Shown here: positions 1 through 64,000 of the stretch, one piece after another
Layout: every line of letters starts with the position of its first letter
Numbering within the stretch: position 1 is the stretch's first letter
NCBI GenBank assembly: GCA_020851795.1
Contig: JADZCA010000013.1
Span: forward strand, 7,428-71,427
Length of the DNA stretch: 64,000 nt
Reading direction: 5' to 3'
Source: Planctomycetota bacterium
GTDB lineage: Bacteria > Planctomycetota > PLA2 > JAEUHO01
Notes under the pieces: model-generated
What the model was told of the DNA's origin: nothing
Database searches by the model: none
The model's input: the letters and a program-made list of their open reading frames with translations, nothing else
Program-made: the position numbers and the translations under genes

Positions 1-193
1 GGTCCGCGGCCGCCGTCGCCGGCGCAAGCGGGTCGGCGCCGCGGGGGGGCGGAACGGCCGTCGCCCCGGGCCCCGCGTCGTGGCGTCGACCGGTGGCGTG
101 ATCGTCGGCGCGACCGTGGGGCTACGATCGTGTCGTCGGGCTCGGGCCGCCGTACGTGCGTCGGTGCTCGGGTCCGGAGTCGGGGGGCTGGGC

Positions 194-1339
194 ATGCGGC
201 GACTGACCGGCGCGCTCGTGGCGGCGGCTCTCCTCACCGCGGCTGCGAGGGCCCGCGGAGCCGACGACGCACGCCTCCCCCCGCCGCGTCGCACGACGCG
301 GCACGCGGGCACCGTCCACGTCGTCCCGGCACCGGCGCCGCCGTCAGGGGACCTCCTCGCCGGCGCTCGATCGTTCGCGTCACCCGTCGCGCCCACGACG
401 CCTCGCGCGGCCCCGACGGCGCCCGCCCCGACGCGGCTCGTCGTCCGTCCGGACGCCGACGCTGCGACGGCCGACGTCGGTGGGGACGGCGCCGAGCCGA
501 GCGAGACCGCCGAACGGGACGTCGCGTCGGAGGAGGACGACGGCGACGACGCGGGGCCCGAGGTGACGCTCGGGCTCGACGTCGTGTCGGCGTACTACGA
601 CCGCGGCTTCCTGATCGAGGCGGCGCAGGCGGTCGTGCAGCCGTGGGCGTCGATCGACGCGCGCGTGCTCACGCTCTGCGGCGCGGTGCGCGACGTGCGG
701 GTCGTCGCGGACGTGTGGACGAGCTTCCAGGACGGCGAGTCCGGCCTGCGAGGCGCGCCGCACGCGCCCGCCGTCTGGTACGAGGGCGACGTGTGGCTCG
801 GCGCTGCGTCGCACGTCGGCGAGCACCTCGACGTGCGGCTCGACTACCAGTGGTCGTGGAGCCCGAACGGGTCGTTCGAGCGCTTCGAGGAGGCGGCCCT
901 CCAGCTCGAGCTCGACGACGCCCCCGAGGACGACGCAGCCGGGCGCTGGCGCGGGTTCGCGCCGCACGCGATCGTCGCGGCGGAGGTGCGCGGTCAGAAC
1001 GACGAGGGGACCACGCTGGGGTGGTACCTCGAGCTCGGCGTCGAGCCACGGTGGTCGTTGCTCGACGCGGGGCCCGCCGTCGAGCTGTCCCTGCCCCTGC
1101 GCGTGGGTCTGAGCCTGCACGACTACTACGAGGACGCCGAGGGCGACGACGAGACGTTCGGCTACGTCGAGGGCGGCGTGCGGCTGACCTTGGGCCTCGA
1201 GCGGCTGTCGCCGTGCCTCGCCGGCGTGAGCGCGATCGCCACCGTGGGCGGGATCGCGCTCGGCGAGCACGCGGCGGAGGCCGGCGACGGGCGCCGTTCG
1301 CGCTTCCTCGCGGCGTTCTCGCTCGAGTGGGAACCGTAG
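194..1339 (+). CDS. hypothetical secreted protein (start uncertain)
   Basis: ORF 80..1339 with ordinary (non Arg/Gly-biased) composition. Internal Met at 194 is followed by a signal-peptide-like stretch MRRLTGALVAAALLTAAARA. No recognisable catalytic motif. Confidence 0.45.
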   Translation: MRRLTGALVAAALLTAAARARGADDARLPPPRRTTRHAGTVHVVPAPAPPSGDLLAGARSFASPVAPTTPRAAPTAPAPTRLVVRPDADAATADVGGDGAEPSETAERDVASEEDDGDDAGPEVTLGLDVVSAYYDRGFLIEAAQAVVQPWASIDARVLTLCGAVRDVRVVADVWTSFQDGESGLRGAPHAPAVWYEGDVWLGAASHVGEHLDVRLDYQWSWSPNGSFERFEEAALQLELDDAPEDDAAGRWRGFAPHAIVAAEVRGQNDEGTTLGWYLELGVEPRWSLLDAGPAVELSLPLRVGLSLHDYYEDAEGDDETFGYVEGGVRLTLGLERLSPCLAGVSAIATVGGIALGEHAAEAGDGRRSRFLAAFSLEWEP

Positions 1340-1478
1340 CCCGTCGAGAGGGCGGATCGGGTCGCGTCGCGGACGAGGCCCGGCCGCTGTGCCCTCACGC
1401 TGCGCGAGGCGCACCCGACCCCGATGTCCCCACGTTGTGCGCACGTCACCGGACCCCGATGTCGCGGGACGGTGAGCG

Positions 1479-2351
1479 CTACCCGCGGGCGAAGTAGAGG
1501 TCGCACTGGGCGTCGTCGCGCCCGGCGACCCACGCGAGCACGTCGTCGAGCGTCGCGCGCTCGGTCGGGCGGTGCGAGAAGACGAGCCGGTCGAAGCGCG
1601 CGAGCACCGACGCGAGCCGGTCGCGCTCGAAGGGCGCGCGCTCCATGCGCCACAGCTCCATGCACCCCGCGACGACGCGGTCCCAGAAGGCGTCGGGCAG
1701 CGCCGTCATGATCGCCTCGTCGCTCCCCTGCGTGTCGGACTTCCACAGCACCGGCGCGTCCGCGAGCGCCGGCGGCACCGACGCGAGCAGCGACGCCGTC
1801 GTCGGCGCGATGCAGCGCACGGTGCGCGTGGTGTGGGGCCGGCCGACGAGCGCGGCGGGGTGGATCGAGCAGTTGCCGCCGTTCTCGCGGTCCTCGAGCA
1901 GGGTCCGCGGCCCCTCCGTCGCGTCGAGCGCCGCCTCGACGACGTGCCACCGGTCGAGGTGCGCGAGGTTGCGGCGCAGGTACTCGACGTGGACCGGATG
2001 AGGCTCGACGCACACCGCCCACGCGATCGAGGGCACGCGGTGGCGGAGCGCGCGCGTGACGAGGCCGACGTGCGCGCCGACGTCGACGAGCACGGTGGGC
2101 GCCGACGGCGCGTGCGCGGCGAGGAACTCGACCGTCTCGGGCTGCCACGTGCCCCGCGCGAGCACCGTGGTCGCGATGATCGGGTCCAACGGCAGCTCGA
2201 CGAGCTCGCCGCCGCCGGCGCGGTGCAGCGCGCTCGTGGTCGGCACGCGGACCGCCACCCCCTCGATCCCGAGCTGCGCGGCCGCGGCGCGCAGGGCCAC
2301 GACCGGATGGCGCACGACGCCGCGGCGGACGATCCAGCGTCGGAGACCCAT
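1479..2351 (-). CDS. FkbM-family methyltransferase (SAM-dependent)
   Basis: ORF 1479..2417 (-). Internal ATG at 2351 gives MGLRRW. 'VLVDVGAHVGLVT' glycine-rich SAM-binding-like motif, typical of FkbM-type methyltransferases. Convergent with the upstream gene. Confidence 0.55.
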   Translation of the reverse strand: MGLRRWIVRRGVVRHPVVALRAAAAQLGIEGVAVRVPTTSALHRAGGGELVELPLDPIIATTVLARGTWQPETVEFLAAHAPSAPTVLVDVGAHVGLVTRALRHRVPSIAWAVCVEPHPVHVEYLRRNLAHLDRWHVVEAALDATEGPRTLLEDRENGGNCSIHPAALVGRPHTTRTVRCIAPTTASLLASVPPALADAPVLWKSDTQGSDEAIMTALPDAFWDRVVAGCMELWRMERAPFERDRLASVLARFDRLVFSHRPTERATLDDVLAWVAGRDDAQCDLYFARG

Positions 2352-2488
2352 TGCGCACGCTCCCGGGGCCGGGGCGCGATGGTAGCCCGACCGCGTCCGT
2401 GGCCCGCATCGACGCACCGGGCGCCGGACGGACGGGCGTGGCTCGAAAGGCCTCGACGCCCGCGAAACCCGCGGGCTACGGTGGGCGC

Positions 2489-4114
2489 GTGCCCCTCGCC
2501 GGTCGTCCTCCCCGTCTCGTCGGCGCCGCGCTCGCCGCGCTGCTCGTCCTCGCGGTGTTCGCGCCGGTCGCGCGCGGCCTCGCCGACCCCGACGACTTCG
2601 AGGGCGACTGGTGCCAGCACGTCGCGTGGACCGCGCGGCTGGCGGACCCCACGCTGTTCCCCGACGACCCGCACGTCGCGTTCTTCAGCGGTCCCCCGCT
2701 CTCGACGCTCGGGGTCCGCGCGGCGTACGAGGCGCTCGTCCCCGCGCTGGGCCCGGAGCCCACGGCGCGGACGCTCGGCGCGCTCGCGCTCCTCGCCACG
2801 GCCGCGCTCGGCGCGGCCCTCGGCCGTCGCCTCGGCGGCGTGGCGGGCGCCGCCCTCGTCGTCGGCGTCCTCGCGCTCCACTCGCGAGGCCTCGTCTCGA
2901 CGCCGTGGGGCATCCCGCGCTCGTTCGCGCTGCCGCTCCACCTCGCCACCGCGTGGGCGCTCGCCGCGCGACGTCGCGGCGCGCTCGCCGCGTCGTTCCT
3001 CGCCGCGGCGCTGCTGTACCCGCCCGCGCTGCCGCCCGCCGTCGGCGGGGCCGTCCTCGTCGGCCTGCTCGCCTTGCGCCGCCCGCGTGCGCGCGCCACG
3101 GCCCTGCGCCGCGGCGTCGTCCCGGCGGTGGCGGCGGTGGTCTCGATCGCCGTGCTGCTCGTCGCCTACCGTGGCGCCGACGACCGCTACGGGCCTCGCG
3201 TGGACCGCGCCACGGCGCGGGCGATGCCCGAGTTCGGGCCCGACGGTCGCGCCGAGCTGTGGTCGCGCTCGGAGCGCCGGTTCTGGACGTCGGGGCCGTC
3301 GTCGGGCGTGGGCGCGGGCGTCGCCGAGGTCGCGCTCACGCTCGTCGCGGTCGGCGCGCTGGTCGCGCGGCGGCGCGGGCGTCGTCACCTCGTCGCGCCC
3401 GCGCTCCTCGCGGCGGGCCTCGTCTCGTTCGCCGCCGCGCACGCGACGTTGTTCGCGTTGCACCTGCCGCAGCGCTACGTGGCGACGCTGTGGCCCGTGG
3501 CGCAGGCGGCGTGGGTCGCCAGCGTGCTCCCCGCGCTCGCGCGGCGGCTGGGGCGGGCGCGCGGCCCGCGCGGGGGCGCGCTCGCCACCGGCGTCGCGCT
3601 GGCCCTCGCGCTCGTCGGTGCGGGGCGGGGCGTGGCCCGGACGGTCGCGGCCGCGCGCGCGCCGGTGGACGAGGACCGCCGGGCGCTGCACGCGTTCCTC
3701 TCGACGCTGCCCCGCGACGCGCGGGTCGCGGCCTTCCCCACGGACGCCGACGAGATCCCGCTGCGGGCGCGCCGCTCGGTGCTCGCGAGCGACGAGACGG
3801 CGCAGCCGTACTGGCTCGGCTACTACCGCGCCGAACGGGCACGGCTCGAGGCGTCGATCGAGGCGGTGTTCGCGACCTCGTGGGACGCGCTCGACGCGTT
3901 CGCGGCGCGCCACGGCGTCGCGGTGGTGGTGGCCGACGCGAGCCGCTACGGCGCGAGTCCGCGCAACGCGCTGCGCGAGCCCTTCGGCGCGGCGGTCCGG
4001 CGGTCGTTCGCGGCCGGCGAGGCGGCGGGCTTCGTGCTCCGCGACCCGCCCGCGGACCGCGTCCTGTTCCGTCGGGGACGATTCACGGTGGTCCGCGTGG
4101 GTCCCGGCCGCTGA
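2489..4114 (+). CDS. polytopic integral membrane protein (GT-C / PMT-like glycosyltransferase fold suspected)
   Basis: ORF 2351..4114, in-frame GTG at 2489. More than 10 hydrophobic helices (LVGAALAALLVLAVFAPVA, LGALALLATAALGAALG, ...). Hydrophilic C-terminal domain. Divergent from the FkbM gene. Confidence 0.5.
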   Translation: MPLAGRPPRLVGAALAALLVLAVFAPVARGLADPDDFEGDWCQHVAWTARLADPTLFPDDPHVAFFSGPPLSTLGVRAAYEALVPALGPEPTARTLGALALLATAALGAALGRRLGGVAGAALVVGVLALHSRGLVSTPWGIPRSFALPLHLATAWALAARRRGALAASFLAAALLYPPALPPAVGGAVLVGLLALRRPRARATALRRGVVPAVAAVVSIAVLLVAYRGADDRYGPRVDRATARAMPEFGPDGRAELWSRSERRFWTSGPSSGVGAGVAEVALTLVAVGALVARRRGRRHLVAPALLAAGLVSFAAAHATLFALHLPQRYVATLWPVAQAAWVASVLPALARRLGRARGPRGGALATGVALALALVGAGRGVARTVAAARAPVDEDRRALHAFLSTLPRDARVAAFPTDADEIPLRARRSVLASDETAQPYWLGYYRAERARLEASIEAVFATSWDALDAFAARHGVAVVVADASRYGASPRNALREPFGAAVRRSFAAGEAAGFVLRDPPADRVLFRRGRFTVVRVGPGR

Positions 4115-4127
4115 GCCGCGATCCGGA

Positions 4128-4290
4128 GGCCTCCGTCTTCACGAACGGCGACGTCCGTCGAGCGCAGCTTCGACGGCGGACCTCGGTCGGGGCTCGCGGT
4201 TCGACGGGCTCGGAGCCTGTCCGAGCAGGGCCCTTCGGAGGGCCCCACGCGAGCGCGCGTCGCGCCCTGCGGGGCGCGAGAGACTTCCGG
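4128..4290. repeat. MITE/REP-like intergenic repeat, rearranged copy D
   Basis: ggcctccgtcttcacgaacgg...cggtcggggctcgcggttcgacgggctcgg matches the core of the copies at 9100, 25592 and 55158. Confidence 0.35.
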
Positions 4291-4468
4291 ACGTGCGTCG
4301 TCGGCGACCGCATCGTCGTCCTTCGTGGGTCGCGGCGGCCCGCCGAGGCGGGGCTTTCCGGGCCGCCGGATCGACGTCGTCGCCCCGCGGCGGGCGACCC
4401 GGGCGGCTCGAGTCCGGTGCGCCGGACCGTCGTCGGCCGCCGCGACGCCTCGAGTGCACGATCCGGGC

Positions 4469-5119
4469 TCAGCGGCGGACGTGGGCGAGCACGAACGCGC
4501 GCACGGTCGCGTGGTTCTCCGGGGTGCAGAAGACCCACAGACGGGTGAACACGTCGCCCCGCAGGTAGATCGCCCGGTCCTGCGCGCGGTCCTCGAGGTG
4601 CTTCACCTCCGACCAGGCACAGTGGACGCACTCCGTGGCCATGCCGGCGGCCCCGGCGGAGACCGCGCCCGGACGGCCCGCGAGGAAGCCGAGGATCAGC
4701 GCCGTGCGGTGGACGCGCTTGGCGGCGCGGCTCGCGTTGATCATCTCGATGCCCTCGTCGTCCATGCGGTACGCGTAGGGCTGCTTCGTGCCGATGAGCA
4801 CGAAGAAGCCGAGCACGCCCACGACGAACAGCGCGACCGTGGCCGCCGCGACGACGGCCGCGATCGTCCCCGCGGTCCGCGGCTCGCCCGTCGCGAAGAG
4901 GATCACGAGGCCGACGAGGCTCGCCGCGAGGCCCGCGGAGAGCGCGAGGGCCCGCAGGAGGCTGCGACGCTGCACCGGGTTGCCGAGCAGCGACACGTCG
5001 ATCTGCCACGCGATCGTCGGGCCCGCCGCGGGCGCGGCGGCCTCGATCGCGGCGGCGGTGGGGGGCGCGGCGGCGTCGCGCGACGTCGCCGGGGGAACGG
5101 GCTCGTGGACGGTCGTCAT
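4469..5119 (-). CDS. hypothetical membrane protein
   Basis: 216-aa ORF with balanced composition. Two adjacent TM helices (LLRALALSAGLAASLVGLVILF, IAAVVAAATVALFVVGVLGFFVLIG) and a soluble C-terminal domain. Confidence 0.45.
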   Translation of the reverse strand: MTTVHEPVPPATSRDAAAPPTAAAIEAAAPAAGPTIAWQIDVSLLGNPVQRRSLLRALALSAGLAASLVGLVILFATGEPRTAGTIAAVVAAATVALFVVGVLGFFVLIGTKQPYAYRMDDEGIEMINASRAAKRVHRTALILGFLAGRPGAVSAGAAGMATECVHCAWSEVKHLEDRAQDRAIYLRGDVFTRLWVFCTPENHATVRAFVLAHVRR

Positions 5120-5261
5120 GACGGGCTCCCGTTGCCGTCGCCGACGCGCGGGCCGCCGGACCGCGACGGCGACCCCATGCTCGACCCGCGGCCCCCGGAG
5201 CCGCCCAGCGAAAGCCGAGGGTGCCGGGGCCGGGCCCGGCGGCGCGATCCCGCGCGGTCCG

Positions 5262-6649
<1,388 letters not shown>

Positions 6650-6653
<4 letters not shown>

Positions 6654-9064
6654 GTCGAACCCTCCACCGTCGGGAGCACCACCTCGAACGCCGCCCCGCC
6701 GCCCTCGCGAGCGAGTGCCCGCGCCGAGCCGCCGAACGCCTCGGTCCACGTGCGGACCACGTGGAGCCCGATGCCGAGGCCCTGCGTCGGCGCGCCGCCC
6801 GCCGACGGGCCGACGCGGAAGCGGTCGAAGAGCCGCGCCGCGTCCCCGGGCGGGAGCCCCGGGCCGCGGTCGAGGACCTCGATGCGCGCGCTGCGGGGCT
6901 CGGCGCGCGTCACGCGCACCTCCACGACCGACCCGGGCGGGGCGTGCTTCACCGCGTTGTCCACGAGGTTCTGCACGATCTGGAGCACGCCCTCGCGCCG
7001 TGCGAGCGCGGTCGGCGCGCCGTCCACGGCGAGCGCGAGACGCACGTCGCGGACCGCGGCGAGCGGAGCGAGCGCGGCGGCCGCGTCGCGGACCGCGGGG
7101 CCGAGCGCGACCGGCTCGAGCGGCGGCGGCGGCGCGCCCACCGCCATGCGGCTCGCGGTGAGCACGTTCTCGACGAGCGCTTGCAGCTGGCGCACGCCCG
7201 CGCGCGCGCCCTCGAGGTCGGCGGCCTGCGCGGGTGCGAGCGGGCCGGACAGACCGTCGAGCACGTTGTCGAGGCTCCACCGCACGGCGGTGAGCGGCGA
7301 GCGAAGGTCGTGCGCCACGCGCAGGAGGAAGTCGGTGCGCCGTCGGTCGAGGTCGGCGAGCGCCTCGCGCGAGGCCGCCTCGCGGGTCGCCTCGCGGACG
7401 AGCCGCAGGCGCTCGAACGCGGGGCCCGCGTGCTCGGCGAGGGCGGCGAGGCCTGCGAGCTCCTCCTCGAGCCAGTGGCGTCCGTCGCCCCGGGCCCCGA
7501 GCCACACGCTCGCGCGCAGCGCGCCGTCCACCACCACGGGCTGCACGACGGAGGCACGCAGGAGGTCGAGGGACGCGGTCGGGCGCTCGACCGAGGGGAC
7601 CGCGGTCGCGTCCGGGCGCGCGGTCGTCGCGCCGAGCCGCTGCGCGACGGCCGCGGCGTGCGCGGCCGAGGCGAGGTCGCCGTCGAAGCCGTGCACCGCG
7701 ACCGCGCGTTCGCCGGGGCGCTCCTCCACGACGACGGCGGCGGCGACGGGGCGCAGGGTCGCGCGCACGAAATCGAGCGTCTCCGCGGCCGCGGCGGACG
7801 GGTCGGCGGTGCGCGCGAGGCGCTCGCCCAGCGCGCGGAGCGCGTCACGTCGCGCTGCACCCACGCGGAAGAAGGTGCCGTCGGCGCGGCTCGCGACGGC
7901 CTTGCGCACGGGGCCGACGAGCATCCCCGCCAGCACGCCCGTCGCGAGCCACGTCACCGGGGACCGGGCCGCCGCGGGCCCGAACGCGACCGCGGTGGCG
8001 GCGAGGACGAGGCCGCCCGCCGACGCGCAGAGGGCCAGCGCGGTCGCCGTGTAGAGCGTGGCACGGCGCACCGCCACGTCGATCCCGAGCAGCCGGTGGC
8101 GCGCCGCGGCCACCGCGAACGCGGCGGGCGCGGCCAGCTCGACCGCGCGGTCGGCGACCGGCGGGATCGAGGGCTCGGTGCCGAGGAGCAGGCGCGGCAC
8201 GGCGCGCAGCAGCACGAACGGCACCGCGGCGACCCCGATGCCGCCGAGCAGCCACCGCGCCTGGGCCCGGCTCCGCGCCGAGGGGGACCGCCGCGCCCCC
8301 GTCGCGAGCACCACGCACCCGAGGCCCATCCCGAGCACCAGCAGCGCGAGCCCGACGGCCGTGGGGGCGCGCGTCGCGGCGAACGTCGCGGGCGACGGGG
8401 CGCCGAAGTAGCGGTGCCAGGCGAGCATCTGCGCTCCCGCCACCATGGCGGCCACCGCGGACGCCGCGCGCAGCGTCCACGGCCGTTGCGCCACCCAGCC
8501 CACCGGGTAGGGAAAGGAGACCGCGAGCGCGACGAAGGCGACGGGCAGCGCCGCGAGCACCGCGACGTAGGCGTGGGCCAACGCCTCTTCCACGCCGTCG
8601 CGCGCCGGGTAGACCCCGACGAGCGCGACCGCGAGGCCCCCGAGCACGAGGCAGCCGAAGACCCTCCGGGTCGCGGGGTCGCCCGCACGAGGGCCGACGA
8701 GCAGCGCCGCCAGGCCGCAGAACGCGAGCGCGCTGACGACGAGCAGCACGAGCTCGGGTCCGTCCACCTCGCGGCGCAGCACGACCTCGCGCGGGGTACC
8801 CAGGTCCACCGGGGTTCCGGGCCGCAGGCGCTGCACCTCGAAGGCGACCTGCTCCCAGCTCCCGGTCGCCACCCCGCCGACGGGCGAGGGGACCGGTCCG
8901 GAGCGCGCGAGGTCGGCGGGGAGCGCGCCGCGCGACGCCGCGCCGACGGAGCCCACGACGCTGAGGGCGAACGCGGCGGCGGCGGCGGCGAGCCACGGGA
9001 CCACGCGGGGCGTGGGCGAGCGCAGCGGACCCTCCGGCATCGTCGCCCTCATGGCGGGGGCCAT
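6650..9064 (-). CDS. sensor histidine kinase with a polytopic 7TM-type N-terminal sensor
   Basis: C-terminal HisKA (LRVAHDLRSPLTAV) and HATPase_c (QIVQNLVDNAVKHAP...GLGIGLHVV). N-terminal periplasmic segment and about 7 TM helices. ATG at 9064, after I removed an R-rich upstream extension. Confidence 0.8.
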
Positions 9065-9099
9065 GATGCCGGGACGGCCCTTGCGGGGGAACGGGGCGT

Positions 9100-9224
9100 C
9101 CTCGGTCGCGTCGTCGAGCCCGCCGAATCCGCGAAAGACGAGGCCCGTCGAGCGCCGATCGCACGTCAGGCCCCCGTCGGGGCTCGCGCATTCGGCCCGG
9201 GCGCGCGTCGGCCGCGACGACCGC
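9100..9224. repeat. MITE/REP-like intergenic repeat, copy A
   Basis: About 125 bp in the HK 5' region. Near-identical to 55158-55277, and reverse-complement match to 25592-25722. Core: gccgaat(c/t)c(g/a)cgaaagacgaggccc...cgtcggggctcgcg.attcggcccgggcgcgcgtcgg. Confidence 0.5.
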
Positions 9225-9543
9225 GTGTTCTGGTACCACGCCGAGGAGCGGACGACGCGTGGCGACGTGAGTCGAATCGCCGACGGGCCCTGGGCCACGC
9301 CCGGGCCGAAGACGCCGCCCCGACCTCGTCGGCTCGTGGATTCGGCGGGCTGGCGGATCGATCCGGTCGTCGGTGCGACCCTGTGGATCCACCCGACCGG
9401 CGGACGACGTCGGCGCACACGAGGCGCTCGCAGGCGCAGCGCCATGTTGCCCAAGGAGTTGCGTCCGTGCGGCCCTCGGGCGCGACGAGCGGCACGCGCC
9501 GTGATCTCCGCCTTCGGTACCCCCTTTCCCTGGAGGACCGACG

Positions 9544-10635
9544 ATGAGACGGCCGAAGTGGATTCCTGCGTGGCTCGGGTTCGCGCTCGCGGTCGTGGCC
9601 GCGGGGCTCCCCGGGTGCGGCGGCGGCGGCGCCTCGCGCGACCCGCGCGAGCTCCGCGTGATGACGCGCAACCTCTACCTCGGTGCCGAGCTCGGGCCCG
9701 TGATCGAGGCCGTCGCGGGGGGCGACCCCGACGGGATCGTGCTCGCGACTTCGGAGGCCTTCGCCGCGGTGGTCGCGACCGACTTCCCGACCCGGGCCGA
9801 AGCGATCGCCGACGAGATCGTCGCGGCGAGCCCCGACGTGGTCGGGCTCCAGGAGGCGGCGCTCTGGCGCGTGCAGTCGCCGTCGGACACGCTCGACCCG
9901 TCGCCGACGTCGGCGACCGACGTCGCCTACGACTTCGTCGCGCTGCTCCTCGACGCGCTGGCGCGTCGCGGCCTCGACTTCGTCGTCGTCGCGGAGGCCG
10001 TCGAGGCCGACGTCGAGCTGCCGGCGCTCGACGAGTCGATGAGCCTGATGGACGTGCGCTTCACCGACCGTGACGTCCTGCTCGCCCGCGGGGACCTCGT
10101 CGCGAACGGCGCGGTGTACGGCGGGTCCTCGGGCCTGTTCGACACCTTCCTCGACCTCGGCGGCGGGCTCGTCGTGCCGCGGGGCTGGGTCGCGGCCGAC
10201 GTCCGGGTCGCGGGGCGGACGGTGCGCGTCGTCTCGACCCACTTGGAGGACGCATCCGAGGACCTCCAGCGCGCGCAGGCGACCGAGCTGCTCGCGGGGC
10301 CGCTCGCCGGCGACGGGATGGCCGTCCTGCTCGGCGATCTCAACTCCGACGCGAACGCGCTGCCCCCGGGTGCGACCTACCTCGACGTCACGGCGGCCGG
10401 GTTCATCGACGCCTGGCTCGCTGCGGGCCACGGCGCCGGCACCGGCGCGACGTGGGGGCACGACGCAGCGCTGACCGACCCCGACGCGTCGCTCTCGCAG
10501 CGACTCGACCTCGTCCTCGTGCGCGGTGCGCTGTCGGTGCGGTCGGCGGACGTGCACGGCGACGACCCGGGTGACATGCAGGGCGGCCTGTGGCCGTCCG
10601 ACCATGCCGGTCTGTCGGTCGTGCTGCGCCGCTGA
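9544..10635 (+). CDS. endonuclease/exonuclease/phosphatase (EEP) family lipoprotein
   Basis: Signal peptide with lipobox (AAGLPGC). EEP-like motifs (VMTRNLY, GLQEA, LLGDLNSD, SDHAGL). GGAGG RBS 8 nt upstream. Confidence 0.7.
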   Translation: MRRPKWIPAWLGFALAVVAAGLPGCGGGGASRDPRELRVMTRNLYLGAELGPVIEAVAGGDPDGIVLATSEAFAAVVATDFPTRAEAIADEIVAASPDVVGLQEAALWRVQSPSDTLDPSPTSATDVAYDFVALLLDALARRGLDFVVVAEAVEADVELPALDESMSLMDVRFTDRDVLLARGDLVANGAVYGGSSGLFDTFLDLGGGLVVPRGWVAADVRVAGRTVRVVSTHLEDASEDLQRAQATELLAGPLAGDGMAVLLGDLNSDANALPPGATYLDVTAAGFIDAWLAAGHGAGTGATWGHDAALTDPDASLSQRLDLVLVRGALSVRSADVHGDDPGDMQGGLWPSDHAGLSVVLRR

Positions 10636-10655
10636 CACGTCGATTCGACGCCGCG

Positions 10656-10688
10656 ACGCGGGTCGCGCGGCATGCGCGCGACCCGCGT
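10656..10688 (+). terminator. GC-rich hairpin 21 nt after the EEP stop (candidate intrinsic terminator, no U-tract)
   Basis: acgcgggtcgcgcg / gcatg / cgcgcgacccgcgt: 14-bp perfect stem with a 5-nt loop. Confidence 0.4.
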
Positions 10689-10786
10689 ACGCGTTCGACG
10701 GGCGGCGTCGCACCGTCGATGCACGCGTGACGACCGCGAGAAGACCCTCGCATCGTGGGGGTCGTCTCGTTTACGCTAGCCCGGTC

Positions 10787-11344
10787 ATGCCTCGCGTCAC
10801 GTCGGCAGTGCGTCCGCGCGTCTCCACCACGCAAGCGGCTCCCTCCCTCTCTCCCGTCGTCGGCGTGCTCCACACCGGCGGCGAGTTCGGCGTCGTCGCG
10901 CTGCGCGACGTCGAGCCCGGCGAGGTCCTGATGACCATCGAGGGCGAGCGCGTCGGAAAGCCCTCTCGCACCTCGGTGCAGGTGAGCGAGCGGGACCACA
11001 TCGACGTGCCGGCGGCGTGGACCTTCGAGGAGGTCCTCGCGCGCGCGCCGTGGCGCTTCCTCAACCACGCGTGCGCGCCGACCGCGTGGGTGCGCGGGCG
11101 TGAGGTCGTCGCGCTACGGCGGATGGCGCGCTTCGACGCCGTCACCTTCGACTACACGACGACGGAGGCCGCGATGGCCACGCCGTTCGTGTGCCGGTGC
11201 GGCGCCTGCGGCGGTCGCGAGATCCGGGGCTTCCTGCACCTCGAGGCCGACGAGCAGCGGCGGCGCCTCCCGCACCTCGCGCCGTGGCTGCGCGCGCGCG
11301 TCGAGGGCCCGAGCCCGCGCGTCCGAGGGTCCCGCGGCGGATGA
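10787..11344 (+). CDS. SET-domain protein (putative protein-lysine methyltransferase)
   Basis: GEFGVVALRDVEPGEVLMTIEGE (N-SET), RFLNHACAPTAW (NHxCxPN), VTFDY, and a post-SET Cys cluster CRCGACGG. The stop overlaps the next start (ATGA). Confidence 0.7.
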   Translation: MPRVTSAVRPRVSTTQAAPSLSPVVGVLHTGGEFGVVALRDVEPGEVLMTIEGERVGKPSRTSVQVSERDHIDVPAAWTFEEVLARAPWRFLNHACAPTAWVRGREVVALRRMARFDAVTFDYTTTEAAMATPFVCRCGACGGREIRGFLHLEADEQRRRLPHLAPWLRARVEGPSPRVRGSRGG

Positions 11345-14300
11345 CCTCCGCGCCGGACCGCGACCGCGGGGCCGGGCCGACGGACGAGCTCTCCGAGGAC
11401 GTCCTCCCGGCGGTCTTCGCACGCACGGTGCGACGGCACGCCGACCGCGTCGCGGTGGACGTCCCGCCCGGCGACGGCCGCCCTGCTCGCACGACGTGGA
11501 CGTACGCGCGGCTCGACGCGGCCGCGGCACGCCTCGCGGCGGCGCTCGCGCCGTGGGCGGGCGCGGACCGCGTCGTCGCGATCCACCTGCCGCGCCACGA
11601 CCCCACGCTGTTCGCCGCGCAGCTCGCGGTCAGCCGTGCCGGCGCGGCGTGGACCTGCGTGGACGCGTCGTTCCCGGAGGACCACCTCGCCCACGTGCTC
11701 GCCGACGCGAAGGCGGTCGCCGTGCTCACCGACGCCGCGGGGGCCGCACGGCCGGCGGTCGCAGGCTCCGGCGTCGCGGTCCTCGACGCCGCGTCGCTGC
11801 TGTCGGACGCGGCTCCGGCCGCGGCGTCGGCGCCGCGGGGCACCGGGCCGAGGCCGTCGTCGCTGGCCTACGTGATCTACACGTCGGGCACGACCGGCCG
11901 TCCCAAGGGCGTCGCGATCGAGCAGCGTTCGATCGTCAACCTCGTCCGCGGCGACCTCGCGGCGTTCGGGCTCGGTCCCGGGGACCGCGTCGCGCAGGGG
12001 TCGTCGGCCGCCTACGACTCGTCGGTGGAGGAGTCGTGGCTCGCGTTCGCGTCGGGGGCGACGCTGGTCGTCCTCGACGACACGACGGCGCGCCTCGGGC
12101 CCGACCTCGTGCCCTTCCTGCGCGAGGAGGGCGTGACCGTCTTCTGCCCGCCGCCGACGCAGCTGCGGGCGACGGGCTGCGAGGACCCGCGCGCGGCGCT
12201 GCCGGGCCTGCGGCTGCTCTACGTCGGCGGCGAGGCCCTGACGCCCGACGTCGTCGAGCGGTGGGCGCCGGGGCGGCGCCTCGTCAACGGCTACGGCCCG
12301 ACCGAGACCACCGTCACGTCGCTGCGCGGCGACGTCGTCGCGGGCGGCCCCGTGACGATCGGGCGCCCCGTCCCGGGGCTCGAGGCCTTCGTGCTCGACG
12401 AGCGCCTCGAGCCCGTGCCCGACGGCGAGCCCGGTGAGCTGTTCCTCGGCGGTGCGGGCCTCGCGCGCGGCTACCTCGGCAACGACGACCTCACCGCCGA
12501 GCGCTTCCCGACCCACCCGCGCCTCGGCCGGCTCTACCGCACCGGCGACCTCGTGCGCCGCGACGGCGGGGGCGACCACCACTACCTCGGGCGCATCGAC
12601 GCGCAGGTGAAGCTGCGCGGCCACCGCATCGAGCTGTCGGCCGTCGAGGCCGTGATCGCCGCGTGCCCCGGCGTCCGCGCCGTCGGGTGTCGCGTGCAGG
12701 GGAGCGGCGCCGCCGAGCTGCTGGCGGCGCACGTCGTCCCGACCGACCCCGCGGCCCCGCCGCGCGTGGACGAGCTCGAGGCGGCCGTGCGTGCCCGCCT
12801 GCCGAGCGCGGCCGTGCCCGGGCGGTGGGCGTGGCGCGACGCGCTCCCCCAGAACCGCAGCGGCAAGCTCGACCGCGCGGCGCTCCCCGAGCTCGCCGCG
12901 CCCGCGCGCCACGGGGCCCGCGCGCACGTCGCCCCGCGCGACGCGCAGGAGCGCCGCGTCGCGGCCGCGGTGCGCAGCGTCCTCGCGCTCGACGCCGACG
13001 TCTCGGTCGAGGACGACTTCTTCCTCGACCTCGGCGGCACGTCGCTCTCCGCCGCCGTCGTCGTCTCGACGCTGCGGCGTGACCCGGTGTCGGCCGCGGC
13101 GGCCGTGCGCGACGTGTACGAGGGACGCACCGTCGCGGGCATCGCGCGGCGGATCGGCGCCGGGCGCCCCGTCGTGGCGTCGGCGGCGGGGGGCGCCCCG
13201 GGGCCCGCGCCGGTCCCCGCGGCCGCGTCGGTCGGGACGGCCGCGGTGCAGACGCTGTGGCTCCTCGCCGGGCTCGTGCTCTCCTCGGCCGCCGTCGCGT
13301 GGGTCTGGCTCGTGCTCGCGCCCGCCGCGCTCGCCCGCTTCGGCATCGCGGGCACGATGCTCCTCGCGCCGCTGGCGGCGCTCCTGCTCCAGCTCGTGTG
13401 GTTCCCGGGCTCGGTGCTCGTCGTCGCGGCGGCCAAGCGCGTGCTCGTCGGTCGCTACCGCCCGATGCGGGCCCCGGCCGAGGGCGGGTTCGCGCTCCGG
13501 CACTGGCTCGTGACCTCGTTGGCGCGGGCGATCCCGTGGTCGTGGGTGAGCGACACGGTCCTCGTCGGCGTGGCGCTGCGGGCGCTCGGGGCCCGCGTCG
13601 GGGCGCGCGTGCACGTCCACCAGGGCGTGGACCTCACGCGCGGCGGGTGGGACCTGCTCACGTTGGGCGACGACGCCTCGCTCGGGATGGAGTCGTCGGT
13701 GCGCCTCGTCGAGGTCGAGGCGGGCCAGCTCGTCGTCGGGCCCGTCACGCTCGGGCGCGGGGCGACGCTCGACGTCCGGGCGGGAGCGGGCGCCGACACC
13801 GAGCTCGGCGACGGGGCCTACCTCGGGCCGCTCTCCTCGCTCGCGCCCGGGGCGCGCGTCCCGGCGGGCGAGGCGTGGGCGGGCGTCCCGGCGAGCCGCG
13901 TCGGCGACGCACCGCGGCCCGTCGTGGACGGCGGCGCCCGCGCGATGTCGCCCGCGGCGCACGCCGTCCTCACGCTCGCGCTGCGCTTCCTGCGGCCGGT
14001 CGTCGGCGCGTACGGGGCCCTCGTGGCCGTCGTCGCGTGGTGGTGCGCGCGCAGCGGCTTCGACGGCGACGCGCTGATCGCGCTGCTCGCGCACCCCACG
14101 CCGTCGGCGACGGTGGGGGCGCTCGCGCTCCTCTACGCCGCGTCGGTGCCGGTGGGGCTCGTCGCGGCCGCGGTGGGCCTGCGGCTCGTCGGCCGCGTGC
14201 GGCCGGGCACGTGGTCGCGCTGGAGCGTCGCCTACCTGCGCATCCTCGCCAAGACCGAGACCGTGCGCCGCGCGGGCGACCTCCTCGCGGGCACGATGCT

Positions 14301-15351
14301 CTGGCCGCTGTGGCTGACGATGGCGGGGATGCGCGCGGGCCGCCGCTGCGAGGTGAGCACGGTCGAGGAGGTCGTCCCCGAGCTGGTCGAGGTGGGGGGC
14401 GGCTCGTTCCTCACCGACGGCATCTACCTCGGCCCGCCGCGCGTCGTCGCCGGCACGGTGACCGTCGCGGCGACGAGGCTCGGCGCACGCAGCTTCGTCG
14501 GCAACCACGTGGTCGTCCCGCCGGGGACGCAGCTGCCCGACGACGTGCTGCTGGGCGTCTCGACCTTGGCCGACGGGCGCATGCCCGCCGGCACCTCGTG
14601 GTTCGGCCACCCCGCGTTCGAGCTGCCGCGCCGCGAGGTCGTCGTCGCCGACGAACGGCTCACCCACCGTCCCGGCTTCGTCCGTTGGACGACGCGCCTG
14701 CTGTGGGAGCTCGCGCGCTTCCTCATCCCTGCGGGCAACGCGGCGGTGCTCCTCGCGTGGGCCGCGGGGCTGTCCGCGGCGGCCACCGCCTGGCACGGGC
14801 CCGCGCTCTGGTTCGTCGCCGCGCCGGCGCTCGGCTTCCTCGCCGCGGCCGTGCCCTGCGCGTGGGTGGTGGCGGCGAAGTGGCTGCTGCTCGGGCGCGT
14901 GCGGCCCGGCCAGCGCGGCTTCTGGTCGTGCTGGGCGAGCCGGTGGGACTTCCACTACGTGCTGTGGCAGGAGCACGCGCGGCGCGCGCTCTCGCACCTC
15001 GAGGGGACGCCCTGGCTCGCGTGGTACCTGCGCGCGATGGGGTGTCGCATCGGCCGTGGCGTGACGCTCGGGCCGGGCTTCGCACAGGTCGTGGACCCCG
15101 ACATGTTCGACCTCGAGGACGGCGTCACGATGAACGCCTACGTCCAGGCGCACAGCTTCGAGGACCGCGTCCTCAAGCTCGACCGCGTCCACGTCCGGCG
15201 CGGGGCGACGGTGGGGAGCCAGGCGCTGCTGCTCTACGGGGCCGACGTGGGGGAGGGCACGACCGTCGCCCCGCACAGCGTCGTCATGAAGCACGAGCGC
15301 CTGCTGGCGGGGCGTGCCTACGCGGGCGTCCCCACGCAGGCCACCGGCTGA
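11341..15351 (+). CDS. Pls-like single-module NRPS (homopoly-amino-acid synthetase architecture)
   Basis: A-domain cores: YTSGTTGRPKGV (A3), YDSS (A4), NGYGPTE (A5), YRTGD (A7), GRIDAQVKLRGHRIELSAVE (A8), NRSGKLD (A10). PCP motif FFLDLGGTSLSA. Then three TM pairs separating three hexapeptide/LbH-like soluble domains. Confidence 0.75.
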   Translation: MTSAPDRDRGAGPTDELSEDVLPAVFARTVRRHADRVAVDVPPGDGRPARTTWTYARLDAAAARLAAALAPWAGADRVVAIHLPRHDPTLFAAQLAVSRAGAAWTCVDASFPEDHLAHVLADAKAVAVLTDAAGAARPAVAGSGVAVLDAASLLSDAAPAAASAPRGTGPRPSSLAYVIYTSGTTGRPKGVAIEQRSIVNLVRGDLAAFGLGPGDRVAQGSSAAYDSSVEESWLAFASGATLVVLDDTTARLGPDLVPFLREEGVTVFCPPPTQLRATGCEDPRAALPGLRLLYVGGEALTPDVVERWAPGRRLVNGYGPTETTVTSLRGDVVAGGPVTIGRPVPGLEAFVLDERLEPVPDGEPGELFLGGAGLARGYLGNDDLTAERFPTHPRLGRLYRTGDLVRRDGGGDHHYLGRIDAQVKLRGHRIELSAVEAVIAACPGVRAVGCRVQGSGAAELLAAHVVPTDPAAPPRVDELEAAVRARLPSAAVPGRWAWRDALPQNRSGKLDRAALPELAAPARHGARAHVAPRDAQERRVAAAVRSVLALDADVSVEDDFFLDLGGTSLSAAVVVSTLRRDPVSAAAAVRDVYEGRTVAGIARRIGAGRPVVASAAGGAPGPAPVPAAASVGTAAVQTLWLLAGLVLSSAAVAWVWLVLAPAALARFGIAGTMLLAPLAALLLQLVWFPGSVLVVAAAKRVLVGRYRPMRAPAEGGFALRHWLVTSLARAIPWSWVSDTVLVGVALRALGARVGARVHVHQGVDLTRGGWDLLTLGDDASLGMESSVRLVEVEAGQLVVGPVTLGRGATLDVRAGAGADTELGDGAYLGPLSSLAPGARVPAGEAWAGVPASRVGDAPRPVVDGGARAMSPAAHAVLTLALRFLRPVVGAYGALVAVVAWWCARSGFDGDALIALLAHPTPSATVGALALLYAASVPVGLVAAAVGLRLVGRVRPGTWSRWSVAYLRILAKTETVRRAGDLLAGTMLWPLWLTMAGMRAGRRCEVSTVEEVVPELVEVGGGSFLTDGIYLGPPRVVAGTVTVAATRLGARSFVGNHVVVPPGTQLPDDVLLGVSTLADGRMPAGTSWFGHPAFELPRREVVVADERLTHRPGFVRWTTRLLWELARFLIPAGNAAVLLAWAAGLSAAATAWHGPALWFVAAPALGFLAAAVPCAWVVAAKWLLLGRVRPGQRGFWSCWASRWDFHYVLWQEHARRALSHLEGTPWLAWYLRAMGCRIGRGVTLGPGFAQVVDPDMFDLEDGVTMNAYVQAHSFEDRVLKLDRVHVRRGATVGSQALLLYGADVGEGTTVAPHSVVMKHERLLAGRAYAGVPTQATG

Positions 15352-15363
15352 CGCGCCGGCGCT

Positions 15364-15879
15364 TCAGGAGGGCACGACCGTCCGCAGCCACGCGTCGGCC
15401 TCGGCGCGGCTGCGCAGCGTGACGACGCGCCCGCCGGCCGCCTCGAAGGCCGCGAGCTTGCGCAGGACGTCGGGGCGCACCTTGCGGCGGAACCCCCAGA
15501 CCCAGCGAAGGAACGCGAGGTCGAACCGCTCCGGGCATCCCGGCGCCATGTCCGCGCGCACGCGCCCGCGGTCGCGCCACCACCGGCCGAGCACGCCGCG
15601 CAGGCACGTGCGCCGCGGCAGGTCGAGGTGCACGACGGTGTCCGCCCGCGCGGCGCGCATCGGGAGCGTGCGGGCGAAGTTGCCGTCGCAGACCCACGCG
15701 TCGCGCGCGACGAGCTCGGCGACGCGCCGCTCCCACGCGTCGTCGGGCGTCTCCACCCAGCCGGGCCGCCAGAACTCGGCGTCGAGGTGCACCACGGGCA
15801 GCCCGAGGCCGCGCGCGAGCGCGGACGCGAGGCGGCTCTTGCCCCCGCCGCTGCACCCCACGACGAGGACGCGGCGCAT
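15364..15879 (-). CDS. P-loop NTPase, adenylate-kinase-like ('topology modulation' family)
   Basis: Walker A VLVVGCSGGGKS at the N-terminus. About 171 aa. Convergent with the NRPS-like gene. Confidence 0.55.
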   Translation of the reverse strand: MRRVLVVGCSGGGKSRLASALARGLGLPVVHLDAEFWRPGWVETPDDAWERRVAELVARDAWVCDGNFARTLPMRAARADTVVHLDLPRRTCLRGVLGRWWRDRGRVRADMAPGCPERFDLAFLRWVWGFRRKVRPDVLRKLAAFEAAGGRVVTLRSRAEADAWLRTVVPS

Positions 15880-15911
15880 CGGGCCCGGCGACGGAGCGGG
15901 GCCCGGGGCGC

Positions 15912-16994
15912 CTACCACCGCTCGGCGTCGGTGCGCGGGGCCAGCGGGTTCACCTTGAAGGTCTCGCCGTCCACCGTCGTGCCGCCGTAGCCGAAGGACC
16001 CTGCGCCCTTGAGGAAGGCGGCGGGGAAGTCGAGCGTCGGCGCCGAGAGCTCGTCGAGCCGCGCGCGCGCCGCGTCGGTCAGGCGCACCGAGAGCGCCCC
16101 GAGGTTGTCCTCGAGCTGCGCGAGCGTGCGTGCGCCGACGATGAGCGAGGTGACGCCGGGCCGCCCGGCGAGCCACGCGAGCGCGACGCGGGCGGGCGAC
16201 GTGCCCAGCTCGCGCGCGACCCGGACGACCTCGTCCACGACGTCGTAGGCCTTGTCGGAGAGCGAGGCGGTGACCCAGAGCCCGCGCGGCGGCTCGTCCC
16301 TGCCGCGGTTCTCGCGCCGGTACTTGCCCGTGAGCACCCCGAAGCGGAGCGGCGACCACGGGGTCACGCCGAGGCCGAGCTCGCGCGCCATCGGCACCAG
16401 CTCGCCCTCGACCGTCCGCTCGAGCAGCGAGTACTCGACCTGGATCGCGACCAGCGGCGTCCAGCCGCGGAAGTGGGCCGTCGTCACGGCCTGCGCCGTC
16501 TTCCAGGCCGGCGTGTCGGAGAACCCGACGTAGCGCACCTTGCCCGCGCGCACGAGGTCGTCGAGCGCGCGCATCGTCTCCTCGACGGGCGTGAGGCGGT
16601 CCCAGCAGTGCAGCCAGTAGAGGTCGATGTAGTCGGTGCGCAGCCGGCGCAGCGACTGCTCGCACGCCTCGACGACGGACTTGCGCCCCGCGCCGCCGCC
16701 GTTCGGGTCGCCCGTGTGCAGGTTGCTGAAGAACTTGGTCGCCAGCACGGTGCGCCGCCGCCGCGCCGGGTCCGCCCCGATCAGGTCGCCGAGGATCTTC
16801 TCCGCGTGGCCGTGCGTGTAGAAGTTGGCCGTGTCCACGAAGTTGCCGCCGAGCTCGAGGTAGCGGTCGAGCATGCGGGCCGACTCGGCCTCGCTCGCGC
16901 CCCAGCCCCAGTCCTCGCCGAACGTCATCGTGCCGAGGCAGAGCGGGCTCACCCGGAGCCCCGAGCGGCCCAGCGTCACGTAGCGGTCGAGCAT
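15912..16994 (-). CDS. aldo/keto reductase
   Basis: LGTMTFG, GGNFVDTANFY, YIDLYWLH, RYVGFS signatures. 360 aa. Confidence 0.85.
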   Translation of the reverse strand: MLDRYVTLGRSGLRVSPLCLGTMTFGEDWGWGASEAESARMLDRYLELGGNFVDTANFYTHGHAEKILGDLIGADPARRRRTVLATKFFSNLHTGDPNGGGAGRKSVVEACEQSLRRLRTDYIDLYWLHCWDRLTPVEETMRALDDLVRAGKVRYVGFSDTPAWKTAQAVTTAHFRGWTPLVAIQVEYSLLERTVEGELVPMARELGLGVTPWSPLRFGVLTGKYRRENRGRDEPPRGLWVTASLSDKAYDVVDEVVRVARELGTSPARVALAWLAGRPGVTSLIVGARTLAQLEDNLGALSVRLTDAARARLDELSAPTLDFPAAFLKGAGSFGYGGTTVDGETFKVNPLAPRTDAERW

Positions 16995-17271
16995 CGCGGT
17001 CGTCGTCCCGGGGCGGCGCGTCGGCGCGCGACCGCGGGCCCGCCCGGACCCGCGACGCGGCCGGCGATCATGCCGTGCCCCGCACCGAGCCCGCCGAATT
17101 CGTGAGCCCCGACCGGGCCCGACGGGCGCTTCGCGAAGACGCCGCGGGACCCGCGCCCCGAAATCGGACCGGACTTGTCAAGGCTCGGTTGCGACCTCGC
17201 CTCCGCGCACGGTCCCGCCGCGCTTTCGCCGCGACGGATCCCCGGTAGAGTCGCCCCGCGGAGGTCCTCCG

Positions 17272-18720
17272 ATGAAGCGACTCTGGGAGTGGCTGCCCAA
17301 CCTCTGGGCCCACCCGCTCGCCGCCGCCGGCACGGTCGTCACGACGGTCACGGGCTGCACGCTCGTGTTCGTCCTCGCGTCCGACTTCGCAGGCTCGTCG
17401 GGCAACACGTACGCCAGCGGGTTCCTCCTGATCGCGCTGCCGGCGCTGTTCCTCGTCGGCCTGCTGCTGATCCCGGTCGGGATCTGGCTCGATCACAAGC
17501 GGCCCCAGGAGGGCCCGCGCAAGACGCTCGCGGAGAGCGTCTCGGCGCTGTTCACGACACCCAAGGGCCGCCGCAAGCTCTACTTCGTCGTGGGGCTCAC
17601 GCTCGTCAACATCATCCTGCTCGCGAGCATCGGGCACCGCGCCGTGACGTGGATGGACTCGCCGACGTTCTGCGGGACCGCGTGCCACGAGGTGATGCAG
17701 CCGGAGTACGACTCGTACCGCGAGTCGCCCCACGCGCGCGTCAAGTGCGTCGAGTGCCACATCGGGCCGGGCGCGTCCTTCGCGGTGCGCGCCAAGATCG
17801 ACGGCCTCCGCCAGGTCTGGCGCACGCTGCTCGACACGTACGAGCGACCGGTGCCGTCGCCGGTGCACACGCTGCGCCCCTCGCGCGACACCTGCGAGAA
17901 GTGCCACTGGCCCGACCACTTCCACGGCAACCGCGTCGCGTCGTTCGTCCACACGCGCAAGGACGAGGCCAACACCGCCGAGGCGACGGTGCTGCTGCTC
18001 AAGGTCGGCGGGCGCGACCAGGCCACGGGCGACTACCACGGCATCCACTGGCACGTCGCCAAGGACATGGAGGTCCGCTACGAGGCGCTCGACCGCAAGC
18101 GCGAGACGATCGGCAAGGTGACGGTGCTCAAGGAGGGCAAGGTCGTCCGCGAGTACCTCCCGCCGCCCGAGGCGAAGGGCGAGGTCGCCGAGTCCCGGTC
18201 GATGGACTGCATCGACTGCCACAACCGTCCGACCCACGTCTTCGACTTCGACCCCGGCGCCGCGCTCGACCGCGGCTTCGACGAGGGGATCCTCGACCGG
18301 TCCACGAAGTGGCTGCGCGAGGTCGGCGAGTCCGTCCTCGCCAAGACCGACTACCCGCTCGACGACGTCACGGCCTCCGTGCGCAAGCAGCTCGTCGAGT
18401 CCTACAAGGCCGCGCACGCCGACGCGATGCCCGACGCCGCCAAGCTCGACGCCGCCGCGGCGGGCCTCGCCCGGCTGTGGAAGCGCAACGTGTTCCCGCT
18501 GCGCAAGGTCACGTGGGGCACGTACCCGCGCCACCTCGGCCACCAGTCGGCGACGCCGGAGAAGCACGGCTGCTTCCGCTGCCACGACGAGAAGCACAAG
18601 ACCGCCGACGGGAAGGTGCTGCCCTCCGACTGCGAGATCTGCCACGAGACGCTCGCGCAGGAGGAGGAGCCGTCGAGGCTCGACGACACGCTCAAGGCGC
18701 TGCTCGGCACGAAGAAGTGA
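17272..18720 (+). CDS. NapC/NirT-like membrane-anchored multihaem cytochrome c
   Basis: N-terminal TM anchor. Six CxxCH haem motifs (CGTACH, CVECH, CEKCH, CIDCH, CFRCH, CEICH). GGAGG RBS upstream. Confidence 0.8.
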   Translation: MKRLWEWLPNLWAHPLAAAGTVVTTVTGCTLVFVLASDFAGSSGNTYASGFLLIALPALFLVGLLLIPVGIWLDHKRPQEGPRKTLAESVSALFTTPKGRRKLYFVVGLTLVNIILLASIGHRAVTWMDSPTFCGTACHEVMQPEYDSYRESPHARVKCVECHIGPGASFAVRAKIDGLRQVWRTLLDTYERPVPSPVHTLRPSRDTCEKCHWPDHFHGNRVASFVHTRKDEANTAEATVLLLKVGGRDQATGDYHGIHWHVAKDMEVRYEALDRKRETIGKVTVLKEGKVVREYLPPPEAKGEVAESRSMDCIDCHNRPTHVFDFDPGAALDRGFDEGILDRSTKWLREVGESVLAKTDYPLDDVTASVRKQLVESYKAAHADAMPDAAKLDAAAAGLARLWKRNVFPLRKVTWGTYPRHLGHQSATPEKHGCFRCHDEKHKTADGKVLPSDCEICHETLAQEEEPSRLDDTLKALLGTKK

Positions 18721-18742
18721 CCCCGTCGCGCCGCGCCCGAGG

Positions 18743-20239
18743 ATGGCCCCGCACCGCTTCGCGACGCTGACGGCCGACGAGGCCGCCGCCCTGATCCCCG
18801 ACGGGGCCCTCGTGGGCTTCAGCGGCTTCACGCCCGCCGGCTCGGCCAAGGCCGTGCCGCGGGCGCTGACGGCGCGCGCGCGGGCGCTGCACGCTCGCGG
18901 CGAGTCCTACCGGCTGCGGGTGCTCGCCGGCGCCTCGACCGGCAAGGCGCTCGACGAGGAGCTCGCGGGGGCCGACGCGATCGCGTGGCGCGCGCCCTAC
19001 CAGAGCAGCCCGGCGCTGCGCGCGCAGGTCAACGCCGGCCGGGCCCGCTTCGTGGACATGCACCTCTCGTCGGTGCCGCAGATGGTCGCGGCGGGCGAGT
19101 TCGGGCCCCTCGACGTCGCGGTCGTCGAGTGCACCGAGGTCACCCCGGACGGGCGCGTCTACCTCACGAGCAGCGTGGGGGCGTCGCCGACGTGGCTGCA
19201 GTGCGCGCAGCGCGTCGTGCTCGAGGTGAACCGCTGGCACGCGCCGCGCCTGCGCGAACTCACCGACGTCGTGGTGCTGCCGCCGCCGCACCACCGCAGC
19301 CCGATCGCGATCGCCCACCCGATGGACCGCATCGGCTGGCCGTACGCCGCGGTGGACCCGCGCAAGGTGGTCGGGGTGGTCGAGACCGACGAGCCCGACG
19401 GCGTCCCGGCCTTCGACGCGACCGACGGGACCAGCGAGCGCATCGCGGGCCACGTCGTGCGCTTCCTGCTCGGCGAGCTGCGCGCGGGCCGCATCCCGCG
19501 GGAGTTCCTGCCCGTGCAGGCCGGGGTGGGCAACGTCGCCAACGCCGTGCTGCGCGCGCTCGGGTCGGACCCCGACGTCCCGCCGTTCTGGATGTACTCC
19601 GAGGTCCTCCAGGACGCGGTGCTCGAGCTGATGGACGAGGGGAAGATCCTCGGCGCGAGCACGACGGCGCTCACGCTCACCGACCCCGCGATGGCGCGCC
19701 TCTCCTCCGACCTCGACCGCTACGCCTCGCGCGTGGTGCTGCGGCCTCAGGAGGTGTCCAACCACCCCGAGGTGATCCGCCGGCTGGCGCTGATCTCGCT
19801 CAACGCGGCGCTCGAGGTGGACGTCTACGGCCACGTGAACTCGACCCACGTCGCGGGCACGCAGCTGGTCAACGGCATCGGGGGCAGCGGCGACTTCGCG
19901 CGCAACGCGGCGGTGCCCATCTTCGTGGCGCCCTCGACCGCCAAGGGCGGGCGCATCTCGACGATCGTGCCGATGTGCAGCCACGTGGACCACAACGAGC
20001 ACTCGACGCGCGTCATCGTGACCGAGCAGGGGCTGGCCGACCTGCGCGGCCTCGGGCCCGACGAGCGGGCCGCCGCGATCATCGAGAGCTGCGCGCACCC
20101 GGCCTACCGCGACTACCTGCTGCGCTACCTCGAGCGCGCGCGGGTCGGCCACCTCCGCCACGACCTCCGCACCTGCTTCGAGCTGCACCTCAACCTCGTC
20201 GAGCACGGCGCGATGCTGCCCGGCCTGCGGGTGGAGTAG
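18743..20239 (+). CDS. acetyl-CoA hydrolase/transferase family protein (CoA-transferase)
   Basis: 498 aa. GFSGFTPAGSAKA N-terminal motif and GIGGSGDF C-terminal motif typical of the family. Confidence 0.8.
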   Translation: MAPHRFATLTADEAAALIPDGALVGFSGFTPAGSAKAVPRALTARARALHARGESYRLRVLAGASTGKALDEELAGADAIAWRAPYQSSPALRAQVNAGRARFVDMHLSSVPQMVAAGEFGPLDVAVVECTEVTPDGRVYLTSSVGASPTWLQCAQRVVLEVNRWHAPRLRELTDVVVLPPPHHRSPIAIAHPMDRIGWPYAAVDPRKVVGVVETDEPDGVPAFDATDGTSERIAGHVVRFLLGELRAGRIPREFLPVQAGVGNVANAVLRALGSDPDVPPFWMYSEVLQDAVLELMDEGKILGASTTALTLTDPAMARLSSDLDRYASRVVLRPQEVSNHPEVIRRLALISLNAALEVDVYGHVNSTHVAGTQLVNGIGGSGDFARNAAVPIFVAPSTAKGGRISTIVPMCSHVDHNEHSTRVIVTEQGLADLRGLGPDERAAAIIESCAHPAYRDYLLRYLERARVGHLRHDLRTCFELHLNLVEHGAMLPGLRVE

Positions 20240-20243
20240 GGCG

Positions 20244-20288
20244 CAGCTCGGTGCCAGGCACCGCGACGCGGTGCCTGGCACCGAGCTG
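20244..20288. terminator. 45-bp perfect palindrome between convergent genes (bidirectional terminator candidate)
   Basis: cagctcggtgccaggcaccgcg-a-cgcggtgcctggcaccgagctg: 22-bp perfect arms. Confidence 0.5.
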
Positions 20289-20298
20289 GGGGCGGTGT

Positions 20299-20898
20299 TC
20301 AGCGGGTGGGGCGCTCGGTGGGGGGCACCGGACCGGGGCCGGGCAGCGGCGGCCCGCCGTCGCCCCGGGCCTCGCGCTCGAGCAGCGTCTCGACGTCGGG
20401 GGCGCGGTAGAGGACGCGGCCCCCGTGGGCCGCGAGGCCGCCCGTGTCGGCCGTGGGGCCGTACGTGGACGACAGCGCGACGCCGCGCGCGCGCAGGAGC
20501 GCCGTCAGCTGGCCGCGGTGGTGCGCCGTGTGGGTGAAGCGCCGGACGAGCACCCACGCGCGCGGCCGCTCGACGTCGAAGAACCGCGTCGGCTCGAGGA
20601 ACCACGCGTCGGACTGCCGGCGCAGCGCGTCGAGGCGGCGCCCGGACGCCTCGGCGTACGTGCGCAGGAAGGCCGCCGTGGTCTCCGTCGCGGGGAGCGG
20701 CGCGAGCCCCACGTCGATCCCGAGCATCGTCCGCATCCAGCCGTCCTCGCTCGTGCACTGGTGCACCATGTGCTCGTGCGGCGAGCGCGCGCGGGGCTCC
20801 GGGCGCGCGTCGAAGGCGTCCGCAGGCACCTGCGCCCACACCGACAGCGTCTTCAGCCGCTCGGTCGCGTACGTGTCCACGAGGAAGTCGAACGTCAT
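20299..20898 (-). CDS. DinB/YfiT-like (DinB_2) metal-dependent hydrolase-fold protein
   Basis: 199 aa from ATG 20898. HxxxH-type motif (HTAHHRGQL). The remaining 3.3 kb of this ORF frame is antisense to msrA and the neighbouring genes, and I discarded it. Confidence 0.65.
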   Translation of the reverse strand: MTFDFLVDTYATERLKTLSVWAQVPADAFDARPEPRARSPHEHMVHQCTSEDGWMRTMLGIDVGLAPLPATETTAAFLRTYAEASGRRLDALRRQSDAWFLEPTRFFDVERPRAWVLVRRFTHTAHHRGQLTALLRARGVALSSTYGPTADTGGLAAHGGRVLYRAPDVETLLEREARGDGGPPLPGPGPVPPTERPTR

Positions 20899-20963
20899 GG
20901 GGCCTCCGGGCGCGCGCGATCCCCGACTACCACGGCCGGCCGGTCCGACGATGCGGCGATCGG

Positions 20964-20976
20964 TTGCAGAATGCAA
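20964..20976. promoter_or_regulatory. palindrome TTGCA-N3-TGCAA in the dinB-like / msrA divergent region
   Basis: ttgcagaatgcaa. A related site gtgcaaaatgcaa lies at 61477-61489. Confidence 0.25.
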
Positions 20977-21027
20977 ACGGGCGCCGCCCCCGCAGGCTCC
21001 CCCGCGACGTCGGGTAGCCTCGCCGCG

Positions 21028-21765
21028 ATGAGAGTCCTCGTGGCGATCGTCTCGACGGCGATGCTGTCGCTCACCGCGTGCGGCGACCGGGTGCGCCGCG
21101 ACGCGGGGCCCGTGGCGACACCCACCGCCCCCGCGGCCGCCCCGTCGACGCCCTCGCCGTCCCCCGCGAGCGACGCGAGCCCGTCGCCGACCCCGCCCGC
21201 CGCCGGAGCCCCGATGTCCACGCCCAAGCCCACCGACCCCGCCGCCGCGCCTGCCCGCCGCGAGGTGGCCACGTTCGGCGCCGGGTGCTTCTGGTGCGTC
21301 GAGGCCGTGCTCGAGCAGGTGCCGGGCGTCCTCGACGTGCAGTCGGGCTTCATGGGCGGGACCGTCAAGAACCCGACCTACGAGGACGTCTGCTCCGGCG
21401 AGACCGGCCACGCCGAGGTGGTGCAGGTCACGTTCGACCCGAGCCAGGTGACGTACGAGACGTTGCTCGACTGGTTCTGGCGCCTGCACGACCCGACCAC
21501 GCTCAACCGCCAGGGCGCGGACGTGGGGACCCAGTACCGCTCGGCGATCTTCTGGCACTCCGAGGCGCAGCGCGACGAGGCCGAGCGCTCCAAGCGCGAC
21601 GCCCAGGAGGCGTTCGCCTCGCCCATCGTGACCGAGATCACGAAGGCCGGCGCCTTCTACGGCGCCGAGGAGTACCACCAGGACTACTACCGCGCCAACC
21701 GCGCCGCGGGCTACTGCCGCGTCGTGATCGCCCCGAAGCTCGAGAAGCTGCGCCTGAAGAAGTGA
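21028..21765 (+). CDS. msrA: peptide methionine sulfoxide reductase MsrA (lipoprotein form)
   Basis: GCFWC active-site motif. N-terminal signal peptide with LTAC lipobox and a Pro/Ser-rich linker. Confidence 0.85.
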   Translation: MRVLVAIVSTAMLSLTACGDRVRRDAGPVATPTAPAAAPSTPSPSPASDASPSPTPPAAGAPMSTPKPTDPAAAPARREVATFGAGCFWCVEAVLEQVPGVLDVQSGFMGGTVKNPTYEDVCSGETGHAEVVQVTFDPSQVTYETLLDWFWRLHDPTTLNRQGADVGTQYRSAIFWHSEAQRDEAERSKRDAQEAFASPIVTEITKAGAFYGAEEYHQDYYRANRAAGYCRVVIAPKLEKLRLKK

Positions 21766-21834
21766 GACGGCGAGCGGGCCCGACGAAGCCACGAAAGCCG
21801 TCGGGCTGCGCCGCGCCGTGGCATCCTCGACGCG

Positions 21835-24237
21835 ATGCGCTTCCGTCGCCTCCCTGCGCCGCTCGTCCTCGCGGCCCTCGTCCCCGTCGCCACGGGGCTC
21901 GCGTCGTCGCACCCGGCCGCCGGCGAGGACGCGGAGCGCCCGCTGCTGCTCCGGATCGCGGACGCCGCCGACCCCGGCCGCGACGCCGCCCTCGCGGCGT
22001 GGAAGGCGCTGACCGAGATCGAGCGCACCGAGCGCCTGCTCGCCGGGCTCGCGTCCGACGACCCCGCGCTCGCGCTGGCGAGCGCCACCGTCGTCTCGCC
22101 GTGGCGCCTCGACCTCGACGGCTTCGCGCGGCGGGCGAAGGCGCTGCGACGCGACCCGCTCGCCGCCTTCGCGGTGCCCGAGCCGCTGCGCGACCTCGTC
22201 GAGTTCCCGCCGCCCGCGTTCGGCGCGGAGGAGCTCGCGCCGATCTGGGCCGCGCTCGCGACCGCACCGGAGTGGCCGACCAGCGTGGACGCGAGCGGGC
22301 TCCACCGCGCGCTGCTGCCCGCGGTCGTGCCGACGCTGGTCCCGCTGCTCGCCACCGCGTCGCGGCCGACCTTCCTCGCGCTGCTCGACGACCTGCGCAA
22401 CGAGGCCGAGACCGAGGCGGGCGACGAGCGCCACGACGACTACGTCCGCGCGTTCCGCTACGCGCTCGCGCGGCTGACCGCCGAGGCCGCGGGGAAGCCG
22501 GCGCCGGGCTTCGGCGACGTCGCGCCGCTGCGCGCCAAGCCCGGGCTCCCCGCCGAGCTCGTCGAGCTCGCCCGCGCGTGCTGGGGACCCGCGGGGCGCG
22601 GGTTCGACCTCGCCAAGGCGCCCCCGCGCGCCGAGCCGGGCCGCGGGGGCGCGGCGCCGACGCCGCCCGCGCCGGCGTCCGCGGGACCTTCGGCGTCGGG
22701 CCCGGTGCGGTGGCTGCTGCGGTGGGCGCTGAGGACGTCGCCGACCGCGGACGACGTCGCGTTCCTCCTCGAGACGGTGCAGGGCGAGCGCACGCCCTCG
22801 CCGCTGCGCTGGTGGGCGGCGCGGCGCCTGGCGGCGATCCCGGGGCGCGCCACCGGCATCCCGCTCGCCAAGGTGCTCGACGTCGGCGACGACGCGTCGC
22901 TCGTCGCCGCCGCCGAGCAGGCGTCGCACGGCGACCGCGCGGCGTGGGACCGCCTCGCGCGCGCCGACGGGGGCGCCGGCGCCAAGCGTCGCGCCGGGGT
23001 GGCGCCGTGGGCGCGCTGGCTCGCCGACCCCGCCGCCGCACGCGACGCGGCGGTGCGGGCGCTCGCCCACGGCGACGCACCCGCCGAGCTGGCCGAGGCC
23101 GAGCGGTGGTACGTCGCCTACGACGTCGGCGTGGCCGTCCGCGACGAGGACCTCGTCGCGATCGACGCCGCGGTGCGCAAGGGCACGATGCCCGTCGCCG
23201 CGGAGGCGTGGTGGTACGCGCGGGCGTGGCCCGACGGCCTGACCCCCGCCGTCGCCACGGCGCTCGCGGGCCGATGGGCGGGGCGCGCCGCGCAGGTGCA
23301 GGTCGTCAGCGACGACCTGACGCGGGCGTTCGCGCTCGTCGAGGCTGCGGCCCCCGAGGCGGCGCTCGCGCTCGCGCGGCGCTGGGCCGCCGAGACGAAG
23401 GACGACGACGTGCGCTCGGCCGTGACCGGCTGGCGGGTCCGGCTCGGCGACGTCGAAGCGGTGGACGCCGCGCTCGCCGCGTGGACCGACGCGGGCTTCC
23501 CGGAGGCCGACCTCGTGAGCCGCCTCGGCGACCCGCGGGTCGAGGCGTTCCTGCGCGAGCAGGCCGCGTCGAGCGACGTCGAGGTCGAGTCGCGTGCGGT
23601 GGCGGCGCTCGCCGCGTTCTACGGCCTCCCCGAGGGCGCGACCGGCCTCTTCGGCCCGTTCTCGCGTCGTGAGGACGACCTCGCGGCCGACGGATGGGCG
23701 GAGGCGAAGGCGCTGGTGCTCGGCAAGGACCCGGTCGCCGCCGCGCTCGTGAGGACGGCGAAGGGGCCCAACGTGGGGCAGGGGGACCTCGCGTGGACCG
23801 CCGGGCTCGCGCTCGCGAAGGACCCGCGCGTCGCCGAGCGGATGCGCGCGTGGCGCGACGACCGCGCGAGCGGGCTCTGGGCCGTCGCGACCGCGTGCCT
23901 CGCGCTCCAGGGCGACGCCGAGGCGAAGGCGACGTGGCGCGCCTTCCTCGGACAGGCGCGGACGTTCCTCCTCGACGACGTGCAGGAGCCGACGCTGTTC
24001 ACGCTCGACGGCGACCCCGACCTCGTGGCGGACTGGGTGGGCCGGCTCGACGCGAACTGCTGCCTCGGCTGGCACGCGGGCGAGGTGCTGCGTGCGACGT
24101 TCCCGACGCTCCCGGCCGAGCAGGCCGCGGGCGACGCGGGGCGCGCGCGCCGTCTCGCCGACCGGTGGTTCGCGCGCCACCGCGGGTCCTTCGTCCGCAG
24201 CCGGGTGCTCGGCGGGTGGGTCCCCGTGGCGAAGTGA
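21835..24237 (+). CDS. hypothetical secreted protein, 800 aa, Ala/Leu-rich helical repeats
   Basis: Signal peptide MRFRRLPAPLVLAALVPVATGLA. Coherent composition across the whole ORF. No catalytic motif seen. Confidence 0.5.
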   Translation: MRFRRLPAPLVLAALVPVATGLASSHPAAGEDAERPLLLRIADAADPGRDAALAAWKALTEIERTERLLAGLASDDPALALASATVVSPWRLDLDGFARRAKALRRDPLAAFAVPEPLRDLVEFPPPAFGAEELAPIWAALATAPEWPTSVDASGLHRALLPAVVPTLVPLLATASRPTFLALLDDLRNEAETEAGDERHDDYVRAFRYALARLTAEAAGKPAPGFGDVAPLRAKPGLPAELVELARACWGPAGRGFDLAKAPPRAEPGRGGAAPTPPAPASAGPSASGPVRWLLRWALRTSPTADDVAFLLETVQGERTPSPLRWWAARRLAAIPGRATGIPLAKVLDVGDDASLVAAAEQASHGDRAAWDRLARADGGAGAKRRAGVAPWARWLADPAAARDAAVRALAHGDAPAELAEAERWYVAYDVGVAVRDEDLVAIDAAVRKGTMPVAAEAWWYARAWPDGLTPAVATALAGRWAGRAAQVQVVSDDLTRAFALVEAAAPEAALALARRWAAETKDDDVRSAVTGWRVRLGDVEAVDAALAAWTDAGFPEADLVSRLGDPRVEAFLREQAASSDVEVESRAVAALAAFYGLPEGATGLFGPFSRREDDLAADGWAEAKALVLGKDPVAAALVRTAKGPNVGQGDLAWTAGLALAKDPRVAERMRAWRDDRASGLWAVATACLALQGDAEAKATWRAFLGQARTFLLDDVQEPTLFTLDGDPDLVADWVGRLDANCCLGWHAGEVLRATFPTLPAEQAAGDAGRARRLADRWFARHRGSFVRSRVLGGWVPVAK

Positions 24238-24278
24238 CAAAGCGCGCGTCGTCGGCGCGGCGGGACTACGCTGCTCGG

Positions 24279-25586
24279 ATGCGCCGCGTGCTCGCGCTCG
24301 CCGTCTCGCTGTCGGTGGCCGCAGGCGTCGTCGTTCCGCGTCCGGCCGCCGCGGGCCCCGAGTCGAAGTACGTCGAGGAGGACGACGACGCCAAGGCCGA
24401 GCCGATGCTGGCCGCGCTCCTGAGCAAGGCCACGACGCCCAAGGCCGCGCTCGACCTCGCCAAGGCCCTGCGCGGGCGCAAGGCCCGTGGCGACCGCAAG
24501 AAGGACCGCGAGACGCTCGACGTCGTCGGCCCCGACGGCAAGACGCGGCCGCTCACGTGGATCCTCCCGACGAAGTACGCCGCCGGCAAGCCCGCCGGGG
24601 TGATGGTGTGGCTGCACGGCGCGGTGCGCCAGCCGGCGCCGGGCGGCGGCGCCGGCGAGGCCGCGATGTTCCGCCCGGTCGTGGACGATCTCGGGATGAT
24701 CGTCGTGGGCCCGTCCACCTACGACGGCGTCGAGTGGGGGCACCCCGCGTGCCGCGCGCTGGTGCAGCACGCGCTGCGGCTGGTCAAGACGTCGTTCTCG
24801 GTGGACGAGGACCGCGTCTACGTGTGCGGCGACAGCGACGGCGGCCGGGGCACCTACGCGACGCTCGAGACGGCGGCGACCTTCGTCGCGGCGGCGGTCC
24901 CGGTGATCGGCGCGCCCGGCCCGGTCACCCGTTACGTCAACCTGCGCAACGTGCCTTGGTTCGCGATCAACGGCGACCAGGACTCCATCTTCGAGATCGG
25001 GCGGGTGCGCGAGCAGGTCGAGGCGATGAAGGCGGCGGGCTTCGACCTGCAGTGGAAGGTCGTCGAGGGCGGCGGGCACGACCCGCGCTTCTTCCTCCGC
25101 TTCGCCGACGAGGTGAGGACCTTCCTCAAGGCCCACGTTCGCGACCCCCTGCCCAAGCGCGTCGAGGTCTGCGTGGACCCGTCGGCGGGGGAGGGCGCGA
25201 CGGCGTTCCCGGCGAACACGATGCGCTGGCTGCGGCTCGAGGAGGCGGGGGCGTCGGAGCGCAACGCGACCTTCGACGACGCGGGGGCGGTGCGGTCGGG
25301 CCTCCCTCGCGCCGAGGCGACGCGCGACGGAAACCGGATCGTCGTGCGCACGAACGGCGTGCAGCGCGTGACGGTGCTGCTCTCCGAGGCGATGGTGGAC
25401 CTCGGCAAGGAGGTCACGGTCGTCGTCAACGACGTGGTGCTCCACCGGGGCAAGGTCGAGCCCGACGCGCGGGTGGTGCTCGAGGAGGGGCGGCGGTTCC
25501 TCGACCGCCGCCTCGTCTTCGTCGCGCGCCTCACGCTCGACGTGGACGCGCCCCCCGTCGGCGACGCGCCGCCCGCGGGGAAGTGA
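24279..25586 (+). CDS. alpha/beta-hydrolase fold esterase/peptidase, secreted
   Basis: Signal peptide. GDSDGG nucleophile-elbow-like motif, HGAV, and a C-terminal His region. ATG at 24279 in the ORF 23694 frame. Confidence 0.6.
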   Translation: MRRVLALAVSLSVAAGVVVPRPAAAGPESKYVEEDDDAKAEPMLAALLSKATTPKAALDLAKALRGRKARGDRKKDRETLDVVGPDGKTRPLTWILPTKYAAGKPAGVMVWLHGAVRQPAPGGGAGEAAMFRPVVDDLGMIVVGPSTYDGVEWGHPACRALVQHALRLVKTSFSVDEDRVYVCGDSDGGRGTYATLETAATFVAAAVPVIGAPGPVTRYVNLRNVPWFAINGDQDSIFEIGRVREQVEAMKAAGFDLQWKVVEGGGHDPRFFLRFADEVRTFLKAHVRDPLPKRVEVCVDPSAGEGATAFPANTMRWLRLEEAGASERNATFDDAGAVRSGLPRAEATRDGNRIVVRTNGVQRVTVLLSEAMVDLGKEVTVVVNDVVLHRGKVEPDARVVLEEGRRFLDRRLVFVARLTLDVDAPPVGDAPPAGK

Positions 25587-25591
25587 CTCGC

Positions 25592-25722
25592 CCGCCCGGC
25601 GAATTCACGAGTCCACGAGGTCGGGGCGGCGGCTTGCGCCCGGGCCGAATCGGCGAGCCCCGACGAGGGCGTCACGTGCATTCGGCGCTCGACAGGCCTC
25701 GTCTTCCGTGAGCTCGGCACGC
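25592..25722. repeat. MITE/REP-like intergenic repeat, copy C (inverted orientation, both terminal inverted repeats present)
   Basis: cggcgaattcacgag ... ctcgtcttccgtgagctcggcacg. The internal core is the reverse complement of copies A and B. Confidence 0.5.
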
Positions 25723-25776
25723 GAGGACTCCCTCGCGGGAACGGGCCCCTCGGCGGCTCGCCACCGAGACGGGCTC

Positions 25777-27216
25777 CTACGTCCCCTCGGCCTTCGTCCA
25801 GCCGGGCTGGTTGTCGAAGCCGGGGTCGCTCGACCACTCGCCCCGCTCGGCGTTGAAGAACACGGGCGAGCCTGACGGTGCGTACGCCTCCTCTCCGTTG
25901 GGGCCCTTGACCGTGCGGTAGGGCATCAGCAGCGGGGCGAAGTCGGCGTGGATCTGCGCGGCCGTCTTCGCGCGCGAGAGCGCGATGTCGGCGTCGATCT
26001 TCGCGACGAGGTCGTCCACGATCGCGATCCCGCGGGCGTTCTCGTGCACGAGCCGGAGGTAGAGCAGCGACCACAGGCCCTGGAATCGGATCGAGAAGAC
26101 GCACCCCAGCAGCGGCGGGAGGTAGGCGTCGTAGCGGTCCGCCGGGGCCGCGATGCTCCAAGCGGCCCGTGGCCACCACATCGTCGTCCCGGGCATGTCG
26201 AAGTAGGTCAGCGCGACGAAGAACGTCTCGCGGTACGCCACGCCGTTCCAGCGGTACTCGACCGTCGTCGCGCCCGCGCGCACGGTGGACGTGACGCCGG
26301 TGACGCCGACGAACGCGTTGAGGCGCGCCGCCTCGTCCTGGTAGAGGCGCGCGAGGTCGGGGGAGGCCTTCGCGGCCACCACTCGCGCGCCCTCGACGTG
26401 CGGCGCGCGCAGGGTCGGGAAGAGGCGCTGCTCGACGTACTGCCGCGGGTCGAGCGGCGGCCACGCGGTGGTCCCGGCGTAGGTGCTGCCGGGCGGGAAC
26501 ATGGGGGCGGCGGGCATCCGGCTCGTGTCGGTGTAGCGCTCCTCCGGGAACACCTCGATCCACGCCGAGCGGTCGGGCGCGACGACGCGGAACGCCACCA
26601 CGGCGGGCGAGGCGAGGTCGCTGCGGTCGATCGTCCGCGGGTCCTTCCCCGCGATCTTCCACCGGATGCCTCCCTCGACCGGCCAGCCGCTCGGGACCGC
26701 CATGCGCAGCACGTCGAGCACCGCGCCGTTGCGCGGGTCGCGCAGCCCCTGCGGGTCCTGCAGCCGCCACGTCCGGAACACGGTCGGCACGCCGGGCGCC
26801 CGCGCGGCAGGCGCCCCGCCCGGGGCGAGCTTCCCGCCCGGCGAGGTCGTCGAGGGTGGGGGCGCCGGACGGTCGGCGTCCGCGTCGCGTGCGAGCCACA
26901 GCCCCTTGCCGTCCTCGTCGGTCAGCTCGAGGCGGTCGTCGGCGGGCATCGCCCACCGCACGCGCTCGACGGCCTCGCCGCGGGGCTCCGCGACGATCAC
27001 GCTGCCCTCGACGCGGTAGGTGCCCTCGGTCGTCGTCGTGCCTCGGGGCGTCCGCACGGTCCACGCGTAGGTGCCGTCGCCGCGCAGCACGAGCCGCACC
27101 TCGCCGGTCGCGTCCCTGGCGAGCCACGTCCCCGGGAGGCGGTCGGGCCCGGCGCGCGCGACTCCCGCGAAGGCGACGACGAGGAGCGCCACGGCCACGA
27201 TCGCGCGGGTACGCAT
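25777..27216 (-). CDS. hypothetical secreted protein
   Basis: Signal peptide MRTRAIVAVALLVVAFAGVARA. 479 aa. Last gene of the long minus-strand cluster. Confidence 0.5.
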   Translation of the reverse strand: MRTRAIVAVALLVVAFAGVARAGPDRLPGTWLARDATGEVRLVLRGDGTYAWTVRTPRGTTTTEGTYRVEGSVIVAEPRGEAVERVRWAMPADDRLELTDEDGKGLWLARDADADRPAPPPSTTSPGGKLAPGGAPAARAPGVPTVFRTWRLQDPQGLRDPRNGAVLDVLRMAVPSGWPVEGGIRWKIAGKDPRTIDRSDLASPAVVAFRVVAPDRSAWIEVFPEERYTDTSRMPAAPMFPPGSTYAGTTAWPPLDPRQYVEQRLFPTLRAPHVEGARVVAAKASPDLARLYQDEAARLNAFVGVTGVTSTVRAGATTVEYRWNGVAYRETFFVALTYFDMPGTTMWWPRAAWSIAAPADRYDAYLPPLLGCVFSIRFQGLWSLLYLRLVHENARGIAIVDDLVAKIDADIALSRAKTAAQIHADFAPLLMPYRTVKGPNGEEAYAPSGSPVFFNAERGEWSSDPGFDNQPGWTKAEGT

Positions 27217-27299
27217 CGCAGATCCTCCCCGGGGCCCTCATTCTCCCGCGCGCGGGCCGCCCGATCCCACGACGCACGACTGCGCCGGAGGGGGCCCCG

Positions 27300-27326
27300 G
27301 ACGGCGGCGTGCCCTGCGCCGCCGTC
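27300..27326 (-). terminator. hairpin overlapping the stop of the upstream gene
   Basis: gacggcggcg / tgccctg / cgccgccgtc: 10-bp perfect stem. Confidence 0.3.
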
Positions 27327-28506
27327 ACTTCACGTCGCTGCGCTCGGTCGCCTTCGCCTGCGAGTACTCGTCGTCGGAGATCGGGACCACCGAGACGTCG
27401 TCGAACGCGTAGCGGCCCCGCGGCCAGTAGCCGTACAGCATCACGCGCATCCGCGCGACGGCCGGCGTGTTCTTGGTCGGGTGGAACACCATCGTGTGCG
27501 TCTTCCAGCCGGGCGAGCCCATGCGCAGCGTGACCAGCGCGTCGTAGAGCCGGCGCTCCTCGGGGCCCGCCGTGTTCTCGAGCGCCCCGTAGCCGCGCAC
27601 CCACACCTTCGCCGTCCCCTGCGGCAGGTCCGTGCGGAACGCGAGCCGAAGCCGGTAGGGCCTCCCGGGCTCGACCGCCATCGCCTCGGAGTACACCGAC
27701 ACGCCGTGGTTGCCGCCGACGGTGGCGTACTGGTCCTTCTCGGGCACGGGGGTCTTGGGCCACGGCGGGAGGTCCGGGTCCTTCGCCATCTCCTCCTGCC
27801 GTCGCTTCCACTCGTGCTCGTACACGTCGGTGTCGAGAGCGACGACGTGCCCGTGGCGCGCGGGGTCCACCGCGTCGAGGACCCAGAAGGACGTGAGCCC
27901 GTCCATGCGGTCCCAGCCGATCGGGGTCGCCTTGCCGGTGAGCGCCTCCTCGAAGGAGCCGTTGCGGACGAGCTCGCCGGCCGTCGCGGGCGCGCTCGCT
28001 CCGAGCGCCGCGGTGGCCGCCTGGAACGCCGCGACCCGCGGGGCGACGTCGGCGGGGGACGCGCCTGCGGCGAGACGCCGGTCGGGCGCGGTCAGTCGGT
28101 CGAGCGCCCAGCGCAGGAGCGCGGGCGAGCGGAACGTGTACGCGCGGCCCCCTCGTTCCGGGGCGCGGAACCCGTGCTCGGTGACGACGACGACGAGGTT
28201 CGCGTCGTTCCCCCGCACGACCGTGAGGCGTCCGAGCTCGGGTGCCGGCGACGGCAGGAGGAGGACGAGCGCCGCGGGCGCGGCCGCGAGGTGGTCGAGC
28301 GCGATCGAGATCTCGGCGTCGCGCTCCACGCGGACGCACGGCACGGGCTCGCCGTCGGGCCGGTCGGGGAGCGCGAGGACGATGCCGTCCGGCGCTGCCC
28401 GTCGCGCGGAGGCCACGCGCTCGGGCCACGTGGGCCACTCCTCGCCGCGGGCCGACGCCGCGGCGAGCAGGAGCAGCGTGAGGACGAGGGGTGCCACGGG
28501 CTTCAT
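27325..28506 (-). CDS. hypothetical secreted protein
   Basis: Signal peptide MKPVAPLVLTLLLLAAASARG. The start lies 1 nt from the upstream gene's stop. Confidence 0.5.
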   Translation of the reverse strand: MKPVAPLVLTLLLLAAASARGEEWPTWPERVASARRAAPDGIVLALPDRPDGEPVPCVRVERDAEISIALDHLAAAPAALVLLLPSPAPELGRLTVVRGNDANLVVVVTEHGFRAPERGGRAYTFRSPALLRWALDRLTAPDRRLAAGASPADVAPRVAAFQAATAALGASAPATAGELVRNGSFEEALTGKATPIGWDRMDGLTSFWVLDAVDPARHGHVVALDTDVYEHEWKRRQEEMAKDPDLPPWPKTPVPEKDQYATVGGNHGVSVYSEAMAVEPGRPYRLRLAFRTDLPQGTAKVWVRGYGALENTAGPEERRLYDALVTLRMGSPGWKTHTMVFHPTKNTPAVARMRVMLYGYWPRGRYAFDDVSVVPISDDEYSQAKATERSDVK

Positions 28507-28507
28507 G

Positions 28508-31500
28508 TCACTTCCCCGGGGCGGGCCCCGCGCCGCGCGAGAGCGCCTCGTAGAACGCCTTGACCACCGCCTCGAGGCCCGGCGGCACGGGTTCGCGCAG
28601 CCCGGAGAACAGCTCGCGACGCACCTCGGGCGACAACGCTGCCCCCTGCGCGCGCAGCGTGTCGGCCTCGGCCACGAGGGCGCGGCGGGCGAGCTCGAGC
28701 GCGGACTTCACGTCGGCGTGCGCCTGGCGGAGGTCGAAGCCGCGGCCGGCGGCGATGTTCTCCTCGATGCGCTTCATGCGCGCGATCGCGTCGTCCACGT
28801 CGCCCGCGGGCAGGTGCAGCGCGCGCAGCCAGCGCTGCAGGCGCTCGGCCTGCTGGCGCAGCTCGCCCTGGTTGCCGCGGAGCCGCTCGAGCTTGGCCTG
28901 CACCGGCGGCGGGGGCGTCCCGCGCAGGCCCGTGTCGCCCTGGCCCGCGACCTTGCCGCCGCCGGTGGCGCCGCCCCGCGGGTCCTTCGACGAGTCCTTG
29001 ACCGACCCCGCCTCGAACGGCGACTCGGTCTTGCGCGTCGGGGTCTCGCGGCCGCCCTTGCCCTCGGCGGTCTCCTCGACCATCTGCCCGTGGCTCTTGC
29101 CGCTGCGGCCCTCGCCCGAGCGGCCGCCGATCTCGTTCTGGTTGGGCAGCCGGTTGCCCGTGATGCCGCGCGCGCTCATGTTCGAGATCGGCCCGTCCGT
29201 CGCGTCCCACCCCGCGCCCTTGTCGAGCGAGTCCATCCAGGACGACGAGACGTCCTCGACGTCCTCGTCCATCTGCGCCTCGTCGTCGAGCAGGTCGCCC
29301 ACGATGTCCTCGAGCTCGTCGGGGAGGTCGGCGAGCGGGACGTCGTACTCCTGCGGCGGCTCCTCCATGACCCACTTCTCGCGGTCGGGGGTGTCGGGGA
29401 TCCAACGCTCGAGGTTGGTCTCGAGCCGCTCGGCCAGCTCGAGGCCCGACTGCTCGGCGGGCACCGCGAGCTCGACCTTGCGGTCCGAGAGCGCCTCGGC
29501 GGCGCGCTGCACCTCCATGTAGACCTGATTGAGCTCCTTCAGCAACGACCCGTCCGCGAAGTCCTGCGACGGCACCTTCGAGAGGTCGGTGAAGGCCTCC
29601 TCGAACAGCTTGGCCCACGCGGCTTCCTGCGCGGCGAGGCTCCCGAGCAGCGCCTCGTCGCCCTGCGTCAGGTCCTCGCTCGCGCGCTTCTCGACGTCCT
29701 TGGTGGCGTCGAGGACCTTGCGCTGCTCCGAGACGAACCGCGCGAGGTCCTGCGCGAGCTGCGAGAGGCGGTCGGCGGGGGAGCGCGGCGCCTCGGCGAC
29801 CGGCTTGGGCGCGCCCTCGGGCGGGGCCTTCGCCGCGAGCTCGCCGAGGAGCGCGAGCAGCCGCGCGACGAGCCGGTCGTCGGCGTCGCGCGCACGCGCG
29901 AGCGCACCCCGCGCGTCGCCGGGGCGCCTCGTCTCGGCCATCGCGGCGCGCGCGGTCGCGAGCTCCTCCTCCCGCGCGGCCGCGAGCGTCGCCGCGGCCT
30001 TCGCGCCGGTGGGCTCGGCGCGGAACAGCGCCTCGACCTCGGCGAAGCGCGCCGGGAGCGCCTCGTGGCCCGCCCGGGCCTCCTCGGCGCGGCGGGCGAG
30101 CCGACCCTCGCGCTCGTGCTCGGCGTAGAGGTCGAGCAGCGTCCCGACCCGCGCGCGCTCGGCCCGCACGGCCTCCACGAGGGCGCGCAGGCGTTCGAAG
30201 GCCCGCGCGAGCGGGGACCCTTCCGGCGCGCGCAGGTCCTGGGGGCCGCGCACGCGCACGAGCACCGGGGCCGACCGCGCCCGGCTCGTGCGCGCGGGCG
30301 CGCGGTCGTCGGCCTCGGCCACGAAGCGGTACGTGCGGCCCGGCTCGAACCCGCCGGGGTCGAGCACCACCGACGGGCGCTCGCGCGCCGCGGCGGGGCC
30401 CGGCGCGGGGAAGGGGACCTGCCATAGCGTCACCTCCTTCGCCTCGCCCTCGACCGACCCGACGAGGCGCAGCGCCGCGAGCCCGACGTCGTCCTCGGCG
30501 CGCACGGCGAAGTCCACGCGCTCGCCCGGGTCCACGACGAGGCTTTGCGCCGACGCCTCGAGGCGGACCGCGGGCAGCGCGTCCTCGACGGCAGCCCAGG
30601 TCGTCACCGGCACGTCGGCCGCCTCCACGCCGTCCTCGCCGAGCAGGCGCGCCGTCACCGGACCGCCGCGCTCGACGCGGACCGAGGTCGCGAAGCGCCC
30701 GTCGGCGAGGCGCTCCGCCGCCTGCGGGCTCGCGCCCGGGAACGTCACCTTCCCCTCGCGGCACGGGCGCGTGGTCGAGAGGACGAGCGTCGCCTCCGTG
30801 CCGACGAGCGCGGCCACGCCCGCGGGGCCCACGGGGAGCTCCTCGGGCGCGCGTCCGGTGTAGGCGGGCGGGACGAGCCGGACCGCGACGGCCGCGATCG
30901 CCGGCCGGTGCATCACCTCGATGCGGTACCACGGGCTCGCGGCCGCGCCGGCGAGGACACGGTAGCGCAGGGCCACCGCCTCCACGTCCACGCGCGCCTC
31001 GAAGCGGCGCTCCGTGGACAGCGTGCCGCGCGCCGACATCGGGGTGCGCTGCGCCGTGCGGCCGTCCACCTCGACCTCGACGTCGGCGTCGCTGGGGAGC
31101 CTCGCGGCGAGCTCGGCCCGCACGCGCGCCCGCACGTCGACCGACGAGCCCGTCGGCACGCGCGTCGCGCCGGGGCTCACCTCGACGACCAGCCCGCCCG
31201 GCGCGGGCGCGGCCTCGAACGGCCGCAGGAACCGCACGACCGCCGCGCCCGACGCGCCGGGCCACAGCAGCGCGCCCAGCGCCGCGACCGCACCCGCCGC
31301 GGCCAGCACCGTCGCGGCGCGCGCGATGCGCGGCCCCTCGCCGGCCGACCGCGCGTCCACCCGCACCGCCACGTGGCCGGCCTCGGCGACGACCCGCTCG
31401 GCGAGCGAGGGCGCGACGCCGGCGCGGCCCTCGCGCGCGTCGGCGTCGAGCAGCACCGCGTCGATGAGCGGGTTGCCCGGCAGCGCGCAGCGCGTCTCGA

Positions 31501-31771
31501 GCAGGCGCGCCGCCTCCGCGCGGCTCGGGCGCACGCGCGCCGCCACCGAGAGCCGCCACGCGAGCGCGAGCACCGCCGCGGGCCCGAGCAGGACGAGGAG
31601 CGCGAGCCGCAGCGCCGCGGGGAGGTCGAAGGCGACGTCGAGCAGGAGCGCGAGGACCCAGGCCGTCAGCAGCGCCGCGGCCCCGCGGGTCGCCTCGACG
31701 GCGAAGGCCGCGCGGCGGCGCGTGGCGGCCGCGCGGTCGAGGAGGGCGTCGAACGAGGCGGGGCGGCTCAT
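28508..31771 (-). CDS. large membrane-anchored coiled-coil protein (BatD/DUF4175-like component of MoxR-VWA operons)
   Basis: ATG (MSRPASFDALL) overlaps the upstream stop (ATGA). Two N-terminal TM helices, Ig-like middle part, long acidic coiled-coil region, and a Gly/Ser-rich segment. Confidence 0.5.
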   Translation of the reverse strand: MSRPASFDALLDRAAATRRRAAFAVEATRGAAALLTAWVLALLLDVAFDLPAALRLALLVLLGPAAVLALAWRLSVAARVRPSRAEAARLLETRCALPGNPLIDAVLLDADAREGRAGVAPSLAERVVAEAGHVAVRVDARSAGEGPRIARAATVLAAAGAVAALGALLWPGASGAAVVRFLRPFEAAPAPGGLVVEVSPGATRVPTGSSVDVRARVRAELAARLPSDADVEVEVDGRTAQRTPMSARGTLSTERRFEARVDVEAVALRYRVLAGAAASPWYRIEVMHRPAIAAVAVRLVPPAYTGRAPEELPVGPAGVAALVGTEATLVLSTTRPCREGKVTFPGASPQAAERLADGRFATSVRVERGGPVTARLLGEDGVEAADVPVTTWAAVEDALPAVRLEASAQSLVVDPGERVDFAVRAEDDVGLAALRLVGSVEGEAKEVTLWQVPFPAPGPAAARERPSVVLDPGGFEPGRTYRFVAEADDRAPARTSRARSAPVLVRVRGPQDLRAPEGSPLARAFERLRALVEAVRAERARVGTLLDLYAEHEREGRLARRAEEARAGHEALPARFAEVEALFRAEPTGAKAAATLAAAREEELATARAAMAETRRPGDARGALARARDADDRLVARLLALLGELAAKAPPEGAPKPVAEAPRSPADRLSQLAQDLARFVSEQRKVLDATKDVEKRASEDLTQGDEALLGSLAAQEAAWAKLFEEAFTDLSKVPSQDFADGSLLKELNQVYMEVQRAAEALSDRKVELAVPAEQSGLELAERLETNLERWIPDTPDREKWVMEEPPQEYDVPLADLPDELEDIVGDLLDDEAQMDEDVEDVSSSWMDSLDKGAGWDATDGPISNMSARGITGNRLPNQNEIGGRSGEGRSGKSHGQMVEETAEGKGGRETPTRKTESPFEAGSVKDSSKDPRGGATGGGKVAGQGDTGLRGTPPPPVQAKLERLRGNQGELRQQAERLQRWLRALHLPAGDVDDAIARMKRIEENIAAGRGFDLRQAHADVKSALELARRALVAEADTLRAQGAALSPEVRRELFSGLREPVPPGLEAVVKAFYEALSRGAGPAPGK

Positions 31772-32916
31772 CGGGGGCCCTCCGGGCGGCGGACGGCGTG
31801 CACTTCGCGCTCGACGGTGGCGCCCGCTTCGACCGCGATCGCGGCGAGGCGCGGCTCGACCGCCGCGTCGGGCGGCTCCTCGCCGTCGGCGAGCACCGTC
31901 CGTAGCAGGTTCGCGCGGCCGTCGAGCCGCCACTCGTGCTCGAGGCGGTGCGCGGTCCACACGTCCACCGCGACGAGCGCCTGCGCGCGGCCGCGCTCGC
32001 CGTCGAACGTCGTCGGGCGCAGCACCCGCTTCCAGACCGCGACGCGCGCGGCGTCGCGGTCGCCGCCCACGCCCACGAGCCGGCGCGCGTCGTAGAGGTC
32101 GTCGCCCTTCGCGACGAGCTCGGAGAGCGGCGCGGCGTCGTCCTCGGGGACGATCGGACGCGCGGCCGCCGGCGACGGCGCGACGCCGACGAGGGCGTGT
32201 GCGCCGGCGAGGACGGCCAGGTCGTAGGTGTCGGCGGGGAGCCCGTCGAAGCGGACCCGGCCGGCGGTCGCGTCCTCGACGGTCCCGGCGTAGGCGAGGC
32301 GTGCCCGGTGCCCGTACGCGCCCGCCGCCCGCACGGCGCCGCCGTCGCGCAGCGTCACGCGCAGGGTCGCGAGGCGAGCGGGGACCGCCTCGGGCACGTC
32401 GAGGAAGCGCACCTCGCGCGCGTAGACGAGGTCGTCGAGCGTCTGGCCCACCTCGCCCTTCCACTGCCGACGCAGCAGCACCTTGCGCTCGTCGGGGTCC
32501 TCGGCGCCGCCACGCTCGGGCCCGAGGACGCGGACGACCGTCGTGCGCAGGTGACCCTCCGCGCGCTCGCCGCTGCGCAGCACGAGGGTGACGAGGAGGT
32601 TGCGCAGCGGGTAGCGCCCCTCGCCGAAGGACTTCTCGTCCTTGCCGGGCGTCTTGAAGGTGTAGGGCCGCTCGAGCGCCTCGTCCTCGACCCGCGAGAG
32701 GACCGCCGCGAGCTCGGCGGGGTCCACGTCGCGGCCCTTGCCGGTCGCCGGGTCGACGAGGTGCAGCGAGCGTCCCACCGTGAACACGAGCCGCCCCTGT
32801 GCGCTCGTCCCGTCCGAGAAGACGACGCGCCCCGGCCGTCCCGCCTCCTCGGCGGCGACGCGACCCGCGAGCGCCGCGACGACGAGGACCACCGGCACGA
32901 GTCGGGCGAGGCTCAC
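31768..32916 (-). CDS. hypothetical secreted protein
   Basis: GTG start at 32916 overlaps the BatB-like stop (GTGA). Signal peptide SLARLVPVVLVVAALAG. Confidence 0.45.
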   Translation of the reverse strand: MSLARLVPVVLVVAALAGRVAAEEAGRPGRVVFSDGTSAQGRLVFTVGRSLHLVDPATGKGRDVDPAELAAVLSRVEDEALERPYTFKTPGKDEKSFGEGRYPLRNLLVTLVLRSGERAEGHLRTTVVRVLGPERGGAEDPDERKVLLRRQWKGEVGQTLDDLVYAREVRFLDVPEAVPARLATLRVTLRDGGAVRAAGAYGHRARLAYAGTVEDATAGRVRFDGLPADTYDLAVLAGAHALVGVAPSPAAARPIVPEDDAAPLSELVAKGDDLYDARRLVGVGGDRDAARVAVWKRVLRPTTFDGERGRAQALVAVDVWTAHRLEHEWRLDGRANLLRTVLADGEEPPDAAVEPRLAAIAVEAGATVEREVHAVRRPEGPR

Positions 32917-35093
32917 GGGAGGTTGCTCCGGCGCCGCAGCACCCACTCGGCGAGCAGGCACGCGACCATCGCGAGGAGCCACCACGGCCCCTCGTAGACG
33001 AGCGACCGCTCGCGGGTGCGCGGCGCCTGCGGGGCCGACGCGGCCAGCCGTGCGGACAGCTCGGCCAGCGCCGTCGGCGGGACCACCGCGCCGCCGCTGG
33101 CCGCGGCGATCGCGGCGAGGCGCGCCGGGTCGGCGACCGGCTCCTCGCCCTCGCGTGCCTCGCCCGTCGTGCGCAGGAGCACCTCGCGCACCGCGGCGGG
33201 TGCGCCCGGCAGCGACGCGGTGACGCGCACGCGCACCGGTTCGTCGCCGTCCACCGCGACGTCGGCGGTGAAGGTGCCCGGCGCGTCGGCGACCGCGCGC
33301 AGCGCCACGGGCCCCGCGTCCTTGCCGTCGAGCGCGAGCCGACGCGCCTCGACCGAGGCGTCGGCCCGCGGGGTCCGGTCGGGGCCCCGCACCGTCGCGG
33401 TGACGCGGGCGACGTCGCCCTTCGCGTAGCGGGCGCGGTCGGTGGCGAGGGAGAGCCCCTCGCGCTCGGCCGCGCGGGAGGCGAGCCAGCGCAGCCCTTG
33501 GCGGAGCAGCGCGCCGTACGCGGCGGGGGCCGTGGCCTGCATCCGGTGCAGCGTGTTCGTCAGCCACAAGAGCGTCCGGCCACGGGCCGCGGAGCCGGCG
33601 ACGAGCAGCGGCCGGGGCGGGCCGTCGCCCGCCCGCGTCGCAAGCAGCGTCGTCGCGCCCGGGCGCAGCGCGCCCACGCGGTGCAGGCTCGCCACGGAGA
33701 CGCCGTCGGCGGCGAGCGCGTCGTCGAGCCCTTCGAGCACGGGGTGGGCCCGCCCCTCCGCGGTGCGCTCGGCGCGCAAGGCCCCGGTGGTCATCCCCTC
33801 GTCGGCCGCGCGCGCCACGACGGGCAGGACGCGCGCGAGCGGCCGGCCCTCCCAGCCGCCGCTGCCGAGCGCGTCGTCGTCGCCGATCACGAGGAGCCCG
33901 CCGCCCTCCTCGACGAACGCGAGCAGCGCCGCCTCCTCGGCCGACGCCACGTCGGCCGCGCGCGTCCCCACCAGCACGACGACGTCGAAACGCGAGAGCG
34001 CCGCCGCGTCGGCGGGGAAGCCGGTCGCGAGCGGGTCGCCGGCCGCGATGCCGTCGGTGAGCACCTTGCCCGGCGCGAGCCGCAGCACGGACGCGAAGGT
34101 GAGCCCCGGCGTGCGCGCGACCTCCGCGCGCAGCGGGCGGTACTCGCGCGTCACCCGGGCCGCGAGCAGGAGCACGCGCAGCGACGGGTCCTCGGCCAGC
34201 ACGAACGCGCGCCGACGGTCGTCGGCCGCGACCCGGTCGCGCGCGACGGGGCCCACCCGGGCCTCGAGCACGTGCGCGCCCGCGGCGTCGAGGCGCACGT
34301 CGAAGCGCGCCACGCCGCGGCCGCGGCCGTCGAGGGCCACGGTCTTCGCGCCGAGGGCCTCGCCGCCGCGCGAGAGCGACACGGACGGCGCGCGGTGGCG
34401 CTCGCGGAACGCGACGCTGCCCGTCACGGCGACCTCGACCTCGACCGCGACGGTCGTGTGCAGGTCGGCTCGCTCGGGCGCGCGGAGCGCGACGACGCGC
34501 GCGTCGTCGACGAGGTCGAGGTCGGTCCCCAGCGGCACCGCGAGCACCGGGCAGGGGAGGCGCGGGGTCGTCGGGGCCACGGTGTCGATCCCGTCGCTGG
34601 CGAGCACGATCGCGACGGGTGGTTCGGCCGCGTCGGCGCCCGCGCGCGCGAGCGCCGCGCCGAGGTCGGTGCCCTCGCCGGCGGCGGTCAGCGTGTCGGC
34701 CGTGCCCGCCGTCGCCGCGGCCGAGGCGAAGGTGGTCGCCTCGACCGCGAAGACGCCGTCGAGCCGCTCGCGCACCTCGCGGACGACGGCCTTCGCGTCG
34801 TCCGAGCGGGTCCCGCGGCGCCCGTCGGGCACGGCCATCGACGCCGAGTCGTCCACGAGGAGCCGCACGCGCGGGCGCCGCTCGGCCGGCACGGCGGACA
34901 CGACGGTCGGGTTGGCGAACGCGAGCAGCAGCAGCGTCACCGCGGCCACGCGCAGCGCGATCATCGGGCGCGCGGCGCGGCCCACGCCGAGCGCGAGGAG
35001 GCGGCGCACGCCCACGACGACGGCCGCGGCCGCCACGGCGAGCGCGAGGAGGCCGACGGTCGGCGCGACGGGCGGGGCGAAGTGCAGGCTCAT
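32913..35093 (-). CDS. VWA-domain membrane protein (BatB-like)
   Basis: N-terminal double TM. MIDAS motif LLVDDSASM. C-terminal TM. ATGA overlap with the upstream gene. Confidence 0.7.
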   Translation of the reverse strand: MSLHFAPPVAPTVGLLALAVAAAAVVVGVRRLLALGVGRAARPMIALRVAAVTLLLLAFANPTVVSAVPAERRPRVRLLVDDSASMAVPDGRRGTRSDDAKAVVREVRERLDGVFAVEATTFASAAATAGTADTLTAAGEGTDLGAALARAGADAAEPPVAIVLASDGIDTVAPTTPRLPCPVLAVPLGTDLDLVDDARVVALRAPERADLHTTVAVEVEVAVTGSVAFRERHRAPSVSLSRGGEALGAKTVALDGRGRGVARFDVRLDAAGAHVLEARVGPVARDRVAADDRRRAFVLAEDPSLRVLLLAARVTREYRPLRAEVARTPGLTFASVLRLAPGKVLTDGIAAGDPLATGFPADAAALSRFDVVVLVGTRAADVASAEEAALLAFVEEGGGLLVIGDDDALGSGGWEGRPLARVLPVVARAADEGMTTGALRAERTAEGRAHPVLEGLDDALAADGVSVASLHRVGALRPGATTLLATRAGDGPPRPLLVAGSAARGRTLLWLTNTLHRMQATAPAAYGALLRQGLRWLASRAAEREGLSLATDRARYAKGDVARVTATVRGPDRTPRADASVEARRLALDGKDAGPVALRAVADAPGTFTADVAVDGDEPVRVRVTASLPGAPAAVREVLLRTTGEAREGEEPVADPARLAAIAAASGGAVVPPTALAELSARLAASAPQAPRTRERSLVYEGPWWLLAMVACLLAEWVLRRRSNLP

Positions 35094-37108
35094 GCGGCGT
35101 GCGCTCCGCGGCCGGAGAGCTCGGCCTGCGTGGCCGTCGAGAGGCGCCGTCGCGCGAGGTTGCCGAGCGCCGTCTCGGAAAGGAGCGCGACGCAGGCGAG
35201 CACGAGGAGCCAGCCCGTCAGGTCGCGCGGCGCGCCGCGCGACAGCGTCGCCTCGACGTCCTGCGGCGCCACGACCGTCGCGCCGGGCAGCCGCGCCTCC
35301 CACGCCGCGGGCGTGGCCCGGCGGCCCGTCGCCTCGGCGAGGTCGGCGTCCACCGAGAACGCCGCGTCGGCCCGCTCGAGGTCGTACAGCCCCGCGCGCA
35401 GCACCGGACGCGGTGCCGTGCCGTCGCCGGCCACGCACGCCGGGCGCTCGACCCCGCCGCGGGCGAGCAGCGGGAGGGTGCCGTGGAGCCACGCGAGGAA
35501 GGTGGGCCGCAGGGCGAAGGCGGTGGACGTCGGCTCGAGCGGGGTCGCGAGCAGGAGCGCGTGCGCCGGGCGCCCGCTCCCGCGCAGGAGCACCGGCCGG
35601 CCGCCCGCCTCCATCAACACGACCGCGTCCGCGCGCGTCGCCACCTCGACGGCGTCCTTGACGACGACGCCCTCGAGCCGCGCGCGTCCCTCCGAGGCGA
35701 GGCCGACGAGCGTCGGGTCGGCGGGCGCGACGACGGCGAGCGCGGCGGCCGGCGGCGGCTCGACCGCCCGCGGCGGCACCACGCGCGCCGGCAGCGCGTC
35801 GTCGAGCGGAGCCGGGACGGCGCGCGCGGCCCTGGCGGCACGCGGGCCCGCGACGACGAGCAGGCCGGCGCCCTCGGCGTGGCGGGCGAGCACGGCCGCC
35901 GCGACCGCGTCGGGGAGGTCGGGGGCGTCGTGGACGAGCACGAGGTCGGCGGTGCGCACGAGCGCGGCGTCCGCGTCGGAGGCGCGCACGCGCGTCACGT
36001 GGACGCCCGACACCGTGCCGTCGCCCGTCGGGTCGGCCGCGAGCGCGAGCAGCGCGCCACCCGACAAGGGCGAGGCCCCGCCCGCCTCCTCGAGCGCGCC
36101 GTCGAGGAGCAGGGCCTCGAGGCGCGGTCGCACGACGACGACGAGGTGGCGACGGTCGTCGGGGGCGAAGTCGTCGGCGGGGACCGAGGCGGTCAGGCCC
36201 GTCGGCCCGGCCACGGTCGGCGGGACGGAGAAGGTCGTCTCGCCGGTCCCCGCCGCGGACAGCGCGACGTCGGCGCGTCGCGGCGCGTCCGTGCCGAAGA
36301 CGAGCTCGACGGGGACGGAGGACGCCGCCCCGGCCCGGCGCTCGACGGCGACGGTGACCGCGACCGGGCGCCCGACGGTGACCGGCCCGCTGCCGACCGC
36401 GAGCCGGACGACCGCGACGTCGTTCCCGGCCGGTGGCGCCGTCGCCGCGACGACGACGACGCGCGTGCCCGGCGGCAGCGCACGGGCCGCCGCCTCGAGG
36501 TCGGGGTCGTCGAGCGCGGCGGCGTCGAGGTCGGTGGTGACGACGAGGCGACGGTCGGGCGAGGTGCCGCGCGCGAGCGCGGCCCCGGCCCGGCGCAGCG
36601 CGGCGGCGAGCGAACCGCGCGCGTCGGTGCGCTCGGCGGCCTCGAGGGCGCGCAGGAGCGCGCGCGCGTCCTGCGAGAGCCCCTCGGCCGGCGCCGCGGG
36701 CCCCGCGACGACCCGGTGCAGCGCCCCGCGGTCGCCCGGGCCCATGCGCTCGAGGACCGCGCGCGCCGCCGCGACGCCGCGCGACCACGCCCCGTCGGCC
36801 CCGCCGACGGCCGTCGAGGCGGAGTCGTCCACCACGACGACCGTGTCCGACGACGCGGGGCCCGCGGCGCCGCCGACGCTCGGGCGCGCGAGCGCCAGCA
36901 CCGCGAGCGCCACCGCGGCCGTGCGCAGCGCGAGCAGGACGAGCTCGTGCAGGCGGCGGCGGCGGGCGAGGTGGGGGTCCACCTTGCGCAGGAGCCGCAG
37001 CGACGGGAAGACGACGACCTTCGTGCGTCGCCGGAAGAGGAGGTGCACGAGCACCGGGAGCGCCGCGAGCGCGAGGAAGGGCAGCAGGGCGGGGTTGGCC
37101 ACGCCCAC
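35090..37108 (-). CDS. VWA-domain membrane protein (BatA-like, BatA N-terminal double-TM domain)
   Basis: ANPALLPFLALAALPVLVHLLFRRR N-terminus. MIDAS VVVVDDSAST. C-terminal TM. GTG candidates at 37102, 37108 and 37114 (37114 overlaps the DUF58 stop). Confidence 0.7.
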   Translation of the reverse strand: MGVANPALLPFLALAALPVLVHLLFRRRTKVVVFPSLRLLRKVDPHLARRRRLHELVLLALRTAAVALAVLALARPSVGGAAGPASSDTVVVVDDSASTAVGGADGAWSRGVAAARAVLERMGPGDRGALHRVVAGPAAPAEGLSQDARALLRALEAAERTDARGSLAAALRRAGAALARGTSPDRRLVVTTDLDAAALDDPDLEAAARALPPGTRVVVVAATAPPAGNDVAVVRLAVGSGPVTVGRPVAVTVAVERRAGAASSVPVELVFGTDAPRRADVALSAAGTGETTFSVPPTVAGPTGLTASVPADDFAPDDRRHLVVVVRPRLEALLLDGALEEAGGASPLSGGALLALAADPTGDGTVSGVHVTRVRASDADAALVRTADLVLVHDAPDLPDAVAAAVLARHAEGAGLLVVAGPRAARAARAVPAPLDDALPARVVPPRAVEPPPAAALAVVAPADPTLVGLASEGRARLEGVVVKDAVEVATRADAVVLMEAGGRPVLLRGSGRPAHALLLATPLEPTSTAFALRPTFLAWLHGTLPLLARGGVERPACVAGDGTAPRPVLRAGLYDLERADAAFSVDADLAEATGRRATPAAWEARLPGATVVAPQDVEATLSRGAPRDLTGWLLVLACVALLSETALGNLARRRLSTATQAELSGRGAHAA

Positions 37109-37110
37109 CG

Positions 37111-38012
37111 TCACCGTCCGATCCGCGTGCGCGCGTGGACGAAGCGGGCGAGCTCGGTCGCGAACGGCCGCGAGGTCGAGAGGACGCGGTGCTCGACGCA
37201 CGCCTCGGCCGTGACGCGCCCGAGGCCCCGCAGCCAGGCGGCGACGGCGTCACGGTAGGCGTCGCGGACGGTGCCGGCCTCGACGGGGAGGCGCTCGCCC
37301 GTCTCGGCGTCCTCGAGCTCGACGAGGCCGTGCCAGGGGAGGTCGGTCTCGGCGTCGTCGAGCACCTGCAGGACGGTGACGTCGTGGCGGTCGTGGCGCA
37401 GCCGGCGCAGCCCGTGCGCGACGTCGTCGGGGTCGTCGTGCAGGTCGGAGACCAGCACGACGACGCTGCGCCGGCGCAGCCGTGTCGCGACGGCGCGCAG
37501 CGCGTTGCCCACGCCCGTCGTCCCGTCGGGCTCGAAGGCCTCCAGCGTCTCGAGCGCCTCGCGCACCGCCGTCGGCGAGCCGCGGGCGGGGAGCACGCGG
37601 TCCACCCGGTCGCCGAAGACGACGAGGCCCGCCGCGTCGCGCTGGCGGTGGAGCAGGTAGACGAGCCCGCCGGCCAGCGAGCAGGCGTACGCCCACTTGG
37701 TGGGGCGGTCGTCGGCCCCGCGGAACGCCATCGACGCGCTGCGGTCCACGAGCACGAAGGCCTGGAGGTTGGTCTCGTCCTCGTACTGGCGCACGACGCG
37801 GCGGTCCGCGCGCGCGAGCACGCGGAAGTCGAGGAAGCGCACCGGGTCGCCGGGCACGTACTCGCGGTACTCGGCGAACTCCACGGACGCGCCCTTGTGG
37901 CGCGAGCGGTGCAGCCCGGCGATCCGCCCCTCGACGGGCCCGCGCGGCGACAGCACGAGGCCGTCGAGGGCCTCCTGCGTCGCGGGCGTCAGGTAGCGGA
38001 ACGCGCGGCCGC

Positions 38013-38016
<4 letters not shown>
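37111..38016 (-). CDS. DUF58-family protein (MoxR partner)
   Basis: VLVDRSASM-like motif and DUF58 topology. ATGA overlap with the MoxR stop. Confidence 0.7.
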
Positions 38017-39470
<1,454 letters not shown>

Positions 39471-39473
39471 GGG

Positions 39474-41018
39474 TCACCGGGTCATCGCGTAGAGAACGAC
39501 GTTCTCGCCGACGCGGATCGCGTCGGCGGGGGCGTAGCCGCGGGCGAGCGGGTGCTCGTCGCCCTGCCAGCCGCCGCCGAGGTCGAACGGGGAGAGGAGG
39601 ACGGCGACGCGACCGTCCACCTCGACGCCCTCGAGGTAGGGGGCCTCGAGGTCGGGGCGCTCGCGGCGGAGCGCGGGGGTGTAGGCGACGCGGTCGATGC
39701 GATGCAGCGACGACCACAGCGGGTGGCCCGGCGGCAGCGGCCGGGGCGTCGCCTGCGGCACGAGGCGGCGGATCTCGCGCCGCGCGTGCCCGGTGAACCA
39801 CGGCAGGCCGAGCGACGCGTCGAACAGCATCGTGCCGCCGCGCGCGAGGAAGGCCTGGATCGCGGCGACCGCGGCGTCGGAGAACGAGAAGGCGTCCACG
39901 CCGGCGACGTAGAGGAACGACAGCCCCGAGAGGTCGTCCTTGCCCGGGTCCACCGTGCGGCGGCGCAGCGTGACCTTGGCGTTGGTGCGCGCGGCGAGCG
40001 CCTTCAAGAGGTTGCCGGGGCCGCCGGGGTCGGTGTTCCACACGCCCTCGTGGCGCACCTGCGCGAGGACGAACTCGTCGGTCGCCGGCTTGCCGTCGTC
40101 CTCGCCGTAGAGTTCGGGCCGCGCGTGGCTGCGCCCGAGCGCGGCGTAGCCGAGCGCGTACGCGACGAGGTTGACGCCCAGCTCCTTGGCCGAGCGCGGG
40201 TCGTAGTAGGTCGCGCCTGCGATCAGCGACGGTTCGGCGTTGTCCCAGCCGCCGCCCATCCCGAACTTCGAGAGCACGGCGGCCACGCGGCAGCCGACGT
40301 AGAGCCCTTCGAGCACGGGACGGTCGGTGCCGGCGGCGGGGGGCAGCGTGGCCTTGACCGCGTCGGCGGCCATGTGGAACAGCGGGTGGTCGGGCGGGAG
40401 CACGCGCAGCGGCTCCTCGGGGAACAGCCGCCCGAGCAGCGCGCGCACCGATTCCACGAAGAACGGGCTGCCGGCGATCGCGTCGAACCACACCATCCCG
40501 CCCGCGAGCACGAAGCGGCGCAGCACCGCCTCCTGGTCGCCCGACAGCACGAGGCGCCGGCCGCCGGAGACGTAGAGCACCGGCGTGCGCAGCGGGTCGG
40601 GGTCGAAGGAGGAGAGGCGGACGGTGTCGGCGCGGTACTCCACGCCGAGGACGCGCCCCGACAGCTTGAGCAGCTGCTGCGCGTCGGCCGGGCACATGTT
40701 CCAGTCCTCGACGCGCACCGAGGTCCCGTCCTCGAACGCGAAGTCCGCCCCGGCGCCCCAGACGACCTTGCCGACGAGCAGCGGCGGCGCGGGCGGGCGC
40801 TTGCGCTCGGTGCGGCGCAGCGGGGTCGCGGGCAACGGGAGCGGCGGGAACGACTCGCCACCCTGGATGCGCTGCGGCGTCGCGACCTTGCCGCCGCCGA
40901 CGGGGCGCAGCCAGTCGTCCTCGCCGCCGGCCCGTGCCACGGTCGAGAGCAGCGCGAGCGCCGTCGCGGCGACCGCGGCGCGCAGGAACGGACGGCGCTC
41001 GGGCATGGGGCACCTCAT
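39474..41018 (-). CDS. secreted protein with two DUF4159-like (class-I glutamine-amidotransferase-like) domains
   Basis: Signal peptide. Two internally repeated halves (…VLAGGMVWFDAIAG…PPDHPLF / …LARGGTMLFDASLG…PPGHPLW). ATGA overlap with the upstream TPR gene. Confidence 0.5.
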   Translation of the reverse strand: MRCPMPERRPFLRAAVAATALALLSTVARAGGEDDWLRPVGGGKVATPQRIQGGESFPPLPLPATPLRRTERKRPPAPPLLVGKVVWGAGADFAFEDGTSVRVEDWNMCPADAQQLLKLSGRVLGVEYRADTVRLSSFDPDPLRTPVLYVSGGRRLVLSGDQEAVLRRFVLAGGMVWFDAIAGSPFFVESVRALLGRLFPEEPLRVLPPDHPLFHMAADAVKATLPPAAGTDRPVLEGLYVGCRVAAVLSKFGMGGGWDNAEPSLIAGATYYDPRSAKELGVNLVAYALGYAALGRSHARPELYGEDDGKPATDEFVLAQVRHEGVWNTDPGGPGNLLKALAARTNAKVTLRRRTVDPGKDDLSGLSFLYVAGVDAFSFSDAAVAAIQAFLARGGTMLFDASLGLPWFTGHARREIRRLVPQATPRPLPPGHPLWSSLHRIDRVAYTPALRRERPDLEAPYLEGVEVDGRVAVLLSPFDLGGGWQGDEHPLARGYAPADAIRVGENVVLYAMTR

Positions 41019-43138
41019 CGGGGCGGGGCGGGGGGGCGGGCGACCTCGGCGGCCTCCGGCGACCACGGGAACTCGGTGCGCAGCCGCGCGCGGGCGGCCT
41101 CCGCCCCCGCGGCGTCGCCCTCCGCGGCGCGGCTGCGCGCGAGCAGGAGCAGGGCCCGGGGCGTCGCCGCGCCGTCGGGCTCGACGGCGACCGCACGCTC
41201 GAGGAGCACCGTCGCGCGCCTCGCCTCCCCGACGCGCAGCGACGCGTCGGCGAGCAGCACGGCGCCCTCCGCGCGCAGCCGCTCGCGGGGGAAGTCGGCG
41301 AGGACGGCGCGCGCGGCCTCGATCGCGGCGCCCGCGTCGCCCGCCGCGAGCCACGCCTCGACGGCGTGCAGGCGGGCCCGACGCGACGCCTCGCGGGCGC
41401 GCGCGTCGCCGTCGCCGCGGTCGAGCACGCGCTCGAGCACGCGCGCCGCCTCCTCGGGGCGCCCGGTCGAGAGCAGGGCGTCGGCGCGCGCGAGCGCCGC
41501 GCGGCGGACCCCGTCCTCGTCGAGGTCGGCGGGGCGCAGGCGGTCGAGCGTGGCGAGCCCCGCCGTCGCGTCGCCGCGCTCGACCGCGTCCTGCGCGGCG
41601 GCGAGCGCCGCGCGCGCGGCCGCCGCGGGCGGCGCGTCGGGGGTCGTCGCCGCGAGCGCGAGCGCGCGCAGGCGGGCGTCGGGGTCGCGCGTCGCCGGGG
41701 CGTCGAAGAACGCGGCGAGCGTCAGGAAGACGTCCACCCTCGTCGCGCCGTGCAGGCCGTCGGCGCGCGCGAACGCGTCCTTCGCGACGGCGCGCACGAG
41801 CGCGTCGGACCCGAGCGTGTCGGCGGCCCGCAGCGCCGCGTCCACTTCGCCCGGCGCGAGCCCCGCGGCCGCGGCCTCCTCGAGCGCGGCGCTCCACGCG
41901 CGCTCGCTGCCCTGGGCGAACGGGACGAGCTGCGTCCACACGGGCTCCGAGGCGACGCGCTGCACGCCGTCGGAGGCGGGGCGCCGGCTCGACGTCACGC
42001 GCAGGCGCACCGGCCGCACGGCGCGGCCGACGTAGACGTGCTCGCCCGCCGCGCCCGTGCCGCCGCGCCCGTCCCCGAAGTCCCAGGTGCACGTCGCGTC
42101 GCGGGGGACGCCCACCGCCTCGAGGCGGACGCGCACGAGGTAGGCGCCGCCGACGTCGGCGTGCTCGACCGAGCGCCAGCGGAAGTCGGCCGGTGCGGGG
42201 CCCGTGGCGACCTCGACCGGCCCGGCCTCGGCGGGGACCGGCTGCACCCAGTCGGCGTCCCACAGCACGCGCCAGCGCGGCTCGTCGGTCTTGCGGATCG
42301 CGACGACGGCGGCCTGCGGCTGCCCGCCCGCGACGAAGTGGACGTACTCGAGCGGCGTCGCGCCCGCCTCGAGGGCCACGCGGGTGCGGAAGCGCCCGCG
42401 CTGCGCGGCGTGGGGGCCGCGCATGCGCGACCACAGCGGCACCTCCGCCTCCCGGACGCGGAGGATGGACGCGTCGCTCGACACGGTGCACAGCTCGTAC
42501 TCGCCCGCGGTCGGCACCCGGAAGAAGCCGCGGTAGGTCGCGACGTAGGTGCGGCTCGGGCCCGCGGGGTTCTGGCCGTCGAACACCTTCGGCCGCAGGA
42601 CGCGGCCCTCGACGTCGGTCGCCGTCTTCTCCGCGAGCGCGACCCCCTCGGGCGTGTCCACCGGGAACGGGTGCGGCCAGCGGCGCACCTCGCAGACGAG
42701 CCCGCCGTCGCGCGTCCACGCGGGCGGGCGGTCCTTGGGGTCCGCGCAGCCCCAGTAGGCGGCGTAGCGGGCCCCGAGGTCGCGCGCCTCGAAGAGGAGC
42801 GTGGCGACGTCGCCGGGGCCGACCGACAGCACCTCGACGCCCACCGGTCGGCCGTCGGGGCCCACGACGCGGAGGTCCGCCCCGTCCTTGCGCAGCGCGC
42901 CGTGCGTCGAGACCGTCGCCGACGCGGTGTGGGGCGCGAGCGGGCCCGCGGGCGAGAGCGTCAACGCGCAGCGGTGCGTCCACGCGCGGTCCCACCACGC
43001 GGGCCCCGCGGGGGCCGGCGCGTCTTGGGCCACCGCCGCCGCGCGCGGCGCGAGCAGCAGGGCGAGCGCGACGAGCGCCCCGGCGCACGCTCGGCCTCGA
43101 GGCCGCGGCGCACGGGGCAGGGCACTCGGCGGTCGCAC
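41015..43138 (-). CDS. secreted protein with C-terminal TPR-like repeats (BatC/BatE-like)
   Basis: GTG at 43138 followed by a signal peptide (RGRACAGALVALALLLAPRAAAVAQ). N-terminal beta-rich domain. C-terminal Ala-rich TPR-like helices. First gene of the operon. Confidence 0.5.
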   Translation of the reverse strand: MRPPSALPRAPRPRGRACAGALVALALLLAPRAAAVAQDAPAPAGPAWWDRAWTHRCALTLSPAGPLAPHTASATVSTHGALRKDGADLRVVGPDGRPVGVEVLSVGPGDVATLLFEARDLGARYAAYWGCADPKDRPPAWTRDGGLVCEVRRWPHPFPVDTPEGVALAEKTATDVEGRVLRPKVFDGQNPAGPSRTYVATYRGFFRVPTAGEYELCTVSSDASILRVREAEVPLWSRMRGPHAAQRGRFRTRVALEAGATPLEYVHFVAGGQPQAAVVAIRKTDEPRWRVLWDADWVQPVPAEAGPVEVATGPAPADFRWRSVEHADVGGAYLVRVRLEAVGVPRDATCTWDFGDGRGGTGAAGEHVYVGRAVRPVRLRVTSSRRPASDGVQRVASEPVWTQLVPFAQGSERAWSAALEEAAAAGLAPGEVDAALRAADTLGSDALVRAVAKDAFARADGLHGATRVDVFLTLAAFFDAPATRDPDARLRALALAATTPDAPPAAAARAALAAAQDAVERGDATAGLATLDRLRPADLDEDGVRRAALARADALLSTGRPEEAARVLERVLDRGDGDARAREASRRARLHAVEAWLAAGDAGAAIEAARAVLADFPRERLRAEGAVLLADASLRVGEARRATVLLERAVAVEPDGAATPRALLLLARSRAAEGDAAGAEAARARLRTEFPWSPEAAEVARPPAPPR

Positions 43139-43222
43139 GACGACGCATCCTCCGACAACGCAACGTCCTTCGATACCCCGGACGTCCCCTCCGGGTTTCT
43201 CCCGAATCGGCGCGACGTCGCG

Positions 43223-43240
43223 TGCAACGGATCCGTTGCA
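43223..43240. promoter_or_regulatory. perfect 18-bp palindrome TGCAACGGATCCGTTGCA in a divergent promoter region
   Basis: Lies between the operon start (43138, -) and the octahaem cytochrome start (43343, +). Flanked by imperfect GC inverted repeats. Confidence 0.4.
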
Positions 43241-43342
43241 GCGACGCGACGCCGACGGAAGCCCGACGGCGTCGCTCGCGTTGCGCGCTCGGGGGCGCGC
43301 GCGCGTCGGCAGGCGACGATCGCGGCGTCCTCGGAGGGCGCT

Positions 43343-45256
43343 GTGCGCGCGGACCGTCGCCTCCTCGCCGCGGGCGCCGTCGTCGCCGTCGCGGTCGCGA
43401 TCGCTTCCGCACCGCGTCGGGCCGACGCGGGCGACGCCGCGCCGCCCGTCGCCGCGGCGCGCTGCGCTCCGTGCCACGCGGCCGCGCACGCGGCGTGGGC
43501 GCCGTCGAACCATGCCCGCTCGACCCGCGGGCTGACGCCCGCCGACCTCGGGGTCGCCGACGGCGCCACGCTGCGGGTCGAGCACGACGGGCACGTCTCG
43601 ACGTTCTCGGCCGCACGCGGCGCGGTGACGCTCGAGACCGCCGGCCCCGACGGCAAGCCCGCGCGCTACGAGGTCCCGTGGGTCGTCGGGCCTCGACGCG
43701 TCGAGATGTTCGTGGGGCCGGTGCCCTCCGGCGCCGTGCAGGTGATGCCGGTGATGCGCGAGGTGCCCACGGGGCGTTGGTTCGACTGGACGCACCTCGT
43801 GTTCGGCGGGCCGCTGGTCGGCGGGCGCGCGGGCCCCGCCCCCGTCGTCGCGCCGGGCGACGAGACGTGGTGGACGGGGCCCGTGCGGTCCTTCGACGCT
43901 CGTTGCGCCCGCTGCCACGTCAGCGGGCGCGAGCCCGTCGCGCCGTCGCCCGACGGCACGGGCCCACGGTCGCGCTGGCGGGCGCTGGGCGTGGACTGCG
44001 AGGCGTGCCACGGCGACGGCGACGCCCACGTCGCGTTCTGGCGGCGGAGCCGGCCCGACCCGGCCGCGAAGGACCCGATCGTGCGCTGGCGCGACCTCGA
44101 CCGCGACGCGTCGCTGTCGGCGTGCCTCGCGTGCCACCTCGAGGGCGAGGTCGTCGCGCGCGGGATGGCGCCGGGCCGGGACGTGCTCGAGCACGTGGAC
44201 CCGACGCTGATCGACGACCCCGAGCGGCTCGACGCGCACGCGCGCCCGATGGAGCTGGTCTACGAGGGGCTCTCGCTCCTCTCGAGCCGCTGCGCGGAGC
44301 GCGGCGGCCTCACCTGCCTCGACTGCCACGCGTCGCACGGCAGCCCGCACGGCGCGCTGCTCGTCCGTCCCGTCGCCGGCGACGGCCTGTGCGCGCGGTG
44401 CCACCGCGCGGAGGCCGGCGCGCCCGCGGCCCACAGCCACCACGCGGCCGGCGGGACGGGGGCCCGCTGCGTCGCCTGCCACCTCCCGCCCGTCCCCGTC
44501 GAGCGCGGCCACGGCGTCGTCACCGACCACACGATCGGCGTGCCGCGCGTCCCGGCGCCGGGCGAGGTCGCGGCGCGCGACGCGTGCACCGGCTGCCACG
44601 AGGGGGGACGAGGGTTCCCCGCGGGCGCGCCGCCCGTCGTCCCGGACCGGCTGCGCGCGGCGTACGCCGCCTGGTGGCCGTCGGCCGCGACGCGGCGCGG
44701 GTGGCCCGACGCGTTCCTCGCGCAGCGACAGGGCGCGCCGCATGCGGCGGCCGCGCTGACCGACGTGCTCTACGACACCTCGGTCCCGCACGTCGTGCGC
44801 GCGTCGGCGGCCGCCGCACTCGGGCGGCTCGAAGCGACGCCGGAGGCCCCGCTCCTCGACGCCGTCGCCGACGAGGACCCGCTGGTGCGCGCGGCGGCCG
44901 CGAGCGCCCTCGCGCGGGTGCGCTCGCCGGCGGCCGACGCGGCGCTCACGGCCGCGCTCGCCGACGCGTCGCCGCTCGTGCGCGCTCGCGCCGCGAAGGC
45001 CGCGCTCGAGGGGTGGTCGCGCGTGTCCGGCGACGCCGCGCTGCGACGCGCGACGCTGCCGGTGCTGCGCGCGCAGGCCGACGCCGTGCCCGACGACGAC
45101 CTGCGGTGGTTTCGCCTCGGTGCGGCGTGCGAGCTCGACGGGGATTCCGCGGGGGCCGTCGACGCGTACGCGCGGCAGGTCGCGCTCGACCCCTTCGCCG
45201 GCGCGGTGCGGGAGCGCCTCGCGCGCCTGCGCGCGACGGCGTCGCCGCGTCGCTGA
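43343..45256 (+). CDS. octahaem c-type cytochrome fused to C-terminal HEAT/PBS-lyase repeats
   Basis: Signal peptide. Eight CxxCH motifs (CAPCH, CARCH, CEACH, CLACH, CLDCH, CARCH, CVACH, CTGCH). C-terminal DEDPLVRAAAASALARV-type HEAT repeats. GTG start at 43343. Confidence 0.7.
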   Translation: MRADRRLLAAGAVVAVAVAIASAPRRADAGDAAPPVAAARCAPCHAAAHAAWAPSNHARSTRGLTPADLGVADGATLRVEHDGHVSTFSAARGAVTLETAGPDGKPARYEVPWVVGPRRVEMFVGPVPSGAVQVMPVMREVPTGRWFDWTHLVFGGPLVGGRAGPAPVVAPGDETWWTGPVRSFDARCARCHVSGREPVAPSPDGTGPRSRWRALGVDCEACHGDGDAHVAFWRRSRPDPAAKDPIVRWRDLDRDASLSACLACHLEGEVVARGMAPGRDVLEHVDPTLIDDPERLDAHARPMELVYEGLSLLSSRCAERGGLTCLDCHASHGSPHGALLVRPVAGDGLCARCHRAEAGAPAAHSHHAAGGTGARCVACHLPPVPVERGHGVVTDHTIGVPRVPAPGEVAARDACTGCHEGGRGFPAGAPPVVPDRLRAAYAAWWPSAATRRGWPDAFLAQRQGAPHAAAALTDVLYDTSVPHVVRASAAAALGRLEATPEAPLLDAVADEDPLVRAAAASALARVRSPAADAALTAALADASPLVRARAAKAALEGWSRVSGDAALRRATLPVLRAQADAVPDDDLRWFRLGAACELDGDSAGAVDAYARQVALDPFAGAVRERLARLRATASPRR

Positions 45257-45387
45257 CCCCCGCGCGGGACGGCGCGGCGCGGTCCGCCGCGCTCCGGCGG
45301 TCGCGCGGGGCCCGCGCCGGGCGACCGGGTGGGGCACGACCCGGCGGGAAACGTGACATCGGCGCGGCGGCGCGGCATGACGGCGGC

Positions 45388-46017
45388 GTGCCCCGCGACC
45401 TCGCCGACGAGCTCCCGCTGCGCTCGCGCACCTCCCGCCGGTGGGCCGAGGCGGCGCTGGCGGACCCGCTCGCGCTGCTCGACGACCACGCGCACCTTGA
45501 GCGCAAGGCGGCCGCGAACGCGCTGGCGCTGTGGACGCGCGCGCCGGTGGAGCTCGACGACGACGCGCACGCGACATGGACGCGGGTGCTCGCGTCGGTG
45601 GCGCGCGACGAGGCCGAGCACCTCGCGCTCGTCCTGCGCGTGCTGGCGCGTCGCGGCGGGGTGCCGTCGCGGCGCCACCGCAACGCGTACGCCGCGGCCC
45701 TGCACCGCCACGTCCGCACCGGCGCGGGGCGGGACGAGGTCGTGGACCACCTCCTCGTCTGCGCGCTGATCGAGGCGCGTTCGTGCGAGCGCTTCGAGGC
45801 GCTCGCGGCCGCGGCGACCGACGAGGAGCTGCGCGCCCTGTTCCACGGCCTCTGCGCGTCCGAGCGGGGGCACCACCGCGTCTTCCTCGAGCTCGCCGCG
45901 GCCGTGGCGGGGCCGGAGGCCGTGCGGGCCCGGTTCGACGCGCTGCTCGGGCTCGAGGCGCTCGACCTCGCCGCCCAGCCGCCCGGGCCGAGGGTGCACG
46001 CCGGCGAACCCCGCTGA
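45388..46017 (+). CDS. miaE: MiaE-like diiron tRNA (ms2io6A37) hydroxylase
   Basis: DDHAHLERKAAANALAL and LLVCALIEARSCERFE ferritin-like motifs. GTG start in the frame of ORF 40585..46017. Confidence 0.6.
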   Translation: MPRDLADELPLRSRTSRRWAEAALADPLALLDDHAHLERKAAANALALWTRAPVELDDDAHATWTRVLASVARDEAEHLALVLRVLARRGGVPSRRHRNAYAAALHRHVRTGAGRDEVVDHLLVCALIEARSCERFEALAAAATDEELRALFHGLCASERGHHRVFLELAAAVAGPEAVRARFDALLGLEALDLAAQPPGPRVHAGEPR

Positions 46018-46089
46018 CCGGCCCGTCGGGCCTCGAGGTTCGAGGACGCTCGGCTCCCGGTAGGCTCTCGCGGTCCTCGGAGCCCGCCC

Positions 46090-47064
46090 GTGCGCCCGAC
46101 CCTCGCCCTCGTCGCGACCCTCGCCCTCGTCACGCTCGCGCTCCCCGCCCGGGGCGCGGACGCGCCGAAGGCCCCGCCCGCCCCCTCGAAGCCGCTGCTC
46201 TGGGTGGTCGAGGGCCCGCCGCGGGTCTACCTCTTCGGCACCATCCACCTCCCCGACGACCGCGTGGTCACGCTGCCCGACGTGGTCCGCAAGGCGCACG
46301 CGGCGAGCGACGTCGTGTGGGGCGAGCTCTCGCTCGAGGACCTCGACTCGCCGTCGATGGCGAAGGCGATCTTCCTCGAGCCCGGCCGCTCCCTCGGCGA
46401 CGTCGTCGGCGCCGAGGTCATGGGGCGCGTGACGGCCTACCTCGACGGGCGACGCACGCCGGTCGCGATCTTCCAGCGCATGCGGCCCGTGTGGGCGGCG
46501 GTGACCATCGGCATGCTCGACGCGCTCCCGCTGCTCGCGACGCGCACGCCCATGGACAAGCAGCTCCTGCGCGACGCCAAGGACGCCGGCAAGGCGACGG
46601 GCGGCCTCGAGACCGTCGAGGAGCAGCTCGCGGTGTTCGACCAGATGCCGCTCGAGGCGCAGGTGCGCTACCTCGACGCCACCGTGGCCGAGCTCGTCAA
46701 GCTCGACAAGGAGGGCAAGAGCCCGACCGACGCCGTCGTCGAGGCCTACGTCTCCGGCGACGAGGCGCGGATCACGAAGGAGATGGACGCGATGAGCGCC
46801 TCGGAGGACCCCGAGGCGAGGGCGCTCGCCCAGCGGCTGCTGGGCGACCGCAACCGGCTCATGGCCGAGCGCCTCGTCGCGCGCGTCAAGGCGCGCCCCG
46901 ACCGCACGTACTTCGTCGCGGTCGGCGCCGCGCACCTGCCGGGCGAGGGCGGCGTGCTCGACCTGCTCGGAAAGGCCGGGTGGAAGGCGCGTCGCGTCGC
47001 GCCCGGCGAGGAGATCCCCGCGGGCGCGGCGGCGCCCAAGGAGCCGGTCCCGGCGGGCAAGTGA
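46090..47064 (+). CDS. TraB/GumN family protein (secreted)
   Basis: Signal peptide. GTIHLPDDRV and VGAAHLPGEGG motifs. Confidence 0.65.
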   Translation: MRPTLALVATLALVTLALPARGADAPKAPPAPSKPLLWVVEGPPRVYLFGTIHLPDDRVVTLPDVVRKAHAASDVVWGELSLEDLDSPSMAKAIFLEPGRSLGDVVGAEVMGRVTAYLDGRRTPVAIFQRMRPVWAAVTIGMLDALPLLATRTPMDKQLLRDAKDAGKATGGLETVEEQLAVFDQMPLEAQVRYLDATVAELVKLDKEGKSPTDAVVEAYVSGDEARITKEMDAMSASEDPEARALAQRLLGDRNRLMAERLVARVKARPDRTYFVAVGAAHLPGEGGVLDLLGKAGWKARRVAPGEEIPAGAAAPKEPVPAGK

Positions 47065-48659
47065 GCCCGGTCCCGACGCCGCCCGTCGCGCCGCCCGACG
47101 CGCCCGGGGCGCGGGAGGGGGCGGGGCGTCGCGTCCGCGTTGCGCTCCTGCTTGCGCTCGTCGTCGCGGTCGTCGCCCACGTCCGCGGCGCCGGCGAGCA
47201 CCCCAACAACCAGGACCGCGAGCTCGACCTCCTGCTCGCGCGGCGGATCGTCGCCGAGGGCGTGTGGACCGACGGGTGCCGCAGCCCGCTGTTCCCGCTC
47301 TGCCTCGCGCCGGTCGCGGGCGCGGACGCGGGCTTCGCGCAGCGGGCGCGATGGGTGGGCCTCGCCACCGGCGCGCTCGCCTTCGCGGTCGTCTTCCTCG
47401 CGCTCGCGCGCCTCGCCTCGGAGCGGACGGCGCTCGTCGCGGCGCTCGCGCTCGGCCCCGAGTGGACCTTCCAGGTCTCGCGCCTGCGGGGCGAGCCGCT
47501 CGCGGCCGCGCTCGTCGTCCTGTGCGCGGCCTGCCTCGCGACGAGGCGGGCGGCGGCCCGCCCGTGGCGCGCGGCGTTCCTGGCCGGCGCGTTCGCCGGC
47601 GCGTCGCACCTCGCCAAGGGGAGCGGGCCGCTGACGCTGCTCGCCGCGTCGGCGGTGGTCGTCGTGCAGGACCGCCGGCGCGCCCTGGCGCCGGTCGCGT
47701 TGCTCGTCGCGGGGTTCGTGGTCGTCGCCGCGCCGCTGCTCGTGGACACGGCCCGGCGCTTCGGGTCGCCGTTCTTCAACGCGAACACCGCCCACGTGAT
47801 GTGGGAGGCGGCCGGCGAGGACCAGCAGTGGCGCTGGAGCACCGCGACCCCCGCGTCGTGGTGGGCCGCGCACGGGCTGGCGGGCACGCTCGAGCGCCTC
47901 GGGCGCGGGCTCCTCGTCGTCACGCACGGGCCGCTGCTGTGGGCGACGCTCGCGGCCGCCGCGGCGCTCTGGTGGGCGCGCCGTCGGGGCGGGGCGACGA
48001 CCGTGCCCGACGGCGCGGCCGCGTTCGTGGGCGTGACGGCCGCGTTCGTGCTGGCCTGGCTGCCACCGTTCGCGTGGTACGTGCCGATCGCGAACGGGCG
48101 TCGCTACCTGTTCCCCGTCGTCGCGGCCGCCGTGCCCGCGCTCGTCCTCGTCGTCGAGGCCGCGCTCCGCGCCCGCGCGGCGCGCGCCGCCGCGGCCGTG
48201 GACGCGGTCGGTGCGCGCCTGCTCGCCGTGCTCGCGTCGCCGGTGGCCCTCGTCGCCGCCGTCGTCGCGCTCGCCGCCGCCGACGTCGTCGAGTCGAGGT
48301 CGCCGCCGCGACCGGGGCCGCGGGTGCCGTTCGACGAGGCGACGCTCGCGGTCGCGTCGCGCCTGCGCGCGCTGCCCGAGGGCACGCGCGTGCTCGCCGG
48401 GCCGTCCGCGACGGTCCCGTCGCCCTGGCTCGTCTACCCCGCGGCGACGTACGTCCACCTGCCGAGCGGCCTCCCGCCCGCGCAGGCGGAGGCGTGGGTG
48501 CGCGGGCACGCCGACGTCGTGCTGTGGTCGCGCGGGCTCGCCACACGCCGGCCGCAGCCCTTCTCGGCGTGGGCCGACGGGACGACGCCGCCGTGGGCGG
48601 ACCCCGTCAGCCCGGCCGACGCGACGGGCCCGCTCCGCCTCTACCGGGTCGTGCCGTAG
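47061..48659 (+). CDS. polytopic membrane protein (ArnT/PMT-like GT-C fold suspected)
   Basis: GTG at 47061 overlaps the TraB stop (GTGA). About 11 TM helices plus a C-terminal periplasmic domain. Confidence 0.5.
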   Translation: MSPVPTPPVAPPDAPGAREGAGRRVRVALLLALVVAVVAHVRGAGEHPNNQDRELDLLLARRIVAEGVWTDGCRSPLFPLCLAPVAGADAGFAQRARWVGLATGALAFAVVFLALARLASERTALVAALALGPEWTFQVSRLRGEPLAAALVVLCAACLATRRAAARPWRAAFLAGAFAGASHLAKGSGPLTLLAASAVVVVQDRRRALAPVALLVAGFVVVAAPLLVDTARRFGSPFFNANTAHVMWEAAGEDQQWRWSTATPASWWAAHGLAGTLERLGRGLLVVTHGPLLWATLAAAAALWWARRRGGATTVPDGAAAFVGVTAAFVLAWLPPFAWYVPIANGRRYLFPVVAAAVPALVLVVEAALRARAARAAAAVDAVGARLLAVLASPVALVAAVVALAAADVVESRSPPRPGPRVPFDEATLAVASRLRALPEGTRVLAGPSATVPSPWLVYPAATYVHLPSGLPPAQAEAWVRGHADVVLWSRGLATRRPQPFSAWADGTTPPWADPVSPADATGPLRLYRVVP

Positions 48660-48702
48660 CGTAGGATCGCGCGCGGGCCGCCGGCCCGTCGGAGGGCGCA
48701 CC

Positions 48703-51177
48703 GTGCAGGACTTCGAGCTGCTGGGCCAGTTCTACCTCGGCAAGGCCTACGACCCCGTCGCCGGCGCGGTCTCCGACGACATCGTGCTCTACGACGCCAA
48801 GGACCTGACCACGCACGGCGTCATCGTGGGCATGACGGGCAGCGGCAAGACGGGGCTCGCGGTGTCGATCATCGAGGAGGCCGCCATCGACGGCGTGCCG
48901 GTGCTGGCGATCGACCCCAAGGGCGACCTCGGCAACCTCCTGCTCGCGTTCCCCGACCTCTCGCCCGCCGACTTCCGCCCGTGGGTGGACGAGCAGGAGG
49001 CCGCGCGCAAAGGGATGACGGCCGACGCCTACGCCGCCGAGACGGCGGCGACGTGGCGCAAGGGCCTCGCCGCGTGGGGGCAGGACCCCGCCCGCGTCGC
49101 GCGCTACCGCGACGCCGCGCGCGCGACGATCTACACGCCGGGCAGCACCGCCGGCGTGCCGCTGACCGTGCTCAAGTCCTTCGCCGCGCCGCCGCCCGCC
49201 GTGCGCGACGACGCGGAGGCGCTGCGCGAGCGCGTCGTCGCGACGACGTCGGGGCTGCTCGCGCTGCTCGGGCTCGACGCCGACCCCGTCCGCAGCCGCG
49301 AGCACATCCTCGTCGCGACGCTGCTCGAGGGCGCGTGGCGCGAGGGCCGCGACCTCGACGTCGCCGGGCTGCTGCGCGCGATCCAGCAGCCTCCCTTCGA
49401 CCGGCTCGGCGTGCTCGACCTCGAGTCGTTCTTCCCGGCGAAGGACCGCACCGCGCTCGCGATGGCGCTCAACGGCCTCGTCGCCTCGCCGGGCTTCTCG
49501 GCGTGGACGCAGGGCGAGCCGCTCGACGTCGGGAGGCTGCTCTGGACGCCCGAGGGCGCGCCGCGCGTCAGCGTCGTGTCGATCGCGCACCTCTCCGACG
49601 CGGAGCGGATGTTCTTCGTCACGGCGCTGCTCTCCGAGGTCGTGGCGTGGATGCGGGCGCAGTCGGGCACGTCGAGCCTGCGGGCGCTCCTCTACATGGA
49701 CGAGGTGTTCGGCTACTTCCCGCCGACCGCGAACCCGCCGTCGAAGGGCCCGATGCTGACCCTGCTCAAGCAGGCGCGCGCCTACGGGCTCGGCGTCCTG
49801 CTCGCGACGCAGAACCCGGTGGACCTCGACTACAAGGGGCTGGGCAACGCGGGGACCTGGTTCCTCGGGCGCCTGCAGACCGAGCGCGACAAGGCGCGCA
49901 TCGTGGACGGCCTCGAGGGCGCCTCGGCCGCGGCCGGCGCCTTCGACCGCGCCCGCCTCGAGGCGACGATCTCGGGCCTGAAGAACCGCGTGTTCCTCAT
50001 GGTGAACGCGCACGACGACGCGCCGACGCTGTTCCAGACGCGGTGGGCGCTCTCCTACCTGCGCGGGCCGCTGACGAAACCGCAGATCCAGGCGCTGACG
50101 GCGGCGCGACGCGACGCGGGGCCCGCCGCGGCGGCGCCGTCGGCCGTGCCCTACGGCGCGCGGCCGGCTCCGGCGGCGCCGACGGCCGCGGCGGGCGGCG
50201 GGGCGCCCGGCGCGGGGCCCGGGGCGACGGCGGTGCGGCCGGTGGTCCCGCCCGACGTCGTCGAGGTGTTCCTCCCGGCCGCGCCCGGCGGGGGCGGGCA
50301 CCGGCTCGAGTACCGCCCGGGCGTGCTCGCGAACGCGAAGCTGCACTACGTGGACGCCAAGGCGGGCGTGGACGTGTGGGAGGCGGTGGCGGTGCGGGCC
50401 CCGCTCCCCGACGAGACGGCGCTCGACCCGTGGGACGCCGCGGAGGTGCTGCGTGCGGCGCCGACGACGGCGCGCGCGCCGGACGCGGGCGCGACGTTCT
50501 CGGCGCTGCCGGGCTCGGCGACGCGCGCGAAGACCTACGCCGCGTGGCAGAAGGCGCTCGAGGAGTGGCTCTTCCGCACGCGGCCGCTGTCCGTGTACCG
50601 CTGCGCGGAGCTCAAGGAGGCCAGCCGGCCCGGCGAGACGGAAGGCGACTTCCGCGTGCGCCTCGGGCAGCTGCTGCGCGAGCGGCGGGACCGCGAGGTC
50701 GAAGCGCTCAAGCGCAAGTGGGAGCCGAAGGTGACCGCGCTGGCCGACCGCGTCCGCGCGGCCGAGGAGCGCGTGGCGCGCGAGCAGTCGCAGGCGTCGC
50801 AGCAGAAGCTGCAGACCACGCTCTCGTGGGGCGCGACGATCCTCGGCGCGATCTTCGGGCGCGGCAAGATCGCGAGCGCGGGCACGATCGGGCGCGCGAC
50901 GACGGCGGCGCGCGGGATCGGGCGGGCGTCGAAGGAGGCGGCCGACGTCACCCGGGCCGAGGAGGGCGCCGACGTGCTGCGCGCGCGGCTCGCCGAGCTG
51001 CAGAAGCAGGTCGAGGACGAGATCGCCGCGCTGCGCACGGCGACCGACCCCGGCTCGCTCGCGCTCGACGAGGTGCGCGTCGCGCCGCGCAAGGGCGACC
51101 TCTCCGTCGGCACCGTGGCGCTGCTCTGGACGCCGTGGCGCGTCCTCCCCGACGGCACCTCCGAGCCCGCCCGGTAA
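48703..51177 (+). CDS. HerA/DUF87-like P-loop ATPase with a long coiled-coil C-terminal extension
   Basis: GVIVGMTGSGKTGLAVSIIEEAAIDGVPVLAIDPKGDL (Walker A). YMDEVFGYFPP (Walker B-like). LLATQNPVDLD. 824 aa from GTG 48703. Confidence 0.6.
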   Translation: MQDFELLGQFYLGKAYDPVAGAVSDDIVLYDAKDLTTHGVIVGMTGSGKTGLAVSIIEEAAIDGVPVLAIDPKGDLGNLLLAFPDLSPADFRPWVDEQEAARKGMTADAYAAETAATWRKGLAAWGQDPARVARYRDAARATIYTPGSTAGVPLTVLKSFAAPPPAVRDDAEALRERVVATTSGLLALLGLDADPVRSREHILVATLLEGAWREGRDLDVAGLLRAIQQPPFDRLGVLDLESFFPAKDRTALAMALNGLVASPGFSAWTQGEPLDVGRLLWTPEGAPRVSVVSIAHLSDAERMFFVTALLSEVVAWMRAQSGTSSLRALLYMDEVFGYFPPTANPPSKGPMLTLLKQARAYGLGVLLATQNPVDLDYKGLGNAGTWFLGRLQTERDKARIVDGLEGASAAAGAFDRARLEATISGLKNRVFLMVNAHDDAPTLFQTRWALSYLRGPLTKPQIQALTAARRDAGPAAAAPSAVPYGARPAPAAPTAAAGGGAPGAGPGATAVRPVVPPDVVEVFLPAAPGGGGHRLEYRPGVLANAKLHYVDAKAGVDVWEAVAVRAPLPDETALDPWDAAEVLRAAPTTARAPDAGATFSALPGSATRAKTYAAWQKALEEWLFRTRPLSVYRCAELKEASRPGETEGDFRVRLGQLLRERRDREVEALKRKWEPKVTALADRVRAAEERVAREQSQASQQKLQTTLSWGATILGAIFGRGKIASAGTIGRATTAARGIGRASKEAADVTRAEEGADVLRARLAELQKQVEDEIAALRTATDPGSLALDEVRVAPRKGDLSVGTVALLWTPWRVLPDGTSEPAR

Positions 51178-51343
51178 CGGCGGGCGGGGGCGGTCTGCGG
51201 GGGGCGCCTGCGCGCGCCCGCCGGGAGGACGTCGGCGCCCGGTGGCGGCCCGCGTCGTGGGGGCGTCCGTGCCGGCCCTCGCCGTCCACGCGGGACGGGA
51301 CGCGGCGCGGGCGCTGCGCCGGAAACGGCGAGCGTCGGCCGGG

Positions 51344-51697
51344 TCAGCGGCGTGCGAGGACGGTGCGGACGGCGTCGAGGAAGGCGCGCGCGGTGCGGCC
51401 GTCGGCGGACGGGAGGTAGCCGCAGCGCAGCGCGCCGAGGACCCTGTCGAGCGACGCCTCGTCGGTCGCCTCGGCGAGCAGCCGCTCCACCTCGGCGTGC
51501 GCCGCCGCCACCTCGACCGGGCGCGCCTCGCGGGCGAAGGCGCGCACCGCGTCCTCGGGCGTCCCGCCGAAGGCGTCGAAGTCCTCGTTGACGTACGCCC
51601 CGAACAGCCGCGCGAGCTGCGGGAAGCGGCGGCGCAGCGCGGCCGGCGTGGGCGGGCGTCCGTCGCGGCCGGGCGGGCGAGGGCGGGTGGGGGTCAC
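51344..51697 (-). CDS. small cytoplasmic protein, immunity-protein-like (hypothesis)
   Basis: 117 aa. GTG at 51697 overlaps the upstream stop (GTGA). Acidic and helical, with no TM. Confidence 0.35.
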   Translation of the reverse strand: MTPTRPRPPGRDGRPPTPAALRRRFPQLARLFGAYVNEDFDAFGGTPEDAVRAFAREARPVEVAAAHAEVERLLAEATDEASLDRVLGALRCGYLPSADGRTARAFLDAVRTVLARR

Positions 51698-52284
51698 GGC
51701 AGGCTCACGTAGGCGGTGTGGACGCGGAACCCCTCGGGGAAGCGGTCGCTCGGCGCGAGGACCACGACCACGGTGCGCCCCGGCGACGTGCGGCCGGTCG
51801 CCACGCGGTAGACGGTGCCCGCCGGCTCGGGCGTCCGTCCCTCGAACGACTCGAGCGCCGTCGGCGACGACGCGAGCCACGCGGCCACGCGGTCGCGGCG
51901 GTCGTAGAGCACGCGGGCCACCGCGCGGTCCGCCCCCGCACGGTCGGGGAACGTCGAGACCTCGCGCTTGGCCTCCGTCGCCGCGCGCCGCGCGAGCTCC
52001 TCGGGGGTGCGCCCCACGTGGCGCTCGAGCGTGTGCGCGCCGCCGAGCCCCTCGTGCGCCGTCAACGAGCCGCCCGGGATCGCGTCCGCCGGCGCGGCGC
52101 TGCGGGGCGCGTACCTCGCGGCGGACGGTGTGCGCCCGGCGGGGCGCGACGGCGCGCCGGGCTCGCGTTCCCCCGACGGCGCGCCGGCGCCGCGCCCGGC
52201 CGACGTGGAGGTGTCGTCGAGCGGGAGCCGGTCCCGCAGCAGCCACATCGCCAGCCCGACGAGGGCGAGCGCGACGATCGGCAC
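51694..52284 (-). CDS. TM-anchored small protein with a toxin-like C-terminal domain (bacterial RNase A-like toxin fold suspected)
   Basis: N-terminal TM VPIVALALVGLAMWLL, a Pro/Ala/Ser-rich linker, then GGAHTLERHVGRTPEELARR…RVHTAYVSLP. His/Arg 11 residues apart and a C-terminal T-x-Y recall the His-Arg-Thr-Tyr catalytic set of RNase A-like CDI toxins. Start codon uncertain (GTG 52284 or ATG at MWLL). Confidence 0.35.
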   Translation of the reverse strand: MPIVALALVGLAMWLLRDRLPLDDTSTSAGRGAGAPSGEREPGAPSRPAGRTPSAARYAPRSAAPADAIPGGSLTAHEGLGGAHTLERHVGRTPEELARRAATEAKREVSTFPDRAGADRAVARVLYDRRDRVAAWLASSPTALESFEGRTPEPAGTVYRVATGRTSPGRTVVVVLAPSDRFPEGFRVHTAYVSLP

Positions 52285-52334
52285 CCATCGCGTGGCCGGG
52301 CGCGGTGACGCGCCGCCGGGGCCCGCGACCAGCG

Positions 52335-52745
52335 TCAGAGCAGCTTCCCGAGGTCGCCCAGCTTGCCCATGATCGACGTGAGCAGCTCCGGCGACAGCTT
52401 GGACCGCACGAAGCTGAACAGCATCGCCGCGAAGCCCTGCGCCTTGTCGGTGCCGATGCCGGCCTTCTGCAGCATCGCGCCCACGGTCGCGGCCTGGCCC
52501 GCGGACCCGCCGAGCACCTTGCCCGCCGCCGCCATCAGGCCGCCGAGCGCGCCGCCGCCGCCGGTGGGGGCCTTGCGCATCGCGTCCTCGACGCCGGGGA
52601 TCGCCGCCGCGACCTTGCCGAAGTCGGCGGCGCCGACCTTGTCCTTGAGCATCGCGAAGAGGCCGCCCGCGCCCGACTCGGCCGCGCCGGCCGAGATGCC
52701 GAGCTGTTTCGACGCCATCCCGATGAAGTCCGACAGTCCGGCCAT
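52335..52745 (-). CDS. DUF2780-family protein
   Basis: 136 aa. Gly/Ala-rich repeats (GAAESGAGGLFAMLKDKVGAADFGKVAAAIPG…) and C-terminal SPELLTSIMGKLGDLGKLL, characteristic of DUF2780. Confidence 0.55.
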   Translation of the reverse strand: MAGLSDFIGMASKQLGISAGAAESGAGGLFAMLKDKVGAADFGKVAAAIPGVEDAMRKAPTGGGGALGGLMAAAGKVLGGSAGQAATVGAMLQKAGIGTDKAQGFAAMLFSFVRSKLSPELLTSIMGKLGDLGKLL

Positions 52746-53092
52746 GGCGCTGCAACCCTCCCGCGGGAGCCAATCCCCGACCTTGGATGCTACACCCGAA
52801 CCGGTCGCGCCGAGCCCGGGAGCCGCCGAGAATCGTCGGCGGCGCCCACGCCCGGCGCGCCGCGGGGGCGCCCTCGTCCGCGGATTCCGGATCGCGGCGC
52901 CGACGCGCGCCCACGGCGGCGGGACGCGCCGCGCGAGGCCGCCGGTGGGTCCGCCAGCGCGCCCACCGGGGCGCGAGGTCCCGTGCGCCGCACCCGGAGC
53001 GAGACCGCGCCGTCCGCTCGGACGCGGCGTGGAGCGCGCGGGCGGACCCGGCGCGGGCGGCGGGACCGAGCGCCCGCGCCCTCGTGGTGGCG

Positions 53093-53422
53093 CTACTTGG
53101 CGGCGATCACCGCGTCGAGCTGCTTCTGGTAGTCGCCCTTGCCGCGCAGGCCGATGATGCGGCCCTTCTCGGCGCCGCCCTTGACGAGGACCACGGTGGG
53201 CAGGCTCGTGATGCCGAACTTCACGGCCGTCTGCTTGGCCTTGTCGGCGTCCACGTAGAGGAACTTCGCCTTGCCGGCGTAGCTCGGCGCGAGCGCCTCG
53301 AGGATCGGCTTGAGCGCCTTGCAGGGCCCGCACCACGTCGCACCGAAGTCGAGGAGCACCGGGACGTCGCTCTTGGCGACCTGGGCGTCGAAGCTCGTGT
53401 CGTCGATCTCGGGCAGGGCCAT
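53093..53422 (-). CDS. trxA: thioredoxin
   Basis: WCGPC active site. 109 aa. Confidence 0.9.
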   Translation of the reverse strand: MALPEIDDTSFDAQVAKSDVPVLLDFGATWCGPCKALKPILEALAPSYAGKAKFLYVDADKAKQTAVKFGITSLPTVVLVKGGAEKGRIIGLRGKGDYQKQLDAVIAAK

Positions 53423-53595
53423 GCGCGCGCTCCGAAGGAAGGGAGCGGCCCACTCTACCGTCGCCGGGGGCCAACCCCGCGCCGGGGTCCCCCCGGGTCG
53501 GTGGCCCCCGATCGGTGCCCGCCCGGGGGGCGCGCGTAGCCTCATCCGCCTTGCCCACGGACCTCGTCGGTGCGCGGGCTCCCTCGGAGACCTCC

Positions 53596-54522
53596 ATGCG
53601 TCGCGTGATCGCTCTTGCCGCCGCCACCGCTGCCCTTGCGTTCGCCGCCGTCCCCGTCCGCGCCGAAGGCGAGAAGACGTACTCGTTCCCCGAGCGCGAG
53701 ACGTGGAAGGTCGGCGACGTCGCGACGCACACCGAGACGTCGCACAAGGTCCAGCGTCAGCTCGTCAAGTCGCCCGACGGCACCGTGATGCAGGACCAGT
53801 CGGCCGAGGAGAACGTCGCCTACGAGGCCGTGCTCGCGTGTCGCGAGGTCAACCAGGCCGGCGACTACACGAAGGCCGTCGTGTTCTTCAAGTCGTGGTC
53901 GCGCACCGTCGGCGGCCAGAAGGACGAGTCGCTCGCGGGCATGCACGTCGAGCTCTCGGGCCCGCCGACCGGCCGCACGGTGCGGGTCCTCGCGGCCGAC
54001 GCGAAGGTCTCCCCCGAGGCCGCGTCGTGGCTCGACGAGGAGCTCGGCAAGGGCGCCCGTCGCGAGTCCGAGTCGGGCAAGGTGTTCCTGCCCGAGAACC
54101 CGGTCGCGGTCGGCGCGTCGTGGTCGCCCCCGTTCGCCGTGCTCGCGAAGGCCTTCGACGGCGGCGGCCTCCAGTTCGACGAGGCGAAGTCGAGCGCCAA
54201 GCTCACGCTGAAGGCGGTCGAGGACGGCGTCGCGACCCTCGACATCGACTTCCAGATGCAGACGAAGGGCCTCCCGGCCGGCCCCGAGCCGGTCGCGTGG
54301 TCCGAGGGCGGCGTGCTCTCGATCAAGGGCGTCGGGCGCAAGGCGATCGAGGCGGGCGACCACCGCAACGACCACACCCTCACGGTGACGTTCCAGGGCT
54401 CGGCCCCGGTGCAGGGCGGCCCGATCGTCACGATCTCCGTGACGCAGGAGGGCGGCTCGAAGACGGTCGCCGGCGGCGAGATGCCGGCCGTCCCGGGCGA
54501 GGACGACGCCGACCCGAAGTGA
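53596..54522 (+). CDS. hypothetical secreted protein
   Basis: Signal peptide MRRVIALAAATAALAFAAVPVRA. 308 aa, Lys/Glu-containing composition unlike the R/G-rich artefact frames. Confidence 0.55.
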   Translation: MRRVIALAAATAALAFAAVPVRAEGEKTYSFPERETWKVGDVATHTETSHKVQRQLVKSPDGTVMQDQSAEENVAYEAVLACREVNQAGDYTKAVVFFKSWSRTVGGQKDESLAGMHVELSGPPTGRTVRVLAADAKVSPEAASWLDEELGKGARRESESGKVFLPENPVAVGASWSPPFAVLAKAFDGGGLQFDEAKSSAKLTLKAVEDGVATLDIDFQMQTKGLPAGPEPVAWSEGGVLSIKGVGRKAIEAGDHRNDHTLTVTFQGSAPVQGGPIVTISVTQEGGSKTVAGGEMPAVPGEDDADPK

Positions 54523-54639
54523 CCCCCGCGCGCGGGTCCCCCCGCGCCGTCGGTCTCTCCCGCGCCCGGCCGCCGTGCGGTGGCCGGGCGCGTTCGTCTC
54601 CGCTGCGTCGCGGCCCCGTGGCCGCCCGACGCGTCCCGC

Positions 54640-55119
54640 TCACCCGCGGTGGCCGTCCACCGCGAGCGCGCGCGCCAGCTCGGTCGCGGCCGCCTCGGCC
54701 TCGCGCTCGGGCAGCGCGTCGCCCGGTTCGGCGAGGAACACGCGCGGCCCCCGCAGGCGCTCGGGCGTGTCGTCGTAGCGCGGGATCACGTGGACGTGGG
54801 CGTGGCGCAGCACCTCGCCGATCGCGACCTGGTACGCGTGCGCCGCGCCGAGCACCTCGCGCTGCAGCCGCATCAGGCGGCGGGCGAGTGTCGCGAGCCG
54901 CGCGGTCTCGGCGTCGTCGAGGTCGTAGACGGCCCGCACGTGGCGCTCGGGCGCGATGACGAGCCAGCCGCGCACCGGCGTGGGCGCGGCGACCGCGTGG
55001 ACGACGAGCCCGTCGCGTCGCCACAGCACGCCGCCGGGCGGGCGCACGCGCCCGGCCACGATCTCGCACTCGAGGCAGGACGGGGGCGGGGGCGCGGGGG
55101 GAGGGGGTGCGGGCGGCAT
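54640..55119 (-). CDS. HIT-family hydrolase with an N-terminal polyproline leader
   Basis: CLECEIVAG … HAHVHVIPR histidine triad. N-terminus MPPAPPPPAPPPP. Confidence 0.75.
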   Translation of the reverse strand: MPPAPPPPAPPPPSCLECEIVAGRVRPPGGVLWRRDGLVVHAVAAPTPVRGWLVIAPERHVRAVYDLDDAETARLATLARRLMRLQREVLGAAHAYQVAIGEVLRHAHVHVIPRYDDTPERLRGPRVFLAEPGDALPEREAEAAATELARALAVDGHRG

Positions 55120-55157
55120 GACGGCGCTCCACGGGCCCCCGACGCCCCCGGGGCCGA

Positions 55158-55277
55158 CCTCGGAGTCTAGCCCGCCGAATTCACGAAAGACGAGGCCCGC
55201 CGGGCGCCGATCGCACGTCGGGCCCCCGTCGGGGCTCGCGGATTCGGCCCGGGCGCGCGTCGGGCGCGACGACCGCC
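55158..55277. repeat. MITE/REP-like intergenic repeat, copy B
   Basis: Near-identical to copy A (9100-9224). Lies in the HIT / RNase HII-like divergent region. Confidence 0.5.
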
Positions 55278-55323
55278 GAGCGAGCCCGGCGGCAGCGTCG
55301 GTGGGGGGCCGTGGAATGCGCGC

Positions 55324-56274
55324 ATGATCCGCCTCGGCCTCGACGAAGCCGGCTACGGCCCCCTGCTCGGCCCGCTCGTCGTCGGGATGGCCGCGCTGCG
55401 CGTCCCCGACGGCGGCGACGACGAGGACGTGCGCCGCCGCCTCGACGGGCTCGTGGCGCGCGCACGTGGCCGTCGGCGCAAGGGCGCGCTCCCGGTCGCG
55501 ATCGACGACAGCAAGGAGGTGCACGGGCGCTACGGCGTCGAGGGCCTCGCGCACGGCGTGGCGGCGGCCGCCGTCGCGGCGGGGCGCGCGGTCCCCACCG
55601 ACCTCGCCGACTGGCTCGAACGTTTCGGCGACCGCGGCCCCGACGCCTTCGGCGCCGACCCGTGGTTCGCCGAGCCCGAGCGCGCGCGGGTCCCGCCGTG
55701 GTCGCCGCCCGCGGGGCTGCGGGCCCAGTGGCTCCTGCGCGGCGTCGAGCCGCTCGGCGTCGTGGTGTCGCCGGTCACCCCCGCCGAGCTCAACGAGGCC
55801 TTCGACGCGCTCGACAACAAGGCGCGCGTGCTGTTCCTCGCGACGGCGGCACTGCTCGTGCGCGGCCTCGACGCCCATCCCGGCGAGGACGTCGAGGCGG
55901 TGCTCGACCGCGAGGGCGGGCGGCTCGACTACCTCGAGCCGTTGCGCGGCGTGTTCCCCTTCCACGACATCGAGCGCGAGGCCGCCCCCGCCGGCGAGGC
56001 GCGCTACCGCCTGACCGAGGGCGGGCGGCGCGTGCGGCTGCGCTTCGTGACCAAGGGCGACGGCGCCGACCTCGCCACGGGCCTCGCGAGCATGGCGGCC
56101 AAGCTCACCCGCGAGCTGTTCATGGACCGCCTCAACGCGTGGTTCCTCGCGCGCGCGCCCGGCGTGCGCCCGACGGCCGGCTACGTCGAGGACGGCCGCC
56201 GCTTCCTGCGCGACGTCGCCCCGGTGCTCGAGCGCGAGCGCGTGGACCTGCGTCGCCTCGTGCGCACGCGCTGA
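55324..56274 (+). CDS. ribonuclease HII-family protein (with C-terminal extension)
   Basis: GLDEAGYGPLLGPLVVG and DDSK motifs resemble the RNase HII DEAGRGPLxGPVV / DSK motifs. Confidence 0.5.
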   Translation: MIRLGLDEAGYGPLLGPLVVGMAALRVPDGGDDEDVRRRLDGLVARARGRRRKGALPVAIDDSKEVHGRYGVEGLAHGVAAAAVAAGRAVPTDLADWLERFGDRGPDAFGADPWFAEPERARVPPWSPPAGLRAQWLLRGVEPLGVVVSPVTPAELNEAFDALDNKARVLFLATAALLVRGLDAHPGEDVEAVLDREGGRLDYLEPLRGVFPFHDIEREAAPAGEARYRLTEGGRRVRLRFVTKGDGADLATGLASMAAKLTRELFMDRLNAWFLARAPGVRPTAGYVEDGRRFLRDVAPVLERERVDLRRLVRTR

Positions 56275-56318
56275 CGGGCGCCGCGGGGGCGGCGCCGCAC
56301 GTCTGCGCGGGACGCGTC

Positions 56319-57050
56319 CTACGGCGCGCCGTCCTCGACGCCGAGCGCGAGGAGGCGGGCGCGCGTCGCGTCGGCGAGCGCCTTGCGACCGGCCGACCCC
56401 TCGTAGCCCTCGGGGCCGAGCGCCTCGCCGAAGCGCACGGTGACCGTGCCGCTCCTCCGCGGGACCCACGCCCCCTTGGGCAGCACGTCGTGCGTGCCGA
56501 GCACCGCGATGGGCTGCACCGGCGCGCGCACCTGCACCGGGAGCGCGAGCGCCCCGGCCTTGAGCGCGGCGAGCCGGCCGTCGCGGCTGCGCGTCCCCTC
56601 CGGGAAGACGAGCGGGGAGAGCCCGCGGCGCTTCATCCGCTCGGCCATGCGCCCCACCAGCGCGAGCGCCTGGCGAGGGTCCTTGCGGTCCACGGAGAAG
56701 TGGCCCGCGAGCCGCAGGTACCACCCGATGAAGGGGAGCCAGATCAGGCTCGAGCGCGCGAGGAACCGCAGCTGCCCCGGGAACGCGGCGAGCAGCGCGG
56801 GGATGTCGAGGTAGGACGCGTGGTTGGCGACGAGCACCCTCGCCTGCGCCGCGTCGAGGTGCCGCTCGCCCTCGACGATGAGGCGCGCGCCGGCGGCGAA
56901 GAGCATCGCGCGGCCCCAGGCGCGCGCGACCGCGTGCGCGCCCCGCCCGCGCCCGCCGTCGAGGACGAGCCCGAGCGCGGCGAGGGTGAAGCCGAGCGCC
57001 GTGAGCACGGGCGCGAGCAGCAGCCAAGCCGTCGCGCGCACGACGCGCAT
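56319..57050 (-). CDS. plsC: 1-acyl-sn-glycerol-3-phosphate acyltransferase
   Basis: NHASYLD (HX4D) and FPEGTRS motifs. N-terminal TM. Confidence 0.8.
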   Translation of the reverse strand: MRVVRATAWLLLAPVLTALGFTLAALGLVLDGGRGRGAHAVARAWGRAMLFAAGARLIVEGERHLDAAQARVLVANHASYLDIPALLAAFPGQLRFLARSSLIWLPFIGWYLRLAGHFSVDRKDPRQALALVGRMAERMKRRGLSPLVFPEGTRSRDGRLAALKAGALALPVQVRAPVQPIAVLGTHDVLPKGAWVPRRSGTVTVRFGEALGPEGYEGSAGRKALADATRARLLALGVEDGAP

Positions 57051-57106
57051 CACGCCCTCCCGCCGCCGACGGCCCGCCGTGCGCGCACGGCGGGCCCTCC
57101 TCGCGC

Positions 57107-58804
57107 CTAGAACAGCCCGACGATCTCGCCGCGCTCGTCGAGGTCCACGTTCTCGAGGCCCGGGCGGCTGCCGAGCCCCGGCATCGTCTTCATCTCGCCG
57201 CACAGCGGGTAGAGGAAGCCCGCGCCGGCGGAGAGGCGCACCTCGCGCACCGGCAGGCGGAAGCCGGTCGGGCGGCCCTTGCGCTCCGGGTCGGCGGTGA
57301 GCGAGAGGTGGGTCTTCGCCATGCAGATCGGCAGGCCGCCGTAGCCGAGCTTCTCGTAGCGCGCGACGTCGGCGCTCGCCTGCTCGGACCAGTCCACGCC
57401 GTCGGCGCCGTACATGCGGCGGGCGATCGTCTCGACCTTCTCCTTCACCGGCGCCTCGAGCGGGTAGAGGAAGCGGAACTTGCCGCCGCCCTTCTCGCAC
57501 GCCGCGTCCACCGCGGAGGCGAGCGCGCGGCCGCCCTCGCCGCCCTTGCCGAAGACCTCGGAGACCTCGGCGGCGAACGCGCCGGCGCCGAGCGCGCGCT
57601 TGCGGACGAAGTCGTGCTCGCGGTCGGTGTCGCTCGGGAACCGGTTCACCGCGACGACGGCGGGCAGCCCGTGGATGCGGACGTTCTCGATCTGCTTCTC
57701 GAGGTTGCCGATGCCCGCCTCGATCGCGTCGAGGTCCTCGCGCTCGAGCGCGGGGTCGAGCGGCTTGCCGGGGACGATCTTGAAGCGGCCGCTGTGCATC
57801 TTGAGCGCGCGGACCGTCGTGACGACGACCGCGGCGGACGGGACGAGGCCCGACGCGCGGCACTTGATGTTGAAGAACTTCTCGCAGCCGATGTCGGCGC
57901 CGAAGCCGGCCTCGGTCACGACGTAGTCGGCGAGCTTGAGCGCGATCCGGTCGGCGACGATCGACGAGTTGCCGTGCGCGATGTTGGCGAACGGGCCGGC
58001 GTGCACGAAGCACGGCGTCCCCTCCGTCGTCTGCATCAGCGTCGGCTTGATCGCCTCGCGCAGGATGACGGCGGCGGCGCCCGCGCACTTCGTCGCGTCG
58101 GCGGTGACCGCCGTGCCGTCGGGGCGGTAGCCGAGGATCACGCGGCCGATGCGCTTGCGCATGTCCACGACGCCGTCGGCCAGCGCGAGGATCGCCATCA
58201 GCTCGCTCGCCACCGCGATGTCGAAGCCGGTGCGGCGCGGGACCCCGTTCTCGTCGCCGCCGAGCCCGACGAGGATGTCGCGGAGCACGCGGTCGTTGAT
58301 GTCCACGACCCGCCGCCACGAGACGCGCGCGGGGTCGAAGCCGAAGCGGTTCTTGAGCAGGATCGACGCGTCCACGTGCGCGGCGATCAGGTTGTGCGCC
58401 GCCGAGACCGCGTGGATGTCGCCCGTGAGGTGGAGGTTGAACTCCTCCATCGGGACGACCTGGCTCCACCCGCCGCCCGCCGCACCGCCCTTGATCCCGA
58501 ACAGCGGGCCCATCGAGGGCTGGCGCAGGCAGGTGAACACCTTCTTGCCGAGGCGCCCGAGGCCGAGCGACGTGCCGATCGTGTGGACCGTCTTGCCCTC
58601 GCCGAGCGGGGTCGGCGTGACGGCGGTCACGACGATGTAGCGCCCCTGCGGGCGGTCCTTGAGGCGGTCGATCGCCGACAGCGACACCTTCGCCTTGTGG
58701 TGCCCGTACGGCTCGACCTCGGCCGGCAGCAGCCCGGCCTTGGCGGCGATCGCGCCGATGGGCTTGAGGGGGACGGAGCGCGCGATCTCGAGGTCGTTCT
58801 TCAT
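57107..58804 (-). CDS. fhs: formate--tetrahydrofolate ligase
   Basis: Full-length 565 aa. PTPLGEGKTV P-loop and typical Fhs N- and C-termini. Confidence 0.95.
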   Translation of the reverse strand: MKNDLEIARSVPLKPIGAIAAKAGLLPAEVEPYGHHKAKVSLSAIDRLKDRPQGRYIVVTAVTPTPLGEGKTVHTIGTSLGLGRLGKKVFTCLRQPSMGPLFGIKGGAAGGGWSQVVPMEEFNLHLTGDIHAVSAAHNLIAAHVDASILLKNRFGFDPARVSWRRVVDINDRVLRDILVGLGGDENGVPRRTGFDIAVASELMAILALADGVVDMRKRIGRVILGYRPDGTAVTADATKCAGAAAVILREAIKPTLMQTTEGTPCFVHAGPFANIAHGNSSIVADRIALKLADYVVTEAGFGADIGCEKFFNIKCRASGLVPSAAVVVTTVRALKMHSGRFKIVPGKPLDPALEREDLDAIEAGIGNLEKQIENVRIHGLPAVVAVNRFPSDTDREHDFVRKRALGAGAFAAEVSEVFGKGGEGGRALASAVDAACEKGGGKFRFLYPLEAPVKEKVETIARRMYGADGVDWSEQASADVARYEKLGYGGLPICMAKTHLSLTADPERKGRPTGFRLPVREVRLSAGAGFLYPLCGEMKTMPGLGSRPGLENVDLDERGEIVGLF

Positions 58805-58820
58805 GGGGGGGGATGGACCG

Positions 58821-58851
58821 CCGCCCGCCCGGAACGAGCCCGGGCGGGCGG
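58821..58851 (-). terminator. 12-bp GC hairpin about 50 nt after the DUF11 lipoprotein stop
   Basis: ccgcccgcccgg / aacgagc / ccgggcgggcgg. Confidence 0.4.
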
Positions 58852-58899
58852 GAGGACGCGGGACGGGGATCGGCGCGCGGGGCCCGCGGCCCCGGCGCG

Positions 58900-61227
58900 T
58901 CAGCGGGCTTCCTTGATCGTCGTGCTCTCGCTCTCGTTGGCGAGCTCGGCGCCGTCGGAGGCGCGCTGGATCGAGGCCACGATCTTGACCCAGTTGCCGG
59001 GCGGCACGGCGGTCGCCTTCACGCGGAACACGAACTCGACCGCCTCATTGAGGTCGAGGCGGAACTCGTCGGAGACGGCGGTCTGGCCGCTGCCGTTCGT
59101 CGCGACGCCGCGCGAGGACGTGGCGCCGAGGAACTGGATCTCGGCCGGGAGCGTCAGGACCACCTTGAGGGGCGGGGTCGCCTGGGTGCCGACGTCGTTC
59201 TGGACCTTGAGGACGTAGAGGTACTCCTCGCCGACGACGAAGACGCCCTTCTCCTGGCGGTTGATGTCCTGGTCGATCATCTCGCTCTGCAGGGCGGGGA
59301 GGCCGGTCACCTCGACCTCGACCTCCTTGCGGACGGTGCAGCCCTGGCAGACGACCTCGGCGGTCACCGTGCACTTCGCGTTCGCCGTGCCGGTCGCCAC
59401 CCAGTCGTGGGCGACGGTCTGGCCGGGCGCGACCGTGCCGAGCGGGAAGTCCTTGACCCCGCCGTCGAGGCAGGGGCCGTGCGTCACGCGCACGACGCAG
59501 CCCTGCGCCGTGCCGTCGCCCTTGTTGGTCACCTTGACGGTGAAGTTGCCGGGCTCGGCGTAGCCGATGCGGCCGGGGGCGATGAGCTCCATCTCGAGCG
59601 CGCACTGCGTCGCGACGCACTCGCACGTGCTCGTCACCTCGGCGAACCCGTCGCCGGTGGCGCGCAGGGTCGAGGGGAGGCGGCCCGGCACGGTCGGCGT
59701 GCCGGTGAACTCGAACTCCTCGACGCGACCCGGGGCCAGCTCGGGCACCGCCGCCGCGTTCTGGCTGCCCGGCGTCATGCCCTGCGGCCAGTCGAGCTGG
59801 AGGCGGACGTTGCGGATGACGCCCTGGCCCGCGTTCTTCAGGACGCCGACGATGCGCATCGGCGTGCCGACGTCGGCGGAGCCGGGCTCGCAGCGGCAGG
59901 AGACCTCGAGGCGGCCGCGGACGGTCTGCACCGAGCAGGCGCACTGGGTCGTCGCGCCGCCCTTGGCGGTGGAGGCCGACCACTGCAGGGTCTGCTCGCC
60001 CTCGGCCACCGCGTTGAAGCGGACGGCCTTCTGGACGGTCTGGCCGGGGCCGACCTCGCCGAGCGAGAGCGGGAACGTCGTGCCGTCGGCGACCTGCAGG
60101 CCCGGGGGCGGCGTGCACTGCACGACCACCTCGCCGGCCGACGCGTCGCCCGAGTTCGTGACGGTGAACACGGCGTCCACCGGGTCGCCTTGGACGACCT
60201 GCGCCGTCGAGAGCGCGCAGCGGCAGTCCACCGCGACCTTCTGCCACGTCTTGCGCACGATCGAGGTGCGCGGGCACTCGAGGTCCTGGAAGCGGCCCTT
60301 CGCCGTGAAGCGGACGCGGTTCGTGCCGGCGCCGCCCGTGTTGCGCAGCGAGAAGGTCGCGTTGCCGTCGGGACCGGTCACGAGCGTGGCGAGGCGCCCG
60401 CCGCCGTCGAAGGTGGCGTCGGGGCCGTCGAGCACCTCGGCCTCGACCGGCGTGCCGGCGATGCCGGCGCCGTCGGAGGCGCGGCGGACGTTGACCGTGA
60501 ACGCGTGGGCGGCGTCGGGGAGCAGGTTCGTCGCGTCGTCGGGGAAGCGGACGGAGTAGTCGGCCCACACCTTCTTCGCGAAGATCTTGTGGCGGCTGCC
60601 GTCCTTGATGCCCGGGACGTACGCGATGATGTCGGTGACGCCCTCGTAGACGGACGTGACGGTGATCCAGCTCTGGCCCTTGCCGACGTGGATGTCGGGC
60701 ATGCGGGTGCCGTTCTGGTCGACGAACGGGTAGTTGTTCGCCGCGTCGATCGTCTCGTCCTCCCAGTTCGTCACGGAGACGCCGTACTGGTTGTCGATCT
60801 TGTTGCCGCCGTTGCCCGGGCGGGCCGAGCGCAGCGGGGCGATCGCGTCGTCGGTGTACTGGTCGTCCACCGCGACGATGTCGCCGACCGCCTTCTCCTG
60901 GCGGGCGAGGATCCACTCGACGCGCTGGCCCGGCATCGGGCAGCCGCAGTTGTCGAGCACGGTGACGACGAGCGTGTGCTGCGTGCGCACCGGGTTGCAG
61001 TCCACCGCCGGCGAGACGCGCTCGTCCCACACGACGGCCATCGGGCGGCGCGTCGAGGCGGGACGCGGCGCCGCCGCGACGGTGCCCGGGGCCGCCGGGC
61101 GCGCGACGACGACCGGCGCACGCGGCGTGGGGTCTTCCGTCCGCGGCTCGGCAGGCTGGAGCCGAGTGCCGCGACACGACGTCGCGACCGCCGCCACCGC
61201 GAGCAGACCGAGGCTGCGCCACTTCAT
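58900..61227 (-). CDS. Cys-rich surface lipoprotein with tandem DUF11-type repeat domains
   Basis: Lipoprotein signal MKWRSLGLLAVAAVATSC. Repeated about 100-aa units with TV(K)VTN.GD… motifs and many paired Cys residues. Confidence 0.65.
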   Translation of the reverse strand: MKWRSLGLLAVAAVATSCRGTRLQPAEPRTEDPTPRAPVVVARPAAPGTVAAAPRPASTRRPMAVVWDERVSPAVDCNPVRTQHTLVVTVLDNCGCPMPGQRVEWILARQEKAVGDIVAVDDQYTDDAIAPLRSARPGNGGNKIDNQYGVSVTNWEDETIDAANNYPFVDQNGTRMPDIHVGKGQSWITVTSVYEGVTDIIAYVPGIKDGSRHKIFAKKVWADYSVRFPDDATNLLPDAAHAFTVNVRRASDGAGIAGTPVEAEVLDGPDATFDGGGRLATLVTGPDGNATFSLRNTGGAGTNRVRFTAKGRFQDLECPRTSIVRKTWQKVAVDCRCALSTAQVVQGDPVDAVFTVTNSGDASAGEVVVQCTPPPGLQVADGTTFPLSLGEVGPGQTVQKAVRFNAVAEGEQTLQWSASTAKGGATTQCACSVQTVRGRLEVSCRCEPGSADVGTPMRIVGVLKNAGQGVIRNVRLQLDWPQGMTPGSQNAAAVPELAPGRVEEFEFTGTPTVPGRLPSTLRATGDGFAEVTSTCECVATQCALEMELIAPGRIGYAEPGNFTVKVTNKGDGTAQGCVVRVTHGPCLDGGVKDFPLGTVAPGQTVAHDWVATGTANAKCTVTAEVVCQGCTVRKEVEVEVTGLPALQSEMIDQDINRQEKGVFVVGEEYLYVLKVQNDVGTQATPPLKVVLTLPAEIQFLGATSSRGVATNGSGQTAVSDEFRLDLNEAVEFVFRVKATAVPPGNWVKIVASIQRASDGAELANESESTTIKEAR

Positions 61228-61447
61228 GGCACGTCTCCGTGGCCACCGTCCGCCCGGGCGGACGGAGCTCCCTCCGTCCGGGTGGCCGACCCGGACGGCG
61301 CCGAACCGGGGCACGACCCGGCGAGGCCGGGGCGCACGCCCTCCCATGCGAGCGATCGGACGGAATCTAGCAGGACTTCGGTGCGATCACCCACCCGGTC
61401 CGCCCCCGACCGTTCCGCCCCGGGCCCCCCGGGGGGCGTCGATACAC

Positions 61448-61516
61448 CCGTGCCCGGCACGACTGTACCCATTGCGTGCAAAATGCAAATGAAGAGGCCA
61501 TTCGTGCCGGGCACGG
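61448..61516. promoter_or_regulatory. 14-bp inverted repeat pair flanking a TGCAAAATGCAA palindrome, upstream of the DUF11 gene
   Basis: ccgtgcccggcacg …(gtgcaaaatgcaa at 61477-61489)… cgtgccgggcacgg. A locally AT-richer island in a ~300-bp intergenic region. Confidence 0.3.
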
Positions 61517-61535
61517 ATGGACCTGCGCGGGGGTC

Positions 61536-61856
61536 TCAGAAGGGGCCGACCGGGGTCGCCTTCAGCGGGCAGCCGCAGGGCCGCCGGTGGCACGACGGGC
61601 ACCCGTCGCGGTAGGGCGCCGCCGCCTGCGCGAGGTCCACCCCGGCGAGCGAGGCGAGCGAGGAGAGCCACGCCAGCACGTCGCCGAACTCCTCGCGCAG
61701 GTTCTCCGGCTCGCCCTTCTTGAGCGCCCGGGCGAGCTCGCCCACCTCCTCGACGAACCAGACGAACGTGCCCGCCAGCCCCCGGCGACGGTCGCGCTCG
61801 AGGAAGGTCGCCTCGATGGACCGCTGGAAGGACGCGACCGAGGGCTCGTCGCTCAC
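61536..61856 (-). CDS. MazG-like nucleotide pyrophosphohydrolase (small)
   Basis: FVWFVEEVGELARAL … EEFGDVLAWLSSLASLAGVDL. GTG at 61856 overlaps the PP2C stop (GTGA). Confidence 0.55.
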   Translation of the reverse strand: MSDEPSVASFQRSIEATFLERDRRRGLAGTFVWFVEEVGELARALKKGEPENLREEFGDVLAWLSSLASLAGVDLAQAAAPYRDGCPSCHRRPCGCPLKATPVGPF

Positions 61857-64000
61857 TTGAGGCGCTTGACCGTCGAGATCGTGATGTCGTCGTTCTGCGG
61901 CGTCGTCGCGTGGAACGCGTCGATGGCCGAGCCGACGAAGTTGACGAAGGCCTGCGAGTTCATCGGCGCCTTCTGCTTGATGGCGTCGTAGAGCCGCGCC
62001 TCGCCGTACTCGTCGCCCGCGTCGTCCTGGACCTTGAGCGCGCCGTCGGTGTGGAGGACGAGCCGGTCGCCCACGCCGATCTCGACGTCCACGTCGCCGA
62101 TCGCGCGGTCGAACACCGGCCCGACGTCGAGCCCGAGCGCGATGCCCTCGGGGTTGACGATCGCGGTCTTGCCGATCGCGTGCCGGTAGACGACGAGCGG
62201 GAGGTGCCCCGCGCTCGCCACCTTCGCCGTGCCGGTCGAGGTGTCGATGACGACGTAGAGCGCCGTGACGTACTGCCCCTGCGAGAGGTCGGCCGCGAGC
62301 AGACGGTTGACCTTCATCAGCAACTCGGCGGGCGAGAGCACGCCCGGCGCCTGCGCGCGGACGTAGGCACGCGCCATCGACATCACGATCGCGGCGGGGA
62401 TGCCGCGCACCGACGTGTCCATCAGGATCACGCCGAGGTGCGAGTCGTCGATGCGGAAGTAGTCGAAGTGGTCGCCGCCGATCTCGAAGCCGGGCTTGAA
62501 CAGCGTCTCGACCTCGTAGCCCGCGAGCCGCGGCGGGTTGCGCGGCATCAGCCCGTGGTGGATCTCCGCCGCGACGCCCTGCTCCTTCGACATCACGTCC
62601 TGGAGGTCCGCCATCTCGTGCTGCGAGCGGAACTTCAGGTTCGACACCATGCGCTCGACGCTGCGGGCGATCGCGTTCGCCTCCGGGCCGTGGGCGGGGA
62701 TGCGCCGCGTGGGGTCGCCCGACGACCCGAGGCGGTCGAGCTCGCGGGCGAGGTCCTTGATCGGCTTGCCGTGGCCCGACGCCACGAGCCAGCCCGCCAG
62801 CCCCACCACGATCGGGCCGAGGATCAGCGCGAGGAGCCCGAGCTTGCTCCCTCCGCCGCCGCCGGTGGCCGGCGGGTCCTCGAAGGCGAGGTACACCATC
62901 CCGAGGGCCTTCGCGCCGCCCGCGGGCGCGCCGTACACCGTCGCCGTGCGGCCGAGGACCTGCGCGGGGAACCAGCCGGTGTTGGTCTGGACCTGCGTCC
63001 ACTGGCTCGACTGCGGCAACGGCGTGCCCTTGTCGCTCTGCGCGACGACCTTCTTGGCCGGGTCGAGCCACCACACCGCGAGCAGCGTGTAGGGGGAGAC
63101 GCTCGGGGGCCGCGCGAGCGAGGCCCCGCCCGCGGCGGGCGCCGGCGTCGAGGCGTCGCCCGCGTCGAGCAGCTCGAGGATCTTGGTGAGCCGGTCGCGC
63201 TGCTCGCGCAGCGGCTTCTTCTTCTCCTCGTCGTCGGCGCGCTTGAGCGCCTCCGAGACCTGGATGAGCTGCGACTCGACGGCCTTCTTGGGCGAGCGCC
63301 CGGCGGCCGCGTCCTTGAGCACCGCGATCTCGCCGACGATGCGGCTGCGCACGTCGCCGCCGAGCGCGAGGTCCTTCACCTGCGCCTCGACGCCCGCCGC
63401 GAGCATCTCGACGGCCTTGAGCATCGGGTTGGCGCCGGCGCTCGGGCTCGGCGCGGGCGTGGCGGCGCCGCCGAGCCCGCTGCCGAACGCGATCGCCGCG
63501 TTGAGGCCCGCCGCGTGGTACGCCTCGGTGCCGTCGTCGCCGTCGCCGGCGCGCATCGACGGGACCGCGGCGAGTGCGAGGAAGGCCGCCGCGGCGACCG
63601 CGGTGAGCAGGCCGACCTTGGCGCCGACGCCCATGCCGCCCGACGGCACACCGCCGCCGCCACGGGCCCCGCCCCGGGGCGCGCGATCGTCCCGCTCGGC
63701 GCGCTCGGCGCGCGCGGCAGGCTTGCTGCTCGCGGGCGCCTTCGCCGCCGGGGCGGCCGGCGCGACGGTCGGCGGCGCGCTCGGCGCGACGACGGGGCGC
63801 GCGACCGGCGGGGCGGCGGGGGCCACCGTCGGCGGGGCCACCGGCCGCGCGACCGGCGGGGCGACCGGCGGCATCGTGGGCGGCACCACCGGCTTCGCCA
63901 CCGGCGCGACCGTGGGCGGCACGGCGGGCGCGACGGTCGGCGGGACCGCGGGCGCGACCGTCGGGGGGACGGTGGGCGGCACGACCGGGCGCGCCACCGG
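61853..64000 (-). CDS. PP2C-family (SpoIIE-like) serine phosphatase with TM/HAMP-like region and a Pro-rich repeat N-terminus; 5' end beyond the window
   Basis: GDHFDYF, ILMDTSVRGIPAAIVMS, HTDGA motifs. An upstream TM segment. The N-terminal PTVAPAVP-type repeats continue to position 64000. Confidence 0.65.
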   Translation of the reverse strand, partial: PVARPVVPPTVPPTVAPAVPPTVAPAVPPTVAPVAKPVVPPTMPPVAPPVARPVAPPTVAPAAPPVARPVVAPSAPPTVAPAAPAAKAPASSKPAARAERAERDDRAPRGGARGGGGVPSGGMGVGAKVGLLTAVAAAAFLALAAVPSMRAGDGDDGTEAYHAAGLNAAIAFGSGLGGAATPAPSPSAGANPMLKAVEMLAAGVEAQVKDLALGGDVRSRIVGEIAVLKDAAAGRSPKKAVESQLIQVSEALKRADDEEKKKPLREQRDRLTKILELLDAGDASTPAPAAGGASLARPPSVSPYTLLAVWWLDPAKKVVAQSDKGTPLPQSSQWTQVQTNTGWFPAQVLGRTATVYGAPAGGAKALGMVYLAFEDPPATGGGGGSKLGLLALILGPIVVGLAGWLVASGHGKPIKDLARELDRLGSSGDPTRRIPAHGPEANAIARSVERMVSNLKFRSQHEMADLQDVMSKEQGVAAEIHHGLMPRNPPRLAGYEVETLFKPGFEIGGDHFDYFRIDDSHLGVILMDTSVRGIPAAIVMSMARAYVRAQAPGVLSPAELLMKVNRLLAADLSQGQYVTALYVVIDTSTGTAKVASAGHLPLVVYRHAIGKTAIVNPEGIALGLDVGPVFDRAIGDVDVEIGVGDRLVLHTDGALKVQDDAGDEYGEARLYDAIKQKAPMNSQAFVNFVGSAIDAFHATTPQNDDITISTVKRLK
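63760..64000 (-). repeat. coding tandem repeat (about 24-nt period, Pro/Thr/Val/Ala octapeptide units)
   Basis: ggcgggaccgcgggcgcgaccgtcgg-type units repeated at least 8 times. Confidence 0.4.

Follow-up and report, generated by a model that had tools for sequence, protein, structure and literature searches.

We have identified, in a 64-kb window of planctomycetal DNA (the whole stretch analysed; G+C content 76.9%), a gene for a predicted ribonuclease of the bacterial RNase A-like (CDI-toxin) family that is overlapped at its 3' end by a gene for a CdiI_2-family inhibitor. The two genes probably constitute a vertically inherited unit, in which an exported or membrane-tethered, metal-independent RNase A-like enzyme is produced together with a coupled cytoplasmic inhibitor. 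Family membership, predicted fold, catalytic residues, gene order, overlap and synteny can be read directly, whereas the mechanism and role are what we infer.

The layout of the locus is given in Table 1. GC3/GC2 coding scores were positive for all three genes (DUF2780, RNase and inhibitor), and exactly 50 nt separate the DUF2780 stop codon from the GTG of the RNase gene (52284). The 136-aa DUF2780 protein, the 50-nt gap, the GTGA overlap and the convergent HerA-like gene described in the original prediction were thus all found in the sequence. A scan of positions 51100-53700 yielded no sigma-70 promoter, and the one terminator-like site in the same interval lay inside the DUF2780 gene on the wrong strand, a result at or below the level of shuffled sequence. 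An Rfam search of positions 51000-53700 gave no match at E<=1. Repeat searches returned GC-rich chance matches only, and neither direct nor inverted repeats of the kind expected at the borders of a mobile element flanked the locus.

Table 1. Features of the RNase/inhibitor locus and its neighbours (positions refer to the window)
Feature	Position	Strand	Details and basis
DUF2780 gene	52335-52745	-	136 aa; ATG start, GGGAGGG ahead of ATG
DUF2780 stop codon TGA	52335-52337	-	Read in sequence
RNase A-like gene	51694-52284	-	196 aa; GTG start; stop codon 51694-51696
RNase residues 1-17, hydrophobic helix	52234-52284	-	Kyte-Doolittle and AF2 model
RNase residues 18-59, low-complexity Pro/Gly/Ala/Ser/Arg linker	52108-52233	-	AF2 model and alignment
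RNase residues 60-196, folded domain	51697-52107	-	AF2 model, pLDDT
Catalytic codon His89	52018-52020	-	Read from sequence
Catalytic codon Arg100	51985-51987	-	Read from sequence
Catalytic codon Thr190	51715-51717	-	Read from sequence
Catalytic codon Tyr192	51709-51711	-	Read from sequence
GTGA overlap, inhibitor start on RNase stop	51694-51697	-	Read in sequence
CdiI_2 inhibitor gene	51344-51697	-	117 aa
HerA-like gene	48703-51177	+	Convergent; 166 nt from inhibitor stop

The 196-aa protein matched Pfam PF18431 (RNAse_A_bac) over profile positions 1-112 of 113 (residues 83-192; E 7.5e-20; 72.3 bits against a cut-off of 27), and this was its sole Pfam domain. A search of PDB sequences linked it to chain B of 5E3E (E 7.3e-9), the CdiA-CT/CdiI complex of Yersinia kristensenii 33638 (Ykris; Batot et al. 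2017, PMC5435912). Its AF2 model had a pLDDT of 87.6, rising to 93-98 in the folded domain from about residue 61, and Foldseek aligned it with 5E3E_B at a TM score of 0.90 (rmsd 1.7 A over 113 columns; E 3.6e-9). A conserved segment, IPGGSLxAHEG, belongs to the folded domain and precedes the Pfam boundary. The motifs HTLERHVGR and TAY occupy residues 84-92 and 190-192, respectively, and His89, Arg100, Thr190 and Tyr192 align with His175, Arg186, Thr276 and Tyr278 of Ykris, the numbering of which was checked against the mutagenic primers in PMC5435912. All four residues were invariant in 37 homologues. The profile, sequence and fold matches bear out the original prediction of an RNase A-like CDI-toxin domain at the C terminus, and the His/Arg spacing and terminal T-x-Y that it took as catalytic correspond exactly to the mutationally defined Ykris residues; that prediction had arrived at an RNase from the spacing of the motifs alone. 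On profile and predicted fold, the protein is a member of the bacterial RNase A-like (CDI-toxin) family and a predicted ribonuclease. An identical protein, annotated as hypothetical, is on record from a Planctomycetes bacterium MAG, and none of the three proteins scored above NCBIfam cut-offs. For NF041883 (RNase A-like domain-containing lipoprotein), the 196-aa protein reached 30.3 bits against a cut-off of 200; it contains no cysteine and hence no lipobox Cys.

The downstream 117-aa protein, which had been proposed as an immunity protein, belongs to the cognate immunity family: it matched PF18593 (CdiI_2) over profile positions 1-89 of 91 (E 1.6e-19; 70.9 bits against a cut-off of 26.7), so that both Pfam profiles on which the proposal could be checked were matched at full length. 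It also matched 5E3E_A in sequence (E 7.7e-5), and its all-helical AF2 model aligned with that chain at a TM score of 0.85 (rmsd 1.7 A). No signal or transmembrane segment was detected in it (Kyte-Doolittle maximum 0.55). Its description as acidic holds for the CdiI_2 part (residues 24-117), which is mildly so (pI 5.4), but not for the whole protein, which has a pI of 9.95 (16 D+E against 19 K+R). Residues 4-19 form an Arg/Pro-rich extension found in this lineage only and missing from P0039-P0041. A Tat-signal reading of LRRRF in this protein was rejected, as the motif falls at the beginning of the CdiI_2 domain in the alignment and no hydrophobic stretch follows it. Among the residues by which the Ykris inhibitor contacts its toxin, Asp21, Glu23 and Cys75 are kept (as Asp39, Asp41 and Cys92), and Tyr12, Cys16, Gln20, Ser76 and Tyr78 are replaced (by Arg30, Ala34, Glu38, Gly93 and Leu95, respectively). 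A CdiI_2 gene directly followed the RNase gene in 82 of the 83 loci fetched, the exception (L011) being cut at the end of the locus. The same 4-nt overlap was present in L001, L002, L003, L084 and L085 and in the Microcoleus loci; the GTGA overlap points to translational coupling of the inhibitor to the RNase gene. By family and modelled fold, the 117-aa protein is a CdiI_2-family member and the predicted cytoplasmic inhibitor cognate to the RNase.

In line with the original prediction of one N-terminal transmembrane helix, the RNase begins with a hydrophobic helix, and a low-complexity linker follows. Residues 1-17 are hydrophobic (Kyte-Doolittle 17-residue maximum of 2.1 at residue 1; helix at 2-17 in the AF2 model), and the Pro/Gly/Ala/Ser-rich stretch behind them (about residues 18-58) is modelled at a pLDDT of 50-62 with no secondary structure and varies in length and sequence in the alignment. 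We predict that residues 1-17 act as a signal anchor or export signal. The 37 homologues (167-219 aa), which have PF18431 as their only domain, begin with a mean of 2.3 K/R and continue with an uncharged hydrophobic stretch of 15-19 residues; net charge is +1.7 on the N-side of the helix and +0.1 on the C-side. Several of these signals end in VWA|Q-type sites, and lipobox-like motifs occur in three homologues (P0034, P0035 and P0037). The helix of the window protein has no small-x-small cleavage site. It should be noted that the start of the 196-aa protein is uncertain. Orthologues open with a K/R-rich segment (MPAFDRRRW...); in the window, the counterpart of this segment, RPATRW, can be read only ahead of the first canonical start codon. 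The ancestral ATG with its RRRW n-region is missing or mutated in the window, and an in-frame CTG at 52336-52338 would restore RPATRW.

With the annotated GTG start, the window copy has no positive n-region and an RDR sequence after the helix, an arrangement that, by the positive-inside rule alone, favours a domain facing the cytoplasm. On such a topology the pair could be an intracellular toxin-antitoxin or abortive-infection-like module, with an N-out/C-in anchor and a cytoplasmic RNase unleashed on loss of a labile inhibitor. The tightly coupled order of toxin and then antidote would suit a module of this kind, as would the adjacent HerA-like ATPase, for which PADLOC gave weak HerA/mad8 matches only. 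However, the N termini of the family are classic export signals with K/R first, some of them carrying lipoboxes or cleavage-type sites, and in the window copy the ancestral start and n-region are simply missing or mutated, RPATRW being restored if the upstream CTG were used. PADLOC returned no match for the RNase or the DUF2780 protein and, for the inhibitor, one marginal match to the uncharacterised model Unk_06 (E 0.0031). The adjacency of HerA is a matter of clade-wide synteny and was not seen beside the pair in other phyla, and no mobile-element or defence-island signature was found around the pair. We regard a toxin-antitoxin module as highly improbable. The relatives begin with export signals, be they signal anchors, signal peptides that look cleavable or lipoboxes, and the window protein is therefore best read as a predicted Sec-exported, membrane-tethered RNase.

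The DUF2780 gene had been included in the original prediction as the first member of a three-gene module. Its 136-aa product does match PF11075 (E 5.8e-11; 43.2 bits against a cut-off of 27.5). If DUF2780 worked together with the pair, as a chaperone, adaptor or regulator for instance, its position on the same strand, 50 nt upstream of the RNase gene, would be accounted for, as would its presence there in six related loci (the window, L004, L005, L006, L084 and L085); moreover, the CTG at 52336-52338, if used as the RNase start, would overlap the DUF2780 stop codon as CTGA. Nevertheless, the gene is absent from the same syntenic slot in five loci in which the pair persists (L001, L002, L008, L010 and L011), and its spacing to the RNase gene ranges from ~12 to ~230 nt. 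No DUF2780 gene adjoined the pair in other phyla among the fetched loci, and two distant DUF2780 genes (P0047 and P0048) lie in unrelated contexts with no RNase pair nearby. The protein has no signal peptide; PDB searches gave only marginal matches (E 0.005, to a Chlamydia CT622 protein), and a literature search for DUF2780 found nothing. A true three-gene module is therefore improbable on this distribution. DUF2780, as judged from the compared loci, is an adjacent, lineage-specific neighbour and not a conserved module member, and it may be co-transcribed with the pair.

In about 13 Planctomycetota assemblies the pair itself is found at one and the same syntenic place in the chromosome; all of the relatives compared are MAGs or metagenome contigs. 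The conserved order, seen in L001, L002, L004-L006, L008, L010, L011, L084 and L085, is FTHFS - acyltransferase - RNase HII-like - (HIT) - (hyp) - Trx - (DUF2780) - RNase - CdiI - HerA (convergent) - PMT_2 - TraB - MiaE. Identity of the RNase to the window copy across relatives (62, 62, 61, 56, 56 and 50%) runs parallel to that of HerA (74, 74, about 65, 64, 54 and 54%). Divergence is somewhat quicker in the inhibitor (45-66% identity) than in the RNase (50-62%), which would be in keeping with evolving specificity. The pair is single-copy in the window, with no orphan cassettes or duplicated immunity genes, unlike the actinobacterial loci L068 and L072, which have tandem immunity genes. From these comparisons we infer that a clade of high-G+C Planctomycetota has passed the pair down vertically as a chromosomal locus. 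HerA was also considered as a functional partner and rejected, because its co-occurrence is confined to clade-wide synteny and it did not adjoin the pair in the fetched loci of other phyla. DUF2780 and HerA thus appear to be syntenic neighbours only.

We then considered polymorphic toxin systems, as delineated by Zhang et al. 2012 (PMC3482391). No N-terminal trafficking or repeat scaffold (Rhs, PT-HINT or WXG100) was found, the RNase domain being preceded by the hydrophobic helix and linker only. A CdiA-type scaffold with haemagglutinin repeats and VENN is likewise lacking in this 196-aa protein, in contrast with the Photorhabdus CdiA of L057, which has Fil_haemagg and PT-VENN. Among Pfam matches of the called genes there was no cdiB (TpsB/Omp85) gene in the 64-kb window, and no CdiB, Rhs, T6SS, T7SS or other secretion-system genes were found in it. 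Replacement of toxin or immunity gene by unrelated types was not seen among relatives; the same two families fill the syntenic slot in Planctomycetota. The domain does occur on other scaffolds, as the original prediction had anticipated: PF18431 was found on CdiA, on RHS with a T7SS signal, on PT-HINT and on WXG100-like proteins. Yet a single-copy, syntenic locus with neighbour-like divergence gives no support to a polymorphic or conflict-type cassette. The prediction was to fall if the domain resembled no nuclease or toxin fold, which the match to 5E3E contradicts, or if it was ubiquitous in a housekeeping context; the setting of the pair comes close to the latter, which bears on the cassette reading. 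In view of the gene content and synteny, we do not regard the pair at this locus as a CDI, Rhs or T6SS cassette of the polymorphic kind.

A broader form of antagonism has to be weighed separately, in which a Sec-exported RNase kills competitors or eukaryotic grazers while the immunity protein protects siblings. Delivery might proceed by signal-peptidase cleavage, proteolysis of the linker, vesicles or handover at membrane contacts, and the SitA lipoprotein toxins of Myxococcus, which are delivered via outer-membrane exchange, offer a precedent. CdiA, Rhs, PT-HINT and T7SS toxins are the best-known carriers of PF18431, a cognate immunity gene accompanies it throughout, the VWA|Q-type sites of some family members fit release, and the divergence of the inhibitor is slightly above that of the toxin. 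Ribocin, a small RNase A-fold protein with a signal peptide, also acts on other organisms with no known secretion system (PMC13189344). Against this stand the absence of both delivery machinery and a trafficking domain, the uncleavable appearance of the window helix, and the persistence of one family at one locus with the divergence of ordinary neighbours; a naked RNase would, in addition, have no evident route into the cytoplasm of a target. We consider antagonism unlikely, although it deserves more weight than the other alternatives to an exported RNase with its own inhibitor.

For that preferred reading, the following mechanism can be proposed. An export signal or membrane anchor at the N terminus of the RNase, followed by a flexible linker, would place the catalytic domain outside the cytoplasm and hold it at the cytoplasmic membrane; to judge from their signals, some relatives would release it or anchor it to lipid. 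By analogy with CdiA-CT(Ykris), RNA would be cleaved via a 2',3'-cyclic phosphate intermediate, with His89 as general base, Arg100 stabilising the transition state and Thr190/Tyr192 at the leaving-group or base-stacking position. Translation of the second gene, coupled through GTGA, would supply the cytoplasmic CdiI_2 inhibitor. This protein would cap the active site of the RNase, Asp39 corresponding to Ykris Asp21, which bonds the catalytic Thr, and would shield the RNA of the producer from enzyme that folds before export, much as barstar does for barnase.

By analogy, the likeliest role would be the breakdown of RNA in the periplasm or outside the cell, as in nutrient scavenging. A scavenging-type, non-competitive role was proposed for the RNase A-like lipoproteins of the B. 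cereus group by Batot et al. 2017 (PMC5435912). It should be noted that an exported RNase may serve as a weapon while being conserved and non-polymorphic, as ribocin illustrates (PMC13189344). We tentatively suggest, at rather less than even confidence, that the small exported RNase A-superfamily enzymes with a CdiI_2 inhibitor in the Planctomycetota clade, Microcoleus and the B. cereus group might be a distinct, vertically inherited physiological class apart from polymorphic toxins, whose tethered enzyme would digest periplasmic or surface RNA for nucleotide/phosphate acquisition or for 2',3'-cyclic nucleotide production. If so, domains would have been exchanged between 'domestic' forms of the bacterial RNase A fold and those used in warfare. 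Earlier work had already described both families, the fold, the active-site residues and the arrangement of the genes, and our results are therefore mainly a correct annotation and not a discovery. They indicate that a domain pair catalogued as CDI toxin and immunity also exists as a stable, clade-conserved chromosomal unit in Planctomycetota, with a parallel case in Microcoleus. An automatic 'toxin' label could therefore be misleading for the stand-alone, chromosomal form with its export signal. The pair provides a tractable test case for housekeeping or scavenging roles of bacterial RNase A-fold enzymes, and for the way in which an exported RNase is kept harmless before export.

Comparison with known systems places the pair more precisely. 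One of the closest known systems, CdiA-CT/CdiI of Y. kristensenii (5E3E; PMC5435912), shares both families (PF18431/PF18593), the predicted folds (TM 0.90/0.85), the catalytic His/Arg/Thr/Tyr, an immunity gene immediately downstream and the contacts kept at Asp39, Asp41 and Cys92, at an identity of only about 23%. However, the Ykris domain forms the C-terminal end of a CdiA of roughly 3000 aa that has FHA repeats and VENN, whereas that of the window follows a single helix and linker, at a syntenic, non-polymorphic locus with no CdiB gene. A similar architecture is found in the RNase A-like lipoproteins with adjacent immunity genes reported from the Bacillus cereus/anthracis group (PMC5435912; NCBIfam NF041883). 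These are likewise small stand-alone proteins (173 aa in L073, L076 and L079) with an export signal, a short linker and PF18431, followed by CdiI_2, and they are clade-conserved with little diversification. They differ in having a lipobox Cys and a Gram-positive envelope, whereas the window protein, from another phylum, has no Cys, a transmembrane-type helix and a longer Pro/Gly-rich linker.

Ribocin (RbcN, PA14_21120) of Pseudomonas aeruginosa, which cleaves host ribosomes and targets helix 69 of eukaryotic 25S/28S rRNA, resembles the window protein (PMC13189344) in its small size, an RNase A-like fold closest to 5E3E, the His...Thr-x-Tyr arrangement and the lack of a known dedicated secretion system; ribocin has a signal peptide. 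It is reported to be 15% identical to CdiA-CT(Ykris) and to lack annotated domains, whereas the window protein clearly belongs to PF18431; the text consulted on ribocin makes no mention of a bacterial immunity gene cognate to it, in contrast with the CdiI_2 gene of the window. A further parallel comes from Microcoleus/Oscillatoriales, where a pair comprising a 179-aa RNase and a 99-aa CdiI_2 protein is conserved across 42 Microcoleus genomes at a median identity of 88%; the upstream flank is common to 39 of these genomes and the downstream flank to 37. This pair has a hydrophobic export signal, a linker with IPGGGL.HE, PF18431 and a 4-nt CdiI_2 overlap, and its locus, like that of the window, is conserved and syntenic across many species-level genomes. 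Its RNase is ~35% identical to the window protein, with a shorter linker, and belongs to another phylum and genomic neighbourhood. Finally, the proposed logic of the pair is that of barnase and barstar in Bacillus amyloliquefaciens: barnase is a secreted RNase that makes 2',3'-cyclic phosphate intermediates, and barstar, its dedicated intracellular inhibitor, caps the active site of the enzyme, so that the producer is protected until export. The two systems share neither fold nor family (RNase N1/T1-type for barnase, RNase A-like here), barnase is not tethered but released, and the barnase and barstar genes do not overlap, unlike those of the window pair.

Both members of the gene pair belong to recognized families. 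In Pfam, the 196-aa protein matched the full RNAse_A_bac profile (PF18431; E 7.5e-20, 72.3 bits versus a cut-off of 27), the 117-aa protein the full CdiI_2 profile (PF18593; E 1.6e-19, 70.9 bits versus 26.7), and the 136-aa upstream protein was assigned to DUF2780 (E 5.8e-11). In sequence searches of the PDB (all chains), the RNase and the inhibitor each matched a single entry, 5E3E, which is the Yersinia kristensenii CdiA-CT/CdiI complex (RNase to chain B, E 7.3e-9; inhibitor to chain A, E 7.7e-5). The AlphaFold2 model of the RNase (pLDDT 87.6) contained a helix at residues 2-17, disorder at ∼18-58 and a confident domain from ∼60, and aligned with 5E3E_B at TM 0.90 and rmsd 1.7 Å; the all-helical inhibitor model (pLDDT 82) aligned with 5E3E_A at TM 0.85 and rmsd 1.7 Å. 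No other close PDB fold was found for either protein.

Mutagenesis has shown that activity of the Yersinia toxin requires His175, Arg186, Thr276 and Tyr278 (Batot et al., PMC5435912), a numbering that we verified against the mutagenic primers in that paper. By HMMER, their counterparts in the window protein are His89, Arg100, Thr190 and Tyr192, which were invariant in 37 homologues. Thus, the original prediction was correct in proposing an RNase A-like CDI toxin from HTLERHVGR...TAY, and the downstream ORF had rightly been taken for its immunity protein. Three contact residues of the inhibitor were kept: Asp39 (Yersinia Asp21, the hydrogen-bond partner of the catalytic Thr), Asp41 (Glu23) and Cys92 (Cys75); the remaining ones differ. 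The inhibitor had also been described as acidic, which applies mildly to the CdiI_2 domain alone (pI 5.4) and not to the full-length protein (pI 9.95). A conserved segment of the RNase, YAPxSAAPADAIPGGSLxAHEG, lies upstream of the PF18431 boundary. The segment packs on the domain in the model (pLDDT >93). Its IPGGxL.(A/H)HE part recurs in polymorphic-toxin relatives (L012, L014 and L078) and in Microcoleus, so the true domain seems to extend ∼20 residues beyond the Pfam profile.

Mechanical ORF lists were full of spurious frames because the G+C content of the whole window was 76.9%; genes were called by GC3/GC2 log-odds (see table). Reading of the sequence bore out the proposed anatomy, that is, a gap of 50 nt between the DUF2780 stop codon and the RNase GTG at 52284, a GTGA overlap of RNase stop and inhibitor start, and a convergent HerA-like gene. 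A G+C-rich hairpin (GCCCGCC-CGGTAAC-GGCGGGC) spans the HerA stop codon and could serve as a terminator lacking a T-run between the convergent genes.

Coordinates of features in the window and in related loci
Source	Feature	Positions	Strand	Description
Window	DUF2780 gene	52335-52745	-	136 aa, positive GC3/GC2 coding score
Window	DUF2780 stop codon	52335-52337		TGA
Window	RNase gene	51694-52284	-	196 aa, positive GC3/GC2 coding score
Window	RNase start region	52282-52345	-	candidate GTG and CTG start codons
Window	CTG codon	52336-52338		in frame with RNase
Window	Conserved RNase segment	52074-52107	-	residues 60-82
Window	Gene overlap	51694-51697		GTGA
Window	CdiI_2 inhibitor gene	51344-51697	-	117 aa, positive GC3/GC2 coding score
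Window	Hairpin	51165-51186
Window	HerA/FtsK-like P-loop ATPase	48703-51177	+	824 aa
Window	RNase HII-like protein	55324-56274	+	316 aa
Window	Seven well-scoring coding regions	21835-35093		800, 456, 479, 393, 1087, 405, 726 aa
Window	BatA/VWA - DUF58 - MoxR(AAA_3) - DUF4159 cluster	35090-41066
Window	MoxR-type AAA_3 ATPase	38013-39470	-
Window	HEAT-cytochrome c fusion	43625-45256	+
Window	SET-domain ORF	10787-11344		small
Window	NRPS-like gene	11284-15351	+	1355 aa
L017	RNase ORF and CdiI_2 gene	5242-6757		396-aa ORF
L046	Cyanobacterial pair	5839-6674		179 and 99 aa, overlapping
L068	RNase toxin and CdiI_2 genes	6332-7029
L072	RNase toxin and CdiI_2 genes	6408-7011

A database entry from a 'Planctomycetes bacterium' MAG, annotated as a hypothetical protein, is identical in sequence to the RNase. 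Protein search yielded 37 relatives, all of 167-219 aa with PF18431 as the sole domain. Their N-termini consist of a K/R-rich n-region (mean 2.3 K/R) followed by 15-19 uncharged hydrophobic residues, with a net charge of +1.7 on the N-terminal side versus +0.1 on the C-terminal side; some hydrophobic stretches finish with a VWA|Q-like site, and lipobox-like motifs occur in three relatives. Such N-termini have the look of export signals, and the family's RNase domain is accordingly predicted to lie outside the cytoplasm. No hydrophobic segment was found in the inhibitor, which should stay in the cytoplasm. A TA-like module facing the cytoplasm, for which toxin-immunity gene overlap might be cited, is very improbable given these signals. 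The window copy is unusual: the ATG start of the closest relatives L004 and L005 (MPAFDRRRW...) is not kept, and RPATRW, the equivalent of the n-region, lies in frame 5' of the first canonical start. There are three possibilities: translation from GTG 52284 with a bare helix, from an in-frame CTG that overlaps the DUF2780 stop as CTGA, or an imperfect MAG sequence.

The gene order on contigs with relatives was conserved: FTHFS, acyltransferase, RNase HII-like, (HIT), (hypothetical), thioredoxin, (DUF2780), RNase, CdiI_2, convergent HerA-like, PMT_2, TraB/GumN and MiaE, and the pair was never missing from its slot. Sequence identity to the window copies dropped in step for the RNase and HerA (62% and 74% in both L004 and L005, 61% and about 65% in L001, 56% and 64% in L002, 56% and 54% in L008, 50% and 54% in L010), within the range of other neighbours. 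No second copy of either gene was present in the window, its other called genes included no CdiB/TpsB, Rhs, T6SS or T7SS components, and no repeat or mobile-element signature was found. This pattern is one of vertical inheritance and not of a polymorphic cassette. The 824-aa ATPase, convergent to the pair throughout the clade, had profile matches only around Walker A and one later stretch, weak PADLOC matches to mad8 and HerA models, and no family match for its C-terminal half (from ∼residue 410). Conserved beside the locus across the whole clade (identity 66-74%) is the 316-aa protein, of which only the first 22 residues matched RNase HII; it may represent an RNase H-like protein that has diverged or been repurposed.

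A DUF2780 gene precedes the RNase gene in the window, L004, L005, L006, L084 and L085. The slot lacks it in five other syntenic loci (L001, L002, L008, L010 and L011), intergenic distance varies from ∼12 to ∼230 nt, and more distant DUF2780 genes have neighbourhoods unrelated to the pair. DUF2780 is a neighbour that does not belong to the module, and a genuine three-gene module is improbable. Taken together, the original interpretation stands for the toxin and immunity families and fails for the module and for polymorphic-toxin behaviour at this locus.

In the wider family, scanning one genome per species gave 324 relatives. CdiI_2 directly followed the RNase in 82 of 83 fetched loci, the sole exception being truncated by the end of the locus. 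The check on other N-terminal scaffolds that the original prediction proposed gave a positive answer, as the domain is also borne by classical polymorphic-toxin scaffolds: CdiA with Fil_haemagg and PT-VENN (L057), T7SS_signal with RHS (L071), PT-HINT (L012) and WXG100-like (L058). Small forms with an export signal are common as well, including 173-aa lipoproteins of Bacillus, proteins of the lipobox or transmembrane type in Acidobacteriota and Thermoanaerobaculia, and a 179-aa form in Microcoleus. The cyanobacterial pair (L015-L081; Microcoleus, Tychonema and Lyngbya; 42 species-level genomes) provides a second lineage in which the arrangement is stable, syntenic and non-polymorphic; the Microcoleus RNase has a median identity of 88%, with a common flank upstream in 39 and downstream in 37 of the 42 genomes. 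Two actinomycetotal loci (L068 and L072) carry two tandem CdiI_2 genes after the toxin gene, an excess of immunity genes such as conflict systems would be expected to show, whereas the window's clade has a single immunity gene. In another Planctomycetota MAG (L017), the RNase domain ends an ORF whose N-terminus has a DPSGL motif that recalls the end of the Rhs core (Pfam gave PF18431 only), with CdiI_2 next; this may be a Rhs-type or orphan toxin cassette.

Elsewhere in the window, a run of seven coding regions, none of which matched Pfam at E≤1e-4, is situated immediately upstream of a Bat/VWA/DUF58 cluster, whose MoxR-type ATPase carries an N-terminal FHA/YscD-like domain, an unusual fusion. 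Another gene fuses HEAT repeats to a multi-haem cytochrome c (paired CXXCH, cytochrome c7/c554-like). A stand-alone NRPS-like gene (AMP-binding, PP-binding, C-terminal hexapeptide-repeat transferase region) is preceded by a SET-domain ORF.

From the observed family, predicted fold, catalytic residues, gene overlap and synteny, we infer the rest of the mechanism. The RNase would be inserted or exported by Sec, its domain tethered outside the cytoplasm by a flexible Pro/Gly-rich linker, and would cut RNA without metal via a 2',3'-cyclic phosphate intermediate. Co-translated cytoplasmic CdiI_2 would cap the active site of enzyme folded before export. Barstar caps the active site of barnase that folds before export, and the inhibitor here would likewise block its enzyme. 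Overall, we consider an exported, tethered RNase with a cytoplasmic inhibitor, acting in RNA degradation, to be likely; its biological role, probably degradation of external or periplasmic RNA, is the least certain part. Bacillus RNase A-like lipoproteins were already noted as a class and, on the basis of anchoring and low diversity, argued to scavenge RNA with no role in competition (Batot et al., PMC5435912). On the other hand, ribocin of P. aeruginosa, which has a signal peptide and an RNase A fold, cleaves host ribosomes (PMC13189344), so small exported RNases can also be weapons; a released antagonistic toxin is nevertheless unlikely here. Both families already have curated Pfam entries, and stand-alone exported forms were noted earlier, so this RNase and its inhibitor add to a known kind of system.
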